Of a DNA stretch of 34,044 nucleotides, positions 1 through 34,044 are shown piece after piece; positions within the stretch are counted from its first letter, which is position 1, and the number at the start of each line of letters is the position of its first letter. Location: contig CAYUCQ010000002.1 in the NCBI GenBank assembly GCA_964443535.1, positions 1 to 34,044 on the forward strand, read 5' to 3'. This DNA is from Candidatus Woesearchaeota archaeon. Lineage in GTDB: Archaea; Nanobdellota; Nanobdellia; Pacearchaeales; GW2011-AR1. A program made the position numbers and the translations under genes. The notes beneath the pieces were generated by a model. The model made no database searches. It worked only from the letters and a program-made list of their open reading frames with translations, and had not been told where the DNA came from.

Positions 1-217
1 TGAGCAAACTACTGGCAAAATCATCAGAAACATTAAATATCCTCGGAACTCTCGGAGGAACTCCTTGAACAGTGGCAGTAGCGTTAAAAGGTCCAAGTTG
101 CGGTTCTTCAAACAATCCTTTTAGCCAATCACCAAAACCTGCGCTGGCAAAAGAAATTGTTGCAAATAAAATAAATACAGAAAATATAATATAAATAATT
201 TTTTTATTCTTCATCAT
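1..217 (-). CDS. Secreted protein, N-terminal 72 aa only (runs off the window edge)
   Basis: Manual translation MMKNKKIIYIIFSVFILFATISFASAGFGDWLKGLFEEPQLGPF...: basic N-region, hydrophobic core and ASA cleavage motif. TATA-like TTTATAAA near 253-260. Not in the ORF track. Confidence 0.75.
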   Translation of the reverse strand, partial: MMKNKKIIYIIFSVFILFATISFASAGFGDWLKGLFEEPQLGPFNATATVQGVPPRVPRIFNVSDDFASSLL

Positions 218-275
218 CTCTCTTAAACTTTAATATCTATTATTCTCAACTATTTATAAACATTTCGCTAAAAAC

Positions 276-3200
276 TTATATAAACGTATGCGGCGGTATT
301 GTAGTTATTTCCCAAGTGTTTGCTCCGCCAGCTCTATACTCTGCAGCAGCGATAATTGGAACTTCTCTAAGGCAAATAAATATTTCTTCTTGTCCTGAAT
401 TTGCATCTTCTGTATTCTTGGAATTGTTGCCAGAAGGCAAGCTGGCTCCAACAGCTTGCTTTTGCACGCCGTGCTCCAAGATAGTCTCTGCACACGATAA
501 CGAGCTAGTGCTGCTAATGCTGAAATTAGGAGCAGAAATTAAATTAGTTCCAGAAGGCTGCTGCAAAAGATTTCTTCCTGTAATATTAATATTGCTAAAA
601 AGAGTATTTCCAGTATTATTCAGCAATAAGTCAACGCTCTTATTTTTCTCTCCTGGCACTAGATTTCCAAAAGATAAAACACCTTGATGTGAAACAAAAG
701 CTTCTGACATTAAAATAAAGCTCTCGTTCCTAAAGCCTTGCCCTCCCAAAGAATCAATGACAGAAGAGCTAACATTCCATTGCCCTGGAGAATCAAAATA
801 CCATATGTCCACAGAGCACGAGTAATTTGCAGTTACAGAATTTACATCTGCTAAGCGGGCGCAGGAAGAATTTGTCCTAACTAATGTTCCGTTGCTAAAG
901 CTGGCGTTTAAATTAACTAAATTCTGCAGCTTGCCGCTCTGCACTAAAACAGAAAAATTAACATATCTCACCCTGCCAGGATTTATATTCAAATTGCCTA
1001 TATTAGAAATATCAAGAACCTTCAAGGGAAAGTCTATGAATAAATATCTTTCTTCTGTTTTGTTTTTATTTCCCACAAAATCTCCTGCAAATGTCTGATA
1101 TCTATAGCTTCCATCTGTTAAATTACTTTGATTAACATATAAGCTCCATGCAGTTTGATTATATTTGTTAAGATTAGAATAATACTGCTCCATCACCTCA
1201 CTTCCAGATAGACTTCTATTCCAAATTTTAACCTCGTCAATTGTCCCATTAAATGTTTTTGCAGCAGTATCGTCATTTCCTATAATTACAGGTATTTCAT
1301 ACGGGATATCTAAACTCTGGAGAGTCGTAACAGTAGAGTCTATCACAATTCCATTTATATAAAGAGTTAAAGAGCTTCCTGCAACATAAACGCCAGTATA
1401 ATAATTCCACTTGTTAATTACAAAGGGATCATATCCAAAAGGAGTATTAACTCCTGCAGAACCTCCGCCTTTTCTTACTGTAAATGCTACACGCCCTCCA
1501 TTGTTGCTTCTGTAAAGAAATCTAAATGGTCCGTAATTTTTGCTTTCATTTGACTTGGATAATATAGTTACATCTGAAAAAACAGGTCGTATGCGCGCCC
1601 AAAAAGATACTGTCAATCCAGAAGAATAATTTTGATTTAAAGAAGTTGCATTTCCCACATTAATAAAATCGCCATCGCCGTCAAATTCATAAGCTCCCCC
1701 ATATTTCCCGCTAGAATTAAAAGTAGCTCCTACAACAAGACCATTATTCTTATATCTGCTGACATCTGCTACATAAGTAAAATTCTCTCCCAGAAGGCTT
1801 CTATTATCAAAATTAGTCATAAGAATAATAGACTCGTCATATAATGTAAAATTAGTGCCATTCCAATTAAAAATAACTTCTTTCAAATTATCTTCTGTTA
1901 TACTGACATTTATGCCTACAAAATAACTTTGTATAGTAGTCCCATTAGGAGGAGTTGGATTAGTAAAATTAAGCTCGGGAACAAAACTATCTTCTCCAAA
2001 ACCAAAGAATAAGTTTCTATTACTAATCATATTCCAAGATTGCATTAGAGTCTGGCTCAAATCAGAAGGAGTAGCGCTAAACATATAATTAGAATAATAA
2101 TTAGTTTCCGTGCCTCCAGTATTATTTTGCACATATTCAAGAACAGATTGCTTTGCTATCTTTCCATTGCTTCCTGTTAAAACAGAAAATCGCAGATTGT
2201 CATTTATATCTCTCGCACTTATATTCGCATTCGGCGCTGCAGAGCTATTTGTATAATTAGCATAAGCTTCGACATACCAATGCACATTCAAAGTGCCTTG
2301 GGCGCCATCATCCCAAAAATTATCTAAACTTCCTATTGATCCTGTTACATTAGTAAAGTTCCACTCCCCGCCTAAAACAGAGCTGTTAATTACAAAATCA
2401 CCAATTCCAGAAGCAGAGGCATTCAATGCTCCGTCATATAAACTAAAGTTATGATTTCCATCATCAAGATAAAAGCCGTAACTAGAAAGGCCCGCAATAG
2501 TTTTAAAATTAAAATCTCTAAATATATTATTGTTTGAGCTCGTGCCTAATATTGCGCCAATGCTTGAAATACCAGAAGTAAAAACTCTGCTTAAACTAAA
2601 ATTATTGTTATTGCTTGAGATAAGAGCGATACCATGTCCAAATGATCCGCTAGAGTTAATAGTGCTATTATGGATGTCTGTATTAAAACTTGAGATTAAA
2701 ATAATACCAAAACCTTGCTCACCAAAAGTAGTGATGGTATTGTTAGAAAGTTTGCTAAAATTAGTGCCGCTTGACAAAATGACCCCATAGCTGACATTGG
2801 AAAAAGTAGTAATCTTATTATTTTTCAAACTATTATTTAATCCGCTCAAAAGTTCAATTCCATATCCTGTACTGCCTAATGTAATTATTATATTATCACT
2901 AAAATTATTTCTGTCAGAAGTTGTAAGCGCAAAGTGAAGAGAAATTCCTCTTGTACTATTTCCAAAAGTAGTAATATTATTTTTATGAATAAAATTGTCT
3001 GTGCTTCCTCCTACAGTGATGCCATCTGCAAGGTTATTTCCGGTGATGATAAGATTATTGCCTACTAAGTTATTTGAAGACTGGGAAATAACTCTAATTC
3101 CTTTTGCATTAAAGCCTTTAGTTGTGATATTGTTATATAAAACACTTGAGTTGCCAATACTATTAATATGAATGCCATGTGCATCATTATCATTAGTAAC

Positions 3201-5036
3201 TACCGTATTATTAACAACATTATAATTTTTTCCATCCAAATCCAGATAAATTCCATAGCTGAAACTATCAAAAGTCTTTATTGAATTATTCGCAACCATC
3301 ATATTAGCGCCGCCTCTCAATCGTATTCCCTTTCCGCCATCAGTTTGGAAGCTGTTATTCGTTATTGTGGCATTAAATGCAAGGAAGAAATTAATTCCAT
3401 GGTTATCTGCCCTGTTTAAGCCCTGAGTTATTTTGCAATTTCTTATAGTAGTATAATTATTTCCAAGTACAGAAGAAAATCCATACCTTGCTGCGCCAAG
3501 AACTGTTCCATAAGTTATTCCAAATCCCTTGCAGTCCAAAGTTACATTATTTGCCAAGACGCTAAAACAAGTTGCTGTAGAAGCCACATTAGCAGTCAAT
3601 GTATAAACACAGTTTGGAACATCCAGATTTCCGCACACTGCAGTGCCTCCACAAGCCAGATTATTGGCATAGGCTGTTTCATTTCCGAACTCAAACTTTA
3701 ATGTATGCGCTCCTGGTGTTAAAACTTTGCTTGTCTCGTAACTAGTAAAATTGCAGGAATAATTTTCAACCAGTGCGTAGCAAGAATCTGTTGCGCAGCT
3801 CTCCCCTCCAATAAACTGCGTGTTAACAATATTTTCTCCGCATTTTAATTCCAAGAATTTCAAATCATATCCTTCTTCAGCAGAATCTGTCCATGTTGTC
3901 CCATTTGTGGCAGTTATTTTCAAATCAGCTGTTCCTGTGGTATTAAATAAGACAGTCCAATTGCCTCCAACTGTAGGATAACTCTGCACATTAAGAATAG
4001 TTATGCTAATTTCAAAAGTCTGATTGCTTAAATGAGGAGTATTCCATTCAACATAATCAATAAGTCCATTGCTATTTTTATCAAAAGCGCTAAATGGCTC
4101 ATAGCTTCCTTCTTCAACCCAATAAACTCTAATAGAACTTTCTTTTCCAACTGCCAAAATTTCCGGCAAATCAGTAAAAGTTAGAATATTTTCATATCCT
4201 AGTTCTGGTCCAGAAATAAAAACTTTTTTCTTATGCTCATCAATCTGCTCCTCAAAAGCGGCAGGCCCATCAGTAGCATATTCAACTTCATAAACAGCCG
4301 TCTCGTCCTGAACAACAACTTCTTTAGAATCTCCTTTCTCTATTATCTCGCTCTCTACTAATTCAGGGCTTGTTAATATTTCCGGCTCTTCACTATTATT
4401 TAGCTCTTCAGTTTCATTAATAATCTTATCAACCGTTTCATTTACAACTTTTTCTTGAACAGCAATTTCTGAATCATTTATCTCAAGTCCAGTTTCATTC
4501 TTAGTTTCATTTAAAATAATCTCGCCTTTAGTTTCATCAACAGTTTCTTTAGCTACTTTTTTTTCTTTTTCAACAACCTCGCTCTCTGCAACATTAGCCT
4601 CTGCTATTTTCTTAATTACAATATTTTCTGCTTCTTTAGGAAGCAGAATTACATTCTCGCCTTCTTTTAAATCAACTCTCTTTATCCATTTTACAGGCTT
4701 TCCTATTACAGGCCTGTCAACAATCTGCGCATCAAAGCTGATATTAGAAGCTTTTTCTATAGCAGGAGCAAAAAAAACATAATCCTGGCCTAAAAGATTA
4801 GAAAAGATGCCAAAAGTTAATCCTAAAAAAACAGATATCAAAACAATAAGGGAGATATTAACTAAAAACACTTTCTTATCATCTTTAACTAAAGGCGAAT
4901 TTGCACTATCATTAGACTCATTTTTTTTAGCAGGTCCAAGATAAGTATTAACAACTTTTCCATTTAGCCTTTTAGTCTCATATAAGTAAGGCCCAAATAC
5001 CTTGCCTCCTTTTTTTATATATTTATGATACGCCAT
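276..5036 (-). CDS. Giant membrane-anchored surface protein with right-handed beta-helix (NosD/PbH1-like) repeats, LamG/concanavalin-like domain and Ig-like segments
   Basis: 1586 aa. N-terminal TM helix, repeated GI.l..s.nn.i.nN.I.T beta-helix turns, LamG motifs (GAYEFDGDGDFI, FNGTIDEVKIWNRSLS) and many NxS/T sequons. Confidence 0.85.
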   Translation of the reverse strand: MAYHKYIKKGGKVFGPYLYETKRLNGKVVNTYLGPAKKNESNDSANSPLVKDDKKVFLVNISLIVLISVFLGLTFGIFSNLLGQDYVFFAPAIEKASNISFDAQIVDRPVIGKPVKWIKRVDLKEGENVILLPKEAENIVIKKIAEANVAESEVVEKEKKVAKETVDETKGEIILNETKNETGLEINDSEIAVQEKVVNETVDKIINETEELNNSEEPEILTSPELVESEIIEKGDSKEVVVQDETAVYEVEYATDGPAAFEEQIDEHKKKVFISGPELGYENILTFTDLPEILAVGKESSIRVYWVEEGSYEPFSAFDKNSNGLIDYVEWNTPHLSNQTFEISITILNVQSYPTVGGNWTVLFNTTGTADLKITATNGTTWTDSAEEGYDLKFLELKCGENIVNTQFIGGESCATDSCYALVENYSCNFTSYETSKVLTPGAHTLKFEFGNETAYANNLACGGTAVCGNLDVPNCVYTLTANVASTATCFSVLANNVTLDCKGFGITYGTVLGAARYGFSSVLGNNYTTIRNCKITQGLNRADNHGINFFLAFNATITNNSFQTDGGKGIRLRGGANMMVANNSIKTFDSFSYGIYLDLDGKNYNVVNNTVVTNDNDAHGIHINSIGNSSVLYNNITTKGFNAKGIRVISQSSNNLVGNNLIITGNNLADGITVGGSTDNFIHKNNITTFGNSTRGISLHFALTTSDRNNFSDNIIITLGSTGYGIELLSGLNNSLKNNKITTFSNVSYGVILSSGTNFSKLSNNTITTFGEQGFGIILISSFNTDIHNSTINSSGSFGHGIALISSNNNNFSLSRVFTSGISSIGAILGTSSNNNIFRDFNFKTIAGLSSYGFYLDDGNHNFSLYDGALNASASGIGDFVINSSVLGGEWNFTNVTGSIGSLDNFWDDGAQGTLNVHWYVEAYANYTNSSAAPNANISARDINDNLRFSVLTGSNGKIAKQSVLEYVQNNTGGTETNYYSNYMFSATPSDLSQTLMQSWNMISNRNLFFGFGEDSFVPELNFTNPTPPNGTTIQSYFVGINVSITEDNLKEVIFNWNGTNFTLYDESIILMTNFDNRSLLGENFTYVADVSRYKNNGLVVGATFNSSGKYGGAYEFDGDGDFINVGNATSLNQNYSSGLTVSFWARIRPVFSDVTILSKSNESKNYGPFRFLYRSNNGGRVAFTVRKGGGSAGVNTPFGYDPFVINKWNYYTGVYVAGSSLTLYINGIVIDSTVTTLQSLDIPYEIPVIIGNDDTAAKTFNGTIDEVKIWNRSLSGSEVMEQYYSNLNKYNQTAWSLYVNQSNLTDGSYRYQTFAGDFVGNKNKTEERYLFIDFPLKVLDISNIGNLNINPGRVRYVNFSVLVQSGKLQNLVNLNASFSNGTLVRTNSSCARLADVNSVTANYSCSVDIWYFDSPGQWNVSSSVIDSLGGQGFRNESFILMSEAFVSHQGVLSFGNLVPGEKNKSVDLLLNNTGNTLFSNINITGRNLLQQPSGTNLISAPNFSISSTSSLSCAETILEHGVQKQAVGASLPSGNNSKNTEDANSGQEEIFICLREVPIIAAAEYRAGGANTWEITTIPPHTFI

Positions 5037-5126
5037 GCCTTCTTTTTTTAATATTGTAAGTAACTAAGCTTTAAAGAGCAAAGCAAGAATAGTTTATAAG
5101 TCTTATTGGTTAAAAAGTAAGTAACT

Positions 5127-8100
5127 CTACTTTTTTTCTTGCTTGGGTTTTTCTTTCACGACTGATTTTTCTTTTGCAACTATAATTTTAGTACTATGTA
5201 TGAATTTGCGCAATTCTTTTTCTTTGACTTTGAAAGGCGAGTGAAGCAAGGGCCTGAATTCAATAAAGTAAGGAGAGCCTTTATTGTAATCAGAGCACTC
5301 TACCATGCCTAATCCTGTAGACAATCTTGAAAGCAGAGTGCTTATCTTTGAGCTGTGCCTGTCTCTCGCTCTTTTAATGTCTCCCTCATATCTTGTTCTC
5401 ATCTGTATTTGAGTTCCTATATTTCCCCTTATAGCCCCTTTGAAGTCTGTCAGCACTTGAGAAATCATTAGCAATCCTATGCCCCATTTTCTAAACTCTC
5501 TGACTGCCTGCTCAAGCTTGACATAAGCTCTGCTGCCGCCATATTTAGGCAATAATCTATGAACTTCGTCAAGTACAATCAAATGCCTCAAAGAGCTGCT
5601 CTCTGACAATCTCGCCCTGTAAATTCTATCAAGACTATTTTCAATAAACATATCCAAGACTTTAGGAGACAATTTATCCAGCTTGAATATTGTTAATCCT
5701 GATTTCTTCAAATAATAAACAACATCCAAATTCATGGTGTTTTTATTAATTTCAATAACTCTGGCATTAAACGCCATTGGCTTGCTCAAGGAAAACTTCT
5801 TGTAAAGCGAGCGCATTCCTTTATCATTATTTTTTTCAAGGAAGCCTGTCCATTGTCCTGTAGGATCAAAAACAATAATGCTCTGTCCTGCTCTCTTCTT
5901 TAATAATTCCTCAACAGCAACCATTCCTGCAACAGTCTTTCCTGCGCCTGTTCCTCCTGCAATTAAAGTGTGCCTGTTCAACTGCGTATGGTCAAGATAA
6001 GTCTTGACTCCAGAGTCTGCAACATGCCCTACATAAGCGAAATGCGACTTAGGAAGCAAAGCAAAGTCCGGAAATACATATATGCTCTTCTTCTTCATTT
6101 CTTCTACTTTTTTCTCAAACAACCTGCGCCTCAAATAAGCAAAATAATAAATTAATATTATAACTAATATAACAACAAACAAGCCTGCCAAAATAAAAGG
6201 AAGATAAACAACAGAAAAACTATTTGCTAAAAAACTGGAAAGCTTCCCAAACCCGCTTATGAAAGGGCTAAATAGCTGGCCTCTTCCAACTTTGAATGCC
6301 TGCTTAATCAGCACAACACTTTCAGAATCGTAGGATGCGCTTACAATCAATTCATAATCCCCAAAATTAACATTATTTGGAATATTCAGCTTTTTTTCCA
6401 GCGATAAAGAATCTTCAATTTTCAAATTCTCTGTTTCGCTTGAAACTATATTGCCTTCATTATCAACAATCACATAGAGAAATTCCACATCATAACTATC
6501 AAGTCTGCCAAGATTAAAAACAGACATTTTGAACTCCAGCAAATCCCCTGGAAGAAGAACATATTTTTCAATAATCGCCTCCCCATTTAATAATTTCTCT
6601 TCCAAGCCCTTGACTATAATTCTTACTGGAAGAACATAAGCTGCTTCATTAGCACTCACACCAGAGCCTGCGACAGAAGTGACAAATCCGTTCTCTAATA
6701 TATTTTCGCCATCTTCAGCATCCTCTCCAAAGAAATATATATTTCCAACATAAACACCCTTATCTAATCCAAATATTCTGATTCTAACATCTCTTGTCTG
6801 CAATGCTGGTATTTCCACACTATTATTTACAGAAATTATATTAGCCAAGGATTTATCAATTAAAACATCTATCTTCGTCAAAATATTTATCTTTAAATCG
6901 TTTTCATCCAGGCTTGTAATAAGAATGTTTTCAAAAACTTCTTCTCCGATATTCATCACTCTTTCTATAGTGTTTACGCTAACATGAAAATTTCCTTTTT
7001 CAAGAACAAGCTTGGGCTTAGCCACAGAGGTCGTTCCGCTACCACTGCTCCCGCTAGAGCTGCTGCTCGTGCTAGCAGCAACAGCAGTAGAAATGCTAAA
7101 TGTCCTGCTATGAGTATAATTCTTATTTCCCATAGTGTCATTTGCATAAACACTAAGAGTATAACTGCCGTCGGCTATGCTGGAATTAGTGCGATTAAAC
7201 ACTGCCCCGAACAAGCTTGTATGATCAGCGCTATAAAACATGCTAAAATTATTTATCCCTCCATTTAGGCTATATTGCACGCTTCCATTCTCATTTAAAG
7301 AGACATTAATATTAACAGAAGAGGCGCCAATGCTTTGCCCATCTGTAGGAGCATTTATAGTAACTATAGGCGCAATACTATCGTTATTAAAACTAAATAT
7401 CAAATTTCTATTAGTAGTCATATTCCATGATTGAGATAATACTTCTCCAGGCAAAGTAGCATTAAATGTATAATTAGAATAATAATTAGTTTCTACTCCT
7501 CCGCTGTCATTTTGCGTGTATTCCAGCAATGCTTGTTTCACAATTCTTCCATCGCTTCCTGTTAAGACAGAAAATCGCACGAAATTATTAATGTCAAAAG
7601 CGCTTACATTCGCATTGGGTGCTGCAGAATTGTTTGCATAGCTTGCATTGACTTCCAAATGCCAGTGCACATTTAAAGTTCCATTAGCTCCTGCATTCCA
7701 TGTTTTGTCACTAAATGTAACATTTGTAAGATTCCAAATACCTCCATTTGCAGCGCCTGCCACAAGAAAATCATCTGCACTTGAAGACAATGAGCTATCA
7801 CTAAAACTAAAATTATTATTGTTTCCTGAAATATAAATATTACTAGTACCAACAGCACCGCCTCTTATAACATGGTTGCTAAAACTATTATTGTTAGTGC
7901 CTGTATTCTCGCCAAAAAGAACACCTACGCCATTAGCACCTATATTATGAATAAAATTGCCTATAAATTGATTATTTAAAGATCTAGCCAGATTAACGCC
8001 ATTGCCGCTGCCAAAAGCAGTAAGATTATTATGATATATTCTATTATTAAAAGCGGTAGTAGAGTCTAACTCTATCACATGCGAAGATGAACCATAAGTT

Positions 8101-10037
8101 GAGATGTTATTATGACTAATGTTATTATTAGAACTCGCGCCAGAAATAAGAATACCGTCTGTGCTTGAGCCACTGGTTACAATTCTATTATGTATTACAG
8201 TATTATTGCTTGAAGAATCAAATATCAATCCTCTCGTAGCAGTAACATTAATAAAATTACTAATTATCATGTTACTCGATGATAAAAAATAAATGCCTGC
8301 ATTGCCTGCGCCTGTTCCGAAACTTAATATAGTGTTATTAGTTATATTTGTATACCTTGTAGCAAGGTTATCACTTATACCGACCGAGTTAGTCCCATTA
8401 ACTATTATAGTATTATTAAATATAGTAGTATTGAACGCGTTTGATAAGAAAATAGCATCGTCTGTATTTCCTGTAGTATTTCCTTCAAAGATAACAAGAT
8501 CTCTTATCATGCTAAAGTTTGCCGCAGTAACATATATTGCATAGGATGATTCAGAAGAATTAGTTCCGTTAATAGAATAGTTTATTGTATATCCCTGCCC
8601 ATTAAGAGTTATATTGTTAGCAGTTATATTAAAGCAAGTTCCGCTGCTTGAATTTACATCTTGTGTTAATGTATAAATTGAATTTGAAGTATTAAGGACC
8701 TGGCATGAGGTAACGCTAGGGTCAAATATATAATCAAAATCAACATCTCCTCCTCTAACTCTTAAATCAAAAGTATCCTGGCTGCTCATCAAATCATTCA
8801 ATAAAACCCTATATCTATCATCTGCAAATACTCCCCTGAATTCTGCAATCATATCATCTCCATTTTCCTCGTAAACTTCAATATCTGCGCTAGAACTGCT
8901 TCTCGCGAAGATAGTAATATCTTTGTTTGTAGTTAAATTAGTCTCAAAACTAATTCTAATATAATGTCCGTCAGGAATAGTTGCATAATCTCCATCTTTT
9001 GCTCTTATTTTTTCATAAACATCTTCAACAAAAACCTTATTTTCATCAAGATGCTCTGCATCAGTTATCAAAATTATCTCAAATGTCTGCTCACTCAAAT
9101 GAGGAACTATCCATGCTATATAATCATAAATTCCATCTGCGTCATTATCAAGAATATTTTCAGCAGGAATATATTTGCTTTCCTCTTTCCAATAAATTCT
9201 TACGCTTTCCGAATCACTAATGCCTATCTCTTCAGAAAGTTCTGTAAATGCAAGAACATTATCATAATGAATCTCGTCAGGCCCGATAATCTTTACTCGC
9301 TTTCCGTTCTCTAAATCTTCTTCAATAGAATAAGGTGCTTCAGTGTAATACTCTATTTCAACTTCAGATACAGGCTCCCTGACATCAAAATGAGTAACCT
9401 CCTGTTCAGTCGTTTCTTCAGAAACAGCAAGTCCTGTGAATCTCAAAAATCCCCTGCCAAAGCCCTGTTTATTTTCGTAAGAAGTATCAACAAAAACATT
9501 GCCTTCGTCATCAGTCAAAGTTTCATTTATTAATACATTAATTTCTTCATCAACTTGCTTAATATGAACAACAGATAAATTCTTTGCTATTAAAGGAATC
9601 GCGATTGAAAGATTTGAAGCTTTGGAAAGCACAATCTTTTTATTCCATTTTACAGGCATTCCAAGAATCGCCCCGTATTGAGATGTTTTTATATTGGCAT
9701 TAACTCCAGACTTATCATCAAAAACATCTATCTCTTTTATTAGAACATTATTTTCAATATAATCTAAAGTATTATCCCCATTTATCCCAATTTTTTCAGT
9801 TTTTTCAACAACAACACTGCCAGTTATTTCAAAAGGTGTGGCAAAAAGCAAAAGTAGGACAATGAAAAAGAGGCATAGGGTAAAAATAAGGAAAAATATA
9901 TTTTTCCTTTCATGAAAATATCCCTTCTTAGGCTGTCCAAGATAACTTGTAACAACTTTTCCATCTATCCTCTTATTCTCATACAAGTAAGGCCCGAATA
10001 CCTTCCCTCCTTTTTTTATATATTTCTCATAAACCAA
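5127..10037 (-). CDS. Giant surface beta-helix protein fused to a C-terminal HerA/FtsK-like (DUF87-type) P-loop ATPase
   Basis: 1636 aa, TTG start. N-terminal TM, beta-helix, Ser-rich linker, second TM followed by RRR, then RHTLIAGGTGAGKT (Walker A), VFDPTGQW, LIVLDEVHR (Walker B), REFRKWGIGLLMISQ. Confidence 0.85.
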   Translation of the reverse strand: MVYEKYIKKGGKVFGPYLYENKRIDGKVVTSYLGQPKKGYFHERKNIFFLIFTLCLFFIVLLLLFATPFEITGSVVVEKTEKIGINGDNTLDYIENNVLIKEIDVFDDKSGVNANIKTSQYGAILGMPVKWNKKIVLSKASNLSIAIPLIAKNLSVVHIKQVDEEINVLINETLTDDEGNVFVDTSYENKQGFGRGFLRFTGLAVSEETTEQEVTHFDVREPVSEVEIEYYTEAPYSIEEDLENGKRVKIIGPDEIHYDNVLAFTELSEEIGISDSESVRIYWKEESKYIPAENILDNDADGIYDYIAWIVPHLSEQTFEIILITDAEHLDENKVFVEDVYEKIRAKDGDYATIPDGHYIRISFETNLTTNKDITIFARSSSSADIEVYEENGDDMIAEFRGVFADDRYRVLLNDLMSSQDTFDLRVRGGDVDFDYIFDPSVTSCQVLNTSNSIYTLTQDVNSSSGTCFNITANNITLNGQGYTINYSINGTNSSESSYAIYVTAANFSMIRDLVIFEGNTTGNTDDAIFLSNAFNTTIFNNTIIVNGTNSVGISDNLATRYTNITNNTILSFGTGAGNAGIYFLSSSNMIISNFINVTATRGLIFDSSSNNTVIHNRIVTSGSSTDGILISGASSNNNISHNNISTYGSSSHVIELDSTTAFNNRIYHNNLTAFGSGNGVNLARSLNNQFIGNFIHNIGANGVGVLFGENTGTNNNSFSNHVIRGGAVGTSNIYISGNNNNFSFSDSSLSSSADDFLVAGAANGGIWNLTNVTFSDKTWNAGANGTLNVHWHLEVNASYANNSAAPNANVSAFDINNFVRFSVLTGSDGRIVKQALLEYTQNDSGGVETNYYSNYTFNATLPGEVLSQSWNMTTNRNLIFSFNNDSIAPIVTINAPTDGQSIGASSVNINVSLNENGSVQYSLNGGINNFSMFYSADHTSLFGAVFNRTNSSIADGSYTLSVYANDTMGNKNYTHSRTFSISTAVAASTSSSSSGSSGSGTTSVAKPKLVLEKGNFHVSVNTIERVMNIGEEVFENILITSLDENDLKINILTKIDVLIDKSLANIISVNNSVEIPALQTRDVRIRIFGLDKGVYVGNIYFFGEDAEDGENILENGFVTSVAGSGVSANEAAYVLPVRIIVKGLEEKLLNGEAIIEKYVLLPGDLLEFKMSVFNLGRLDSYDVEFLYVIVDNEGNIVSSETENLKIEDSLSLEKKLNIPNNVNFGDYELIVSASYDSESVVLIKQAFKVGRGQLFSPFISGFGKLSSFLANSFSVVYLPFILAGLFVVILVIILIYYFAYLRRRLFEKKVEEMKKKSIYVFPDFALLPKSHFAYVGHVADSGVKTYLDHTQLNRHTLIAGGTGAGKTVAGMVAVEELLKKRAGQSIIVFDPTGQWTGFLEKNNDKGMRSLYKKFSLSKPMAFNARVIEINKNTMNLDVVYYLKKSGLTIFKLDKLSPKVLDMFIENSLDRIYRARLSESSSLRHLIVLDEVHRLLPKYGGSRAYVKLEQAVREFRKWGIGLLMISQVLTDFKGAIRGNIGTQIQMRTRYEGDIKRARDRHSSKISTLLSRLSTGLGMVECSDYNKGSPYFIEFRPLLHSPFKVKEKELRKFIHSTKIIVAKEKSVVKEKPKQEKK

Positions 10038-10178
10038 ATTCGTAGGCTAACCTCTCTTTTAATGAAGGACAATAAGCAAAAAGACATTTATAAGTTTTGC
10101 TATATGTGGGTTAAAAGCCAAAATATAGAATTTTAGTAAAAGTCTTTCTGCTAAAAAAGCTCAATCTATATCCTGCAC

Positions 10179-10193
10179 AAGAAGCTTTAAAAA
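10179..10193 (+). promoter_or_regulatory. BRE/TATA promoter of the tRNA-Glu 5' half
   Basis: AAGAAGC-TTTAAAAA; TATA starts 31 nt before G1. Confidence 0.6.
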
Positions 10194-10216
10194 AGATGCA
10201 TCCTATCTATAAAAAT

Positions 10217-10254
10217 GCCTCTGTAGTCTAGTGGTCAAGGACACGGCCCTTTCG
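10217..10254 (+). tRNA. tRNA-Glu(UUC) 5' half (positions 1-37) of a split or disrupted gene
   Basis: GCCTCTG-TA-GTCT-AGTGGTCA-AGGAC-A-CGGCC-CT-TTC-G. No T-arm follows. The acceptor strand pairs with CAGGGGC at 16303-16309. Confidence 0.85.
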
Positions 10255-10257
10255 CGG
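10246..10257 (+). repeat. Left copy of the 12-bp core direct repeat (attL-like)
   Basis: GCCCTTTCGCGG, identical to 16267-16278 and spanning the 7-nt anticodon loop. Confidence 0.85.
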
Positions 10258-10271
10258 GGGAGAACAAAATT

Positions 10272-10324
10272 CCCCGTCTTTGAAGGGCGGAGAAACCAAG
10301 GCGAAAAGACCTTAAAGGGTGGAG
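10272..10324. repeat. Two imperfect 21-bp palindromes of consensus CTCCRCCCTT-N-AAGGGYGGAG at the left island end
   Basis: 10272-10292 CCCCGTCTTTGAAGGGCGGAG; 10304-10324 AAAAGACCTTAAAGGGTGGAG (left arm degenerate). Confidence 0.7.
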
Positions 10325-10340
10325 AGCATAGAAAAAACAT

Positions 10341-10441
10341 GCCCGATTAGTCTAGTGGTCAAGGACGCGGCCCTTTCGAGATAGTTTCGAAAGAAAGATC
10401 AAAGAACGGCCGAAACCCGGGTTCGAATCCCGGATCGGGCA
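10341..10441 (+). tRNA. Complete tRNA-Glu(UUC) with a 28-nt BHB intron at 37/38 (10379-10406)
   Basis: Acceptor GCCCGAT/ATCGGGC, anticodon TTC at 10375-10377, T-arm CCGGG-TTCGAAT-CCCGG. BHB: helix CTTT/AAAG, bulges CG|A and AA|C, outer helix GAT/ATC. Followed by a T6 tract. Confidence 0.95.
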
Positions 10442-10457
10442 TTTTTCTATTTCTAGA

Positions 10458-10754
10458 TTAAATAGAAATCCGATAATTCATTATATAATCCCATCCCTTG
10501 ACCACAGCGATTATCAGAATAACTGCGAGCAAGCCACCTCCGAAAATAGTGACAATTCCTATAATAATTTTAAAAGGAGTTGGTATCGCTTCGTCCACTA
10601 TTTTTTCTGCTGCATCTTCAGTAACTTCTTTTAATACTTCTGGGTTAGTGGGATCTTTCATAACTTGTGTAATAACTGAAACAGCCCATAAAAGAAAGAG
10701 AATTGATCCTATTGCTGTCAAGATTCCACCGATAGTGATTGCTTTCTTTACCAT
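10458..10754 (-). CDS. Small membrane protein with two TM segments, unknown function
   Basis: 98 aa, two hydrophobic segments flanking an acidic helix. Confidence 0.7.
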   Translation of the reverse strand: MVKKAITIGGILTAIGSILFLLWAVSVITQVMKDPTNPEVLKEVTEDAAEKIVDEAIPTPFKIIIGIVTIFGGGLLAVILIIAVVKGWDYIMNYRISI

Positions 10755-10840
10755 CTTATAATTTTGTTATAATAAGTAGTATCTAAACATTATTGTGATA
10801 AAACCAATAGATATAAATTGTTGAAAATTACTAGAAAGCT

Positions 10841-11212
10841 ATGAAATTCAAAGAGGTACCAAAAGATAAAGTAGAAATTATCGGCTCAATTATAAACGGG
10901 TCTCCAAATAGCGTAAATGGAAGTCCTTGGCTCTCGGTTTATCCATGTGATCCACAAGATATTGTCGACAACCCTGTTCTTTTAAATAAATCAGTCGCGG
11001 CAGGCATTGTTGCCAGCGGAGCCATTGTTCTAGGTTTACCTATTCCAATTTATTCTTATGATATAGTTAGGATGGATGGAAGTATTTTCGATATAGACAG
11101 ACATCTCCTTTCAACCTCTGGTTCGGTTATATTAAGAAGAAGAGAAATAGATAAAAGCCTTGCAGAACATCATTCTTCAGATATTCCAGATTATTACAAA
11201 TTTTCAAAATAG
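10841..11212 (+). CDS. Hypothetical protein
   Basis: 123 aa ATG-led ORF with TATA-like ATATAAAT about 30 nt upstream. Confidence 0.6.
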   Translation: MKFKEVPKDKVEIIGSIINGSPNSVNGSPWLSVYPCDPQDIVDNPVLLNKSVAAGIVASGAIVLGLPIPIYSYDIVRMDGSIFDIDRHLLSTSGSVILRRREIDKSLAEHHSSDIPDYYKFSK

Positions 11213-11260
11213 TTATGAGCAATAAGCAATAATTATAAGGCTATATAAATTAAAATTTAT

Positions 11261-12454
11261 ATGGTAGGATGCGATTATTGCGAAAAGCCAACTGACGGTT
11301 ATGCTCACAAATGCAAGTTCTGTGGGCAAGTTCATTGTTCGGAACATTTGTTGCCAGAGTCGCATGATTGCAGGGGATTAGAATATCGCAAACAAAAAAA
11401 TTCTGAAAGATGGGGCAGGGCAGTAACCGGCCATTCTATTAACACTAAATATAATATTGATGAAGAGTCCGTTTATGAAAAGCCAACAAAAAACGTTAAA
11501 CAACACCATAAAAAACAGAAGTTTTCTGATAAGTTAAAGGGCTATGCTATCACAAAATATGAAAGTCTAAGATATTGGTTAAGAAAGAGAGAGCATCATC
11601 GATATGATTTTGAAGGGAGATCAAGCTATCTAATTACTACGATTCTAATTCTTGCGACGGCTATTGTAGGTGTTGCTATCTTCTACTCTAATGCAGAAAA
11701 ATTGAATGAGATTGACTTCTGGATCATAAAACTCGGAGGAGTATTAATCTTAGTTTCTCTGTTTTTTGCAATTAAATATGGGTGGAGATTTGGCAAGGAA
11801 ATGATTAATATCTTTAAGAGACAAAAAAATTGGTTTAGATATTTAGTTATAATTTTGATAGTTATTTTACTTTGGCAAGGTTATACGCATAAGGACAATG
11901 TTTTGAATCCTGTCTTTGAAACTTATAATAAAACTAACTTTACCTTGCTGATGCCTATCGGGATAAGTAATTTTAGCTTAGGCGAGAGTAATAGCGATGT
12001 TTCGTTTGATTATTCATCAGGCCAAGATAGTAAAAAAACATTCGATTTTGATATTCCTTCATCTAGTAAATCAGCTGGAGATCTGGCTGAAATAGAAAGT
12101 AGAATCTTAGTGTTAGTAAATGAAGAAAGAGCCAGAAATGGAGCTCATGCCTTAAGGACTAATAACAATCTTGATAACCTTGCACAGAAGCATAGTGATA
12201 GGATGATATCAGAAGATTTCTTTGAACATAGTCATTACAACGTAGGAGAAAATATTGGAGAAGTTCCTCTCCACTATAATGTTTTAGGATGTGGTTCAAC
12301 TTACTCAAATGATGATATGGCTGAATGTATGGTTACAGGTTGGATAGAAAGTCCAGGGCATCACATGAATATGATAGACAGAAGTTATGGGTCAACAGGT
12401 ATTGGCGTTGCGTGCGATAGCTCAAAATGTAGGGGCACGCAAATGTTCAGTTAG
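11261..12454 (+). CDS. AN1-type zinc finger + 3 TM + CAP (SCP/PR-1) domain protein
   Basis: N-terminal CDYC...CKFCGQVHCSEHLLPESHDC. C-terminal CAP motifs LVNEERARNG, AQKHSDRM, GENI, GWIESPGHHMNM, GIGV. Confidence 0.85.
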   Translation: MVGCDYCEKPTDGYAHKCKFCGQVHCSEHLLPESHDCRGLEYRKQKNSERWGRAVTGHSINTKYNIDEESVYEKPTKNVKQHHKKQKFSDKLKGYAITKYESLRYWLRKREHHRYDFEGRSSYLITTILILATAIVGVAIFYSNAEKLNEIDFWIIKLGGVLILVSLFFAIKYGWRFGKEMINIFKRQKNWFRYLVIILIVILLWQGYTHKDNVLNPVFETYNKTNFTLLMPIGISNFSLGESNSDVSFDYSSGQDSKKTFDFDIPSSSKSAGDLAEIESRILVLVNEERARNGAHALRTNNNLDNLAQKHSDRMISEDFFEHSHYNVGENIGEVPLHYNVLGCGSTYSNDDMAECMVTGWIESPGHHMNMIDRSYGSTGIGVACDSSKCRGTQMFS

Positions 12455-13610
12455 TTCCCTTACAACTATGTTCGTGCTCAAGTAACTGATTGAATTGTTC
12501 AAATTGCTCTCCGCAATGTTTACACTTTCCTTCTCTTGCGACGGCATCAGTATAGAGAAAATTAAAGTGCATTTCTTCTGTCAAAATAGAAGTCATCTGT
12601 TTCTCTAATTGTTCGTAGTGATCTATTGCTGAAAGAGCGTCTTTTTTGTCTTTTGATTTAAGAGTTAGGTTAGATAGGCCAATCGCCCTTAGTCTTTTAC
12701 TCAACGATGGATGAGATGAAAAGAATTTAGTCTTTTCATTGTCTACAACCGTTTGTTTAATATTTTTATGATCTTCTTTCATGTAGGCTTTGTGAATGCT
12801 GTCATATACATTGACAAACTGTCTTCCTTCTGAAAGAAAGTGGGCAATCGAGTTATATCCTACTTCTTCGAAATATAAAGTATAAGCAGAGTAATTTACT
12901 AAACCTCTACCAAAAATTTCTTTACTTGAAAAATGAGTTGCGATATAATCGGCCCTATATTCTATCTGTCTAGAATAAATAGAAATGATAACTCTGAAAA
13001 TAAAAGAGTAGGATTTTGCAAATCCGCTTATGAAAAGTCCAATAACTGCAAGTTCGGCCAAAGGGATTACATTCCACCATGCTTTTCCAAAATTTGAAGA
13101 TTTTTCTAAGGATATCTGTATTTTAGCTAATAGGGATCCAACGATGGTATCATTTCCGTATAAATGTCCAAATTCGTGAGCAAGAATTGATTTAAATTCT
13201 TCAGAAGAAATCGATCTTAATCCTACAATTCCAATACCCAATTTTCTTTTAAAGAGGCCAGTAACATAAATTTCATCTGATGGCAAAACGTGAATTTCAT
13301 CCGGCATTCTTACTCCGATATTTTGAGAAACTTCTCTAATCGCTTTGATCAACTTAGGAAATTTATCCTGATGAATTGCATAACCTCTATCTTTAGATTT
13401 AACTGAAATAGCAACAATAAGAGGAATTACGCCTAATCCTACAAATATCCACCCAAAGATATTTGTTCCAGAAAATTCCCACCATTCACCGACAAAAATG
13501 CCTATGCGGAAGAGGGCATAATATACTGAAATAAAAAGAGCAACAGTAATCAATAAGCTAAGATAAATTCTAAACTGAATCGTAAAAGGTATTTTTATCT
13601 TTCTTTGCAT
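12447..13610 (-). CDS. M48 (HtpX/Ste24-like) membrane zinc metalloprotease with C-terminal C2H2-like zinc finger
   Basis: SILAHEFGH, YSRQIEYRAD, SSHPSLSKRL, TM helices; C-terminal CKHC...HEHSC. Confidence 0.85.
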   Translation of the reverse strand: MQRKIKIPFTIQFRIYLSLLITVALFISVYYALFRIGIFVGEWWEFSGTNIFGWIFVGLGVIPLIVAISVKSKDRGYAIHQDKFPKLIKAIREVSQNIGVRMPDEIHVLPSDEIYVTGLFKRKLGIGIVGLRSISSEEFKSILAHEFGHLYGNDTIVGSLLAKIQISLEKSSNFGKAWWNVIPLAELAVIGLFISGFAKSYSFIFRVIISIYSRQIEYRADYIATHFSSKEIFGRGLVNYSAYTLYFEEVGYNSIAHFLSEGRQFVNVYDSIHKAYMKEDHKNIKQTVVDNEKTKFFSSHPSLSKRLRAIGLSNLTLKSKDKKDALSAIDHYEQLEKQMTSILTEEMHFNFLYTDAVAREGKCKHCGEQFEQFNQLLEHEHSCKGTN

Positions 13611-13725
13611 AGTAATAAGTCTTTTTTTAATTATAAATATCTTATCTTTATTTTTACAGGTTATCGCTCGTATTAATACTCTGGCAACAAAGCATTTTTA
13701 ACATTCAAATTCCAATTTTATAGGT

Positions 13726-14358
13726 ATGCAATCAACACATTCAATAACAATCCAACAAAGAGGAGATAAAATACATAGATACGAAAGCAAAAATCAGAAT
13801 GATTTTGTGATTGAAGAAGACATTGCCGGATTAGACGCAAATGTTCTTGTTGATTTAGCTGAAAGTGAAGAATTTAAGCATAATATTAGAGAACAAATAA
13901 GTATTGGCGTACGGAAATTTTATACAACAAATGTGGCGCTTGGAGAAGCAAGACACGTTTTAGTGAAGAAAAGAAAATATAAACATCAAGATGCAACAGA
14001 CAAACTCCAAAATATTCTTAAAGAGTTTAACATAACTAAGATAAACCATAATAGGGAGAGCAATGATTTAGGAAATAATTGGGTAGATATTGTGAAGAAA
14101 CAAACACACATCAAAAAATTTAGAACCTTCCCGACCGATTGCAGAATTCTCGCCAATTTATTCAAACAAGCAAAAGTTAACCTCTATTTTACAGAAGATC
14201 AAGATATAGAAAAAGCACTAAATATTCTAAAGGTTCCGATTAGAATAAGAATTGTAGGAGAGGCTTCACAGCTAGATAGTTTTGAAATTAAAAGATTCTT
14301 TCAGGAGCAATTTAAGGAAAAGCGCAAAGCTTTTCATAAATCTCGGAAGCGTCGTTAA
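13726..14358 (+). CDS. PIN-domain (VapC-like) nuclease
   Basis: Acidic PIN residues in LDANVLVD, ALGEARH, PTDCRIL, FTEDQD. Confidence 0.7.
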   Translation: MQSTHSITIQQRGDKIHRYESKNQNDFVIEEDIAGLDANVLVDLAESEEFKHNIREQISIGVRKFYTTNVALGEARHVLVKKRKYKHQDATDKLQNILKEFNITKINHNRESNDLGNNWVDIVKKQTHIKKFRTFPTDCRILANLFKQAKVNLYFTEDQDIEKALNILKVPIRIRIVGEASQLDSFEIKRFFQEQFKEKRKAFHKSRKRR

Positions 14359-14617
14359 TATTTCCGTTTGATTTCTTTAGAGCTTCTTGCCATAATTCGT
14401 TTCTTACTTCCTTAACTTCATCCATCGTTTTTACTCTTTGTTTCTTAAGAACTGAAAGAGCGTATGCTGCTTCAAATTTTGAAGTGCTCATTTGACTATT
14501 CATTGCCATTTGAGCTTTAGTTGCTAACTCTTGAAATTGCTGTTTAAATCTTTCTCCAGTTAGCTCTATGTTTTTAAATATATTATCTGATTCTTTCATT
14601 TTCTCTGTGTCTTGCAT
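14312..14617 (-). CDS. Hypothetical helical protein, convergent with and overlapping the PIN gene
   Basis: 101 aa ATG-led ORF; 47-bp 3' overlap with the PIN ORF. Confidence 0.6.
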   Translation of the reverse strand: MQDTEKMKESDNIFKNIELTGERFKQQFQELATKAQMAMNSQMSTSKFEAAYALSVLKKQRVKTMDEVKEVRNELWQEALKKSNGNINDASEIYEKLCAFP

Positions 14618-14821
14618 TTTATTTCCAGTTAAATTTAGGGCTTTACAAGGTTTAAAAAACTACCTAAAGAACAGAAAGTAACACAATTATTCAAATAAAC
14701 TAAGTCCTTTTTCATCATGATAACTACTAGTAAAAGTACTATATAAATCTTATTTGTATTGACAACTACAAATCAGTGTCGAAACCAAAAACTATTTCAA
14801 GTTTAAATTATAAGTCATATA

Positions 14822-14974
14822 ATGATAGCAAACTGTGCTGGTTGCGAGTATGGGTTTTGGGAAGCCTATGAATGGCAAACGAGAGGTTTTGATGTCATAC
14901 TGGATGGAATGGATGAGAGAAAATATGTCTTCATTAGAGTTCTTGACAAAAGCGGAAGAATAGTCTTGGAGTAA
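14822..14974 (+). CDS. Small 50-aa CxxC protein, possibly first gene of the WYL operon
   Basis: Manual translation MIANCAGCEYGFWEAYEWQTRGFDVILDGMDERKYVFIRVLDKSGRIVLE. Stop lies 2 nt before the next ATG, and its 3' end supplies a GGAG RBS. Confidence 0.5.
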   Translation: MIANCAGCEYGFWEAYEWQTRGFDVILDGMDERKYVFIRVLDKSGRIVLE

Positions 14975-14976
14975 AA

Positions 14977-15216
14977 ATGAGCGAAAAATGCAAGAATTGC
15001 CGTAGAGAGTTTAATTCTGGTATATGGATTTCTCCGCAATTTGCAGATGAAAAAGCCTTATTATTCTGTTCAGAAAAATGTAAAAAAGAATATCTCAAAA
15101 TGAAGCTTGAAAGAATAAAGGTTAATTATCCAAAGTTTCATGAAAAAATAATGCAAACCTCTAAAAATTGGAAAGAAGGTGTATTTTGGAAAGGGAAGGA
15201 TAAAAATGAAAGATAA
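14977..15216 (+). CDS. Small zinc-finger protein (TRASH/MYM-like CxxC...FCSxxC)
   Basis: CKNC...FCSEKC, 79 aa. Confidence 0.65.
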   Translation: MSEKCKNCRREFNSGIWISPQFADEKALLFCSEKCKKEYLKMKLERIKVNYPKFHEKIMQTSKNWKEGVFWKGKDKNER

Positions 15217-15715
15217 ATTCCAATTAACAAAAGAAGAAACAGAAGCCCTATATACAATAATTAAGGAGTACGAAAAGGACGCTCCCGAAAGCGACAAAGA
15301 ATATTATGACGATTACTATGATGAATACAAGACTCCGATAAAAAAGAGAACAATAAAGTCTATTCTAAATAAAATTACTAATTTATTGCCTGAAGAACAA
15401 AAAGAAGAAATAGACAAGGATTTTCTGAGGCAAAAATATCACACATTTAATAACGAAGTCAATGAAAGAGTTTATTCTATAATTGAAAAGGCATTTAATC
15501 AATTAAAGACCATTGAAATAGAGTATTTTAATATGGAAAGCGCAAAGTTCAGCAAAAGAAAGCTTGATGTTTATCATAAATCAAGAAAGTATGTTATTGG
15601 ATACTGTCATTTAAGAAAGGACATAAGAAAATTCAGAACACATAGAATCGCCTCTGCCAAATTGACAAGAGATAGCTATAAAATTCCGGAGGATTTTGAT
15701 AAGAATAGGTATTAA
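15206..15715 (+). CDS. WYL-domain protein without an obvious HTH
   Basis: IEIEYFN...KRKLDVY...YVIGYCHLRKDIRKFRTHRI. Start moved to the ATG at 15206, which follows a GGAAGG RBS. Confidence 0.85.
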   Translation: MKDKFQLTKEETEALYTIIKEYEKDAPESDKEYYDDYYDEYKTPIKKRTIKSILNKITNLLPEEQKEEIDKDFLRQKYHTFNNEVNERVYSIIEKAFNQLKTIEIEYFNMESAKFSKRKLDVYHKSRKYVIGYCHLRKDIRKFRTHRIASAKLTRDSYKIPEDFDKNRY

Positions 15716-15716
15716 A

Positions 15717-16076
15717 ATGGCAAACGATAACGGCTTAGTTGATGAGCTTGAAAAGCTTCAGACATTAAAGAAAGATATAGAACGGAAAGAAGAAGAACTA
15801 AAGAGCAAAATCATTGAGCTAGCACAAGAGAAAAATACAGATTTGTTATTTGGTTCACATAAAAAGTGTTCAGTGAAGGAATACATTAAAGTGGTTTATC
15901 CAGAAGATAAGACTCTTTTTGTCAATTTAATTAAAAATAAGGGACTTTATGACAGATTCTCCTCACTTAACTATCTTAAATTAAGTCCTGCAATTATTAA
16001 AGGCGAGATTGATAAAGATATAGCAAGTTTAACTAGACAAGAAAAAGCCTTCAGGCTTTCCTTGAAAGAGATATAG
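15717..16076 (+). CDS. Coiled-coil hypothetical protein
   Basis: MANDNGLVDELEKLQ..., ATG 1 nt after the WYL stop. From memory it resembles C-terminal extensions of some RecB-like PD-(D/E)xK proteins (unverified). Confidence 0.65.
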   Translation: MANDNGLVDELEKLQTLKKDIERKEEELKSKIIELAQEKNTDLLFGSHKKCSVKEYIKVVYPEDKTLFVNLIKNKGLYDRFSSLNYLKLSPAIIKGEIDKDIASLTRQEKAFRLSLKEI

Positions 16077-16195
16077 AAGAACTAAAAGGAAAATTATATT
16101 AACCTCCTCGTCTTCAACTGATCATGCTCACCAAAAAGTGGGGGAAAAGACTAAAGAAATAGGAATGTCCGATTGACCGCAAAATGACGCAAGTG

Positions 16196-16216
16196 CTCCA
16201 CCCTTCAAGGGCGGAG
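16196..16216. repeat. 21-bp palindrome at the right island end
   Basis: CTCCACCCTT-C-AAGGGCGGAG (one mismatch). A further half-site CTCCGCCCTT lies at 16263-16272. Confidence 0.8.
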
Positions 16217-16266
16217 AAAAGGGCGTGCTCAGCCCAAATAGGGAGGAGATGCAGGTATAGGGCTCC

Positions 16267-16278
16267 GCCCTTTCGCGG
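16267..16278 (+). repeat. Right copy of the 12-bp core direct repeat (attR-like)
   Basis: GCCCTTTCGCGG. Confidence 0.85.
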
Positions 16279-16310
16279 CCGTAACCCGGGTTCAAATCCC
16301 GGCAGGGGCA
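16276..16310 (+). tRNA. tRNA-Glu 3' half (positions 38-73)
   Basis: C-GGCCG-TAAC-CCGGG-TTCAAAT-CCCGG-CAGGGGC-A. No D-arm upstream; complements the 5' half at 10217. Confidence 0.85.
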
Positions 16311-16366
16311 TTCATTAAATCAAAGATTTCATACCACTGACGGTATGAGAACAGAGTTTGAATAAA

Positions 16367-16379
16367 CCGGCAGGGGCAT
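16367..16379 (+). repeat. 13-bp duplication of the tRNA-Glu 3' end
   Basis: CCGGCAGGGGCAT, identical to 16299-16311. Confidence 0.75.
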
Positions 16380-16429
16380 ATCACGCCACTCATAGAAAGA
16401 GATAAATAGTTTAATTATCACGATATTTT

Positions 16430-17371
16430 ATGAATTCCCAAGAAATCTTGCTAAGAGAATTGATAAAGAACGGCTATTCCATAGAAAACGGCATAAAAGT
16501 CTGGGACTTGTCAAAAAGATGCTTCAGATATGTCAATTTAGACATGGCAAAAGCATTTCTCAAACTGCAAGAGCATCCAAGATATAAAGCAACAATTAAT
16601 GACATAGAAATTAACCTTTTAAAAGAACACGTCCCAAAACTGCAAATTAATGCAAGAAAAGATCAATTTAATCTTATAGACATGAGCTGTACAGAAGGCA
16701 CAAAAGCAAAAGTAATAATTAACTCTCTTCCTAAAGACATAAACTTAAGATATTGCCCTGTAAGTGTCAGTGAATATTTAACAGAATTGGCATTAAAAAA
16801 CATAAAAAAAGAAAAGCTTCAAAATGTAGTTGACTATGCTCCAAAAGTTACAGAAAATTTCCTAAATTTAGATAACATTGGAGCTGTCTTGAGAAACAAC
16901 AAATATCAGAAAAATATAATCCTGCTTCTCAATTCATTTTTAGCAAGCTTTGAAATTAATGACTATTTGTTTAGGCTAAGCCAGTCAATGCTTCCAGGAG
17001 ATATTTTAATAATAGGAAATGGCATAAGAACAGGTCCAAGATTTGCAAACTTAGAAACATATCAGCATCCAATATTTAATGACTGGCTGATTCACATACC
17101 TCTTCAGCTTGGCTTTAAGAAAGATGAAGTAGAGTATAATGCGCGCTTTACAAACAATAGGCTTGAAGTATATTACAAGATAAAAAAAGACAAGACATTC
17201 CTATATGAGAAAAGAAAAATAGAGCTAAGAAAAAACGACGAGATAATTGTAGCATTCCAGCACAAGCTTTACGAAAATGAATTAAAAGAATTCTGCGACA
17301 TGTATTTTGACAGCGTAGAACTAAAGAAAGATTCTGAAAGTGAATATGCTATTGTCTTATGCAAAAGATAA
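16430..17371 (+). CDS. EgtD-like (histidine N-alpha-methyltransferase family) SAM-fold protein
   Basis: 313 aa. YCPVSVSEYL, LLLNSFLASFE and SMLPGDILIIG fit the family pattern; motif I is degenerate (DMSCTEGTK). Confidence 0.6.
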   Translation: MNSQEILLRELIKNGYSIENGIKVWDLSKRCFRYVNLDMAKAFLKLQEHPRYKATINDIEINLLKEHVPKLQINARKDQFNLIDMSCTEGTKAKVIINSLPKDINLRYCPVSVSEYLTELALKNIKKEKLQNVVDYAPKVTENFLNLDNIGAVLRNNKYQKNIILLLNSFLASFEINDYLFRLSQSMLPGDILIIGNGIRTGPRFANLETYQHPIFNDWLIHIPLQLGFKKDEVEYNARFTNNRLEVYYKIKKDKTFLYEKRKIELRKNDEIIVAFQHKLYENELKEFCDMYFDSVELKKDSESEYAIVLCKR

Positions 17372-17397
17372 TTTTTTCCGTGTGTGTTCAAATCCAA

Positions 17398-17520
17398 TGA
17401 TCCTGCCCGGATTTGAACCGGGGACCCCCGCCTTTCTTAGCTTTTCAGCGTGAAAATAAAGCTCTAACGAGCCATAATCTTATAAGAGCGGTGCTCTAAA
17501 CCGGGCTGAGCTACAGGATC
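17398..17520 (-). tRNA. tRNA-Ile(UAU) with a 47-nt intron at 37/38 (17434-17480)
   Basis: Acceptor GATCCTG/CAGGATC-A, D-arm GCTC/GAGC, CCGCT-CT-TAT-A|intron|A-GGCGG, T-arm CCCGG-TTCAAAT-CCGGG; central helix CTTA/TAAG. Confidence 0.92.
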
Positions 17521-17561
17521 GTAAATACACATTAAAACCAATTTATAAATCTGTGGGATAA

Positions 17562-18086
17562 TTAATTAAAACATTCTTGAGTTTTATTATTGTTATAAAT
17601 ACAAAAGTCTATTGTTTGATTGAAGTTTCTTTGTTTTTTGCAGGCATGGCATTCACAATTAAAAGTAATACTATGTTTTCCTATAGGCACTAACTCAGGT
17701 TTATCACAATGATCAGTTTGAGAACTACATAAATTATATGTAATTCTTAGTCTTCTGTATTCATAACTTTCTTTAGATACCTCTATTGGACTTACGCCAT
17801 TATCTTCATTTAGTATCGTTCCTGTAAAATTATCATTTGTTGTCTGAGAGCAAAAGACATTTGCATCAATATCTCCACTATTTCTAAATATTATCTTTGA
17901 AAAATCTCCTTTAGTATCACTTGTACGTACAAGTAGAAATGAATAAATTTCAATCTTGTCTTGGGAAATTATTTCTATTTTAGCATCTCTTCCTGGATAA
18001 CTAATACTGGGGTATCTTGCTATAAATATTGTTAATACTATTGTCACCACTATTGCTATTATCGCCCATTTTATTTCCTGCTTCAT
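17562..18086 (-). CDS. Membrane-anchored Cys-containing hypothetical protein
   Basis: 174 aa, N-terminal TM, several cysteines. Confidence 0.65.
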   Translation of the reverse strand: MKQEIKWAIIAIVVTIVLTIFIARYPSISYPGRDAKIEIISQDKIEIYSFLLVRTSDTKGDFSKIIFRNSGDIDANVFCSQTTNDNFTGTILNEDNGVSPIEVSKESYEYRRLRITYNLCSSQTDHCDKPELVPIGKHSITFNCECHACKKQRNFNQTIDFCIYNNNKTQECFN

Positions 18087-18137
18087 GCTAATAGATAAAA
18101 TGGCAATCTTTTAATATATTGGCTTTTATCCAATATC

Positions 18138-19313
18138 ATGTTAATCGGTCTTGTAGGCAAGCCAAATTCAGGGAAATCAACATTCTTCAAGGCAGCAACC
18201 TTGTCAGATATACTTATAGCAAACTATCCATTTGCCACAATAAAGCCAAATCATGGCATTGCATACATAAAGATAAAAGACCTTGCTGCGGAATTCAACA
18301 AGCAAAGCAATCCAAGAGAAGGATATGTAAAATCAGGCTTTAGATTTGTCCCATTTGAACTAATGGATGTAGCAGGCCTTGTAGAAGGAGCAAGTGAAGG
18401 AAGAGGATTAGGCAATGAATTCCTGAATGACCTTGCAGGAGCAGATGCATTTATACATATAATTGACTTATCTGGAGAAACAGATGGAGAAGGAAAGCCA
18501 ACAAATAATTACTATCCTGGAAAAGACATAAAAATAATTGAAAACGAATTAGATTTATGGTACAAGGGAATTCTAATGAAAGTATGGAAATCTCTTTCAA
18601 GAACATTAGAAATGCAAAAAGCAAATTTCGCAGAATCAATAGCAAAGCAATTTTCAGGACTAAAAGTAAAGCCAGATGATGTCAAGTCAATAATACTAAA
18701 ATCCAATTTAAATTATGAAAAACCATCTTCATGGAATGATAAAGAAATCTTTACTTTCGCTCAATTATTAAGAAAAAATACAAAGCCGACAATAATCGCG
18801 GCTAATAAAATAGATCGCCCAAATTCAAGAGAAAATCTTGAAAAAATAAAAGAAGAATTTGACTATCCAATAATACAATGCTTTGCAGATGGCGAGCTAG
18901 CATTGAGAGAAGCAGACAAGGCAGGATTAATAGAATACACTCCAGGCGAATCAACATTCAAAGTTAAGTCTCAACTAACAGAAAAGCAAAAAGAAGCATT
19001 GAACAAGATAAAGAAGATAATTGAAGAAAACAAAGGCACAGGTGTTCAGGAAATATTAAATCATATTGTATTGGACATAATGGGATATATTGCTATATAT
19101 CCCGCGGGCTCAAAACTTGAAGACAGCAAAGGCAATGTTCTGCCAGATTGCTATCTGATGAAAAAAGGCTCAACAGCCCTTGACTTTGCATATCGCCTTC
19201 ATACAGATATAGGCAAGGGTTTTATAAAAGCAATTGACGTAAGAACAAAGAGAGCTGTAGGAAAAGAGTATTTGCTCAAGCATCTTGATGGCTTGGAAAT
19301 TGTAACAAGATGA
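18138..19313 (+). CDS. ychF: YchF/Ola1 Obg-family ATPase/GTPase with TGS domain
   Basis: GKPNSGKST, NYPFATI, DVAGLV, ANKID; C-terminal GSTALDFAYRLHTDIG. Confidence 0.93.
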   Translation: MLIGLVGKPNSGKSTFFKAATLSDILIANYPFATIKPNHGIAYIKIKDLAAEFNKQSNPREGYVKSGFRFVPFELMDVAGLVEGASEGRGLGNEFLNDLAGADAFIHIIDLSGETDGEGKPTNNYYPGKDIKIIENELDLWYKGILMKVWKSLSRTLEMQKANFAESIAKQFSGLKVKPDDVKSIILKSNLNYEKPSSWNDKEIFTFAQLLRKNTKPTIIAANKIDRPNSRENLEKIKEEFDYPIIQCFADGELALREADKAGLIEYTPGESTFKVKSQLTEKQKEALNKIKKIIEENKGTGVQEILNHIVLDIMGYIAIYPAGSKLEDSKGNVLPDCYLMKKGSTALDFAYRLHTDIGKGFIKAIDVRTKRAVGKEYLLKHLDGLEIVTR

Positions 19314-19543
19314 TTATTCATGTAAAAGTAATTCCTAATTCAAAAGAAGAAGAGTTAAAAGAAATTTCAAAACTAGAATACACTGCAAAAATAAAAGAAC
19401 CTGCAGAAAAGAACAGGGCAAATATTTCTTTAACAAATTTATTAGCCAAATCTCTAAAAATTCCAGCAAAAAATATTAAAATAAAAAACCCTTTGTCAAG
19501 AAAGAAAGTTATAGACATTATTAATCAACAGCAACAATTTTAA
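19310..19543 (+). CDS. DUF167 (YggU-like) protein
   Basis: HVKVIPNSK...EPAEKNRAN...LAK...SRKK. Confidence 0.85.
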   Translation: MIIHVKVIPNSKEEELKEISKLEYTAKIKEPAEKNRANISLTNLLAKSLKIPAKNIKIKNPLSRKKVIDIINQQQQF

Positions 19544-19565
19544 ACCTAAGTTATCTCACCACTCA

Positions 19566-19940
19566 ATGAAATATGTAGATGCCCCTGATTTGAAAGATAG
19601 AGTTAATGAAATAGCTCAAATTCTTAATATGGATCATATTGACTTAAACAGAGTAGAATGCACAAGAAGCTTTGGCTCTTCAACAAAAAGCACTATTGCA
19701 AGATGCCATGCTCTTGGAAAGCTGATGCAAAAAGCAATGAAATCAAAGGCTTTTTACGCAATAGAATTCCTGGAAAAATTTGACAAGATGAGCAAATCTG
19801 ATCAGGATAAAGTAATAATTCACGAACTAATGCATATTCCAAAGAGTTTTGGAGGCGGATTTAGGCAGCATGATTTTGTATGCAGGAAAAACGTGGAAAT
19901 CATGTATGAACAATTTACAAACTTCAAAAAGCCTTTCTAA
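19566..19940 (+). CDS. Putative zincin metallopeptidase
   Basis: VIIHELMHIP HExxH motif. Confidence 0.75.
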   Translation: MKYVDAPDLKDRVNEIAQILNMDHIDLNRVECTRSFGSSTKSTIARCHALGKLMQKAMKSKAFYAIEFLEKFDKMSKSDQDKVIIHELMHIPKSFGGGFRQHDFVCRKNVEIMYEQFTNFKKPF

Positions 19941-19944
19941 AGCC

Positions 19945-20577
19945 TTAGCGCAAATATTTATCTTCCCATTCTCTAATAGCTTTCTCCTCTATATCAATTT
20001 TAGACTCTTTTCTAGCGCGCTTAAAGTCCCTGAAAAGCAGCCCAAAAATAAAGCCAAAGAACATTCCTGATAAATGGGCAATATTTCCAGTATTGTCAAT
20101 CGGATTTCCTATCAAAAAGCCAATTGCGCCAAGCAAGTCGCCAATTCCCCATAAAACTCCTGCGATGAATATTGGCATAGGCATTCCAAAAGCCCAGACA
20201 ATAAGCATTGGCCTTATTGCAACCAATGCTCCAATAATTCCAAAAATTGCACCGCTTGCTCCAAGTGAGCTTGAATAAAAATTAACAGAAATTAAATTAG
20301 CCAATATTCCGCTAATAAAGAATATCAATAAGAATTTCCTGCTTCCAATTAGCTTCTCCAAAATGCTTCCAAAGAGCGCAAGTGCGAACAAATTATAAGC
20401 TAAATGCAGCAAGCTTCCATGCAAAAAAATAGCGCTGAAAAATCGCCACATTTCCTTAAAAGCCATTTCATTTAAAACAAGCAATTCAGTGAATGCAGGA
20501 ACAAAAACCTGAATTGCAAAAACTACAACAATGAGCAGGCATAACTTAAAAGCATAAAACTTAAATCTTGTTTTCAT
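19945..20577 (-). CDS. Rhomboid intramembrane serine protease
   Basis: WRFFSAIFLHG..HL..N, GASGAIFG, AHLSG. Start placed at MKTRFK because the upstream ATG lies inside a repeat element. Confidence 0.92.
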   Translation of the reverse strand: MKTRFKFYAFKLCLLIVVVFAIQVFVPAFTELLVLNEMAFKEMWRFFSAIFLHGSLLHLAYNLFALALFGSILEKLIGSRKFLLIFFISGILANLISVNFYSSSLGASGAIFGIIGALVAIRPMLIVWAFGMPMPIFIAGVLWGIGDLLGAIGFLIGNPIDNTGNIAHLSGMFFGFIFGLLFRDFKRARKESKIDIEEKAIREWEDKYLR

Positions 20578-20580
20578 CAA

Positions 20581-20655
20581 ATCAAAAAGTCCTTGTAACA
20601 TTATAAGACTTTTGGATGCTCAAGATGCGATAAAAAGTGACAAGCATCTTGACAT
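20581..20655. repeat. Double-hairpin interspersed element, copy 1
   Basis: ATCAAAAAGTC-loop-GACTTTTGGAT followed by ATG(C)TCAAGATGC-loop-GCATCTTGACAT. Confidence 0.85.
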
Positions 20656-20702
20656 AACAAAGCCAACAAGATTTTTATACCCTTTTCCTCATTTACAATT
20701 AT

Positions 20703-20774
20703 GGCGGTTGTAGTTTAAAGGCAGAATGTCAGCTTGTGGCGCTGAAGACGGGAGTTCGATTCTCCCCTCCCGCC
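20703..20774 (+). tRNA. tRNA-His(GUG) with encoded G-1 and two acceptor-stem mismatches
   Basis: TCAGC-TTGTGGC-GCTGA anticodon arm, GGGAG-TTCGATT-CTCCC T-arm, C73; acceptor GCGGTTG/CTCCCGC. Confidence 0.88.
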
Positions 20775-20824
20775 CTTTTTGGAGAATCGAACATTTTTTA
20801 AAGCATATCTATAATAGAGCATAA

Positions 20825-21154
20825 ATGAAAAAAGCACATATAATAAAAACTATCTATTGGGTAACTTTGATTTTAGGAGTAATAATCTTCTTCTTAATAG
20901 ATGGATTAAAAAGAATAATTTTAGGTTTTATAATAATGGTCTTGCCCTTGATAGGAACTAGTTTAAACAAATATACTTGGGAAAATAAACTTCTTAAAGA
21001 CTTAGGAATAGCCCTATTGGGAGGATTAGTAGTCTCTATATTTAGAGACATATCAACAAATCAATGGACATCAAGTATAATAACTATGTATTTTATGATG
21101 TTTTTCACAGCAGTAATATTCTTGATAATAGGAAATATGAATAAACCAATATAA
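20825..21154 (+). CDS. Small multi-TM membrane protein
   Basis: 109 aa, about four hydrophobic segments. Confidence 0.7.
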   Translation: MKKAHIIKTIYWVTLILGVIIFFLIDGLKRIILGFIIMVLPLIGTSLNKYTWENKLLKDLGIALLGGLVVSIFRDISTNQWTSSIITMYFMMFFTAVIFLIIGNMNKPI

Positions 21155-21198
21155 AATTTCCCCTAAATATTTATAAATTCTTTATAACTTAATAAACA

Positions 21199-21372
21199 AT
21201 GGAGCAAGAAGCAAAATTTAATCAAAGAGAAATACTAGCTAAGCTTCAAGCTAATGTAGAATACATTAAATCTAATATGAAAATAAAGAATAAAGAGTTA
21301 GAAGAAGAAATGAAAGCCTGGCAAAAAGCAAGTGAAGAAGATATCCTTAATTGGGAAAAAGAAAATTTATAA
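21199..21372 (+). CDS. 57-aa antitoxin-like helical protein
   Basis: Manual translation MEQEAKFNQREILAKLQANVEYIKSNMKIKNKELEEEMKAWQKASEEDILNWEKENL. TATA upstream; stop 1 nt before the next ATG. Confidence 0.65.
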   Translation: MEQEAKFNQREILAKLQANVEYIKSNMKIKNKELEEEMKAWQKASEEDILNWEKENL

Positions 21373-21373
21373 A

Positions 21374-21592
21374 ATGGAAAATTGGTACGATTCAGAAGAA
21401 GATGTACTTGGAATTCATATCAAAGATAAGGCATATTGGAAAAGCGTTGAATTGCCTAATAACATAATTATTGATATATCAAAAAATGGCGATATAATAG
21501 GAATAGAAATATTAAAAGCAAGTAAGATATTTTCTGGAGATATAAAGAAAGTTATTGAAATAGCAAAAAAGCAAATTACAGAAAGTAGATAA
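21374..21592 (+). CDS. DUF2283-family protein
   Basis: YDSEEDVLGI...IIIDISKNGDIIGIEILKAS; start at ATG 21374. Confidence 0.85.
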   Translation: MENWYDSEEDVLGIHIKDKAYWKSVELPNNIIIDISKNGDIIGIEILKASKIFSGDIKKVIEIAKKQITESR

Positions 21593-21626
21593 AAAACTAT
21601 AAATACGCTTTAATTTTCTTATAAAA

Positions 21627-22880
21627 ATGAGATTAGACATAGGAACAGTAAAAGGCTTCCAGGATTACCTGCCCCCAGAATCACTGAAAAGAAAGAAAAT
21701 AGCAGAAATTGTAGAGAAATACTACAAATTATATGGCTTTGTCCCTATAGAAACTCCCATAATAGAATTTGATGAGCTAATGCGCCCAGATATAATAAGC
21801 AGTGAAGGAGAAGATGAAGCTGTTGCTGACAGATTCAGGCTGCAGGATAGAGGAGGCAGGAATCTCGGATTAAGATATGAATTCACTTTTCAATTAGCAA
21901 GAATCTTCAAGGAAAACCCTAACATCAAGCTGCCAATGAAAAGATATCAAATAGGCCCTGTTTTCAGGGACGAGCCAATAAGGCAGGGCAGAACCCGCCA
22001 ATTTGTGCAATGTGATGCAGATGTAATTGGCGATAGTTCAACAAACGCAGATGCAGAATGTCTTGCCCTTGCTTCAGACATATTAAAAGAGCTAAAAATA
22101 AATAATTTTGAAATACAAATAAACAACAGAAAATTATTAAACGCAATAATTGAAAGCGTGGAAATAAAAGAGCAAAAGCAAGTTTTGAAAGAGCTTGACA
22201 AAATAGAAAAAATAGGAGCAGATATTGTTAAAGCAAACTTAAGAAAATACGCCAGCGCAAATCAAATAATAACTTTGTTCAAATTATTAGAAAAAGATAT
22301 AGAATTTTTCAAGGACAATGCATTTGACGGAATCAATGAAATAGAAGATTTAATAAAAAAACTAAAAGTCTATGGAATAAAAACAAGATTAAATCTCTCT
22401 ATGGTAAGGGGATTGTCATATTATACTGGAAATATATTTGAAATATACCTTACAGAAAAAAAGACATCAATTGCAGGAGGAGGAAGATATGACAAGACAG
22501 TTGGAAAAATGTCAAATAGAGTTATTCCTGCGGTTGGAATTTCTTTCAGCATTGAATCTCTTATGGGACTATGCGAAGAAGCAATGGCAAAATTAGAAAT
22601 AGATGCAATTCCGCAAGCCTTGATAATCTCATTCAACCAAGAAGAAGAGGCAATAAAATTAGCCAAAAAGCTGAGAAAGAATGAAGTCTCATGCTCAATA
22701 ACAGAAGGCCAGCCAAGCAAGGCGCTTGATTTTGCAAACTCGCAAAAGATACCTTATATCGTATTTCTCGGAGAAGAAGAAATATCAAAAGAAAAATACA
22801 AATTAAAAGATATGTCATCTGGCGAAGAAAAGCTCTTAAGCGAAAAGCAGCTGCTCTCAAAATTAAGCAGTTCTAAATAA
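21627..22880 (+). CDS. hisS: Histidyl-tRNA synthetase
   Basis: KGFQDYLP, LRYEFT, FRDEP..GRTRQFVQCDAD, RGLSYYTG, GGGRYD, and an anticodon-binding domain. Confidence 0.96.
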   Translation: MRLDIGTVKGFQDYLPPESLKRKKIAEIVEKYYKLYGFVPIETPIIEFDELMRPDIISSEGEDEAVADRFRLQDRGGRNLGLRYEFTFQLARIFKENPNIKLPMKRYQIGPVFRDEPIRQGRTRQFVQCDADVIGDSSTNADAECLALASDILKELKINNFEIQINNRKLLNAIIESVEIKEQKQVLKELDKIEKIGADIVKANLRKYASANQIITLFKLLEKDIEFFKDNAFDGINEIEDLIKKLKVYGIKTRLNLSMVRGLSYYTGNIFEIYLTEKKTSIAGGGRYDKTVGKMSNRVIPAVGISFSIESLMGLCEEAMAKLEIDAIPQALIISFNQEEEAIKLAKKLRKNEVSCSITEGQPSKALDFANSQKIPYIVFLGEEEISKEKYKLKDMSSGEEKLLSEKQLLSKLSSSK

Positions 22881-22944
22881 TCTAAAAAGAATCTACCAAT
22901 AGGTGATAACACAAATTTATATATTTTTCCTTAGTAGTAATATT

Positions 22945-23721
22945 ATGACAAGAATGAAATGTGCAGAAAGTATGCCTATAACTATTCCGGAAAAGATTTA
23001 CGCAGGAAAAGGCGAAAATCTTACTAGAATGCTTAGAAGAAAATTTGGTTACGAAATTCCTGAAAGGCATTATGAAGCATTAATGGATCAACTAGTTTCT
23101 TCAAAAACTAGGTGGCTTGATATAGGATGCGGTAGAAAGCTCTTTCCAAGCAATAGCCATCTAAGCAAAAAGCTTTCATCTCGTGCAGTAGAGCTTGTTG
23201 GAATTGATCCTGATGAAACAATAAAAGAAAATCCATATGTCCATACAGGAATTCAAGCAAAAATAGAGGACTTTTACGATCCAGAAAAATTTGATTTAAT
23301 ATCTATGAGAATGGTAGCAGAGCATGTTGAAGACCCTGCATCAACTGCAAGAAATGTCAGCGGCTTGTTAAAGCCAGAAGGAAAGTTAGTAGTATATACT
23401 GTAAATGGAAGTTCATTAGCTCCATCTGTAACAAAAATTTTGCCAAATGGACTTAAAGATAAACTGAAAAAAGCTCTTTGGGGAACAGAGGAAAAAGATA
23501 CATTTCCAACACATTACAGAATGAATAGCAGGGAAGATTTGAGAAAATATCTTGGTCAAAATGGCCTGACAGAAGAAAACTTCTGGGTCTTGGACGATTG
23601 TAGATTTTTCTCAAGATATCCAGTATTGCACTTCTTTGAACTATCAGCAAGAAAAATTGCTTCTTCATTAAGAATGTCTCATCTTGATTCCTGCCTATTG
23701 GGCGTTTATTCTAAGAAATAA
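22945..23721 (+). CDS. Class I SAM-dependent methyltransferase
   Basis: WLDIGCG, VGIDPD, FDLI..VAEHVEDP, LKPEG; start codon uncertain. Confidence 0.85.
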   Translation: MTRMKCAESMPITIPEKIYAGKGENLTRMLRRKFGYEIPERHYEALMDQLVSSKTRWLDIGCGRKLFPSNSHLSKKLSSRAVELVGIDPDETIKENPYVHTGIQAKIEDFYDPEKFDLISMRMVAEHVEDPASTARNVSGLLKPEGKLVVYTVNGSSLAPSVTKILPNGLKDKLKKALWGTEEKDTFPTHYRMNSREDLRKYLGQNGLTEENFWVLDDCRFFSRYPVLHFFELSARKIASSLRMSHLDSCLLGVYSKK

Positions 23722-24126
23722 CTATTCTAAAAATTCATATCTTCCGTATTGATTAGAAACAATTCCGCCAAGATATTTTCCTTCTTCAGTTAAAAATTTC
23801 CTCTGTAAAGGGCTATTATAAAATGTATTTACAATATCTCCTAATTCGCCTGCTGTGCGCTCATTTGTAGCACCTTTAAGACTAGCTACAAATGTATAAT
23901 TATTTCCATCTCTAATAGCAGATTGAGCAAGCTCTTGTAGTTCAGAATCATCTCTAAATTCATTAGGATTAATACCAGCATGAACTTGCAACTCTAAAGA
24001 AGATGGTGTATGAGCCAAATCTCTTACATTAGGCACTTGCTCTTTTATTTCTCCTTCAGAAGCAGAGCTATAAATAAATCCATACGCTTTTCCTGTAAAT
24101 CCAAATTCTTCATCTCTCATTGTCAT
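23722..24126 (-). CDS. Hypothetical protein
   Basis: 134 aa with BRE/TATA (AAAGG-TTTATATA) upstream. Confidence 0.7.
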   Translation of the reverse strand: MTMRDEEFGFTGKAYGFIYSSASEGEIKEQVPNVRDLAHTPSSLELQVHAGINPNEFRDDSELQELAQSAIRDGNNYTFVASLKGATNERTAGELGDIVNTFYNSPLQRKFLTEEGKYLGGIVSNQYGRYEFLE

Positions 24127-24195
24127 AATATCTAAAGGAAGAACTTATATATAAACCTTTCTATTTGTAACTACTTAAGTATAGAAACAAACCAT

Positions 24196-25557
24196 TCATC
24201 GCCTCTTCAAAAGCTCTTTCAATTCATTGTGAACTTTGTTAAAAACATAATCCCAGTCTCCTAATTTCTCTTGCCTGAACAACTTCATACTTGGATACCA
24301 AGGGCTGTCGGTCCTATCAAGCATCCAGCGCCAGTCTGGCATGAAAGTTAATAATAGCCATGTAGGTTTGCCCATTGCTCCAGATAAATGAGCAACAGAG
24401 GTGTCTACTGAAATAACTAAGTCTAAATTTTCAATAATAGAAGCTGTATCTGTAAAGTCATTTATTTTATCAGCCATATTAATTATTTCAGAATCGTTAA
24501 ATTGCTTAGCACCCTCTCCTTTCTGCAGAGAAAATAGCTTAATTCCTGGAATTTTTTTCAGAATTTTAAATTTATCAAATCTAGTTGACCTATTCTTATC
24601 ATTCATTTGATTAGGATTGCCAGCCCAAACTATGCCAATGTTAAAATCGTTATTATTAAACTCTGTCTTAAACTTCTTGGCGGCTAAAGGAACTCTTAAA
24701 TAAGGCACCATATTGGGGATGCTCCCCAAACTAGTATTAAATATTCCTGGCAGACTCATAAGATGAATATAAAAATCAAATTCAATATTTGGAATAACTT
24801 CATTATCTTTCTCTACAATTTCATCTATACCGAAAAAACCTTCAAATAACTTTTTGAGTCCCTTCTTGCATTCAAAAATAACATGCCCTCCTCTTTCTTT
24901 AACAAGGGAGATATATCGTATAAAATTAATATTGTCTCCAAAACCTTGTTCTGAAAGAACCAAAATTCTCTTCCCTTTTAATGAAGAGCCATCCCATTTG
25001 GGCTTATCAAAAACTCTTGAATCGCTGGGTTTTTCCTTTTTAAACCTATATTCATATTCTTTCCATCCTTCTTTAAATCTGCCTAACAAAAGTAAAACAA
25101 GCCCTTTATTCCAATGAGCTTCAGCAAAATTCCCGTTTAATTCCAATGCCTTATTATAATGTTCAAGAGCCTGGTTTATTCTGCCTTTATCTGAATAAAA
25201 AACACCAAGATTATAATGCGCGAGAAAAGCTTTATTATGTTTGGGATTAATCTCCAATGCCTTCTGAAAATTAACTGCAGATTCTTCTTCTTTGCCTAAA
25301 ACATCATAAATCATTCCCAAATTGCTGTAAAATAAAGCACTATTAGGATTTATTTCAATCGCCTTATTAATAAAAATAATAGCTTTTTCATGCTTGCCTT
25401 TTTGATGAGCAATCAATCCCAATAAATGCAATGCCTCAGCATTATTTTGATCCCCATCTAAAATTTCTCTATAAATAATCTCTGCCTTGTCAAGATTGCC
25501 CTCTTGATGGTATTTGACAGCAAGACTCAATGCCTGGTTTAAGTTTAAGTCGCCCAT
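24196..25557 (-). CDS. TPR-repeat protein with GT9-like glycosyltransferase domain
   Basis: N-terminal TPRs; EQGFGD, GIVWAGNP, LDLVISVDTSVAHLSGAMGKP, DWRW..SPWYPS. Confidence 0.9.
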   Translation of the reverse strand: MGDLNLNQALSLAVKYHQEGNLDKAEIIYREILDGDQNNAEALHLLGLIAHQKGKHEKAIIFINKAIEINPNSALFYSNLGMIYDVLGKEEESAVNFQKALEINPKHNKAFLAHYNLGVFYSDKGRINQALEHYNKALELNGNFAEAHWNKGLVLLLLGRFKEGWKEYEYRFKKEKPSDSRVFDKPKWDGSSLKGKRILVLSEQGFGDNINFIRYISLVKERGGHVIFECKKGLKKLFEGFFGIDEIVEKDNEVIPNIEFDFYIHLMSLPGIFNTSLGSIPNMVPYLRVPLAAKKFKTEFNNNDFNIGIVWAGNPNQMNDKNRSTRFDKFKILKKIPGIKLFSLQKGEGAKQFNDSEIINMADKINDFTDTASIIENLDLVISVDTSVAHLSGAMGKPTWLLLTFMPDWRWMLDRTDSPWYPSMKLFRQEKLGDWDYVFNKVHNELKELLKRR

Positions 25558-25563
25558 TGTATG

Positions 25564-26484
25564 CTAAGTATTCTTAGTCTGCTCCTTTTCCCCGCCCTCA
25601 ACAACTTCGCCAGCACTTTCAGCAGTATTTTCAACAGGACGCTCTATACTCTCTTCAGAATCATCTTCCCCATTCATGGCTTCTTCAACTTCTTTTCTTG
25701 CAGTTTCCAAAATCTCAGCGTGCTTCTCCTCATATGTCTGCTTAAGCCATATCCAAATTTCTTCAAAATGACTTTCCTGCTCAAGCAGAACTTTATGCTG
25801 ATTGTCTAAATAAAGCAAAGGCAGGAAATGAGCTATTTTGTCCTTTCCATGCAAATGGCAGAAATTTGAAAAGCCGACTTTATCGCCTCCGTCTTTGAAA
25901 TAATCTCTCAACTTATTATACAATGTAGTTATCTGTCCTTTCAAGTCAATTTTCTTTCTAGGTATAGCTCCAATTGTATCAAACTCTCTCTGCCTGTCTA
26001 CAACAATTCTCTTGATCCTTCTTGTTTCAGTCTTAATAGCTCTTCCAAGAGCACTCATTAATTCATGCAAGCTGACTTTTCTTCCTCTTGGCAAAGGTGT
26101 CCTTGGAATTAATTCAGGAACTTCATCATCAAATTCAATCCTTTCCCGAACATATTTCTTTTCATCTTTCTTGCCAAACAAAATACTGTCCAAATTAGGA
26201 ATGTAATAGTTCAGCAAAATCTCAGACTTCATCCGCAAAAGCAGCGACGCTGCAAACAAAACTTTGCTTGAAACGAAAAAATTTCCTTCTTCAATTGTTC
26301 GAACTTTTTCAAGATATTTATTAGCTAAAAGGCATATATCTACATCCCAAGGATTAAGCTGCTCTGTATTAATTAAATCATAAATTATTGCCTGCCAGCT
26401 TAATTTATCGCTGAAAAGCAACCCATGAATTTGCTCCTGCCCGACTTTTTCCTTATTATTCTTGATTTCAGGCTTGTCTTCCAT
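25564..26484 (-). CDS. scpA: Segregation/condensation protein A (kleisin)
   Basis: LNPWDVDI..LANKYL, AASLLLRMKSE, FLPLLYL....V.LEQESHFEEI. Confidence 0.9.
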   Translation of the reverse strand: MEDKPEIKNNKEKVGQEQIHGLLFSDKLSWQAIIYDLINTEQLNPWDVDICLLANKYLEKVRTIEEGNFFVSSKVLFAASLLLRMKSEILLNYYIPNLDSILFGKKDEKKYVRERIEFDDEVPELIPRTPLPRGRKVSLHELMSALGRAIKTETRRIKRIVVDRQREFDTIGAIPRKKIDLKGQITTLYNKLRDYFKDGGDKVGFSNFCHLHGKDKIAHFLPLLYLDNQHKVLLEQESHFEEIWIWLKQTYEEKHAEILETARKEVEEAMNGEDDSEESIERPVENTAESAGEVVEGGEKEQTKNT

Positions 26485-26557
26485 ATTATAGACAACGAAA
26501 AGATATTTATATGCCTTTAGTTACAATATATGAACATTAAATCAAGTAAGATATCAT

Positions 26558-26630
26558 ATCAAAAAGTCTTTGTATAACGTTTAGACTTTTGGATGCTCAA
26601 GATTGCATAGTATATCGGCAATCTTGACAT
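26558..26630. repeat. Double-hairpin interspersed element, copy 2
   Basis: ATCAAAAAGTC-loop-GACTTTTGGAT followed by ATG(C)TCAAGATTGC-loop-GCAATCTTGACAT. Confidence 0.85.
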
Positions 26631-26712
26631 TAAAGGCACGAATAGCATGTGTGCTTATTAAGAAGTTACAACAAACAGAAAGATTTAAATACTTGGGTAT
26701 ATACTGGATAGT

Positions 26713-26880
26713 ATCACCTCTTTTTGCCCAGGAGAGGACGCTCAATCTATCTATTTAATAAGATTGAGCCTCCTCTTCAAGGGTTTATCAACATCACAAC
26801 TCATAATCAGCTGAAATTACACAAAGACAAGCGCCAGGAGAAAACGCGCCTCTGTCAGTGAAAAAGAATTTCAGATGACT
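26713..26880 (+). ncRNA. Candidate structured ncRNA of unknown family
   Basis: BRE/TATA GAAAGA-TTTAAATA (TATA 26684-26691) with no ORF downstream; two long hairpins at 26726-26784 and 26807-26878. Strand inferred from the promoter only. Confidence 0.45.
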
Positions 26881-26888
26881 AATAATCA

Positions 26889-28088
26889 TCAACCTTTTCT
26901 TCTAATCTCTACAATATTTCTTGCCCAGAAAGATAATATGCAGAATCCTGCCATGAAAACAGCAAATAATAGGAAAATAAACTTAAATGGAAGGAAAATT
27001 AGAAGAAAAGCTGGAAGAAGCTTTGCAGCAAGATGATTAACATCTATGCTCGTGTTAAATGGCGCAAAAAATCTGTAAACTTCTTCATTAGTTGAAATAT
27101 CAAAGAAATAAGCTTCTGTAGTAGACTCAAGCATCGCAATTCCTATACTTGCAATAAAGAGAAATAGGAATATTAAATAGATATTATTCAAGAAAAAGCA
27201 AATTAAAGCAGCTGTGCTAAGAATAGCATACCCTGTAATAAACATCTTCCTATGCCCTACCTTATTCGCAATTTTTGCAAAAGGATATGCAAATGCAACT
27301 GCAGGCAATAGCATTAAGACAAAAAAAGCGCTCAAGTCAAAAATATCAAATCCATTTCTTACTATGTACAAAGGCATGAAAAGATAAATAAGGACCCACC
27401 AAAAGTTCCCGCCTCCGCCTAAAAGAAAAGCAATAGTTCTGTCTCTGCTCTTGAAAAAGTCAACAAAATTCTTGAATATATTCTCGTCAACAGACTTAAT
27501 CTTATTGTGATCTTTTATCCTGAATTTAACAAATAAAATAAGGACAAAGAATAATATAAGAGCTGAAGCAATAAATACTCCGCTATAAGAAAATTTTGAA
27601 GCTATATAGCCTGCAGCAGGCGGACCTGTAAGCCAGCCTGCATTATACAAAGTGTAGAGAAGTCCTTCATTTCTCGTTAATTCTTTTCTCTTAGACTTAT
27701 CTCTTACAATTATTCCCCAGCTTGATATTCTTAGATTAATCGCAAGCATCAAAAGCAGAGCAAGAAAAAATATTACTTTAATATCACTAACATAACTAAA
27801 CAAAAAGTAAGATATTATTGAAATTATCAATCCAAAAATATAAAGTTTTTCCTTGTCTTTTCTTTCAATCAACGGAATAAAAAGGAAAAACGAAAGAAAA
27901 GAAATCAAAGTCAATGCCGCAGAAAAAAATCCAACCAAAGTAGGACTGTCAAGATAGCTGTCAAGATAAACTGCCCAGATTGTATCAACAAGTGCTGCGG
28001 AAAAAGTTGTTAATATTCCAATAAACGCCAGCTTCTTTATGTTTAAGCTAAAATGAAGAAAATTCCCCTTTTTTATAAGATATCCCAT
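26889..28088 (-). CDS. MFS transporter
   Basis: 399 aa, about 12 TM helices, ANKVGHRK loop motif. Confidence 0.9.
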   Translation of the reverse strand: MGYLIKKGNFLHFSLNIKKLAFIGILTTFSAALVDTIWAVYLDSYLDSPTLVGFFSAALTLISFLSFFLFIPLIERKDKEKLYIFGLIISIISYFLFSYVSDIKVIFFLALLLMLAINLRISSWGIIVRDKSKRKELTRNEGLLYTLYNAGWLTGPPAAGYIASKFSYSGVFIASALILFFVLILFVKFRIKDHNKIKSVDENIFKNFVDFFKSRDRTIAFLLGGGGNFWWVLIYLFMPLYIVRNGFDIFDLSAFFVLMLLPAVAFAYPFAKIANKVGHRKMFITGYAILSTAALICFFLNNIYLIFLFLFIASIGIAMLESTTEAYFFDISTNEEVYRFFAPFNTSIDVNHLAAKLLPAFLLIFLPFKFIFLLFAVFMAGFCILSFWARNIVEIRRKG

Positions 28089-28191
28089 ATAGCTCTAAAA
28101 ATCAATATAATATATAAATTTATTATAAAGTAATAATGTAACTACTACAAAGAAACGAAAGATTTATATATCTTATAAAACACCTAAATAT

Positions 28192-28521
28192 ATGACGTTT
28201 AGATTATTCAAAGAAAGATATGACGCAGAAGTAATTGTATTTAGAAGTGAAGGCAGACCTGATTATTTTATTCAAAGAGAAGAAGGTGTAAAAAATGAAG
28301 AATTAAAAGTAATTGCCAAAGACTACATAAACTGCATTGTAAATGGCGCACCAATTGGAGTGAAAGGAAAGATTTATGTTTATGTCCCAAGAAGCGAGGA
28401 AGCCATCAAAAGATCTGGACTAGTAGGAATGCTTAACATAAGAATAACAAAAGGAAGAAAAAATCCAGAGATAGTCTGGACAAAGAATCTTATAGTAAAA
28501 AAGAAGGGCATACTTGACTAA
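28192..28521 (+). CDS. Hypothetical protein
   Basis: 109 aa with GAAAGA-TTTATATA about 29 nt upstream of the ATG. Confidence 0.65.
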   Translation: MTFRLFKERYDAEVIVFRSEGRPDYFIQREEGVKNEELKVIAKDYINCIVNGAPIGVKGKIYVYVPRSEEAIKRSGLVGMLNIRITKGRKNPEIVWTKNLIVKKKGILD

Positions 28522-28743
28522 TTATTTCTTATCCGTAAATTCAGTATATCTGCATTTTCCGCAAAACAACCTATTTTTATGATTTGCCAGAAATATTCCA
28601 GGCCCGCATCTTGGGCATGATTTGCCTTTGACAATTTCATCGCCCTTGATAGTATAATGTTTGTATTTCTGGCTTGTCTGCTTATTTTTATGCTTTTTCT
28701 TGCCCTTTTGCTTGCCTTCTGCTCCGCCTACTTTGGTAGTCAT
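28522..28743 (-). CDS. rps27ae: 30S ribosomal protein eS31 (S27ae)
   Basis: CPRCGPGIFLANHKNRLFCGKC. Confidence 0.96.
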   Translation of the reverse strand: MTTKVGGAEGKQKGKKKHKNKQTSQKYKHYTIKGDEIVKGKSCPRCGPGIFLANHKNRLFCGKCRYTEFTDKK

Positions 28744-29006
28744 TTCTTCTCCTTCTTAGGCTTTGGCTTTGGCTCTACTTTTAGCTTGTCTGCAGCAGAA
28801 TCATAAATATATGCTTCTATAAGAAATTCTTTGCTGCCAAAATTACTTGATATTTTCTTGACAGCAATTCTATCTGCTTCAGCATTAAAATGCTTTGAGC
28901 AATCTTCCCTCACTTTTGCAAGCCCAGGATTCTTCGCAGAATCTATTGAAAAAACTACTTCTTTCCTGTTCAACAAATTATTCTTAAAATCAGTTATTAT
29001 TTCCAT
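28740..29006 (-). CDS. rps24e: 30S ribosomal protein eS24 (S24e)
   Basis: KNNLLNRKEV...SNFGS...AYIYDS; conserved position upstream of S27ae. Confidence 0.9.
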   Translation of the reverse strand: MEIITDFKNNLLNRKEVVFSIDSAKNPGLAKVREDCSKHFNAEADRIAVKKISSNFGSKEFLIEAYIYDSAADKLKVEPKPKPKKEKK

Positions 29007-29007
29007 A

Positions 29008-29193
29008 TTATCTGAAACGCGCTCCATAAACACCTTTTCCCTTTATTGACAATTTTTGAGCAATCTCTGATTGCTCTGGATTCAAAACAACAATCTTGCC
29101 CCTCAAATTTTCAAGCTCTTCCTTAGGAACAAGCCTTGTGCTTCCTATGCCTTTTTCATTCAACTCAAATATCTTAACAAATTTTTCTGCCAT
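29008..29193 (-). CDS. spt4: Spt4 (RpoE'') homologue lacking the zinc-binding cysteines
   Basis: C-terminal half GKIVVLNPEQSEIAQKLSIK..G.YG matches archaeal Spt4; typical length and synteny; contains no Cys. Confidence 0.8.
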   Translation of the reverse strand: MAEKFVKIFELNEKGIGSTRLVPKEELENLRGKIVVLNPEQSEIAQKLSIKGKGVYGARFR

Positions 29194-29195
29194 TT

Positions 29196-29480
29196 TTACT
29201 TCTTCTCCTTGCTCAAAGCAACATAAATAGTCATATTCTGGCGTGAAGGAACAACCAAATTCTCAAAAATATCTTGTCTTAATTCACCATAAGTTAAATT
29301 GCTTGCTCTATGCGACTTAACTCCGCCCACATAATCAATATAAACATCATATAAAAAATTTCTCAACAAATTATCAAACGAACGCAAAGAATCTCTATTC
29401 CTATCATCTATATCTGGCACTACATATACTCTCCACCCTATGCTTAATCTTAACAAATCAGGTTTAATTCCAAATTCCAT
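29196..29480 (-). CDS. Hypothetical protein between rpoE1 and spt4
   Basis: 94 aa; TAATG coupling to the rpoE1 stop. Confidence 0.6.
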   Translation of the reverse strand: MEFGIKPDLLRLSIGWRVYVVPDIDDRNRDSLRSFDNLLRNFLYDVYIDYVGGVKSHRASNLTYGELRQDIFENLVVPSRQNMTIYVALSKEKK

Positions 29481-30076
29481 TATTTGCCCTTCTTCTCCCC
29501 TTTTGCTGTTTTTTTAACTATTTTCTTAACGCTAACATCTTGCTTTCTCTTTTCTTCTGCAAGCCATTCAACTTTTCCTAATCCAGGCTGCCTCATTGTT
29601 AATCCTATTTTGGGATTGTCACCTTTGTAGCTTACAGCAACAATTCTTGCAACGCAGTCATCTCCTTTTCCAAGGTTTCTCTTTGAAGCTTTCCCAGACA
29701 AGCTTCCAGTCTTGCTCAAAGATACATAATCATTCATCGCTTGTGATATGTGAATCATGCCTTGCGCAGGCCCTATTTGCATAAAAGCTCCAAAATTAGT
29801 TATTTCATTAATTGTTCCATAAACAAGCTCATGCAGTTCAGGCTTCCAAACAACTAATTTAAATATAGACTTGTAAAAAGCAGCTCCATCTCCAGGAATT
29901 ATAACTCCTTCTTCTATCTTGTCAACACTGACAACAGAAATAATATATCCAAATTCCTTGTTAAAACTATTAATGTAACTCTCGTTCAGCTGGCTTTCAA
30001 TAGCCTCCTTAGTAGCCAAGCCAAAATGCTTTGGCTCAACTCTTACATAATCTTCAACTTCTAGCAAATAAAACAT
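29480..30076 (-). CDS. rpoE1: DNA-directed RNA polymerase subunit Rpo7 (E')
   Basis: G.IIPGDGA, S1 domain FGAFMQIGP..GMIHISQ, KIGLTMRQPGLGK. Confidence 0.96.
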   Translation of the reverse strand: MFYLLEVEDYVRVEPKHFGLATKEAIESQLNESYINSFNKEFGYIISVVSVDKIEEGVIIPGDGAAFYKSIFKLVVWKPELHELVYGTINEITNFGAFMQIGPAQGMIHISQAMNDYVSLSKTGSLSGKASKRNLGKGDDCVARIVAVSYKGDNPKIGLTMRQPGLGKVEWLAEEKRKQDVSVKKIVKKTAKGEKKGK

Positions 30077-30140
30077 ATTAATCTAAATATATAAAATCAT
30101 GAGAAAAATTGATTTAAAAACCTTTGGCTTTTGAAGGTTT

Positions 30141-30436
30141 TTACTCTACCCAAGAAAATACGATTGTAACTAGAAGAATAATTAATAAAAAGAAGATTAA
30201 CGATTCTACAGGATTTATTAATATCCCGATATACCATGGAATTATATTATCAACAAATGATAATGCAAAACTATCTAAATTTTTAGCATTCGGTTCTATT
30301 ATGTAAATTATAGCTAATAGTGCATATTTAATGATAGGAAAGGCTAAAAATATTATTACAAACCATGAAATTATTTTGAAATAAAGACTTCATATAAATC
30401 TTCAAAAAATTCTAATATTTGTTCTAATACTCCCAT
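30141..30436 (-). pseudogene. Frameshifted ~98-aa membrane protein gene (or sequencing error)
   Basis: ATG 1 nt after the helicase stop gives MGVLEQILEFFEDLYE, then stops. The -1 frame continues LYFKIISWFVIIFLAFP...VDNIIPWYIG...FSWVE to TAA at 30141. Confidence 0.6.
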
Positions 30437-30437
30437 C

Positions 30438-33371
30438 TCAAAGCTTCCAAACATACTCATTGCAAAAACTACAATTCTTTTCCACAGGGCATGCTGAAAA
30501 TCCTCTTCTGTAAGAATCAGATACTTCTTGCGCAGTTTTTATCAATTCCTGCTCAATAGCAAATATGTTAAATCCTGCAATTCGCGGCGAGTTAAGAGCC
30601 TTTGCATTTCCCGCTGCATCTAATTCAAATTCCAAAGGCTTCTCATGCTGAAGCATGTCAAGAATTATTCTTCTTACTCTGCCAAATGAAGAAGCTGCTA
30701 GCGCATAATATCCAAGCTGCCAATTTCTTGCTAACGGCGCAATTTCGCTCTTTCCAGTTTTATAATCAATAATATCAATCCCTCCATCATTATAATCAAT
30801 CCTATCTGCAAAACCCACAAAATTAAAATCGCCAAGCTGCGCACTTAAAAACTGCTCTGTCTTTGAACTTAAACTATACCTATTCTTATTCCTCTCAAAG
30901 AATATTCTAATTAATTGCAATACTTCAGATAAATTAGTTTCTTTCCAGTCATTTTCAAGATGCATTTCTTTTGCAAAATCTTCAAATTCTCTCAAGCTTC
31001 TAAATCCACTCTTTACGCCAGCTTCTAAAACTCTATGCACAAAGCTGCCAAGCATCATTGCCTGCCATGAAACAGTTTTTTGCTCTGGCATATTATAAAC
31101 ATATTTGTATTCATATTTTTTCTGGCACTCCCTAAAAAGAAGCAATGCAGATGGCGAGAATTTTAGTTTAGGAATGCTCTTAGTTTCTTCTAAAGAAGCA
31201 GCTCGCAAAGAAGGCTCAGAATTTTCAATATCTTCGCTATACTCAACAACAGAAAAAGAAAAATCAGGATTGCTCTTGCAGTCTATCTCGCTTAAAAATT
31301 GAGAAGGATAAAATCTCCTTCCCCCATATTCATTTGCATAAGTTAATATCAACTTCTCCTTAGCTCTTGTAAAAGCAACATAACAAAGCCTTCTTTCCTC
31401 AAAAAGTCTATTTAATCTCTCATGCTCATAAACCTTATATTCAAAATCACTCTCTGACAAATTACTAAAATTAAATTCAGGAGATAATTCAGGCGGAATC
31501 AAGCTGTTGCTTTCATAATGCTCAATAGGAAATCTCTTCTGGGCAAGATTTGTTATTATAACAACTTTATATTCAAGTCCTTTAGTAGCATGCAATGTCA
31601 TAAGCCTGACGCCGTTCTCTTCAGAATCAGCAGCTTCAATCTCTATGCCTAAATTATTCAAAATACTAAGATAATATACAAATCCTTCAATATCATCGCC
31701 ATGCAAAGCGCCATGCGCCTTGGCTAATTCGTAAAATCTATTGAGATTCATCATTATAACTTTCTCTTCTCTTGTTTTTTGCTCATTCACAAGCCCTGCA
31801 ATATTATAAATCTCTTTTATAATATCTGCCACATTCTTGTCTGCCAAAGGCAAAAGTCCGCTAATTCTTTCAGTTAAAATCTTGACAAATATTTTGCTTG
31901 AGTCAGATAATTCCAAGTTCTTTAAATTCTCTAAAATAAATGCGCTAAAAGGCTCTTCTTTTAAATTTTTCTTTATAAAACTCCCAACTTTTATCAAATC
32001 ATCTTCTTTAAAATCAAGATTGTAAAATAAATCCCACCAAGCTTCTCCTCCCCCATTTTCTTTATTTTTTAATTTCTTTAAAATTGTCAAATAATCTGCA
32101 ACTATTTTTATGCTTCTTTCTTTCAACAAAGAGTTCTTATTCATTGAAGTATATGCTATTTCTTTAGCTTCAAAAGCTCTTTTTATGATTCTTCCCTGCT
32201 GATGAGTCCTGAACATTATGCAAATATCTCTCGTGTCAGTTCCATTTTTTATTTCTCTTTCAACTAATTCAATAACTTTTCTTGCTTCTTCTCTTGCATT
32301 TTTTGACTCGTAAACCTCTATATTTTCTCCTTCTCTGCCTTGATGATTTAAAACTTCAAAGCATCCATCAAGGCTGGAATAATTATTCAAGATAAGGCGA
32401 TAAGCTGCTCTCAAAACTTTATTTGGAGATCTGTAAGATCTATCAAGATTAAAGAAATCTTTGTCTTCTACATTAAACTTTTCTTTAAACTCGGTAAAAT
32501 TTTTATTATATGCTCCGCGAAATCTATAAATTGACTGATTCAAATCACCAACAACAGTTATATTTCCAGTTGGAGCAAGCAGGAAGAGCATATCTAACTG
32601 CACTTTATTAGTATCTTGAAATTCATCAATAATAAAATAATCATATGCATTGATAATCTCTTTATGCTCGCGCAATAAATGCAATGCGTTTTTATTCAAA
32701 TCAGAATAATCCTGATAATTCTTGACAGACTTTATCTTTTCATATGCTGCCCATGTATTTGCAAATTTCCTTAATTTCAGCAATCCATTAATCTTTTTTA
32801 TTTCCTTAGCCAGCTCGCTCTTGACTAATTTTTCCCTACTTAGGTGAAGAGTCTTTAGCTTGAAATCTAAGTCTTCTAATTTTTTCACAAGCTGTTCTGC
32901 ATCATCCATATTATTTATTTTAGCAGCTACATGCTCTTGCAGCGAGTTAAGGCTTATTCCTAAATCTTTAGCAATTCCTATTGCATTTATGTATTTGTGA
33001 CAGTCTGCTCCTGAAATTTTCAGATAACGGTGCAGGGCAACTTTAGCCTCATCAGGCGTCAGTAAGTTAAATCGCGGATTTATCCCTATTTTCTGCCCAT
33101 GCACTTTCAGCAAATCAGCTGAAAAACCATGAAAAGTTCTTATAATTGGTTCTTTGCCTTCAGAATTAGTCAAAATCTTTCTCACATTATTTAATAAATT
33201 ATTCGCAGCTTCATTGGAAAAAGTCATGCAGACAATTCTTTCAGGCTCATAAGTCTTGCTGCCAATAAGATATTTTATCTTTTCAACAACAGTATGTGTC
33301 TTTCCAGTGCCTGCTCCTGCAAGGATAACACAAGGTCCTTTTATTTTTTTTACAGCTTCTTCTTGTGCCAT
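30438..33371 (-). CDS. UvrD/PcrA-like SF1 helicase fused to a PD-(D/E)xK nuclease (AdnAB/AddA-like)
   Basis: AGAGTGKT, IIDEFQD, VGDLNQSIYRFRGA, TLHATKGLEY, EERRLCYVAFTRA; nuclease GFADRID...IIDYKTG...QLGYY with terminal Cys cluster. Confidence 0.93.
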   Translation of the reverse strand: MAQEEAVKKIKGPCVILAGAGTGKTHTVVEKIKYLIGSKTYEPERIVCMTFSNEAANNLLNNVRKILTNSEGKEPIIRTFHGFSADLLKVHGQKIGINPRFNLLTPDEAKVALHRYLKISGADCHKYINAIGIAKDLGISLNSLQEHVAAKINNMDDAEQLVKKLEDLDFKLKTLHLSREKLVKSELAKEIKKINGLLKLRKFANTWAAYEKIKSVKNYQDYSDLNKNALHLLREHKEIINAYDYFIIDEFQDTNKVQLDMLFLLAPTGNITVVGDLNQSIYRFRGAYNKNFTEFKEKFNVEDKDFFNLDRSYRSPNKVLRAAYRLILNNYSSLDGCFEVLNHQGREGENIEVYESKNAREEARKVIELVEREIKNGTDTRDICIMFRTHQQGRIIKRAFEAKEIAYTSMNKNSLLKERSIKIVADYLTILKKLKNKENGGGEAWWDLFYNLDFKEDDLIKVGSFIKKNLKEEPFSAFILENLKNLELSDSSKIFVKILTERISGLLPLADKNVADIIKEIYNIAGLVNEQKTREEKVIMMNLNRFYELAKAHGALHGDDIEGFVYYLSILNNLGIEIEAADSEENGVRLMTLHATKGLEYKVVIITNLAQKRFPIEHYESNSLIPPELSPEFNFSNLSESDFEYKVYEHERLNRLFEERRLCYVAFTRAKEKLILTYANEYGGRRFYPSQFLSEIDCKSNPDFSFSVVEYSEDIENSEPSLRAASLEETKSIPKLKFSPSALLLFRECQKKYEYKYVYNMPEQKTVSWQAMMLGSFVHRVLEAGVKSGFRSLREFEDFAKEMHLENDWKETNLSEVLQLIRIFFERNKNRYSLSSKTEQFLSAQLGDFNFVGFADRIDYNDGGIDIIDYKTGKSEIAPLARNWQLGYYALAASSFGRVRRIILDMLQHEKPLEFELDAAGNAKALNSPRIAGFNIFAIEQELIKTAQEVSDSYRRGFSACPVEKNCSFCNEYVWKL

Positions 33372-33402
33372 AAAGAATTTTGCAATTAAGAGGTTAAAAA
33401 TA

Positions 33403-33708
33403 TTACGTAAGAAAAGAAAATAACTGCCTTTCGCAAAGCAGGGCTAAAGCAAGCTCAATATCTATGATATGCTCATCCATATCATCATAAGGTATACCTG
33501 CATACTGGCAAAAATCAAAGTCATGGCCTAAATCATAGGCTCCGCCATTTTCACTTATGATTGTATAATCTTCAATTACGCCTGAATTTCTAAATTTAGA
33601 GATGCATCTTTTATACAACTTGAGCTTATCTTCTAAAACTAAATTTTGCAGACTAATATCTCTAACAGCTCTTGCAATCTCATGCTCTTGAGGATATTCT
33701 AACAGCAT
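33403..33708 (-). CDS. Hypothetical protein
   Basis: Start at MLLEYPQ with a GAGGT RBS. The longer ORF-track start overlaps aIF2gamma. Confidence 0.55.
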   Translation of the reverse strand: MLLEYPQEHEIARAVRDISLQNLVLEDKLKLYKRCISKFRNSGVIEDYTIISENGGAYDLGHDFDFCQYAGIPYDDMDEHIIDIELALALLCERQLFSFLT

Positions 33709-33740
33709 ATTACCTCTTCTATTTAATCTAGTAAAGAGAA

Positions 33741-34044
33741 TTAAAATACCTTTCCATGCCCAACTAATCTCCAATGCCCTTGAATATTTCTTGCTATGCC
33801 TACATTATCTCCCTCAAAAACAACTACAGGAACTTTAAGAGAAATTTCAAGCTCATTATTCTTCATAGAGACTACGCTTCCACCGCTGGTTGAAGTATTA
33901 ATGCTTAAAAGCAATATTTCAGAAGGCTTGATTGGCTCAACATTAATTTTCTCATTAACACCAAAAACTTCTGGTATTTGGAATGCTGACGAAACTATGA
34001 TTTTGACAAAGCGAGGAAAAAATAAAGAACAGCCAAATAAAAAT
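33741..34044 (-). CDS. eif2g: Translation initiation factor aIF2 gamma, C-terminal fragment (window edge)
   Basis: Manual translation PEVFG..VEPIKPSEILLLSINT...LKVPVV..EGDNVGIARNIQGHWRLVGHG; lies upstream of rpoE1 as in the conserved operon. Confidence 0.85.
   Translation of the reverse strand, partial: FLFGCSLFFPRFVKIIVSSAFQIPEVFGVNEKINVEPIKPSEILLLSINTSTSGGSVVSMKNNELEISLKVPVVVFEGDNVGIARNIQGHWRLVGHGKVF

Follow-up and report, generated by a model that had tools for sequence, protein, structure and literature searches.

A HerA-clade ATPase fused to a sequon-rich adhesin in a Candidatus Woesearchaeota archaeon: a likely small relative of the SPEARE proteins

Gene structure and membrane topology

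Here we report the analysis of an adhesin-ATPase gene (P0001) on contig CAYUCQ010000002.1 of a Candidatus Woesearchaeota archaeon (assembly GCA_964443535.1). The window, i.e., the whole stretch of DNA analysed, comprises 34,044 bp. The gene is an intact open reading frame encoding 1,636 amino acids (Table 1). Its TTG start is supported because the homologues begin at identical residues; the homologue P0003 and the neighbouring gene product P0002 both have ATG starts. The protein consists of a basic N-terminal tail of 46 aa, a transmembrane helix (TM1), an acidic ectodomain of about 1,200 aa, a second transmembrane helix (TM2) followed by RRR, and a basic P-loop ATPase domain of 337 aa, which ends in a Lys/Glu-rich tail of about 40 aa. 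The reading frame and the topology thus bear out the architecture given in the original prediction, namely a membrane helix, a sequon-rich ectodomain of about 1,200 aa, a second helix with RRR and an ATPase.

Table 1. Features of the adhesin-ATPase gene and its neighbours (positions in the window).
Feature	Residues (aa)	Position	Strand	Basis or remark
Whole gene P0001, adhesin-ATPase	1-1636	5127..10037	(-)	TTG start; stop at 5127-5129
N-tail, basic, cytoplasmic, conserved GK.FGPY.Y motif	1-46	9900..10037	(-)	Homologue and genome matches
TM1, predicted signal anchor	47-67	9837..9899	(-)	Kyte-Doolittle peak 3.31
Ectodomain N-module	68-440	8718..9836	(-)	Conserved in clade and in paralogue P0002
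Variable middle, sequon-rich parallel beta-helix repeats	441-885	7383..8717	(-)	Pfam Beta_helix
Ig-like domain	890-985	7083..7370	(-)	Pfam Big_7 0.0014, Big_13 0.0028, both below cut-off
Ser/Thr-rich linker, after Ig-like domain	989-1004	7026-7073	(-)	
Membrane-proximal module, conserved with ATPase	1010-1275	6213..7010	(-)	BLAST of closest homologues
TM2	1276-1299	6141..6212	(-)	Kyte-Doolittle peak 3.07
LRRRL, directly after TM2		6120-6134	(-)	
HerA-clade P-loop ATPase, cytoplasmic	1300-1636	5130..6140	(-)	Pfam, PDB, fold comparison, motifs
FDPTGQW motif		5850-5870	(-)	
Walker A	1361-1368	5934-5957	(-)	
Walker B	1486-1493	5559-5582	(-)	
REFRKWG	1513-1519	5481-5501	(-)	
ISQ strand	1525-1527 (residues ISQ)	5454-5468	(-)	
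Downstream paralogue P0002, 1,586 aa		276..5036	(-)	N-tail, TM, beta-helix and LamG ectodomain
Third surface or secreted protein, start		2..217	(-)	Signal-peptide-like N-terminus; cut by contig end

Transmembrane helices were called by Kyte-Doolittle hydropathy, and their flanks fit the positive-inside rule, with four K+R and one D+E on the N side of TM1 against two and three on its C side. All 44 N-X-S/T sequons lie between TM1 and TM2 (aa 68-1275); shuffled ectodomain sequences contained 24.2 +/- 4.2 sequons, and none of 2000 shuffles reached 44. The excess includes aa 440-1000 (39 sequons vs 22.7 +/- 3.9 in shuffles), and the cytoplasmic 337 aa hold none, with 1.2 expected. The ectodomain is acidic (K+R 72 vs D+E 147) and the ATPase domain basic (64 vs 34). 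The membrane helices, the RRR and the distribution of sequons and charge support the predicted orientation, in which the ATPase is cytoplasmic and the sequon-rich part lies outside the cell.

The GK.FGPY.Y motif of the N-tail heads three giant surface proteins of the same genome and is present in 24 of 41 related genomes; among the 40 matches listed, 25 head open frames of at least 1,000 aa. The adjoining N-module matches P0002 and adhesins of the same genus, as well as P0015, P0123, P0126 and P0003. Neither the N-tail (aa 1-46) nor the N-module (aa 68-440) matched a Pfam family even at E<=1, and in the ESM Atlas they matched unnamed clusters only (0.85-0.90). The Pfam Beta_helix match in the variable middle (aa 580-740; 1.7e-5, 24.9 bits) falls just below the cut-off of 25.9 bits, and a beta-helix match (PF13229) is carried by the close homologues P0005-P0008. 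BLAST matches of the closest homologues begin at aa 1006-1024 and continue through the ATPase; for the membrane-proximal module, the only Pfam match is a weak one to DUF4625. The modular build is evident from P0003, which aligns at aa 1-454 (48% identity) and aa 1006-1623 (70%) and differs in the middle, where it has a LamG-containing stretch. The proteins of this clade combine a conserved N-tail, TM helix and first ectodomain module with a conserved membrane-proximal module, TM helix and ATPase, and the beta-helix middle between them is exchangeable.

It is practically out of the question that the fusion is an artefact, i.e., that an adhesin and an unrelated ATPase were joined in a chimeric contig or by read-through between two genes. 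The TM2 junction (6141-6212) lies in the region 6000-6300 that had been singled out for checking, and it is bridged by Logan contigs of three runs, each from a different study, with at least 40 bases on either side (X3, 5850-6349; X4, 6101-6333; X6, 6073-6357). These contigs carry two substitutions apiece and therefore represent another strain. Both the junction and its spacing recur among the homologues, 215 of 232 having a hydrophobic 19-mer 45-115 aa ahead of Walker A. Together, the bridging contigs and these homologues rule out a misassembly, and they also dispose of the possibility that the architecture is a one-off. Nothing was found in favour of an artefact; the best-matching DNA run (X1) lacks a contig across 6058-6196, a gap that proves nothing about the junction. 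No RNA run carrying the window was among those listed.

The ATPase domain and related motors

The best Pfam matches of the cytoplasmic domain were DUF87 (2.3e-11, 44.6 bits; cut-off 23.2) and HerA_C (1e-7, 31.4 bits; cut-off 22), each of which matches 34 of 35 family members, and sequence matches in the PDB were confined to HerA proteins (6.3e-8 to 1.2e-3). A single-sequence AlphaFold model of TM2 and the ATPase was unusable (pLDDT 41.8), and an alignment-based model (pLDDT 90.7) was used instead. Its top Foldseek match was Sulfolobus HerA (4d2i; E 3.7e-13), and fold comparison gave Z scores of 25.9 and 25.8 for HerA, 24.8 for DndH-C, 22.6 for VirB4, 20.4 for TrwB, 18.3 for FtsK and 18.2 for EccC. 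The signatures of the FtsK-HerA superfamily are said to have been set out by Iyer et al. in 2004 as Walker A and B motifs in a P-loop core, a conserved Q that closes the sensor-1 strand, an arginine finger and a hexameric ring. The motif residues K112, D235, E236, R258, R261, S271 and Q272 (model numbering) are near-invariant over 35 sequences, and R258 and R261 presumably provide the arginine finger. Pfam, fold comparison and motif conservation agree with the original assignment to this superfamily with intact motifs. The absence of a HAS barrel, likewise predicted, is borne out by the model, in which only about 35 aa with two short strands separate the TM helix from the strand of the P-loop.

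HerA is the closest relative both by sequence and by fold (Sulfolobus 4D2I, PF01935 / PF05872; Z 25.8, rmsd 2.7 over 250 residues), and Walker A, FD..G.. after strand 2, Walker B, RE.RK.G and the SQ strand all align. Unlike HerA, which is a DNA translocase and end-resection helicase with NurA as its nuclease partner, P0001 is tethered to the membrane, fused to an ectodomain and devoid of a HAS barrel, and its scores against the HerA equivalogs of NCBIfam are only 27.9 and 24.9 bits (cut-offs 800 and 970). VirD4/TrwB (1E9S) and VirB4 (4AG6), which belong to the superfamily too, are ring ATPases tethered to the membrane. TrwB has an N-in topology with a TM helix, an outside loop, a second TM helix and a cytoplasmic nucleotide-binding domain; P0001 shares the two helices ahead of that domain, but its outside loop measures 1,200 aa. 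It also differs from VirD4/TrwB in that no all-alpha domain is evident and the Pfam match is limited to profile positions 13-56 of 387 (18.8 bits vs a cut-off of 20.5). The VirB4 N-domain (PF03135) was not listed for P0001, and none of the 35 members matched it at E<=0.001; AAA_10 matches nine of the 35.

The Ced/Ted systems of Crenarchaeota employ membrane-associated HerA/VirB4-like ATPases (CedB) for intercellular DNA import. P0001 has a weak match to the NCBIfam 'CedD' model (NF053655; 1.6e-6, 27.1 bits vs a cut-off of 600), and we know of no giant ectodomain in Ced proteins. FtsK/SpoIIIE and EccC/EssC are also membrane-anchored motors of the superfamily, moving DNA (FtsK) or proteins (EccC), but P0001 is less closely related to them than to HerA (FtsK_SpoIIIE Pfam 0.011, below cut-off), and P0001 has a single ATPase domain without gamma or FHA domains. 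In sum, the motor resembles HerA more closely than VirB4/TraG and is no restriction enzyme.

Family membership and genome setting

The architecture has been described before, in Nanohaloarchaeota, in passages on SPEARE or 'giant membrane-anchored extracellular proteins' (Hamm 2019, PMC6642349; Reva 2023, PMC10266531). P0001 is almost certainly a small member of this family, and its architecture is not new as a design; the link rests on record titles, a phylum-wide search and the papers' descriptions rather than on named accessions. P0001 shares with SPEARE proteins a large adhesion-domain ectodomain, one TM helix close to the C-terminus and, in the cytoplasm, a conserved P-loop ATPase. It is mostly extracytoplasmic, with beta-helix and Ig-like matches among its sequons, and its C-terminal helix leads via RRR into a sequon-free basic domain. 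In the phylum to which a record titled Nanohalarchaeota belongs, 27 of 42 genomes encode homologous ATPase domains, with identities of 38-47%, E values as low as 4.9e-93 and matching open frames of up to 12,145 aa; P0113 and P0118, which are named Nanohaloarchaeota / Nanohalarchaeota, have homologous domains as well.

P0001 also departs from these proteins in several respects. SPEARE ectodomains are described as containing at least one laminin-G domain (Hamm 2019, PMC6642349); P0001 has no LamG match at E<=0.1, although P0002 and P0003 do have LamG. The features given by Reva 2023 (PMC10266531) include a Sec signal peptide at the N-terminus, a coiled coil behind the ATPase and, downstream, a gene for a second ATPase, whereas P0001 has the conserved 46-aa N-tail with a signal anchor, ends in its Lys/Glu-rich tail without a C-terminal coiled coil, and is followed by an adhesin paralogue without a second ATPase or coiled-coil gene. 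Unlike the SPEARE giants, it is only 1,636 aa long, and the clade to which it belongs, with 27 sequences, is a separate one (support 0.998).

The wider family is large. Long homologues numbered 276 among 4,873 candidates, and cluster representatives 1,387, 454 and 330 at E<=1e-3, 1e-10 and 1e-30, respectively; at least 500 aa lie upstream in 179 of 232 homologues. The premise of the original prediction that such ATPases are not normally fused to giant ectodomains is contradicted by the 330 representatives and by at least 478 places in species-representative genomes of DPANN archaea. The published passages give the family as not found in Nanoarchaeota and Parvarchaeota; subject to the caveat on naming, it was present here in records with these titles. 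The ATPase domain is positively charged in 215 of 229 homologues and the ectodomain negatively charged in 180 of 181.

At 80 loci of the wider family, a cytoplasmic coiled-coil protein is a neighbour in 56 cases (directly downstream in 43), and a large surface protein is also a conserved neighbour; ParA/MinD-like ATPases occur at 22 loci and KaiC-like ATPases at 10. No conserved polytopic membrane partner was found in the 80 loci. Tandem second ATPase genes are present in some genomes of the Nanohalarchaeota-titled phylum (G048, G052, G072, G043). The coiled-coil neighbour of most family members is not mentioned in the passages of Hamm 2019 and Reva 2023 on these proteins, and in the clade of P0001 it was not found: its profile had no match at E<=1 among the open frames of the same genome or in the eight informative close-clade loci. 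We regard this partner as not found rather than absent, given the rapid divergence of coiled coils and a genome completeness of 85%.

The neighbouring paralogue of the original prediction is confirmed as P0002, which lies downstream, shares the N-tail and TM helix of P0001 and lacks the C-terminal TM helix and the ATPase; it has a Laminin_G_3 match (6.4e-22). A genome of the same genus (G002) contains an orthologue of P0002 and, in the same place as the truncated third gene, a 356-aa orthologue with 74% identity. The DPANN-type, host-dependent setting assumed for the gene is supported, and the source archaeon is probably tiny and host-dependent. The ATPase is distributed patchily, in three of 41 related genomes and in none of nine other genomes of the same genus. 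Docking of the N-tail on the ATPase was considered and dropped, since adhesins with the N-tail occur in 24 of the 41 relatives and the ATPase in three.

In the literature, no link of DUF87 with DPANN was found, and nothing relevant on DUF87 with archaeal transmembrane or extracellular proteins or, by title or abstract, on DPANN membrane HerA ATPases. DPANN, VirB4 and surface protein together led to Reva 2023 (PMC10266531) only, and the excerpt of the Makarova 2014 'dark matter' paper holds nothing on an adhesin-ATPase fusion.

Proposed function and alternative readings

We propose that P0001 is a SPEARE-family protein in which a glycosylated adhesin and a ring motor act at the contact with the host, a statement to which, taken as a whole, we assign a probability of roughly 0.55. 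The glycosylated adhesin would lie outside the cell and be connected by a membrane helix to the HerA-clade P-loop ATPase inside. A loop with two anchors is predicted because the clade has a conserved N-tail and anchor; with both ends held in the membrane, the variable beta-helix at the tip of the ectodomain would bind glycans or proteins of the host surface. The cytoplasmic domains of several copies would assemble into an ATP-dependent ring at the inner face of the membrane and so bundle the arms. Homology to HerA, VirB4, TrwB and FtsK makes ring formation probable; a three-copy prediction (aa 1317-1636), run without controls, scored 0.00 and is evidence neither way.

The ring may use ATP to move a polymer at the contact site, which we put forward tentatively and at rather less than even odds. 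As substrate, DNA would be favoured over protein because every one of the closest solved relatives acts on DNA and the domain has an unusually high positive charge (net +8.8 per 100 aa, in the top 2.5% of open frames of at least 250 aa in its own genome). DNA nevertheless seems an unlikely substrate: proteins of low-GC proteomes are often basic, such a charge would also suit the binding of acidic lipids, and the domain of the halophile homologue P0113 is acidic. A role as a conduit also meets objections, as 6 to 12 TM helices arranged in a ring are unlikely to provide a channel for DNA or protein on their own, a polytopic partner is not conserved at the 80 loci, and neither NurA (PF09376) nor the VirB4 N-domain (PF03135) nor TrbL/VirB6 (PF04610) was matched in the 85%-complete genome. 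Moreover, HerA proteins of anti-phage systems are, by their entry titles, assembly platforms rather than conduits. The patchy distribution indicates that the ATPase is accessory and not the core uptake route. The conduit for attachment, DNA uptake or secretion envisaged in the original prediction is essentially the hypothesis in the passages of Reva 2023 (PMC10266531); the functional proposals there and in Hamm 2019 are speculation.

The most serious alternative, possible though on balance rather unlikely, is that no substrate is moved and the ATP-dependent ring serves as a clutch or scaffold, clustering six adhesin arms tied to a cytoplasmic scaffold and controlling avidity, placement or release of host contact, like the inside-out regulation of adhesion plaques. 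A covalent 1:1 fusion of motor and arm is odd for a translocase and natural for a clustering base, and the coiled-coil, ParA/MinD-like and KaiC-like neighbours suggest positioning and regulation rather than channel parts. The accessory distribution points the same way, as does the platform role of HerA in Sir2-HerA and DUF4297-HerA complexes (entry titles). Against it, the coiled-coil partner was found neither in the eight informative loci of the clade nor in the genome of P0001, and fully conserved catalytic and arginine-finger-like motifs are more typical of working motors.

The published passages offer two further readings, both of which fare worse against the evidence presented above. An injection device resembling a type IV secretion system, a 'straw' in which a VirB4/TraG-like ATPase drives effectors into the host through or along the giant ectodomain (Reva 2023, PMC10266531), draws on the fold likeness to VirB4 and TrwB, on matches of TrwB_AAD_bind and T4SS-DNA_transf over the P-loop part (24 and 18 of 35 members, respectively) and on the tandem second ATPase genes of some genomes of the Nanohalarchaeota-titled phylum. 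We consider it improbable for P0001, because HerA outscores VirB4 by sequence and fold, the VirB4 N-domain and TrbL/VirB6 were not found as described above, the gene downstream encodes an adhesin paralogue instead of a second ATPase, and no lumen is evident in a beta-helix/Ig ectodomain. A restriction endonuclease tail degrading incoming DNA is highly improbable. That published name (Hamm 2019, PMC6642349) rests on a ResIII match, which P0001 also shows (2.7e-5; 24 of 35 members), but ResIII is a family of helicase/ATPase subunits and the match covers the P-loop core only (aa 1352-1498). Scores are better for DUF87 and HerA_C, the model has a HerA fold, no nuclease domain was detected, and Reva 2023 (PMC10266531) concluded likewise against this reading.

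The proposal of an adhesin and ring motor acting at host contact can be taken one step further, to a form that we regard as quite unlikely in its full extent. Six two-anchor loops on a single ATP-driven ring would constitute a polymorphic, energy-coupled organelle of host recognition with a swappable beta-helix or LamG tip. The N-tail with TM1 and the membrane-proximal module with TM2 and the HerA-type ring would be the feet of each loop and the beta-helix or LamG cassette its distal part; the motor might reel in or gate host DNA, or mechanically tighten or release the contact. Membrane-proximal module, TM helix and ATPase would form a portable motor cassette that recombines onto lineage-specific adhesins, which would explain why the ATPase is so much rarer among the related genomes than the N-tail adhesins.

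The present analysis sharpens the published picture by a HerA-like motor, a wider taxonomic record, the coiled-coil neighbour and the N-tail of the clade; the function is not established thereby. DPANN archaea spend their lives attached to other archaea, holding on to these hosts and taking up material from them. Among the few machines that are candidates for these processes is the combination of an adhesin with an internal HerA-type motor, which is widespread, comprising hundreds of clusters and including proteins with over 12,000 residues. The clade of P0001 has its own conserved N-tail, a swappable middle, no coiled-coil partner found and a patchy ATPase. With only 1,636 aa and a confidently folding ATPase domain of 337 aa, P0001 is a family member that is tractable for biochemistry.

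Topology and ATPase class of P0001

The gene of P0001, the adhesin-ATPase protein, has 1,636 open codons and a TTG start, which is credible because the adjoining paralogue P0002 and the homologue P0003 have the same initial residues after ATG. A Kyte-Doolittle scan found two strong hydrophobic segments, aa 47-67 (TM1) and aa 1276-1299 (TM2). All 44 N-X-S/T sequons lie between them, while ectodomain shuffles contained 24.2 ± 4.2 (0 of 2000 reached 44); the 337 cytoplasmic residues hold none against 1.2 expected. The flanks obey the positive-inside rule (K+R/D+E 4/1 before and 2/3 after TM1; 1/0 before and 5/3 after TM2), and an acidic ectodomain (72 K+R vs 147 D+E) stands against a basic C-terminal domain (64 vs 34). 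These sequence signals place the ATPase and the beta-helix on opposite sides of the membrane, as the original prediction had proposed. The predicted geometry, with an adhesin-type ectodomain outside and an intact HerA-type ATPase inside, one helix apart, is fixed throughout the family.

Pfam matches of P0001 were to DUF87 (HerA central domain; 2.3e-11) and HerA_C (1e-7), with weaker, P-loop-only matches to ResIII, DEAD, TrwB_AAD_bind and FtsK_SpoIIIE. NCBIfam matches (HerA, CedD, VirD4-like, TraD, TraC) stayed well under their cut-offs (at most 28 bits vs 250-970), and eight of nine matches at E ≤ 1 in a PDB sequence search were HerA-type proteins. Across an alignment of 35 ATPase domains, DUF87 and HerA_C each matched 34 sequences, TrwB_AAD_bind 24, T4SS-DNA_transf 18, FtsK_SpoIIIE 12 and AAA_10 9; the VirB4 N-domain was not among the Pfam families matched. 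The top Foldseek match of an alignment-based model of TM2 and the ATPase (35 sequences; pLDDT 90.7, pTM 0.85) was Sulfolobus HerA (4d2i; 3.7e-13), and its VIA-align Z scores were 25.9-24 for HerA entries, 24.8 for DndH-C, 22.6 for VirB4 (4ag6), 20.4 for TrwB, 18.3 for FtsK, 18.2 for EccC and 18.1 for TrwK/VirB4. Sequence matches and the ranking of the predicted structure thus assign the ATPase to the HerA clade of the FtsK-HerA superfamily; HerA is its closer relative and VirB4/TraG the more distant one, by a margin of only about 3 Z units. In the model, a long TM helix is followed by about 35 residues with two short strands and then by the P-loop strand, which would leave no space for a HAS barrel. 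P0001 keeps Walker A and Walker B intact, along with the RE.RK.G motif and the SQ strand, and all four hardly vary across the alignment; the residue chosen as arginine finger is a putative one.

The source genome encodes a single further DUF87 protein, located outside the window (436 aa; DUF87 9.8e-8, HerA_C 2.8e-7). NurA was not found in this genome (estimated 85% complete), and the protein may be a HerA in reduced form, lacking the usual partner.

Junction and family membership

The window forms the initial 34,044 bases of a 50,745-base contig in a genome of 609,508 bases and 47 contigs. It has a G + C content of 0.30-0.37 and archaeal markers (S24e, an Rpb7-like subunit, a YGR210-type GTPase, HisRS), and the nearest P0001 homologues come from records titled Nanoarchaeota or Woesearchaeota; on these grounds the source organism is taken to be an archaeon of DPANN type. 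Logan contigs from sequencing runs of three studies (X3, X4, X6) cover TM2 and extend at least 40 bases beyond it in both directions. All three share two identical substitutions and so derive from a slightly different strain; one listed run may be the source of the window. The junction at 6000-6300, for which a check against reads had been proposed, is therefore no misassembly, being bridged in three studies and recurring in homologues. In several further X3 and X6 contigs the match (90-95% identity) covers no more than 30-50 bases around the FDPTGQW and Walker A codons before the sequences diverge; such contigs probably come from homologues in other organisms of those samples.

Nor is the architecture a one-off, since hundreds of homologues have the same layout. 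A word-indexed search, covering proteins of 899-2,863 aa, examined 4,873 candidates, of which 276 proved homologous to the C-terminal region; they appear under the names Nanoarchaeota and Woese-, Pace-, Aenigm-, Micr-, Parv-, Alti- and Nanohalo-archaeota. An exhaustive search of 1.84 billion representatives gave 1,387, 454 and 330 matches at E ≤ 1e-3, 1e-10 and 1e-30, respectively, and species-representative genomes contain at least 478 stretches coding for a relative. Among 232 proteins retrieved from both searches (median 1,445.5 aa, longest 7,665 aa), in 215 a hydrophobic 19-mer precedes Walker A by 45-115 residues, which together with the bridged junction led us to reject an artefact; the part upstream of the ATPase reaches at least 500 residues in 179, and more than 150 residues follow the ATPase in 100. 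Three proteins (P0018, P0020, P0021) have the reversed form, with the ATPase N-terminal (aa ~37-350), then about 650 residues, and no hydrophobic segment before Walker A at the threshold used; the source record of one calls it 'Flp pilus assembly ATPase TadA'. The available part of Hamm et al. (2019; PMC6642349) mentions a single reversed SPEARE.

SPEAREs are a family of giant membrane-anchored extracellular proteins. The same text describes them from nanohaloarchaea, with lengths reaching 8,553 aa, most of the chain lying outside the cytoplasm and a TM helix near the C-terminal end. The accessible text of a re-analysis (Reva et al. 2023; PMC10266531) lists a Sec signal, a giant ectodomain, a TM, a cytosolic "VirB4/TraG-like ATPase" and a coiled coil, rejects a nuclease reading and proposes a T4SS-like "straw"; in the parts available, Xie 2022, Hamm 2023 and a Sukunaarchaeum preprint merely cite the giant proteins. 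The ATPase domain was found in 27 of 42 genomes from the phylum of a Nanohalarchaeota-titled record (38-47% identity, E down to 4.9e-93), in open frames reaching 12,145, 10,914, 9,591 and 8,146 aa, and the ResIII match reported by Hamm et al. was reproduced on P0001. From this search, the ResIII match and the published descriptions, we conclude at sequence level that P0001 is a SPEARE. Matches in records titled Nanoarchaeota (L001, L003, L005, L048) and Parvarchaeota (L031, P0043) widen the range given in the accessible literature; part of this may be changed naming.

Modular build and gene neighbourhood

In a FastTree phylogeny of 229 ATPase domains plus the query (three domains below 270 aa dropped; rooted on the other DUF87 protein of the source genome), P0001 falls in a clade of 27 (support 0.998), with 54-75% identity to P0001 within its group and below 50% outside. 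The clade holds all seven sequences with the N-tail, a conserved basic motif within aa 1-46 of P0001 that matches no Pfam family and may serve in targeting, anchoring or cytoplasmic docking. The N-tail also heads P0002 and a 1,462-aa cadherin-like protein (contig 21) that likewise ends in a TM. Among 41 genomes from this order, 24 contain it (source genome counted), and 25 of the 40 matches listed stand at the start of open frames of 1,000 aa or more. The ATPase was found in just 3 of the 41 (E ≤ 1e-20) and in none of nine other genomes of the genus; the other two carriers (G024, G032) have a distant type (41-45% identity). Ectodomain modules of P0001 recur in N-tail adhesins from its own genus (33-50% identity, piecewise), but these adhesins lack TM2 and the ATPase. 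P0003 matches P0001 at aa 1-454 (48%) and aa 1006-1623 (70%) around a different, LamG-containing middle. Matches of the closest homologues all begin at aa 1006-1024, just past a Ser/Thr linker (aa 989-1004), so the conserved unit comprises the membrane-proximal module, TM2 and the ATPase; by these comparisons the beta-helix is a swappable cassette.

In a same-genus genome (G002), the P0002 orthologue adjoins an orthologue of the truncated ORF 2-217, as in the window, and the place of P0001 is taken by an unrelated 1,978-aa surface protein (beta-helix, MopE-like metal-binding, calcineurin-like phosphoesterase, phytase). Which giant surface protein occupies this slot, upstream of the P0002 orthologue, seems to vary. 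P0002 and its orthologue share a short C-terminal motif (...TWEITTIPPHTF plus one residue) without a TM helix, and a different one is common to L095 and L096, two further N-tail adhesins of the genus; these could be sorting or anchoring signals. Nearby, a 397-aa protein unusually pairs an N-terminal AN1-type zinc finger with a C-terminal CAP (cysteine-rich secretory protein) domain, and the PIN, WYL and PF18894 genes may be defence-related or of mobile origin.

Coordinates of features in the window, the source genome (G000) and related loci
Feature	Location	Strand	Remark
P0001	5127-10037	-	
TM2 of P0001	6141-6212		
TM2-spanning contigs	X3 5850-6349; X4 6101-6333; X6 6073-6357		
Partial X3, X6 matches	5838-5999		
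P0002	276-5036	-	
N-tail (35-45 aa, basic, GK.[FY]GPY.Y core)	9900-10037; 4908-5036; G000:C21:5708-5809	-	directly before first TM helix
AN1-CAP protein	11261-12454	+	
PIN-domain protein	13726-14358	+	≤10 kb upstream of adhesin genes
WYL-domain protein	15179-15715	+	≤10 kb upstream of adhesin genes
'Phage metallopeptidase' (PF18894) homologue	19566-19940	+	≤10 kb upstream of adhesin genes
Other DUF87 protein	G000:C2:46393-47703 (L102 931-2241)	-	
1,978-aa surface protein	G002:C1:27467-33403 (L114 7468-13404)		
P0002 orthologue (L094)	G002:C1:33648-39686		
Reversed form	L006 8700-11816		
Same-strand clusters headed by ATPase gene	L012 11307-20786; L014 11347-20876; L030 6017-9274		53 more loci

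Across the wider family, a conserved cluster of same-strand genes begins with the one for the ATPase, and some loci also carry histidine kinase, response regulator and CheX-like genes. By crude ORF calls (at least 70 aa, greedy), 56 of 80 loci have a same-strand gene after the ATPase gene for a cytoplasmic Lys/Glu-rich coiled-coil protein of about 528 aa without TM (43 directly downstream), many loci without it ending early; other neighbours encode a surface protein of about 1,900 aa with NPCBM_assoc/MG2 domains (35), a ParA/MinD-like ATPase (22) or a KaiC-like ATPase (10). The available portions of Hamm et al. (2019) and Reva et al. (2023) do not mention the coiled-coil gene. It was found in none of eight informative close-group loci (window, L001, L004-L007, L103, L104), nor in the source genome (estimated 85% complete); in the window and in L104 alike, the next gene encodes another large anchored surface protein.

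Possible role of the motor

By homology, the ATPase domains would assemble into a ring, which would move a polymer at host contact, most likely DNA. We give this polymer-moving role, argued by analogy, a probability of roughly 0.35, and consider it unlikely that DNA specifically is what is moved. The DNA reading is favoured by the nearest solved relatives (HerA, DndH, TdpA, VirB4, TrwB, FtsK), which act on DNA or in conjugation, and by the basic ATPase domain (215 of 229 homologues; strongly so in P0001, +8.8 per 100 aa). Against polymer movement speak the lack of a conserved channel protein across the 80 loci, the accessory distribution (3 of 41 genomes) and the failure to find NurA, the VirB4 N-domain or TrbL in the 85% complete source genome. 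Ranked close behind, and doubtful in its turn, is a role as a base for clustering and anchoring adhesins, which fits the covalent 1:1 fusion of motor and adhesin and, in the wider family, the neighbouring coiled-coil, ParA and KaiC genes; the clade of P0001 seems to lack these neighbours. The secretion straw of Reva et al. would call for T4SS parts, none of which was found in the same incomplete genome; a restriction-enzyme reading was rejected with the assignment of the domain to the HerA clade.

The analysis upholds the observation in the original prediction of a TM-ATPase layout, here found family-wide, with an intact ATPase inside and an adjacent paralogue, and supports its interpretation in part; the design itself is not new, being already in print. 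P0001 is a further member of a known adhesin-TM-ATPase family, and the features of its clade worth recording are the N-tail, the patchy motor, the coiled-coil gene not found, the variable slot and the modular build.

Follow-up and report, generated by a model that had tools for sequence, protein, structure and literature searches.

Integration into tRNA genes is textbook behavior for mobile elements, which as a rule rebuild the gene that they cut. Islands can also be moved by a recombinase that they do not encode, as with the cis-mobilisable elements (CIMEs) of streptococci, which are integrase-less, att-flanked and mobilised in trans. To our knowledge, the mobile elements of small-genome groundwater archaea are poorly known. 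Among the tRNA-gene-targeting elements with tyrosine integrases treated in one review, the anticodon loop is one of the sublocations of integration (Williams 2002 classes; PMC8371274), and tRNA-gene-targeting integrative elements and genomic islands are likewise the subject of Islander (PMC4383910). In the integration events described in the part of the review drawn on here, the uninterrupted gene is restored, with the element carrying a tRNA segment for one junction (PMC8371274). Mobile elements have been proposed as a cause of tRNA splitting, both in the mobile-element model of tRNA disruption of Sugahara et al. 2012 (PMC3293823) and by Chan et al. 2011 (PMC3218864). Here we describe a locus within a window of 34,044 nucleotides, the whole stretch of archaeal DNA that was analysed, in which a host tRNA-Glu(UUC) gene lies in two parts. 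With a probability of about 0.8, we hold that what separates the two parts is an integrated mobile element of ~6.0 kb, which brings its own replacement tRNA.

Results

The two parts of the host tRNA-Glu(UUC) gene (table 1) have a 12-nt repeat in common. The 5' half consists of the acceptor strand GCCTCTG, the D arm, the anticodon stem strand CGGCC and the loop CTTTCG, and its identity to the corresponding part of intact tRNA-Glu genes in the genus is 86-94%. The 3' half contains the anticodon stem strand GGCCG (16277-16281), the T arm (16286-16302), the acceptor strand CAGGGGC (16303-16309) and the discriminator A (16310). As the original prediction had claimed, the acceptor strands of the two halves pair 7/7 with one wobble (U4.G69), neither of them fits the complete tRNA between them (acceptor GCCCGAT/ATCGGGC), and removal in silico of the 6021 bp that separate the repeat copies leaves a canonical gene, called tRNA-Glu(ttc) by ARAGORN and folding into a cloverleaf at -32.7 kcal/mol. 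The repeat, GCCCTTTCGCGG, has only two copies in the 609,508-base assembly. About one 12-mer repeat is expected by chance somewhere within 6 kb; what chance does not explain is the place of this repeat, precisely where two complementary tRNA halves are broken apart. The promoter box upstream of the 5' half is found at the same position before most of the assembly's 28 tRNA genes (from a list read by eye), the same box precedes the intact tRNA-Glu genes of relatives, and the halves are undecayed in all assemblies that carry them. An additional copy of the tRNA 3' end farther downstream is possibly the scar of an earlier recombination at that end.

Table 1. Features of the interrupted tRNA-Glu(UUC) locus, in coordinates of the window.
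Feature	Position	Strand	Remarks
Host tRNA promoter box TTTAAAAAAG	10186..10195	+	Centre ~27 nt upstream of 5' half
Host tRNA-Glu(UUC) 5' half (positions 1-40)	10217..10257	+	attL, together with its terminal core copy
att core copy 1, 12 nt (tRNA positions 29-40)	10246..10257	+	Contains the 7-nt anticodon loop CTTTCGC, the presumed overlap region
Arm adjoining attL (P' arm; "trailer" of the original prediction)	10258..10340	+	Conserved with G408 and L233
Complete tRNA-Glu(UUC) "Glu2" on the element	10341..10441	+	Rfam tRNA 57.3 bits; ARAGORN Glu(ttc), 28-nt intron
Cargo region	10458..16076	.	Eight ORFs, no recombinase
Cargo ORF	10841-11212	+	
Cargo ORF	11261-12454	+	zf-AN1 plus CAP
Cargo ORF	12447-13610	-	M48 peptidase
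Cargo ORF	13726-14358	+	PIN
Cargo ORF	14312-14617	-	
Cargo ORF	14977-15216	+	
Cargo ORF	15179-15715	+	WYL
Cargo ORF	15696-16076	+	
Arm adjoining attR (P arm; "leader" of the original prediction)	16125..16266	+	Conserved with G408 and G041/L076
att core copy 2	16267..16278	+	Second of only two genomic copies
Host tRNA-Glu(UUC) 3' part (positions 29-73)	16267..16310	+	Forms attR
Second, isolated copy of tRNA 3' end CCGGCAGGGGCA	16367..16378	+	57 nt downstream of 3' half

Comparison of the locus in related genomes, which had been suggested together with those claims, finds the empty site in seven of nine same-genus genomes, where tRNA-Glu(UUC) is uninterrupted by an island (G005 and G007 are left out of the seven). 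The gene runs intronless and contiguous through the core in six of the nine (G001, G002, G004, G006, G008 and G009), and that of G003 has a cis intron. The left neighbour gene of the window is also present in G001, gene order around tRNA-Glu varies among the genomes of the genus, and a query with the right arm matched none of six other same-genus genomes (0/6).

The same layout, split at the same nucleotide, recurs on a 157-kb contig of G408, which belongs to another genus. There the order is 5' half, conserved 83-nt arm, complete tRNA-Glu(UUC), ~5.7 kb of other DNA, conserved arm of ~140 nt and 3' half, and only the two junction regions resemble the window. Among the proteins encoded by the G408 island is a tyrosine recombinase of 469 aa (PF00589, 31.0 bits with a cut-off of 27.1; phrog_1 integrase, E 3e-13). 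Also encoded are a Holliday-junction-resolvase-like protein, wHTH proteins, a VapB-like protein and a protein that combines a ParB-like N-terminus with a NYN domain. Members of this integrase family are matched in 120 of the 401 genomes of the order, and copies lie 86-90 nt from tRNA genes at two other loci examined. Two further instances, each with a single junction, bring the number known to four. The metagenome contig L233 has the left junction (5' half, arm and spare tRNA) at 96% identity to that of the window, with another acceptor on its 5' half (GCCCGAA) and another host flank, and G041 carries the right arm plus a 3' half whose acceptor is different again.

Wider searches returned little else. 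The right-arm query matched one of 12 genomes of G408's genus, and across the 401 genomes of the order 14 further matches of 18-30 nt were rejected, none being followed by a tRNA half; several of the rejected matches fall in an ABC-permease-like coding motif. A left-arm query against 401 genomes of the family matched 54, all but the window over the tRNA part only. For a 16-nt word of attR/attP, 132 matches in genome and viral contigs were parsed, of which only L076 was relevant; nearly all were chance matches in GC-rich bacteria. A degenerate 28-nt right-arm pattern had no match in metagenome and viral contigs, and the first 27 nt of the spare tRNA had one match in metagenome contigs and none in viral contigs.

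These homologues bear on whether the locus is an artefact of assembly in which strains were fused into a chimera at tRNA repeats, which the original prediction had named as a possible refutation. The source is a fragmented metagenome assembly of 47 contigs, and public contigs of the same DNA end at tRNAs: in Logan contigs of four of the nine public DNA runs listed for it (no RNA run was among those listed), the organism is present at ~3-5x in short pieces ending at tRNAs, none of those listed bridges either junction, and neither a circle junction nor this strain's empty site was seen. Joints in these low-depth contigs that seem to skip the 6021 bp have sides of just 23-30 nt and loose ends with other acceptor stems, and are tRNA-Glu genes of other organisms. 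A chimera is nevertheless extremely improbable. The exact shared junction sequence is 12 nt, too short to mislead an assembler, both junctions of G408 lie on one contig, and separate assemblies repeat the left junction (L233) and the right junction (G041), so that the architecture recurs in three other independent assemblies.

The complete tRNA between the halves, Glu2, had been seen in the original prediction, which overlooked that it is the element's own replacement tRNA-Glu(UUC). It starts 83 bp inside attL, and its intron (10379-10406) lies at 37/38 with a canonical bulge-helix-bulge motif. The Glu2 acceptor also follows the arm in G408 and L233, so that tRNA and element arm are kept together in three assemblies. 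Over these three copies pair 27:43 covaries (C:G, A:U, U:A), and Glu2 is the sole intact Glu(UUC) gene among the 28 tRNA genes found in the assembly; by these sequence criteria, the replacement tRNA is under selection. The spare tRNA has its intron in two of the three copies, exactly at the would-be att core. Gene conversion between the 5' half and Glu2 was considered as an explanation of their identical D arms and dropped, the D arm being a family-wide consensus.

Both arms are conserved and share a 10-bp motif, AAGGG[C/T]GGAG. The left junction (10213-10446) is 78% identical to that of G408, and the left alignment A1, which takes in some flank, has a mean column identity of 84%. The right junction (16121-16312) is 76% identical to that of G408, the right arm is 74% identical to that of G041/L076, and the mean column identity of the three-way right alignment A2 is 71%. 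The P' arm has two copies of the motif (10283 and 10315), each in a partial palindrome; in the P arm two copies build a 21-bp palindrome (16196-16216), and a third (16263-16272) runs on into the core. Only seven matches to the motif occur in the whole assembly, five of them within 85 nt of the junctions. These five copies in the two arms most likely mark protein-binding sites of the recombination machinery. RNA helices between motif copies were rejected as conserved helices, given that the changes in G408 break the pairing. Directly after the 5' half is a hairpin in which one stem differs between the window and G408 by a compensatory change, G-C to C-G, which fits an RNA helix and a DNA palindrome alike.

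An ancient, immobile rearrangement might also account for conserved arms. A single recombination would then have been inherited vertically, and conservation of the arms would have a different cause, such as a promoter or regulatory RNA function for the adjacent tRNA. The arm beside Glu2 does hold what is likely the promoter box of that tRNA (CCTTAAAGG, ~32 to 23 nt upstream), an integrase is lacking from the window's copy, and the inconstant gene order around tRNA-Glu across the genus is compatible with such an event. We nonetheless consider it very unlikely: the split is sporadic in two genera whose other members have the gene intact, the G408 copy contains an integrase, and the L233 left junction is 96% identical to that of the window whereas its flanking methyltransferase gene has only ~35-54% protein identity to the window's counterpart. 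This last difference suggests, at the level of sequence comparison, an arm phylogeny that differs from the host phylogeny.

None of the cargo ORFs of the window's island resembles an ORF of the G408 element. Homologues of the M48 peptidase occur in one of the nine same-genus genomes and of the CAP protein in three, in contexts that differ from the island. No integrase or integrase remnant was found in the window's island, an absence that the original prediction overlooked. PF00589 has a single match in the assembly, to a Xer-like fragment located on a different contig, and no G408-type integrase was found in this 85%-complete assembly. Because both arms and the replacement tRNA are kept and the integrase is absent, the window's copy is either stranded or dependent for any movement on an integrase provided in trans. 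Two other kinds of element were rejected: an SSV-type integrase split by integration, as no ORF spans either junction, and a transposon with target-site duplication, as the ends have only GGAG-like letters in common.

We also weighed whether the halves are a functional split tRNA of the Nanoarchaeum type, transcribed separately, annealed via their arms, and cut and ligated into tRNA-Glu(UUC). RNAcofold pairs the halves as a full cloverleaf. GGGGGAG after the 5' half (GGCGGAG in G408) complements CTCCGCC before the repeat in the 3' half, the 7 nt adjoining the loop copies being complementary at 6/7 positions in the window and 7/7 in G408, and the spacing of 4 + 3 nt per strand is that of a bulge-helix-bulge motif at 37/38. 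The strong host promoter box is kept at the 5' half, the halves lack decay, and Nanoarchaeum equitans has split tRNA-Glu genes, as recorded in part of PMC3218864. Against this, the 4-bp central helix would set CUUU against CUUU, which cannot pair, so that there is no bulge-helix-bulge motif; by contrast, the cis introns have CUUU:AAAG (the element's tRNA) and CUUU:GAAG (G003). The minimum free energy cofold of the halves is a three-way junction with no bulges, and no tRNA-type promoter box is seen in the 230 nt upstream of the 3' half. A longer candidate helix (10315/16196) is broken without compensation in G408, where T to C stands opposite A to T. Furthermore, the split is absent from the same-genus genomes searched and accompanied by an integrase in G408, and the presence of an intact isoacceptor gene 83 bp away makes the halves dispensable. 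The complementarity of the flanks is an automatic consequence of a palindromic attP. We therefore regard a functional split tRNA as very unlikely, and the earlier suggestion of an intermediate in the origin of split tRNAs, or of continued function, is not supported, given the CUUU against CUUU helix and the intact isoacceptor.

Discussion

Several lines of evidence favor an integrative element that does not restore its target, one of the two readings that the original prediction had proposed: the empty sites in the genus, the tyrosine-integrase island of G408 at the identical crossover point, and the near-identical left junction of L233 with another flank. The insertion, the empty sites of relatives, the homologous arms, the integrase in the homologue and the replacement tRNA are all observed, and from them we infer how the crossover took place, what the motif does and that the halves are inactive. 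We propose that a tyrosine integrase brought about recombination between the element's attP and an attB formed by the anticodon stem-loop of the host tRNA gene. The deduced attP core of G408, CTCCGCC / CTTTCGC / GGCGGAG, is a perfect inverted repeat around the 7-nt anticodon loop, that of the window has the same 7-bp inverted-repeat layout with one mismatch, and the tRNA site is CGGCC / CTTTCGC / GGCCG. The crossover would leave attL as 5' half plus element arm and attR as element arm plus 3' half. The tRNA was not rebuilt because the block of identity is just 12 nt. Indeed, neither junction rebuilds the target tRNA, a non-tRNA arm following the 5' half and a separate complete tRNA-Glu standing 83 bp on. 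The element's complete tRNA-Glu(UUC) would then take over decoding of GAA/GAG, and the host halves are most likely silent or non-productive remnants, which look intact, we propose, because the insertion is recent. An RNA-level role of the halves is conceivable, because both are canonical throughout and the arm sequences beside them complement each other.

A bolder hypothesis is that of a proto-split tRNA with the causative element still in place and, in its boldest version, a broad-specificity splicing endonuclease of these archaea that already joins the halves at a low level. An attP that mimics an anticodon stem-loop would automatically yield halves with GC-rich, complementary flanks and the bulge-helix-bulge spacing at 37/38, and to complete the motif, changes inside a single 4-nt stretch of the leader would suffice. 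If such joining were true, the locus would show, in a living organism, an intermediate step by which split tRNA genes arise; we consider this decidedly unlikely and retain the non-restoring integrative element as the preferred reading.

This element resembles CIMEs in its conserved att arms, in having no recombinase inside and in having related autonomous elements with an integrase. It differs in that trans-mobilisation is here only conjectural, with no such integrase found in the 85%-complete assembly. With tRNA-targeting integrative elements generally it shares the tRNA gene as target, a presumed overlap that is the 7-nt anticodon loop flanked by the dyad symmetry of the stem, direct repeats at the island ends of which one lies in the tRNA gene, the empty site of relatives and the tyrosine integrase, which is present in the homologous G408 element and lacking from the window's copy. 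The deduced attP and tRNA site have the classical core-site layout for anticodon-loop integration, as set out in part of PMC8371274. Whereas those elements rebuild the gene, here 12 nt are shared, the gene stays split and a whole second tRNA is supplied; the unrestored gene and the whole replacement are what is new relative to known elements. Where the integrase has been lost, as in the window, the host relies on element DNA for its only tRNA-Glu(UUC). The intron at the would-be att core in two of three spare tRNAs is in keeping with the idea that a tRNA gene is shielded from integration by its intron. The locus also adds an integrative element family and its att site for small-genome groundwater archaea.

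The closest parallel on the RNA side is with split and "recently split" tRNA genes (N. equitans; Desulfurococcales), which, as far as described in the relevant part of PMC3218864, share a break at the canonical 37/38 region with pieces a few kb apart, complementary flanks of the halves and an intact gene in relatives. Here, in contrast, the bulge-helix-bulge motif is missing and an intact isoacceptor gene is present, and the element is still in place, with an integrase in G408. The locus offers a concrete, still-visible example in Archaea of the long-proposed link between mobile elements and split tRNA genes.

The Divided tRNA-Glu(UUC) Gene and Its Intact Counterparts

The source assembly comprises 609,508 bases in 47 contigs, is 85% complete with ~33% G+C, and has tRNA genes with archaeal-type introns. 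The window makes up the initial 34 kb of its contig C2. A tRNA-Glu(UUC) gene in the window lies in two parts, and the original prediction of this arrangement is real and correctly placed, with every detail confirmed. The acceptor strands of the two host halves pair at 7/7 positions with one U.G wobble, as had been claimed, and neither fits the intervening complete tRNA, which has an acceptor stem of its own. Both halves contain GCCCTTTCGCGG (tRNA positions 29-40), of which the whole assembly holds just two copies, 6021 bp apart. It had further been proposed that recombination between these copies would remove 6021 bp and yield a canonical tRNA; the sequence joined in silico is indeed called as tRNA-Glu(ttc) by ARAGORN and folds as a cloverleaf.

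Features of the divided locus, of its homolog in G408 (a genome of another genus in the same family), and of other sequences discussed
Feature	Location	Description
tRNA-Glu(UUC), 5' part	window 10217-10257	acceptor GCCTCTG, D arm, anticodon stem, loop
Complete tRNA-Glu(UUC), between halves	window 10341-10441	acceptor GCCCGAT/ATCGGGC, unlike host halves
tRNA-Glu(UUC), 3' part	window 16267-16310	anticodon stem, T arm, acceptor CAGGGGC, discriminator A
G408 5' half		acceptor GCCCCTG, ends in same 12-mer
G408 left arm		83 nt, after 5' half
G408 complete tRNA-Glu(UUC)	L184 13728-13800	after left arm; acceptor GCCCGAT/ATCGGGC, intronless
G408 interior		~5.7 kb of other DNA
G408 right arm		~140 nt, then 12-mer and 3' half (acceptor CAGGGGC)
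Giant ORFs, adjacent	window 276-5036 (-), 5127-10037 (-)	1586 and 1636 aa, mutually related
Second copy of last 12 nt of tRNA	window 16367-16378	isolated, 57 nt downstream of 3' half
tRNA-Ile(UAU)	window 17398-17520 (-)	47-nt intron
tRNA-His	window 20704-20775 (+)	intronless
Orphan 3'-half-like sequence	source assembly C6 ~1740-1808	T arm, acceptor TAGGGAT, TATA-like box upstream
tRNA-Glu(CUC)	source assembly C16:9054-9269	143-nt intron
Rfam RT-16 RNA match	L220 150-321 (-) (G365 C9)	96 bits; ~8 kb from an integrase homolog

The two halves served as queries against 40 related genomes; in counts that include the window's own genome, the 5' query matched tRNA parts only in 21/41 and the 3' query in 31/41. 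Locus comparison in these relatives also bore the prediction out. Seven of nine same-genus genomes have an uninterrupted gene, which is contiguous and intronless (...CGGCC CTTTCGC GGCCG...) in six (G001, G002, G004, G006, G008, and G009) and carries a cis intron of ~100 nt at 37/38 in G003; G005 and G007 give no call on gene state. The G003 intron begins with CGGGG, resembling the start of the element arm (the element DNA adjoining each tRNA half), and a related cis intron at 37/38 is common to G003 (L003) and G318 (L244), which belong to different genera. No homologs of island ORFs of at least 90 aa were found at same-genus tRNA-Glu loci.

The window and G001 share a very large ORF on the opposite strand as left neighbor, and homologs of the two giant ORFs occur near tRNA-Glu in several relatives. 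A methyltransferase gene lies on the 3' side of tRNA-Glu in the window and on the 5' side in four same-genus genomes, in G408, and in L233, a metagenome contig with a left junction. Gene order around the tRNA is thus fluid in the genus, and either the tRNA unit or a neighboring block has been inverted in the window. Duplicated tRNA 3' ends like the one that follows the 3' half also accompany tRNA-Gln genes of G005 (L009) and G041 (L161), at ~90-130 nt downstream; all of these are probably scars of other 3'-end integrations.

A Homologous Island with an Integrase

Queried with the right arm, 401 genomes of the order yielded a single true homolog, G408, where the whole arrangement lies on one 157-kb contig. 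The two loci are 78% identical in the left junction region (window 10213-10446) and 76% identical in the right (16121-16312), and the islands are unrelated between these regions. Among the genes of the G408 island is one for a 469-aa tyrosine recombinase (PF00589 at 31.0 bits, above the cut-off of 27.1; phrog_1 "integrase," E 3e-13); further genes specify a Holliday-junction-resolvase-like protein, two winged-helix proteins, a VapB-like protein, and a protein that combines a ParB-like N-terminus with an NYN domain. Its integrase family is matched in 120/401 order genomes at E 1e-10 or better, and in two of the loci examined other family members lie 86-90 nt from tRNA genes.

The window island carries genes for a zf-AN1/CAP protein, an M48 peptidase, a PIN protein, and a WYL protein, as well as small ORFs. 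Searches with Pfam, PHROGs, and NCBIfam detected no recombinase in it, and there is no trace of the G408 element genes. PF00589 has one match in the assembly, a Xer-like fragment that lies at the end of a contig and shows no similarity to the element integrase. Within the genus, the M48 gene is present in 1/9 genomes and the CAP gene in 3/9, in unrelated contexts. The window copy is thus an island flanked by att sites that has no integrase of its own, the gene being either lost or never present, and the copy is either stranded or mobilizable only in trans.

Evidence for Horizontal Spread

When the first 27 nt of the complete element-borne tRNA, hereafter the spare tRNA, were scanned through metagenome contigs, the one match was L233. 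This contig has, in order, a methyltransferase homolog, a 5' half (acceptor GCCCGAA), an arm, and a spare tRNA with an intron. Its left junction is 96% identical to that of the window over 238 nt, which argues that the window type of element has probably been mobile recently; the flanking methyltransferases share only ~35-54% protein identity. A 16-nt word across the right junction, scanned through species-representative genomes, gave many chance matches and one relevant locus, L076 in G041, a low-GC archaeal contig that ends in a 190-nt homologous stretch (arm plus 3' half, 74% identical). Four instances of the element are known, two of them with one junction only. The right arm was found in 0/6 other same-genus genomes and in 1/12 genomes of the genus of G408. 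This sporadic distribution, together with the near identity of arms between distant hosts, points to horizontal spread of the element rather than vertical descent.

Attachment Site and Proposed Mechanism

The attachment site deduced from the G408 junctions, CTCCGCC / CTTTCGC / GGCGGAG, consists of the 7-nt anticodon-loop sequence between perfect 7-bp inverted repeats; that of the window has one mismatch in the repeat (GGGGGAG), and the tRNA-Glu site itself reads CGGCC / CTTTCGC / GGCCG. A review of archaeal recombinases gives this layout for the core sites of tyrosine recombinases acting at the anticodon stem-loop, in which dyad symmetry flanks an overlap of 7 bp (PMC8371274). The 10-bp motif AAGGG[C/T]GGAG has seven matches in the assembly, five of them within 85 nt of the junctions; several copies form 21-bp palindromes, and one is the left core arm itself. 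Conserved RNA helices between the copies are rejected, as changes between the window and G408 would break the pairing (e.g., T to C at 10320, facing A to T at 16200), and we therefore read the copies as putative protein-binding sites of a recombination complex. We propose that integration at the anticodon loop leaves the target tRNA in two halves, which would stay split because just 12 nt are common to element and target, and that the spare tRNA-Glu takes the place of the split gene.

The spare tRNA lies 83 bp inside the left junction and is preceded at the usual distance by a plausible promoter box, CCTTAAAGG; its 28-nt intron forms a canonical bulge-helix-bulge motif (CUUU:AAAG). Pair 27:43 is kept as C:G, U:A, and A:U across three copies, and this tRNA is therefore under selection. 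Among the 28 tRNA genes called by ARAGORN in the assembly it is the sole intact Glu(UUC) gene; the one other Glu gene is the intron-containing CUC gene. Long introns in tRNA-Glu(CUC) also occur in L018 (G018), L009 (G005), and L218 (G408 C3), and the intron sequence is visibly similar across genera. Without its intron option, ARAGORN calls only tRNA-His in the window. The G408 spare tRNA, being intronless, contains the full 12-nt att core, and in the window (10373-10407) and L233 the core is broken by the 28-nt intron directly after position 37. This position agrees with a proposed role of introns in guarding tRNA genes against integration, the guarded gene in this case being the element's own.

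Integrated Island or Split tRNA

The original prediction allowed either a non-restoring integrative element or an intermediate in the origin of split tRNAs. The former is supported by the empty sites in relatives, the G408 island with its integrase, and the L233 junction. As for the latter, we consider functional trans-splicing of the halves into tRNA-Glu(UUC) very improbable. The halves do form a trans cloverleaf (RNAcofold), their new flanks are complementary directly beside the loop copies, and a bulge-helix-bulge motif at 37/38 would have the same spacing of 4 + 3 nt per strand. However, the 4-bp central helix of such a motif would oppose CUUU to CUUU, the cofolded halves adopt a three-way junction as their minimum free energy structure, the 230 nt upstream of the 3' half showed no promoter box of the tRNA type, and an intact isoacceptor gene lies nearby. 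The window and G408 differ in one stem that follows the 5' half by a compensatory change, G-C to C-G, which a DNA palindrome and an RNA hairpin would explain equally well. The split-tRNA reading is thus of low probability, albeit of high value. The orphan 3'-half-like sequence elsewhere in the assembly yielded no 5' partner by pattern search.

We conclude that a mobile island specific for tRNA-Glu has integrated at this locus, where it divides its target within the anticodon loop and brings a complete replacement gene with it. A full-text search, with most subscription journals outside its coverage, found no description of this element or of any non-restoring element with a replacement tRNA. 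Genomic islands as described for Islander restore the gene that they split (PMC4383910), and the integration events treated in the recombinase review likewise restore an uninterrupted gene (PMC8371274), whereas the window element substitutes for its target without restoration. The origin of split or fragmented tRNA genes in Archaea has been ascribed to mobile elements in earlier proposals (Chan et al. 2011, PMC3218864; Sugahara et al. 2012, PMC3293823). The element here is still in place, in G408 together with its integrase, and the locus thus shows disruption of an archaeal tRNA gene by a mobile element with the causative element still visible.

Follow-up and report, generated by a model that had tools for sequence, protein, structure and literature searches.

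The window, a stretch of 34,044 nucleotides of a Candidatus Woesearchaeota archaeon, harbors a host tRNA-Glu(UUC) gene whose two halves are separated by 6 kb (Table 1). When joined in silico, they are called by ARAGORN as a tRNA-Glu(ttc) of 73 nt. Neither junction holds a full tRNA, both halves scoring below the Rfam tRNA cut-off of 29 bits. Each end of the insert carries the 11-mer CCCTTTCGCGG, which corresponds to positions 30-40 of the host gene and forms the common core; there is no further match at up to one mismatch. Neither an excised circle nor an empty site of this strain appeared among DNA contigs, which carries no weight because the contigs that bridge the two halves belong to other organisms.

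Table 1. Features of the interrupted tRNA-Glu(UUC) locus (positions in the window; G424 is a genome of another genus that carries a homologous element)
Feature	Position	Strand	Remark
TTTAAAAAA box, about 30 nt upstream of 5´ half	10187-10195		putative promoter, by reading
Host tRNA-Glu(UUC) 5´ half, positions 1-37	10217-10254	+	by reading and ARAGORN on the join; 11.5 bits
Anticodon-stem arm, left	10244-10248
Left 11-bp repeat copy (common core)	10247-10257	+
Anticodon loop, left; presumed strand-exchange overlap	10249-10255		7/7 identical in G424
Hairpin/palindrome (7 bp) directly after core	10255-10276	+	10255-10261 with 10270-10276
Element-side core arm C´, GGGGGAG	10256-10262	+	inverted copy of arm C (16263-16269)
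Motif copy A1	10283-10292	-	CTCCGCCCTT on - strand; 34 bp from first base of overlap
Motif copy A2	10315-10324	-	CTCCACCCTT on - strand; 32 bp past A1, 16 bp ahead of element tRNA
Element tRNA-Glu(UUC)	10341-10441	+	Rfam tRNA 57.3 bits; T-rich tract after
Island cargo	10458-16130		small ORFs, AN1-zinc-finger/CAP protein, M48 peptidase, PIN, WYL, others
Conserved outer right arm	16137-16195	+	alignment with G424
Palindrome	16196-16216		B2 16196-16205 (+) plus A1´ 16207-16216 (-)
Motif copy B1	16263-16272	+	core arm C (16263-16269) and first 3 overlap bases
Right 11-bp repeat copy	16268-16278	+
Right overlap	16270-16276
Anticodon-stem arm, right	16277-16281
Host tRNA-Glu(UUC) 3´ half, positions 38-73	16276-16310	+	Rfam partial match, 17.3 bits

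The left end of the insert is followed, 85 bp from the core, by an intact tRNA-Glu(UUC) gene. Its canonical 28-nt intron (10379-10406) forms a 4/4 bulge-helix-bulge. Among the 28 tRNA calls made by ARAGORN with introns in the window's genome (G000, 85% complete), it is the only intact Glu(ttc).

The ends of the insert are marked by a family of GC-rich 10-mers. The motif CTCCRCCCTT or its complement has five matches in the window (10283(-), 10315(-), 16196(+), 16207(-) and 16263(+)) against 0.02 expected, and none of 100 shuffles contains at least five. Every match lies beside the 11-bp direct repeat, so that the confinement of the motif to the island ends, noticed in the initial annotation, is borne out for the window. 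The whole genome (609,508 bases) contains seven matches, the remaining two being on contigs C3 and C8; with five of seven copies at the island ends, it counts as a locus-specific motif. The sites had also been described as nested inverted repeats, and by reading both pairs are exact complements (10283-10292 with 16263-16272, 10315-10324 with 16196-16205). In the outermost copies, A2 and B2, this extends to matching complementary variants, T at 10320 and A at 16200. Of the two 21-bp units named in the initial annotation, 16196-16216 forms a palindrome of 10-1-10 layout with a single mismatch (fold -11 kcal/mol, z -3.98); 10272-10292 is far weaker as a palindrome, with 7/10 Watson-Crick pairs by reading. 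The joined ends, seen as an excision junction that rebuilds another family member, indeed measure 21 bp, but they are better parsed as arm 16263-16269, anticodon loop and arm 10256-10262, each of 7 bp. These core arms (C and C´) are complementary at 6/7 positions in G000 and at 7/7 in the homologous element of G424. Position 10258 is C in G424 as well as in contigs of three of four DNA runs.

In G424, equivalent junctions with identical spacing surround an insert of about 6 kb that carries different cargo. All motif copies have counterparts there. A1 and B1 are identical at 10/10 positions and A2, B2 and A1´ at 9/10 each. A1 stands at an equal distance from the overlap, A2 is equally spaced, and the palindrome of B2 and A1´ is placed 74 bp from the overlap in both genomes. 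Overall, the 10-mers agree at 47 of 50 positions, compared with 21 of 46 in a 46-nt spacer that separates two of the copies. The G424 element has a tRNA-Glu(UUC) at the matching place, in this case intronless. It further contains winged-helix ORFs and encodes a 469-aa protein that matches Phage_integrase (31 bits, cut-off 27.1) and a PHROG integrase (3e-13). In a third genus (G466), whose insert likewise has different cargo, the right-end junction and the leader adjoin a different host 3´ half, and the tyrosine integrase is 96% identical to that of G424 over 350 aa. Metagenome contig L059 shares the leader on yet another 3´ half; B1 occurs in both.

Two genus-mates of G424 (G364 and G292) present empty sites, with intact tRNA-Glu between matching flanking genes. 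In three genus-mates of G000 (G003, G004 and G008), an intact tRNA-Glu adjoins the methyltransferase gene, which also neighbours the locus in G000. Compared with these three genomes and with G424, the tRNA and island of G000 are inverted relative to the neighbour gene, for which we see no explanation by simple integration. The distribution is sporadic: of 401 genomes sampled from the order, 2 have the exact right junction, as do 2 of 401 sampled from the family, and the left-arm pattern turned up in 1 of the 21 genomes from the genus of G424. Relatives of the integrase are present in 123 of the 401 genomes of the order, several of them beside tRNA-Glu genes.

The cargo was annotated by Pfam on 14 ORFs (10 inside the island) and by PHROGs, and neither revealed a recombinase or integrase among the island ORFs of the window. 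No homologue of the G424 integrase was found anywhere in G000 (85% complete), where PF00589 has a single match, an incomplete gene at the beginning of a contig. Virion or packaging families were detected by Pfam and PHROGs in neither the G000 nor the G424 cargo, and a search among viral contigs found no relatives. The two cargos show no homology to each other, and the CAP gene of the island is chromosomal in G002, so that the inside of the island is perhaps not mobile DNA at all.

We propose that the 10-mers are probably recombinase-recognition repeats, belonging to the attachment sites of an integrative element whose tyrosine integrase targets the anticodon loop of tRNA-Glu(UUC). Attachment-site parts are the best reading of the motifs in view of the integrase, the empty sites and the junctions of G424 and G466. 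A flanking direct repeat of 11 bp whose core is a dyad bears the signature of a tyrosine recombinase, and a dyad core around the 7-bp anticodon loop is summarised as a classical target of these enzymes (PMC8371274). Of the ideas in the initial annotation, sites for a recombinase encoded outside the island are the best reading, as the homologous junctions flank a tyrosine-integrase element and empty sites occur in the genus of G424.

In such a system, the 7-bp loop CTTTCGC would serve as the crossover region, within which the exact crossover points presumably fall. The arms of the chromosomal site would come from the host anticodon stem, while the element would contribute its two inverted 7-bp arms (16263-16269 and 10256-10262). 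The extra copies, each made of one arm and the first three loop bases, stand at fixed distances; the left flank has two in direct orientation, the right flank an inverted pair. Their role is probably that of accessory (arm-type) sites, where bound integrase would assemble the recombination complex. Because the sequence common to element and host is only 11 bp long, the host tRNA is left as halves 6 kb apart and is not rebuilt. The tRNA-Glu(UUC) carried inside the left end would then compensate for the broken host gene. The window copy, with its unrelated cargo, has presumably lost its integrase or never had one and is probably fixed in place, which would make the host dependent on the element tRNA. 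Speaking against the proposal, the five intact copies in an island apparently without integrase and the complementary T10320/A16200 variants both hint at selection for pairing. In the right arm, an AT-rich TATA-like stretch at about 16150-16161 may be a promoter.

The missing integrase, the unrelated cargo and the inversion in G000 stand on the other side as well. So does the resemblance of the accessory copies to the core arm and not to a separate arm-type consensus, which would be unusual for lambda-like systems.

It is also conceivable, though unlikely, that the locus is a working split tRNA gene which originated by insertion of the element. As in Nanoarchaeum equitans, the halves would be transcribed separately; trailer and leader would pair via the 10-mers and the 7-bp arms, and the transcripts would then be processed by the splicing endonuclease and ligated by RtcB. 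When an integrase inserts its element into the anticodon loop, all the parts of a split tRNA would arise at once. The halves would keep or gain promoters, and the inverted core arms would become complementary trailer and leader; that the G000 halves already trans-splice with the help of the 10-mers is, in our view, similarly doubtful. If true, the locus would represent an intermediate in the origin of split tRNA genes, caught in the act. The joined halves do give a canonical tRNA in both G000 and G424, EndA and RtcB are encoded in the genome, and co-folding, proposed in the initial annotation, produces a cloverleaf with trans helices. Further, the helix formed by the arms and the anticodon stem are exactly 7 nt apart on either strand, matching the spacing of a bulge-helix-bulge, and the flanking helices in G424 comprise 6 bp (h) and 7 bp (h´). 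The difference between G000 and G424 at 10258/10273 is compensatory within the hairpin, and the A2/B2 variants of G000 preserve complementarity. However, the central helix at the canonical register has 0/4 pairs, and a 4-bp helix with both flanking helices is formed in 0 of 13 registers in G000 and 0 of 14 in G424, whereas two true G000 introns, taken as a control, give 4/4 with both helices. Since the halves lack the bulge-helix-bulge that real introns form here, trans-splicing is unlikely. The hairpin directly after the core has an RNA fold of -13.4 kcal/mol (z -2.62) in G000, but the equivalent in G424 does not surpass shuffles (z 0.13), and the two genomes have unlike leader folds. Only one endonuclease gene was found, of the short alpha type. 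In G000 and G424 alike, an intact tRNA-Glu(UUC) lies right beside the 5´ half, and one element with 96% integrase identity in two genera argues for recent insertions, not for a maintained split gene. The earlier suggestion of RNA leader/trailer pairing is weakened by the same missing bulge-helix-bulge, unconserved folds and intact tRNA.

The repeats might instead serve mainly expression, either as operators for a regulator (e.g. a winged-helix protein) or as an RNA leader controlling processing of the element tRNA. In the integrated state, this tRNA would probably be transcribed from the promoter of the host tRNA, in the circular state from a right-arm promoter. By reading, no run of at least five T separates the 5´ half from the element tRNA, which makes co-transcription likely; in both G000 and G424, a TTAAAG box about 26-30 nt ahead of this tRNA overlaps with A2, the winged-helix ORFs occur in the latter, and the palindrome 16196-16216 resembles a dimer-binding site. 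Yet one motif copy is the core arm at the crossover itself, the sites are placed symmetrically in the two arms of the attachment site, a layout that expression by itself would not need, and no regulator is common to the two cargos. We thus give this explanation little credence, about one chance in ten in our estimate. The initial annotation also saw a resemblance to the subterminal hairpins of IS200/IS605-type single-strand transposons, on which a Y1 transposase would act in trans. The hallmark of these elements is the Y1 HUH transposase TnpA, often accompanied by TnpB. They cause no target duplication, have subterminal hairpins in place of inverted terminal repeats and are not known to make an 11-bp direct repeat. 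The imperfect palindromes near both island ends would fit, but no Y1 TnpA (PF01797) or TnpB-type (PF07282) domain is present in G000 at E up to 1, with controls detected, nor in the island; the insert ends carry the 11-bp direct repeat, with its dyad core, as well as inverted arms; and related copies encode a tyrosine integrase. We therefore reject an IS200/IS605 identity, which appears extremely improbable.

The closest known system to the integrative element that we propose is the "tRNA-dependent lysogeny" of mycobacteriophages, and the locus looks like an archaeal variant of it. It was described for actinobacteriophages such as Fionnbharth (Guerrero-Bustamante and Hatfull 2024, PMC10865867). 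According to that description, these phages share with the present case a tyrosine integrase (here in relatives), a chromosomal site inside a tRNA gene and putative accessory repeats around the core; their tRNA is not rebuilt because the common core has only about 10 bp. In contrast, we deal with an archaeon of tiny genome and an element of about 6 kb in which no virion genes are seen. Here the crossover is the anticodon loop itself, 85 bp separate the replacement tRNA from the core, the accessory repeats copy the core arm, and the window copy has no integrase; the case is known from sequence. Integration of tyrosine-recombinase elements into the anticodon loop is a sublocation class of Williams 2002, exemplified by the SSV1 integrase (summarised in PMC8371274). 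It resembles our case in the 7-bp loop overlap, the stem dyad and the direct repeats at the insert ends. Whereas classical elements are summarised as carrying the 3´ part of the tRNA and restoring the gene, nothing is restored here; restoration of an uninterrupted tRNA is also what this 2021 review of archaeal tyrosine recombinases states for integration (PMC8371274). No title among the matches listed concerned archaeal "tRNA-dependent lysogeny", and non-restoring integration with a replacement tRNA has so far been described only for some bacterial viruses.

Split tRNA genes were reportedly described in Nanoarchaeum equitans by Randau in 2005. Those and the split genes of Desulfurococcales (Chan, Cozen and Lowe 2011, PMC3218864) are, as far as these accounts go, similar to our locus: the halves share a strand and are separated by a few kb, the break is at or near position 37/38, the flanks are GC-rich and complementary, one such tRNA occurs per genome, and the orthologues of relatives are intact. 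They differ in that our halves form no bulge-helix-bulge, overlap by 11 nt, neighbour an intact isoacceptor and constitute the two ends of an integrase element. In Caldiarchaeum subterraneum, a tRNA-Thr fragment is parted from its gene by a recombinase-encoding insertion, a process suggested to give rise to disrupted tRNA genes (Sugahara 2012, PMC3293823). That case differs by an intact intron-bearing tRNA at the junction, and its abstract mentions no defined core, repeats or replacement tRNA.

If our assumptions are true, non-restoring integration with a replacement tRNA extends from actinobacteriophages to archaea. A small element could then become indispensable to a host whose tRNA set is minimal, and in the present case the element seems to have become fixed after loss of the integrase. 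The locus would also offer a testable case of the long-standing idea that tRNA genes are broken up by mobile elements and split tRNAs thereby created (PMC3218864, PMC3293823). Some tRNA "halves" in small archaeal genomes may thus be scars of attachment sites, not working split genes.

Two pieces of a tRNA-Glu(UUC) gene lie on either side of the island, which carries an intact tRNA-Glu(UUC) of its own, here called Glu* (see the table). Joined in script, the two pieces give a canonical 73-nt tRNA-Glu(ttc) according to ARAGORN; separately they reach 11.5 bits (5' piece) and 17.3 bits (3' piece) against an Rfam tRNA cut-off of 29. Glu* begins eighty-six bases beyond the 5' piece; of the 28 tRNAs that ARAGORN with introns calls in the host assembly (G000, 85% complete), it is the sole intact Glu(ttc).

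tRNA features at the split locus (window coordinates)
Feature	Coordinates	Basis
5' part of tRNA-Glu(UUC), positions 1-37	10217-10254	reading of flanks
3' part of tRNA-Glu(UUC), positions 38-73	16276-16310	reading of flanks
Glu*, intact tRNA-Glu(UUC) with 28-nt intron	10341-10441	Rfam tRNA model, 57.3 bits

Both pieces contain the 11-mer CCCTTTCGCGG (10247-10257 and 16268-16278), which corresponds to positions 30-40 of tRNA-Glu(UUC) and is otherwise unique in the window, even if one mismatch is allowed. The 21-bp junction palindrome can be parsed as 7+7+7, with the anticodon loop set between arm C (16263-16269) and arm C' (10256-10262). The arms are complementary at 6 of 7 positions here and at 7 of 7 in G424, a genome of another genus. 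The 10-mer CTCCRCCCTT consists of arm C followed by the first three bases of the loop. The initial annotation had described this motif and was correct in every particular: together with its complement it starts at 10283, 10315, 16196, 16207 and 16263 (0.02 copies expected), five copies arise in none of 100 shuffles of the window, and the genome scan finds it nearly confined to this locus, with only two more copies in the whole 609-kb assembly.

When the right junction was searched for in 401 genomes of the order, an exact match outside G000 was found in G424 only. Other matches were intact anticodon arms at 2-3 mismatches or chance; a near-match in G347 is chance similarity within coding DNA. 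The G424 locus runs from a 5' half through a trailer with two 10-mers, a Glu* without intron and about 5.7 kb of cargo to a leader, with a palindrome and a third 10-mer, and the 3' half. Spacing of the 10-mers from the loop is the same in both genomes (34 and 66 bp on the left; 74, 63 and 7 bp on the right). In ungapped comparison the 10-mers are identical at 47 of 50 positions, whereas of the 46 nt that separate two of them just 21 agree, and the cargoes are not related. The G424 element encodes a tyrosine integrase of 469 aa, with a Pfam score of 31 bits (cut-off 27.1) and a PHROG integrase match at 3e-13. A third case, in a third genus, came from a family-level scan of 401 genomes: G466 has the leader of G424 upon another host 3' half, and its integrase is 96% identical to that of G424 over 350 assembled residues; the left junction is not in the G466 assembly. 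A groundwater metagenome contig (L059) carries the same leader upon a fourth kind of 3' half. It was the one relevant locus of 38 in the metagenome scan with a 19-mer, the 37 others being unrelated (GC 0.44-0.72). A 15-mer scan of genome contigs returned at least 120 stretches, nearly all from GC-rich bacteria, and among the 33 and 12 loci matched in viral contigs none is related.

Empty sites are found as well. The left-arm pattern occurs in one of 21 genomes of the G424 genus, and two genus-mates (G364 and G292) have an intact tRNA-Glu flanked by the same neighbour genes. Relatives of the G424 integrase are present in 123 of the 401 genomes of the order and often adjoin tRNA-Glu genes; neither tRNA nor matching repeats lie within 8 kb of the nearest ones, in G029 (48% identity) and G151 (46%). 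No relative of the integrase is found in G000 (85% complete). Across the order the family (loci L241-L270) comprises tyrosine integrases of ~390 aa, often multicopy and often directly downstream of an intact tRNA-Glu.

In the same genus as the window, an intact tRNA-Glu(UUC) adjoins the orthologue of the methyltransferase gene at 16430-17371 in G003, G004 and G008; the intron of the G003 gene was read by eye, as the Rfam search at gathering threshold did not call it. Coordinates suggest the same arrangement in G010, G025, G027 and G028. The tRNA of these relatives is directed away from the methyltransferase gene, whereas the 3' half in the window is directed towards it. No path of one integration and one inversion was found that leads from the ancestral gene order to that of the window. 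G001 and G002 carry a different tRNA-Glu(UUC) variant and do not represent clear empty sites. The block of methyltransferase, tRNA, Obg-like GTPase and the next gene (window 16430-20619; G424, locus L239, 2311-6836) lies in G424 on the other side of the split tRNA and is inverted relative to G000. Since the block switched side and orientation between the two genomes, we regard the tRNA-Glu locus as a rearrangement hot spot. Further, in the window (16299-16311 and 16367-16379) and in G004 (locus L009, 1429-1442 and 1469-1482) the terminal 13-14 bases of tRNA-Glu recur a few tens of bases downstream, as though older integrations into the 3' end of this tRNA had left scars there. Contig C36 of G000 has a tandem array at ~2700-2960: three repeats of ~83 bp, in every one of which the 3' end of the adjacent tRNA (C36:2886-2957, minus strand) recurs in inverted form.

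The nine sequencing runs found for the locus include no RNA run. Contigs of four DNA runs were searched over 9800-16800 for excision products. Joints skipping 6,021 bases were found and rejected: their sides are of at most 30 nt, and flanks unlike the 5' half of this strain show that they belong to intact tRNA-Glu genes of other organisms. Base 10258 is C, as in G424, in contigs from three of the four groundwater/soil runs, which suggests that other carriers of the window-type left junction may live in those communities.

The host genome (609,508 bases, 85% complete, G+C about 33%) contains RtcB and a single splicing-endonuclease gene; the latter is of the short alpha type, and its ORF (L049, C7:12115-12708) includes a masked stretch that reads as X. 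Several of its tRNAs have long introns. Canonical introns of unusual length occur in the tRNAs at C16:9054-9269, C15:2640-2790 and window 17398-17520, with 143 nt in tRNA-Glu(CUC), and default tRNA finders miss such genes (one tRNA in the window by ARAGORN without intron option, three by Rfam). Additional candidate 3' halves, on C16 and C15, proved to be exons of long-intron tRNAs, and paired matches 700 bp apart in G005 come from a Gln and a Glu-CUC tRNA, both of the ordinary intron-bearing kind, and not from a split gene. The domain scan covered 14 ORFs including neighbours. Ten of them lie between the tRNA halves, among them AN1/CAP, M48 peptidase, PIN and WYL proteins, and these ten include no recombinase or transposase. 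One cargo gene has a chromosomal location in G002. Two giant paralogous ORFs precede the split locus on the minus strand (279-5063 and 5127-10037), the second of which encodes 1636 aa and combines beta-helix and Ig-like parts with a C-terminal HerA/FtsK-like ATPase; in G008, G001 and G002 homologues adjoin the tRNA-Glu locus.

For the 10-mers, the initial annotation had proposed either sites for a recombinase acting in trans, likened to IS200/IS605 hairpins, or RNA pairing between leader and trailer. Under the latter proposal the halves would be brought together as a nascent trans-spliced tRNA-Glu, which we consider improbable. Among all registers in which cutting of trailer and leader yields the mature tRNA (13 in G000, 14 in G424), none has a complete motif of bulge-helix-bulge type. 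The canonical 37/38 register does have flanking helices (6 and 7 bp in G424) and the right 7-nt spacing, but its central 4-bp helix pairs at 0/4, because the loop sequence is the same on both strands; as a control, the same script returns 4/4 with both helices for the introns of Glu* and of the C16 tRNA-Glu(CUC). Nor are the folds kept: a stable hairpin follows the 5' half in G000 (z -2.62) but not in G424 (z 0.13), and the best leader folds of the two genomes are unlike. What speaks for pairing is a single compensatory difference between the genomes (positions 10258 and 10273), mutually complementary variants in the outermost pair of G000 10-mers, and the intact state of all five 10-mers although the window's copy is without integrase. 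Of the former proposal, the recombinase itself is supported by core, arms and occupied and empty sites, and the IS200/IS605 type is replaced by a tyrosine integrase: neither Y1 transposase nor a TnpB-type domain was found in the G000 genome, whose sole match to a tyrosine recombinase is an incomplete gene at the beginning of C11.

Site-specific integration through a tyrosine recombinase is marked by a short common core, a 7-bp arm dyad around a 7-bp overlap, occupied and empty sites, and near-identity of elements from different hosts, all of them observed here. The anticodon loop and stem are described as the classical target of these enzymes (PMC8371274). Because they form conserved islands of fixed spacing on both arms, the extra 10-mers are read as putative accessory sites at which the recombination complex binds. 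Since element and host have just 11 bp in common, insertion leaves the tRNA unrestored; the element has a tRNA of the same anticodon of its own. The split tRNA is most likely an attachment-site scar, compensated by the element-borne tRNA. For mycobacteriophages, a tRNA-dependent lysogeny is described that involves a core of 10 bp, leaves the tRNA unreconstructed and includes a phage-borne tRNA of matching isotype (Guerrero-Bustamante and Hatfull 2024, PMC10865867). Short core, lack of rebuilding and an element tRNA of the same anticodon are the points of likeness, and the window locus probably represents an archaeal variant of this recently described phage strategy.

What the first reader, a model, noticed from the sequence alone, without database searches (positions are those of the whole stretch)
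10341..10441. The island supplies a replacement tRNA-Glu whose intron interrupts the integration core
Seen: 83 bp inside the left end lies a complete same-anticodon tRNA with a candidate promoter of its own (GAAAAGAC-CTTAAAG, 30 nt upstream). Its DNA reads GCCCTTTCG-[28-nt intron]-CGG, so the 12-bp core exists only after splicing. Established: tRNA introns have been proposed to protect genes from integrative elements. Inference: a disrupt-and-replace strategy. The element breaks the host gene, complements it with a copy that cannot be re-targeted, and makes imprecise loss lethal if no other Glu(UUC) gene exists.
Basis: partly seen in the sequence, partly recalled or inferred. Interest (0 to 1): 0.88.

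Follow-up and report, generated by a model that had tools for sequence, protein, structure and literature searches.

The report
Mobile island splits and replaces tRNA-Glu
A 6-kb inserted island has cut this small archaeon's only glutamate tRNA(UUC) gene in two at the anticodon loop and carries its own complete, intron-containing copy just inside its left end, an archaeal counterpart of the "tRNA-dependent lysogeny" recently shown in mycobacteriophages.

Summary
An intron-bearing tRNA-Glu(UUC) lies at 10341-10441, with a 28-nt intron at position 37/38. It sits 83 bp inside a 6,009-bp insertion. That insertion splits a second tRNA-Glu(UUC) into a 5' part (10217-10257) and a 3' part (16267-16311), which share an exact 12-bp repeat.

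Comparison with other genomes supports "disrupt and replace". Two other genomes, G041 and G042, have the same layout: host 5' half, conserved 83-bp arm, the same foreign tRNA-Glu (97% identical), cargo, conserved right arm, host 3' half. The host halves differ between the three genomes. G041's island encodes a tyrosine integrase. The inferred attP core is an inverted repeat around the 7-nt anticodon loop.

The window's copy has no integrase. It is therefore decayed or non-autonomous.

G041's replacement tRNA has no intron and keeps the core, so the intron is not needed for the strategy. Its role as a shield is plausible but untested. About a third of this genome's tRNAs have introns anyway.

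The closest known system is tRNA-dependent lysogeny in actinobacteriophages (PMC10865867). This is a new archaeal variant of that kind.

The parts
10184..10195 (+). Promoter-like box (GCTTTAAAAAAG) of the resident tRNA-Glu, about 22 nt upstream of the 5' half
   Evidence: Same position and type as the boxes upstream of other tRNA genes of the genome. Similar to the tRNA-Glu upstream regions of G001 and G002.
10217..10257 (+). 5' part (positions 1-40) of the resident, disrupted tRNA-Glu(UUC); this is attL
   Evidence: Sequence. Pairs with 16279-16311 into a full cloverleaf. 96% identical to an intact metagenomic tRNA-Glu, L043.
10246..10257 (+). Left copy of the 12-bp core GCCCTTTCGCGG (anticodon loop CTTTCGC plus flanking stem bases)
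   Evidence: 2 matches, 0.02 expected.
10258..10340 (+). Island left arm (P' arm), 83 bp. Holds the C' half-site GGGGGAG, the boxes AAGGGCGGAG (10283) and AAGGGTGGAG (10315), and the promoter-like GAAAAGACCTTAAAG (10303-10317)
   Evidence: The left end of the island, arm plus tRNA (island 1-188), is 98% identical in G042. The arm is 82% identical in G041/G409. Alignment A1. Box enrichment. Promoter spacing.
10341..10441 (+). Island-borne replacement tRNA-Glu(UUC): 5' exon 10341-10378, 28-nt intron 10379-10406 at position 37/38, 3' exon 10407-10441; followed by a run of five T
   Evidence: Rfam 57.3 bits. ARAGORN with introns allowed. Pair 27:43 is C-G here, T-A in G042 and A-T in G041. A bulge-helix-bulge can be drawn at -11.4 kcal/mol against an MFE of -14.4.
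10458..10754 (-). Cargo: 98-aa predicted membrane protein
   Evidence: ORF. No significant Pfam or PHROG family.
10841..11212 (+). Cargo: 123-aa protein, no family
11261..12454 (+). Cargo: 397-aa protein with zf-AN1, a membrane segment and a CAP/SCP domain
   Evidence: Pfam CAP 2.5e-14, zf-AN1 3.4e-6.
12447..13610 (-). Cargo: 387-aa M48-family metallopeptidase
   Evidence: Pfam Peptidase_M48 2e-15. Among 25 other genomes searched, the only close homologue is in G005 (74%), in an unrelated context.
13726..14358 (+). Cargo: 210-aa PIN-domain-like protein
   Evidence: Pfam PIN 1e-5, 26.6 bits.
14312..14617 (-). Cargo: 101-aa protein, no family
14977..15216 (+). Cargo: 79-aa zinc-ribbon protein. 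A homologue (67%) lies in the island next to G003's tRNA-Glu
15179..15715 (+). Cargo: 178-aa WYL-domain protein
   Evidence: Pfam WYL 4e-11.
15696..16076 (+). Cargo: 126-aa protein. A homologue (67%) lies on G003 contig C10
16141..16266 (+). Island right arm (P arm). Holds GAAAAGACTAAAG followed by TCCGATTGACC (a degenerate promoter and 5' start of the island-type tRNA), the palindrome CTCCACCCTT-C-AAGGGCGGAG (16196-16216), and GGTATAGGGCTCC, which leads into the core
   Evidence: Conserved with G041 (alignment A2; 78%). Repeats D2, D6 and I1. Boxes.
16267..16311 (+). Right core copy (16267-16278) and the 3' part (positions 29-73) of the resident tRNA-Glu(UUC); this is attR
16367..16379 (+). 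Older 13-nt repeat of the tRNA 3' end (CCGGCAGGGGCAT), 55 nt beyond the gene. This matches the att type used by conventional members of the same integrase family
   Evidence: repeat D10. The same scar lies upstream of the methyltransferase gene in G001, and also occurs in G003 and G004. In G190, 13-nt repeats bracket integrase-bearing islands.

Best explanation
The 6,009 bp between the two 12-bp cores (10258-16266) are an integrated genetic island. It belongs to a family that inserts by tyrosine-recombinase site-specific recombination into the anticodon loop of tRNA-Glu(UUC).

The inferred attP core is CTCCGCC-CTTTCGC-GGGGGAG. In the sister element of G041 it is CTCCGCC-CTTTCGC-GGCGGAG, a perfect inverted repeat. 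This mimics the host anticodon arm, CACGGCC-CTTTCGC-GGCCGTA. The two share only 12 bp, so integration does not rebuild the host gene. It leaves a 5' part and a 3' part instead.

The island makes up for the loss with a complete tRNA-Glu(UUC) gene of foreign type. That gene lies 83 bp inside attL, in the same orientation as the disrupted gene. It has a promoter-like box of its own and also lies downstream of the host gene's promoter.

In the window and in G042 this replacement gene has a canonical-position 28-nt intron. The intron removes the right half-site and the last base of the overlap from the DNA.

Shown:
- the anatomy;
- its recurrence in three genomes with different host tRNAs;
- an integrase in one of the three islands;
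- structure-preserving change in the replacement tRNA;
- no second full-length Glu(UUC) gene in any of the three assemblies.

Inferred:
- the recombination mechanism and the crossover region;
- that the replacement tRNA is expressed, spliced and essential;
- that the window's copy, which has no integrase, is a decayed or non-autonomous derivative;
- that the intron keeps the replacement gene from being a substrate of the family's integrase. I give that last step about 0.3.
For: 1. Anatomy in the window.

2. The same architecture in G041 and G042. They were found through the replacement tRNA's 3' end. Of 12 genome-contig hits, 3 were tRNA-Glu and 9 were unrelated Thermoplasmata tRNA-Arg.
- In G041 the cores lie at C19:126132, 126256 and 132098, giving an island of 5,954 bp.
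- In G042 the 5' half, arm and tRNA lie on contig C54, and the core with the 3' half lies at the start of contig C66.

3. Alignments A1 and A2.
- The arms and the replacement tRNA are conserved.
- The host acceptor stems differ: GCCTCTG/CAGGGGC, GCCCGAA/TTCGGGC and GCCCCTG/CAGGGGC.
- The element's stem is always GCCCGAT/ATCGGGC.
- Element tRNAs are 97% identical to each other and 82-93% identical to their hosts' split genes.

4. G042's methyltransferase neighbour is only 38% identical to the window's. Yet the left end of its island (arm plus tRNA, island positions 1-188) is 98% identical to the window's. I read this as horizontal spread.

5. G041's island encodes a 469-aa protein that matches Phage_integrase (E 2.7e-7, 31.0 bits, cut-off 27.1).
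- Its family occurs in 93 of 301 genomes of the order.
- In 16 of 30 loci it lies within 1.5 kb of an intact tRNA gene: 4 Glu-UUC, plus a fifth locus with a Glu-UUC 3' end cut by the contig start, 6 Asp, 3 Gly, 1 Glu-CUC, 1 Ala, 1 Ser.
- Short 13-15-nt repeats of the tRNA 3' end lie downstream in two of four loci examined more widely, G190 and G263.

6. Pair 27:43 of the replacement tRNA is C-G, T-A and A-T in the three genomes.

7. The 10-bp box AAGGGCGGAG (1 mismatch allowed) occurs 7 times in the window against 0.54 expected. Five of the seven lie in the two arms.

8. Among the 8 same-genus genomes whose Glu(UUC) gene I examined, none has the island-type acceptor stem, and each has the native gene at this locus. 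Seven are intronless. G003 has an unrelated 92-nt intron.

9. The only full-length Glu(UUC)-like match in G000, G041 and G042 is the island's gene. The other matches are halves or tRNA-Glu(CUC).

10. A splicing endonuclease domain is present (G000:C7, 88 bits).

11. Among 162 tRNA predictions in 1.38 Mb of held sequence, only these island tRNAs have a 5'-half copy within 400 nt upstream. All are at the same offset.
Against: - No integrase or remnant of one lies in the window's island (Pfam and PHROGs on 9 ORFs). PF00589 over the whole assembly finds only a Xer-like fragment beside ribosomal genes on contig C11. tblastn with the G041 integrase gives a best E of 6.4. None was found in G042 either.
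- The cargo of the window's island shares nothing with G041's island.
- No empty site of this strain and no circular form was seen. All 15 of 15 metagenome hits to the 5' half were intact genes of other organisms. The Logan contigs gave only joints with sides of 45 nt or fewer (most 20-32), which fit other organisms' tRNA genes rather than an empty site of this strain.
- The full-length left arm occurs in only 2 of 401 sampled genomes of the order.
- All genomes are metagenome assemblies. G000 is 85% complete and holds only 25-28 tRNA genes, so a second Glu(UUC) gene cannot be excluded.
- There are no RNA data.
- The bulge-helix-bulge fold is 3 kcal/mol above the predicted minimum.
- G041's replacement tRNA has no intron.
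Confidence: 0.78

Rival explanations
1. The disrupt-and-replace reading holds, but the intron is a neutral passenger. The replacement tRNA simply carries one of the many introns common in these archaea, and the intron has no role in shielding the gene from integrases.
For: - ARAGORN predicts introns in 10 of the genome's 28 tRNAs.
- Native tRNA-Glu(UUC) genes of G003 (92-nt intron) and G035 (45-nt intron) also have introns at 37/38.
- G041's island of the same family carries an intronless replacement gene with an intact 12-bp core.
- Intron-bearing tRNA-Glu genes in G003 and G035 still carry islands bounded by repeats of the 3' end or 3' exon. An intron therefore gives no protection against the more common 3'-end-targeting members of the integrase family.
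Against: - The intron sits exactly in the family's own core. It removes the right half-site and changes the last base of the 7-bp overlap.
- It is kept with a single substitution in two different hosts.
- In the circular form an intronless copy would lie 83 bp from attP in direct orientation and could recombine with it. This last point is inference.
Confidence: 0.5
2. The two host parts are a working split tRNA gene of the Nanoarchaeum type. They would be transcribed separately, paired through complementary flanks and trans-spliced, so the host gene would not be dead.
For: - Both parts are undecayed and form a perfect cloverleaf together.
- The bases after the 5' part (GGGGGAG; GGCGGAG in G041) are complementary to those before the 3' part (CTCCGCC).
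- A further GAAGGGCGGAG in the left arm is complementary to CTCCGCCCTTT at the right junction.
- A promoter-like box lies in the right arm.
Against: - The two parts overlap by 12 nt. That is the mark of recombination, not of known split genes.
- The paired flanks leave a symmetric internal loop of 7 by 7 nt. I could draw no bulge-helix-bulge at either junction, and in the cofold the 5' junction lies inside a hairpin.
- An intact gene for the same isoacceptor lies 83 bp away.
- The box in the right arm has the wrong spacing.
- The complementarity is what the inverted core sites of an attP give in any case.
Confidence: 0.04
3. The intron-bearing gene is the native gene of this locus. The two halves would be leftovers of an old duplication or of ordinary integration events, so nothing was replaced.
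For: - tRNA-Glu is a hotspot with several kinds of scar (16367-16379).
- G003 has an intron-bearing tRNA-Glu at the native locus.
Against: - G003's gene has the genus-type acceptor stem and an unrelated 92-nt intron.
- No genus relative has the GCCCGAT/ATCGGGC gene.
- That gene is found only together with flanking halves, in 3 of 3 genomes.
- It is 93-96% identical to the native tRNA-Glu in L056, whose record title names a Woesearchaeota MAG, but only 86% identical to the window's split gene.
- The split gene is 96% identical to an intact gene in a relative, L043.
Confidence: 0.03
4. The arrangement is an assembly chimera of a metagenome bin.
For: - The genome is a 47-contig bin.
- The Logan contigs did not bridge the junctions in the pieces listed.
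Against: - The same left junction (5' half, arm, tRNA) is assembled independently in G042 at 98% identity, and in G041 on a 157-kb contig that spans the whole island.
- A 12-bp repeat is too short to mislead an assembler.
Confidence: 0.02

Closest known systems
tRNA-dependent lysogeny of actinobacteriophages such as Fionnbharth, Cluster L phages and Gaia (Guerrero-Bustamante & Hatfull 2024, PMC10865867). I read the abstract, the Discussion and passages.
   Same: - A tyrosine-integrase element targets an attB that overlaps a host tRNA gene.
- Only a short common core is shared (about 10 bp there, 12 bp here), so no functional tRNA is rebuilt.
[quoted passage not shown]
- The host has a minimal tRNA set.
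   Different: - The host is an archaeon of the DPANN group.
- The element is a roughly 6-kb island without recognisable virion genes.
- The replacement gene lies 83 bp from the core, in tandem behind the disrupted gene's promoter.
- In two of three genomes it has a spliceosome-independent archaeal intron in the core.
- The window's copy has no integrase.
- Nothing here is tested at the bench. The paper does not mention archaea (0 occurrences).
Caldiarchaeum tRNA-Thr locus and model of tRNA gene disruption (Sugahara et al. 2012, PMC3293823). I read the abstract, part 1 of the Discussion and passages.
   Same: - A 5' tRNA fragment, then inserted DNA, then an intron-bearing tRNA of the same isoacceptor, in an archaeon.
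- The authors suggest that an intron brought by an element could keep other elements out.
   Different: - There the intron-bearing gene is the gene rebuilt at the junction, with the intron lying within attP. The fragment is a displaced duplicate, so the gene is never lost.
- Here the gene is truly cut at the anticodon loop, and a separate complete gene is supplied.
Hypothesis that introns and splitting protect tRNA genes from integrating elements (Randau & Soll 2008, PMC2475316). Not read; known from the citing passages in PMC3293823.
   Same: An intron lies exactly in an integration core.
   Different: The hypothesis concerns host genes defending themselves. Here the protected gene would be the element's own.
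Conventional tRNA-targeting islands and pNOB8-type archaeal integrative elements (review PMC8371274 and Islander PMC4383910). I saw passages of the review, and only the search listing with the start of the abstract for Islander.
   Same: - Tyrosine integrase.
- A tRNA gene as target.
- The anticodon loop as a 7-bp overlap flanked by the stem as half-sites.
- The integrase gene stays intact inside the element (G041).
   Different: Those elements rebuild the target gene. The review states that an intact tRNA gene is reconstituted after integration. This family does not.
Split tRNA genes of Nanoarchaeum equitans (Randau et al. 2005). Not read; the reference appears and the details are recalled.
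   Same: Separate 5' and 3' halves divided near position 37/38, with complementary GC-rich flanks, in the wider Nanoarchaeota group.
   Different: - The halves overlap by 12 nt.
- No bulge-helix-bulge can be drawn.
- An intact gene for the same isoacceptor is present.

Membership tests
tRNA-dependent lysogeny / integration (PMC10865867) | [quoted passage not shown] | tested here: met
   The identity is 12 bp, extending imperfectly to 20 of 25. Rfam finds no tRNA at 10217-10340 or at 16141-16311. The acceptor strands at the junctions do not pair. The same holds in G041 and G042.
tRNA-dependent lysogeny / integration (PMC10865867) | [quoted passage not shown] | tested here: met
   tRNA-Glu(UUC) at 10341-10441. 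The same gene is present in G041 and G042.
tRNA-dependent lysogeny / integration (PMC10865867) | The element encodes the tyrosine integrase that carries out the reaction | tested here: not met
   Not met for the window's island. Met for the sister island in G041 (PF00589, 31.0 bits). The window's copy can therefore be filed only as a derivative of such an element.
tRNA-dependent lysogeny / integration (PMC10865867) | The disrupted host tRNA is single-copy and essential, so the element's tRNA is required for survival | tested here: inconclusive
   No other full-length Glu(UUC) gene was found in G000, G041 or G042. G000 is 85% complete with 25-28 tRNA genes found. Essentiality cannot be tested with these tools.
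Conventional tRNA-gene island (target regenerated, displaced fragment at the far end) | An intact chimeric target gene at one junction | tested here: not met
   Neither junction carries an intact gene.
SSV-type integration (integrase gene partitioned by attP) | N- and C-terminal integrase parts at the two borders, overlapping the att sites | tested here: not met
   Only a 65-aa ORF with no family crosses attR. No ORF runs from the left arm. G041's integrase gene is intact.
Split tRNA gene (trans-spliced halves) | Complementary flanks that build a bulge-helix-bulge at the junction, and no intact gene for the isoacceptor | tested here: not met
   Complementary flanks are present (7 nt and 11 nt). 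They leave an internal loop of 7 by 7 nt, and the 5' junction lies inside a hairpin. An intact gene is present.
Canonical archaeal tRNA intron | Position 37/38, a bulge-helix-bulge motif, and a splicing endonuclease in the genome | tested here: inconclusive
   The position is met. An EndA domain is present (88 bits). An hBHBh' fold can be drawn: central helix CUUU/AAAG, bulges CG|A and AA|C, inner helix GAU/AUC, at -11.4 kcal/mol. The predicted minimum (-14.4) is another hairpin, and the ensemble gives the central helix about 1%. There are no RNA data.

The most novel reading that the evidence does not exclude
The intron is the element's own safeguard. By interrupting the 12-bp core it would make the replacement gene invisible to the family's integrase. 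That would prevent recombination between attP and the gene 83 bp away, and prevent a second insertion that would kill the host.

The intron-less G041 island and the intron-bearing islands of G000 and G042 would then be a natural matched pair for testing the Randau-Soll idea that tRNA introns block integration.

The same event also shows how split tRNA genes can be born. Insertion at the anticodon loop leaves a 5' half and a 3' half whose new flanks are complementary, because they are the inverted half-sites of attP. This happens in the same broad lineage as Nanoarchaeum.
Probability: 0.25. Interest if true: 0.85.

Novelty: new variant of a known kind. Interest (0 to 1): 0.7.

Why it matters
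- It extends [quoted passage not shown] from actinobacteriophages (shown at the bench in 2024) to archaea and to small non-viral islands. A 2021 review of archaeal tyrosine recombinases still describes tRNA integration as restoring the gene.
- It offers a concrete system for testing whether a tRNA intron blocks an integrase: one integrase (G041), one core, and natural targets with and without the intron.
- It gives a plain mechanism by which tRNA genes become halves with complementary flanks. That bears on the old question of where split tRNA genes come from.
- A host left with an integrase-less island that holds what appears to be its only Glu(UUC) gene would be locked to that island.

Tried and rejected
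- **Read laying on four DNA runs.** Only Logan contigs at low depth were available. The joints across the island have sides of 45 nt or fewer (most 20-32), as expected for other organisms' intact tRNA-Glu genes. This gives no verdict on an empty site or on the junctions.
- **Metagenome scan with the 5' half.** All 15 of 15 hits were intact intronless tRNA-Glu genes of relatives. None had this strain's acceptor stem. The pattern spans the exon junction, so intron-bearing genes were excluded by design.
- **Viral contigs.** No relative of the WYL protein. No match to the replacement tRNA's 3' end or to the left-arm pattern.
- **Closest integrase homologue.** G111 (46% identity, one internal stop) has no tRNA within about 9 kb. 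G084 and G193 likewise have none. I therefore found no second example for another isotype.
- **Rfam at relaxed threshold on the right arm.** Only chance-level matches.
- **Composition.** The island does not differ from its flanks.
- **Sigma-70 promoter scan.** Not meaningful for an archaeon.
- **Inversion between inverted tRNA copies.** Considered as the origin of the halves and rejected, because it would give two intact hybrid genes rather than halves.
- **A giant intron.** I considered a splice from the host 5' part to the island tRNA's 3' exon. I rejected it because the acceptor strands do not pair at 3 of 7 positions.
- **Literature.** Three searches (listings only, apart from the papers named above) showed no report of an archaeal element that disrupts and replaces a tRNA gene. 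Supplements were not opened. The supplementary figures and tables of PMC10865867 may list further systems.
Full report
**What is in the window**

Rfam's tRNA model matches 10341-10441 (+) at 57.3 bits, with a 28-nt surplus in the anticodon loop. The default run had missed it. The DNA reads GCCCTTTCG, then the intron (10379-10406), then CGG.

The 12-mer GCCCTTTCGCGG occurs exactly twice, at 10246-10257 and 16267-16278. Chance expectation is 0.02, and 0 of 100 shuffles reached two matches.

The left copy closes a 5' tRNA-Glu(UUC) part that begins at 10217, behind a normal tRNA promoter box. The right copy opens a 3' part that ends at 16311. The two parts together make a faultless cloverleaf.

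**The 6,009 bp in between**

The region holds nine ORFs:
- a 98-aa predicted membrane protein;
- a 123-aa protein with no family;
- a protein with zf-AN1, a membrane segment and a CAP domain;
- an M48 peptidase;
- a PIN-like protein;
- a 101-aa protein with no family;
- a 79-aa zinc-ribbon protein;
- a WYL-domain protein;
- a 126-aa protein.

None is an integrase. The Phage_integrase model over the whole assembly finds only a Xer-like C-terminal fragment beside ribosomal protein genes on contig C11. Base composition does not set the region apart from its flanks.

The M48 gene has a close homologue in only one of the 25 other genomes searched, G005, and there in an unrelated place. The WYL gene has a weak match in only one other genome, G003. 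The content is therefore accessory.

**Which gene is the resident one**

In six same-genus genomes a tRNA-Glu(UUC) lies about 100 nt upstream of the homologue of the methyltransferase gene at 16430, facing away from it. Five are from the species set (G003, G004, G006, G008, G009). The sixth, the metagenome contig L043, has the gene about 250 nt upstream. In two outgroups, G035 and G040, it follows tRNA-Ile(UAU).

The two closest relatives by that methyltransferase are G001 and G002 (72% and 71% identity). They instead have the tRNA next to a giant-protein gene and in the window's orientation. G001 keeps a 13-nt copy of the tRNA's 3' end upstream of the methyltransferase gene, in the same orientation as the window's repeat at 16367-16379. 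The split gene therefore lies where this clade has its native gene.

The split gene's sequence is 96% identical to an intact gene on L043. It is only 86% identical to the intron-bearing gene. The intron-bearing gene has an acceptor stem, GCCCGAT/ATCGGGC, that none of the 8 genus relatives examined has.

**The decisive comparison**

I scanned the species genome collection for the last 22 nt of the intron-bearing gene. This gave 12 loci. Nine are unrelated tRNA-Arg genes of Thermoplasmata. One is a native tRNA-Glu in a record titled as a Woesearchaeota MAG (L056), 93-96% identical to the island gene. Two, G041 and G042, repeat the window's architecture.

G041 is in the same family as the window's genome but in another genus; it reappears as G409. 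On a 157-kb contig it has, in order:
1. the methyltransferase homologue;
2. a host 5' part ending in the core;
3. an 83-bp arm, 82% identical to the window's;
4. the same foreign tRNA-Glu, without an intron and with an intact core;
5. about 5.7 kb of cargo;
6. a right arm, 78% identical;
7. the core and the host 3' part.

The island measures 5,954 bp.

In G042 the 5' part, the arm and the tRNA lie on contig C54; the arm and tRNA together are 98% identical to the window's. The tRNA has the same 28-nt intron with one substitution. The core with the 3' part opens another contig, C66.

The three hosts' split genes have three different acceptor stems, each internally complementary. G042's methyltransferase is only 38% identical to the window's. 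A nearly identical island end in clearly different hosts means horizontal spread.

Pair 27:43 of the island tRNA is C-G, T-A and A-T in the three genomes. That is what selection for a working tRNA gives.

**The recombinase and the site**

G041's island encodes a 469-aa protein that passes Pfam's Phage_integrase threshold (31.0 bits against 27.1, E 2.7e-7). By eye it shows an RSPNE motif, an RHS motif and a YY near the C-terminus. Reading these as the catalytic motifs of tyrosine recombinases rests on recall.

Relatives of this protein occur in 93 of 301 sampled genomes of the order. In 16 of 30 loci they lie within 1.5 kb of an intact tRNA gene. I looked at four Glu(UUC) cases more widely. In G190 the integrase follows an intact tRNA, and 13-nt repeats of the tRNA's 3' end bound the islands. 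In G263 a 15-nt repeat does so. That is the same kind of scar as 16367-16379 in the window.

Ordinary members of the family thus leave the gene intact. The G041 type has moved to the anticodon loop.

Putting the window's right junction before its left junction gives an inferred attP core of CTCCGCC-CTTTCGC-GGGGGAG. In G041 it is CTCCGCC-CTTTCGC-GGCGGAG, a perfect inverted repeat around the 7-nt anticodon loop. It faces CACGGCC-CTTTCGC-GGCCGTA in the host. This is the textbook layout of a tyrosine-recombinase core site (passages of PMC8371274).

A 10-bp box, AAGGGCGGAG, occurs seven times in the window with one mismatch allowed, against 0.54 expected. Five of the seven lie in the two arms. These are candidate protein-binding sites.

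The right arm also holds what looks like a decayed promoter and 5' start of the island-type tRNA. This suggests that the family descends from an element whose attP once rebuilt the gene.

**How it most likely works**

Integration cuts the host gene, because only 12 bp are shared. The island's own gene supplies tRNA-Glu(UUC).

That gene has a box, AAAAGACCTTAAAG, at the distance where this genome's tRNA genes have their promoter boxes. It lies behind the host gene's promoter with no T-run in between, and it ends in a run of five T. Expression from both promoters is my inference.

Carrying a whole gene frees the element from having to match the host's acceptor stem. A half-and-half chimera made at the anticodon loop would have to match it. 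The three different host stems fit that idea, which is again inference.

In each of the three assemblies the island's gene is the only full-length Glu(UUC) gene found. A splicing endonuclease is present. Since the window's island has no integrase, the host seems locked to it.

**The intron**

The intron removes the right half-site and the seventh base of the overlap from the DNA, so the gene should be a poor substrate. A bulge-helix-bulge can be drawn at -11.4 kcal/mol, but it is not the predicted minimum of -14.4.

Several things count against a special role:
- G041's copy has no intron.
- ARAGORN predicts introns in 10 of this genome's 28 tRNAs.
- Intron-bearing native tRNA-Glu genes still carry 3'-end islands in G003 and G035.

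I give the shield reading about 0.3, and about 0.5 to the intron being a neutral passenger.

**Rivals**

- *Working split tRNA.* The flanks of the halves are complementary, as attP half-sites must be. However, they leave a 7-by-7 internal loop and no bulge-helix-bulge. The halves overlap by 12 nt, and an intact gene stands beside them.
- *Native-gene reading.* The relatives refute it.
- *Assembly artefact.* Three independent assemblies argue against it.
- *Rarity.* Only 2 of 401 sampled genomes of the order hold the full left arm. Only the three islands' tRNAs, among 162 tRNA predictions in the sequence I held, have an upstream 5'-half copy. The family is therefore rare.

**Comparison with what is known**

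The closest system is tRNA-dependent lysogeny (PMC10865867; I read the abstract, the Discussion and passages). It has a core of about 10 bp, no rebuilt tRNA, and a phage tRNA of the same isotype that lysogens need to survive. That paper does not mention archaea.

Sugahara et al. (PMC3293823) described a 5' fragment, an insertion and an intron-bearing tRNA-Thr in Caldiarchaeum. They suggested that an intron brought by an element might bar other elements. There the gene is rebuilt at the junction.

Three literature searches listed no archaeal case of disruption with replacement.

I therefore rate this a new variant of a known kind. The integrase criterion is not met by the window's own copy.

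**Limits**

- All genomes are metagenome bins.
- No empty site, circular form or RNA was seen.
- G042's island is not contiguous.
- The cargo of the three islands differs.

Noticed in passing
window 16312-16379; L043, L046, L047, L053, L055; L013 2549; L014 13128; L038 9863: Many tRNA-Glu(UUC) genes of this group are followed by a 40-100-nt spacer and a 12-13-nt repeat of their own 3' end (CCGGCAGGRGCAT). The window's spacer is about 38 of 43 identical to that of the metagenome contig L043. In G190, 13-nt repeats of this kind bound integrase-bearing islands; in G263 a 15-nt repeat of the T-arm/acceptor region does so. The short versions look like scars left after the interior was lost.
   Followed up: partly
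window 10217-16430 compared with L013, L014, L017, L018, L040 and L015, L016, L038, L039: The tRNA-Glu gene faces away from the methyltransferase gene in five genus relatives. In G000, G001 and G002 it points towards that gene and sits beside a giant-protein gene. An inversion at this hotspot therefore occurred in one lineage. Integrase-driven inversions between tRNA genes are described for Thermococcales in PMC5495485, of which I saw only the search listing.
   Followed up: partly
window 17398-17520 (-): tRNA-Ile with anticodon UAU and a 47-nt intron. It is conserved next to this locus in all relatives examined, with introns of 43-107 nt. By my recollection a UAU isoleucine tRNA is unusual for archaea.
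   Followed up: no
L029 (G035) 6674-6708 and 10426-10546: G035's intron-bearing tRNA-Glu is followed 3.7 kb downstream by a repeat that begins exactly at the first base of the 3' exon. Between them lie toxin-antitoxin-like genes and a tRNA-Leu, and no integrase.
   Followed up: partly
L014 (G003) 9823-9989: G003's native tRNA-Glu has a 92-nt intron that starts with CGGGG, as does the sequence after the window's left core. It ends with GAAGAA, like the window's 28-nt intron. I could not tell whether this reflects shared origin or the needs of the splice motif.
   Followed up: no
window 10258-10277; L068 about 7145-7165: The first 20 nt of the left arm form a small hairpin whose stem changes in step between the window (GGGG/CCCC) and G041 (GGCG/CGCC). 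This could be a conserved inverted repeat or an RNA hairpin of unknown role.
   Followed up: no
L056 3260-3334: A record titled as a Woesearchaeota MAG has a native tRNA-Glu(UUC), near its tRNA-Ile(UAU), that is 93-96% identical to the island-borne gene. It is a possible donor lineage.
   Followed up: partly
G000:C16:9054-9269; L020 (G009:C9) 2966-3135 and 3252-3950; L111 (G041:C3): tRNA-Glu(CUC) carries long introns (70-143 nt) in several of these genomes. In G009 and G041 it is directly followed by a member or fragment of the same integrase family.
   Followed up: no
window 276-5036 and 5127-10037 (-): Two adjacent ORFs of 1,586 and 1,636 aa. Their homologues in relatives are diverged (30-51% identity).
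   Followed up: no
window 10315-10324: One copy of the 10-bp arm box (AAGGGTGGAG) overlaps the promoter-like box of the replacement tRNA. Whatever binds the box could therefore also affect expression of the tRNA.
   Followed up: no
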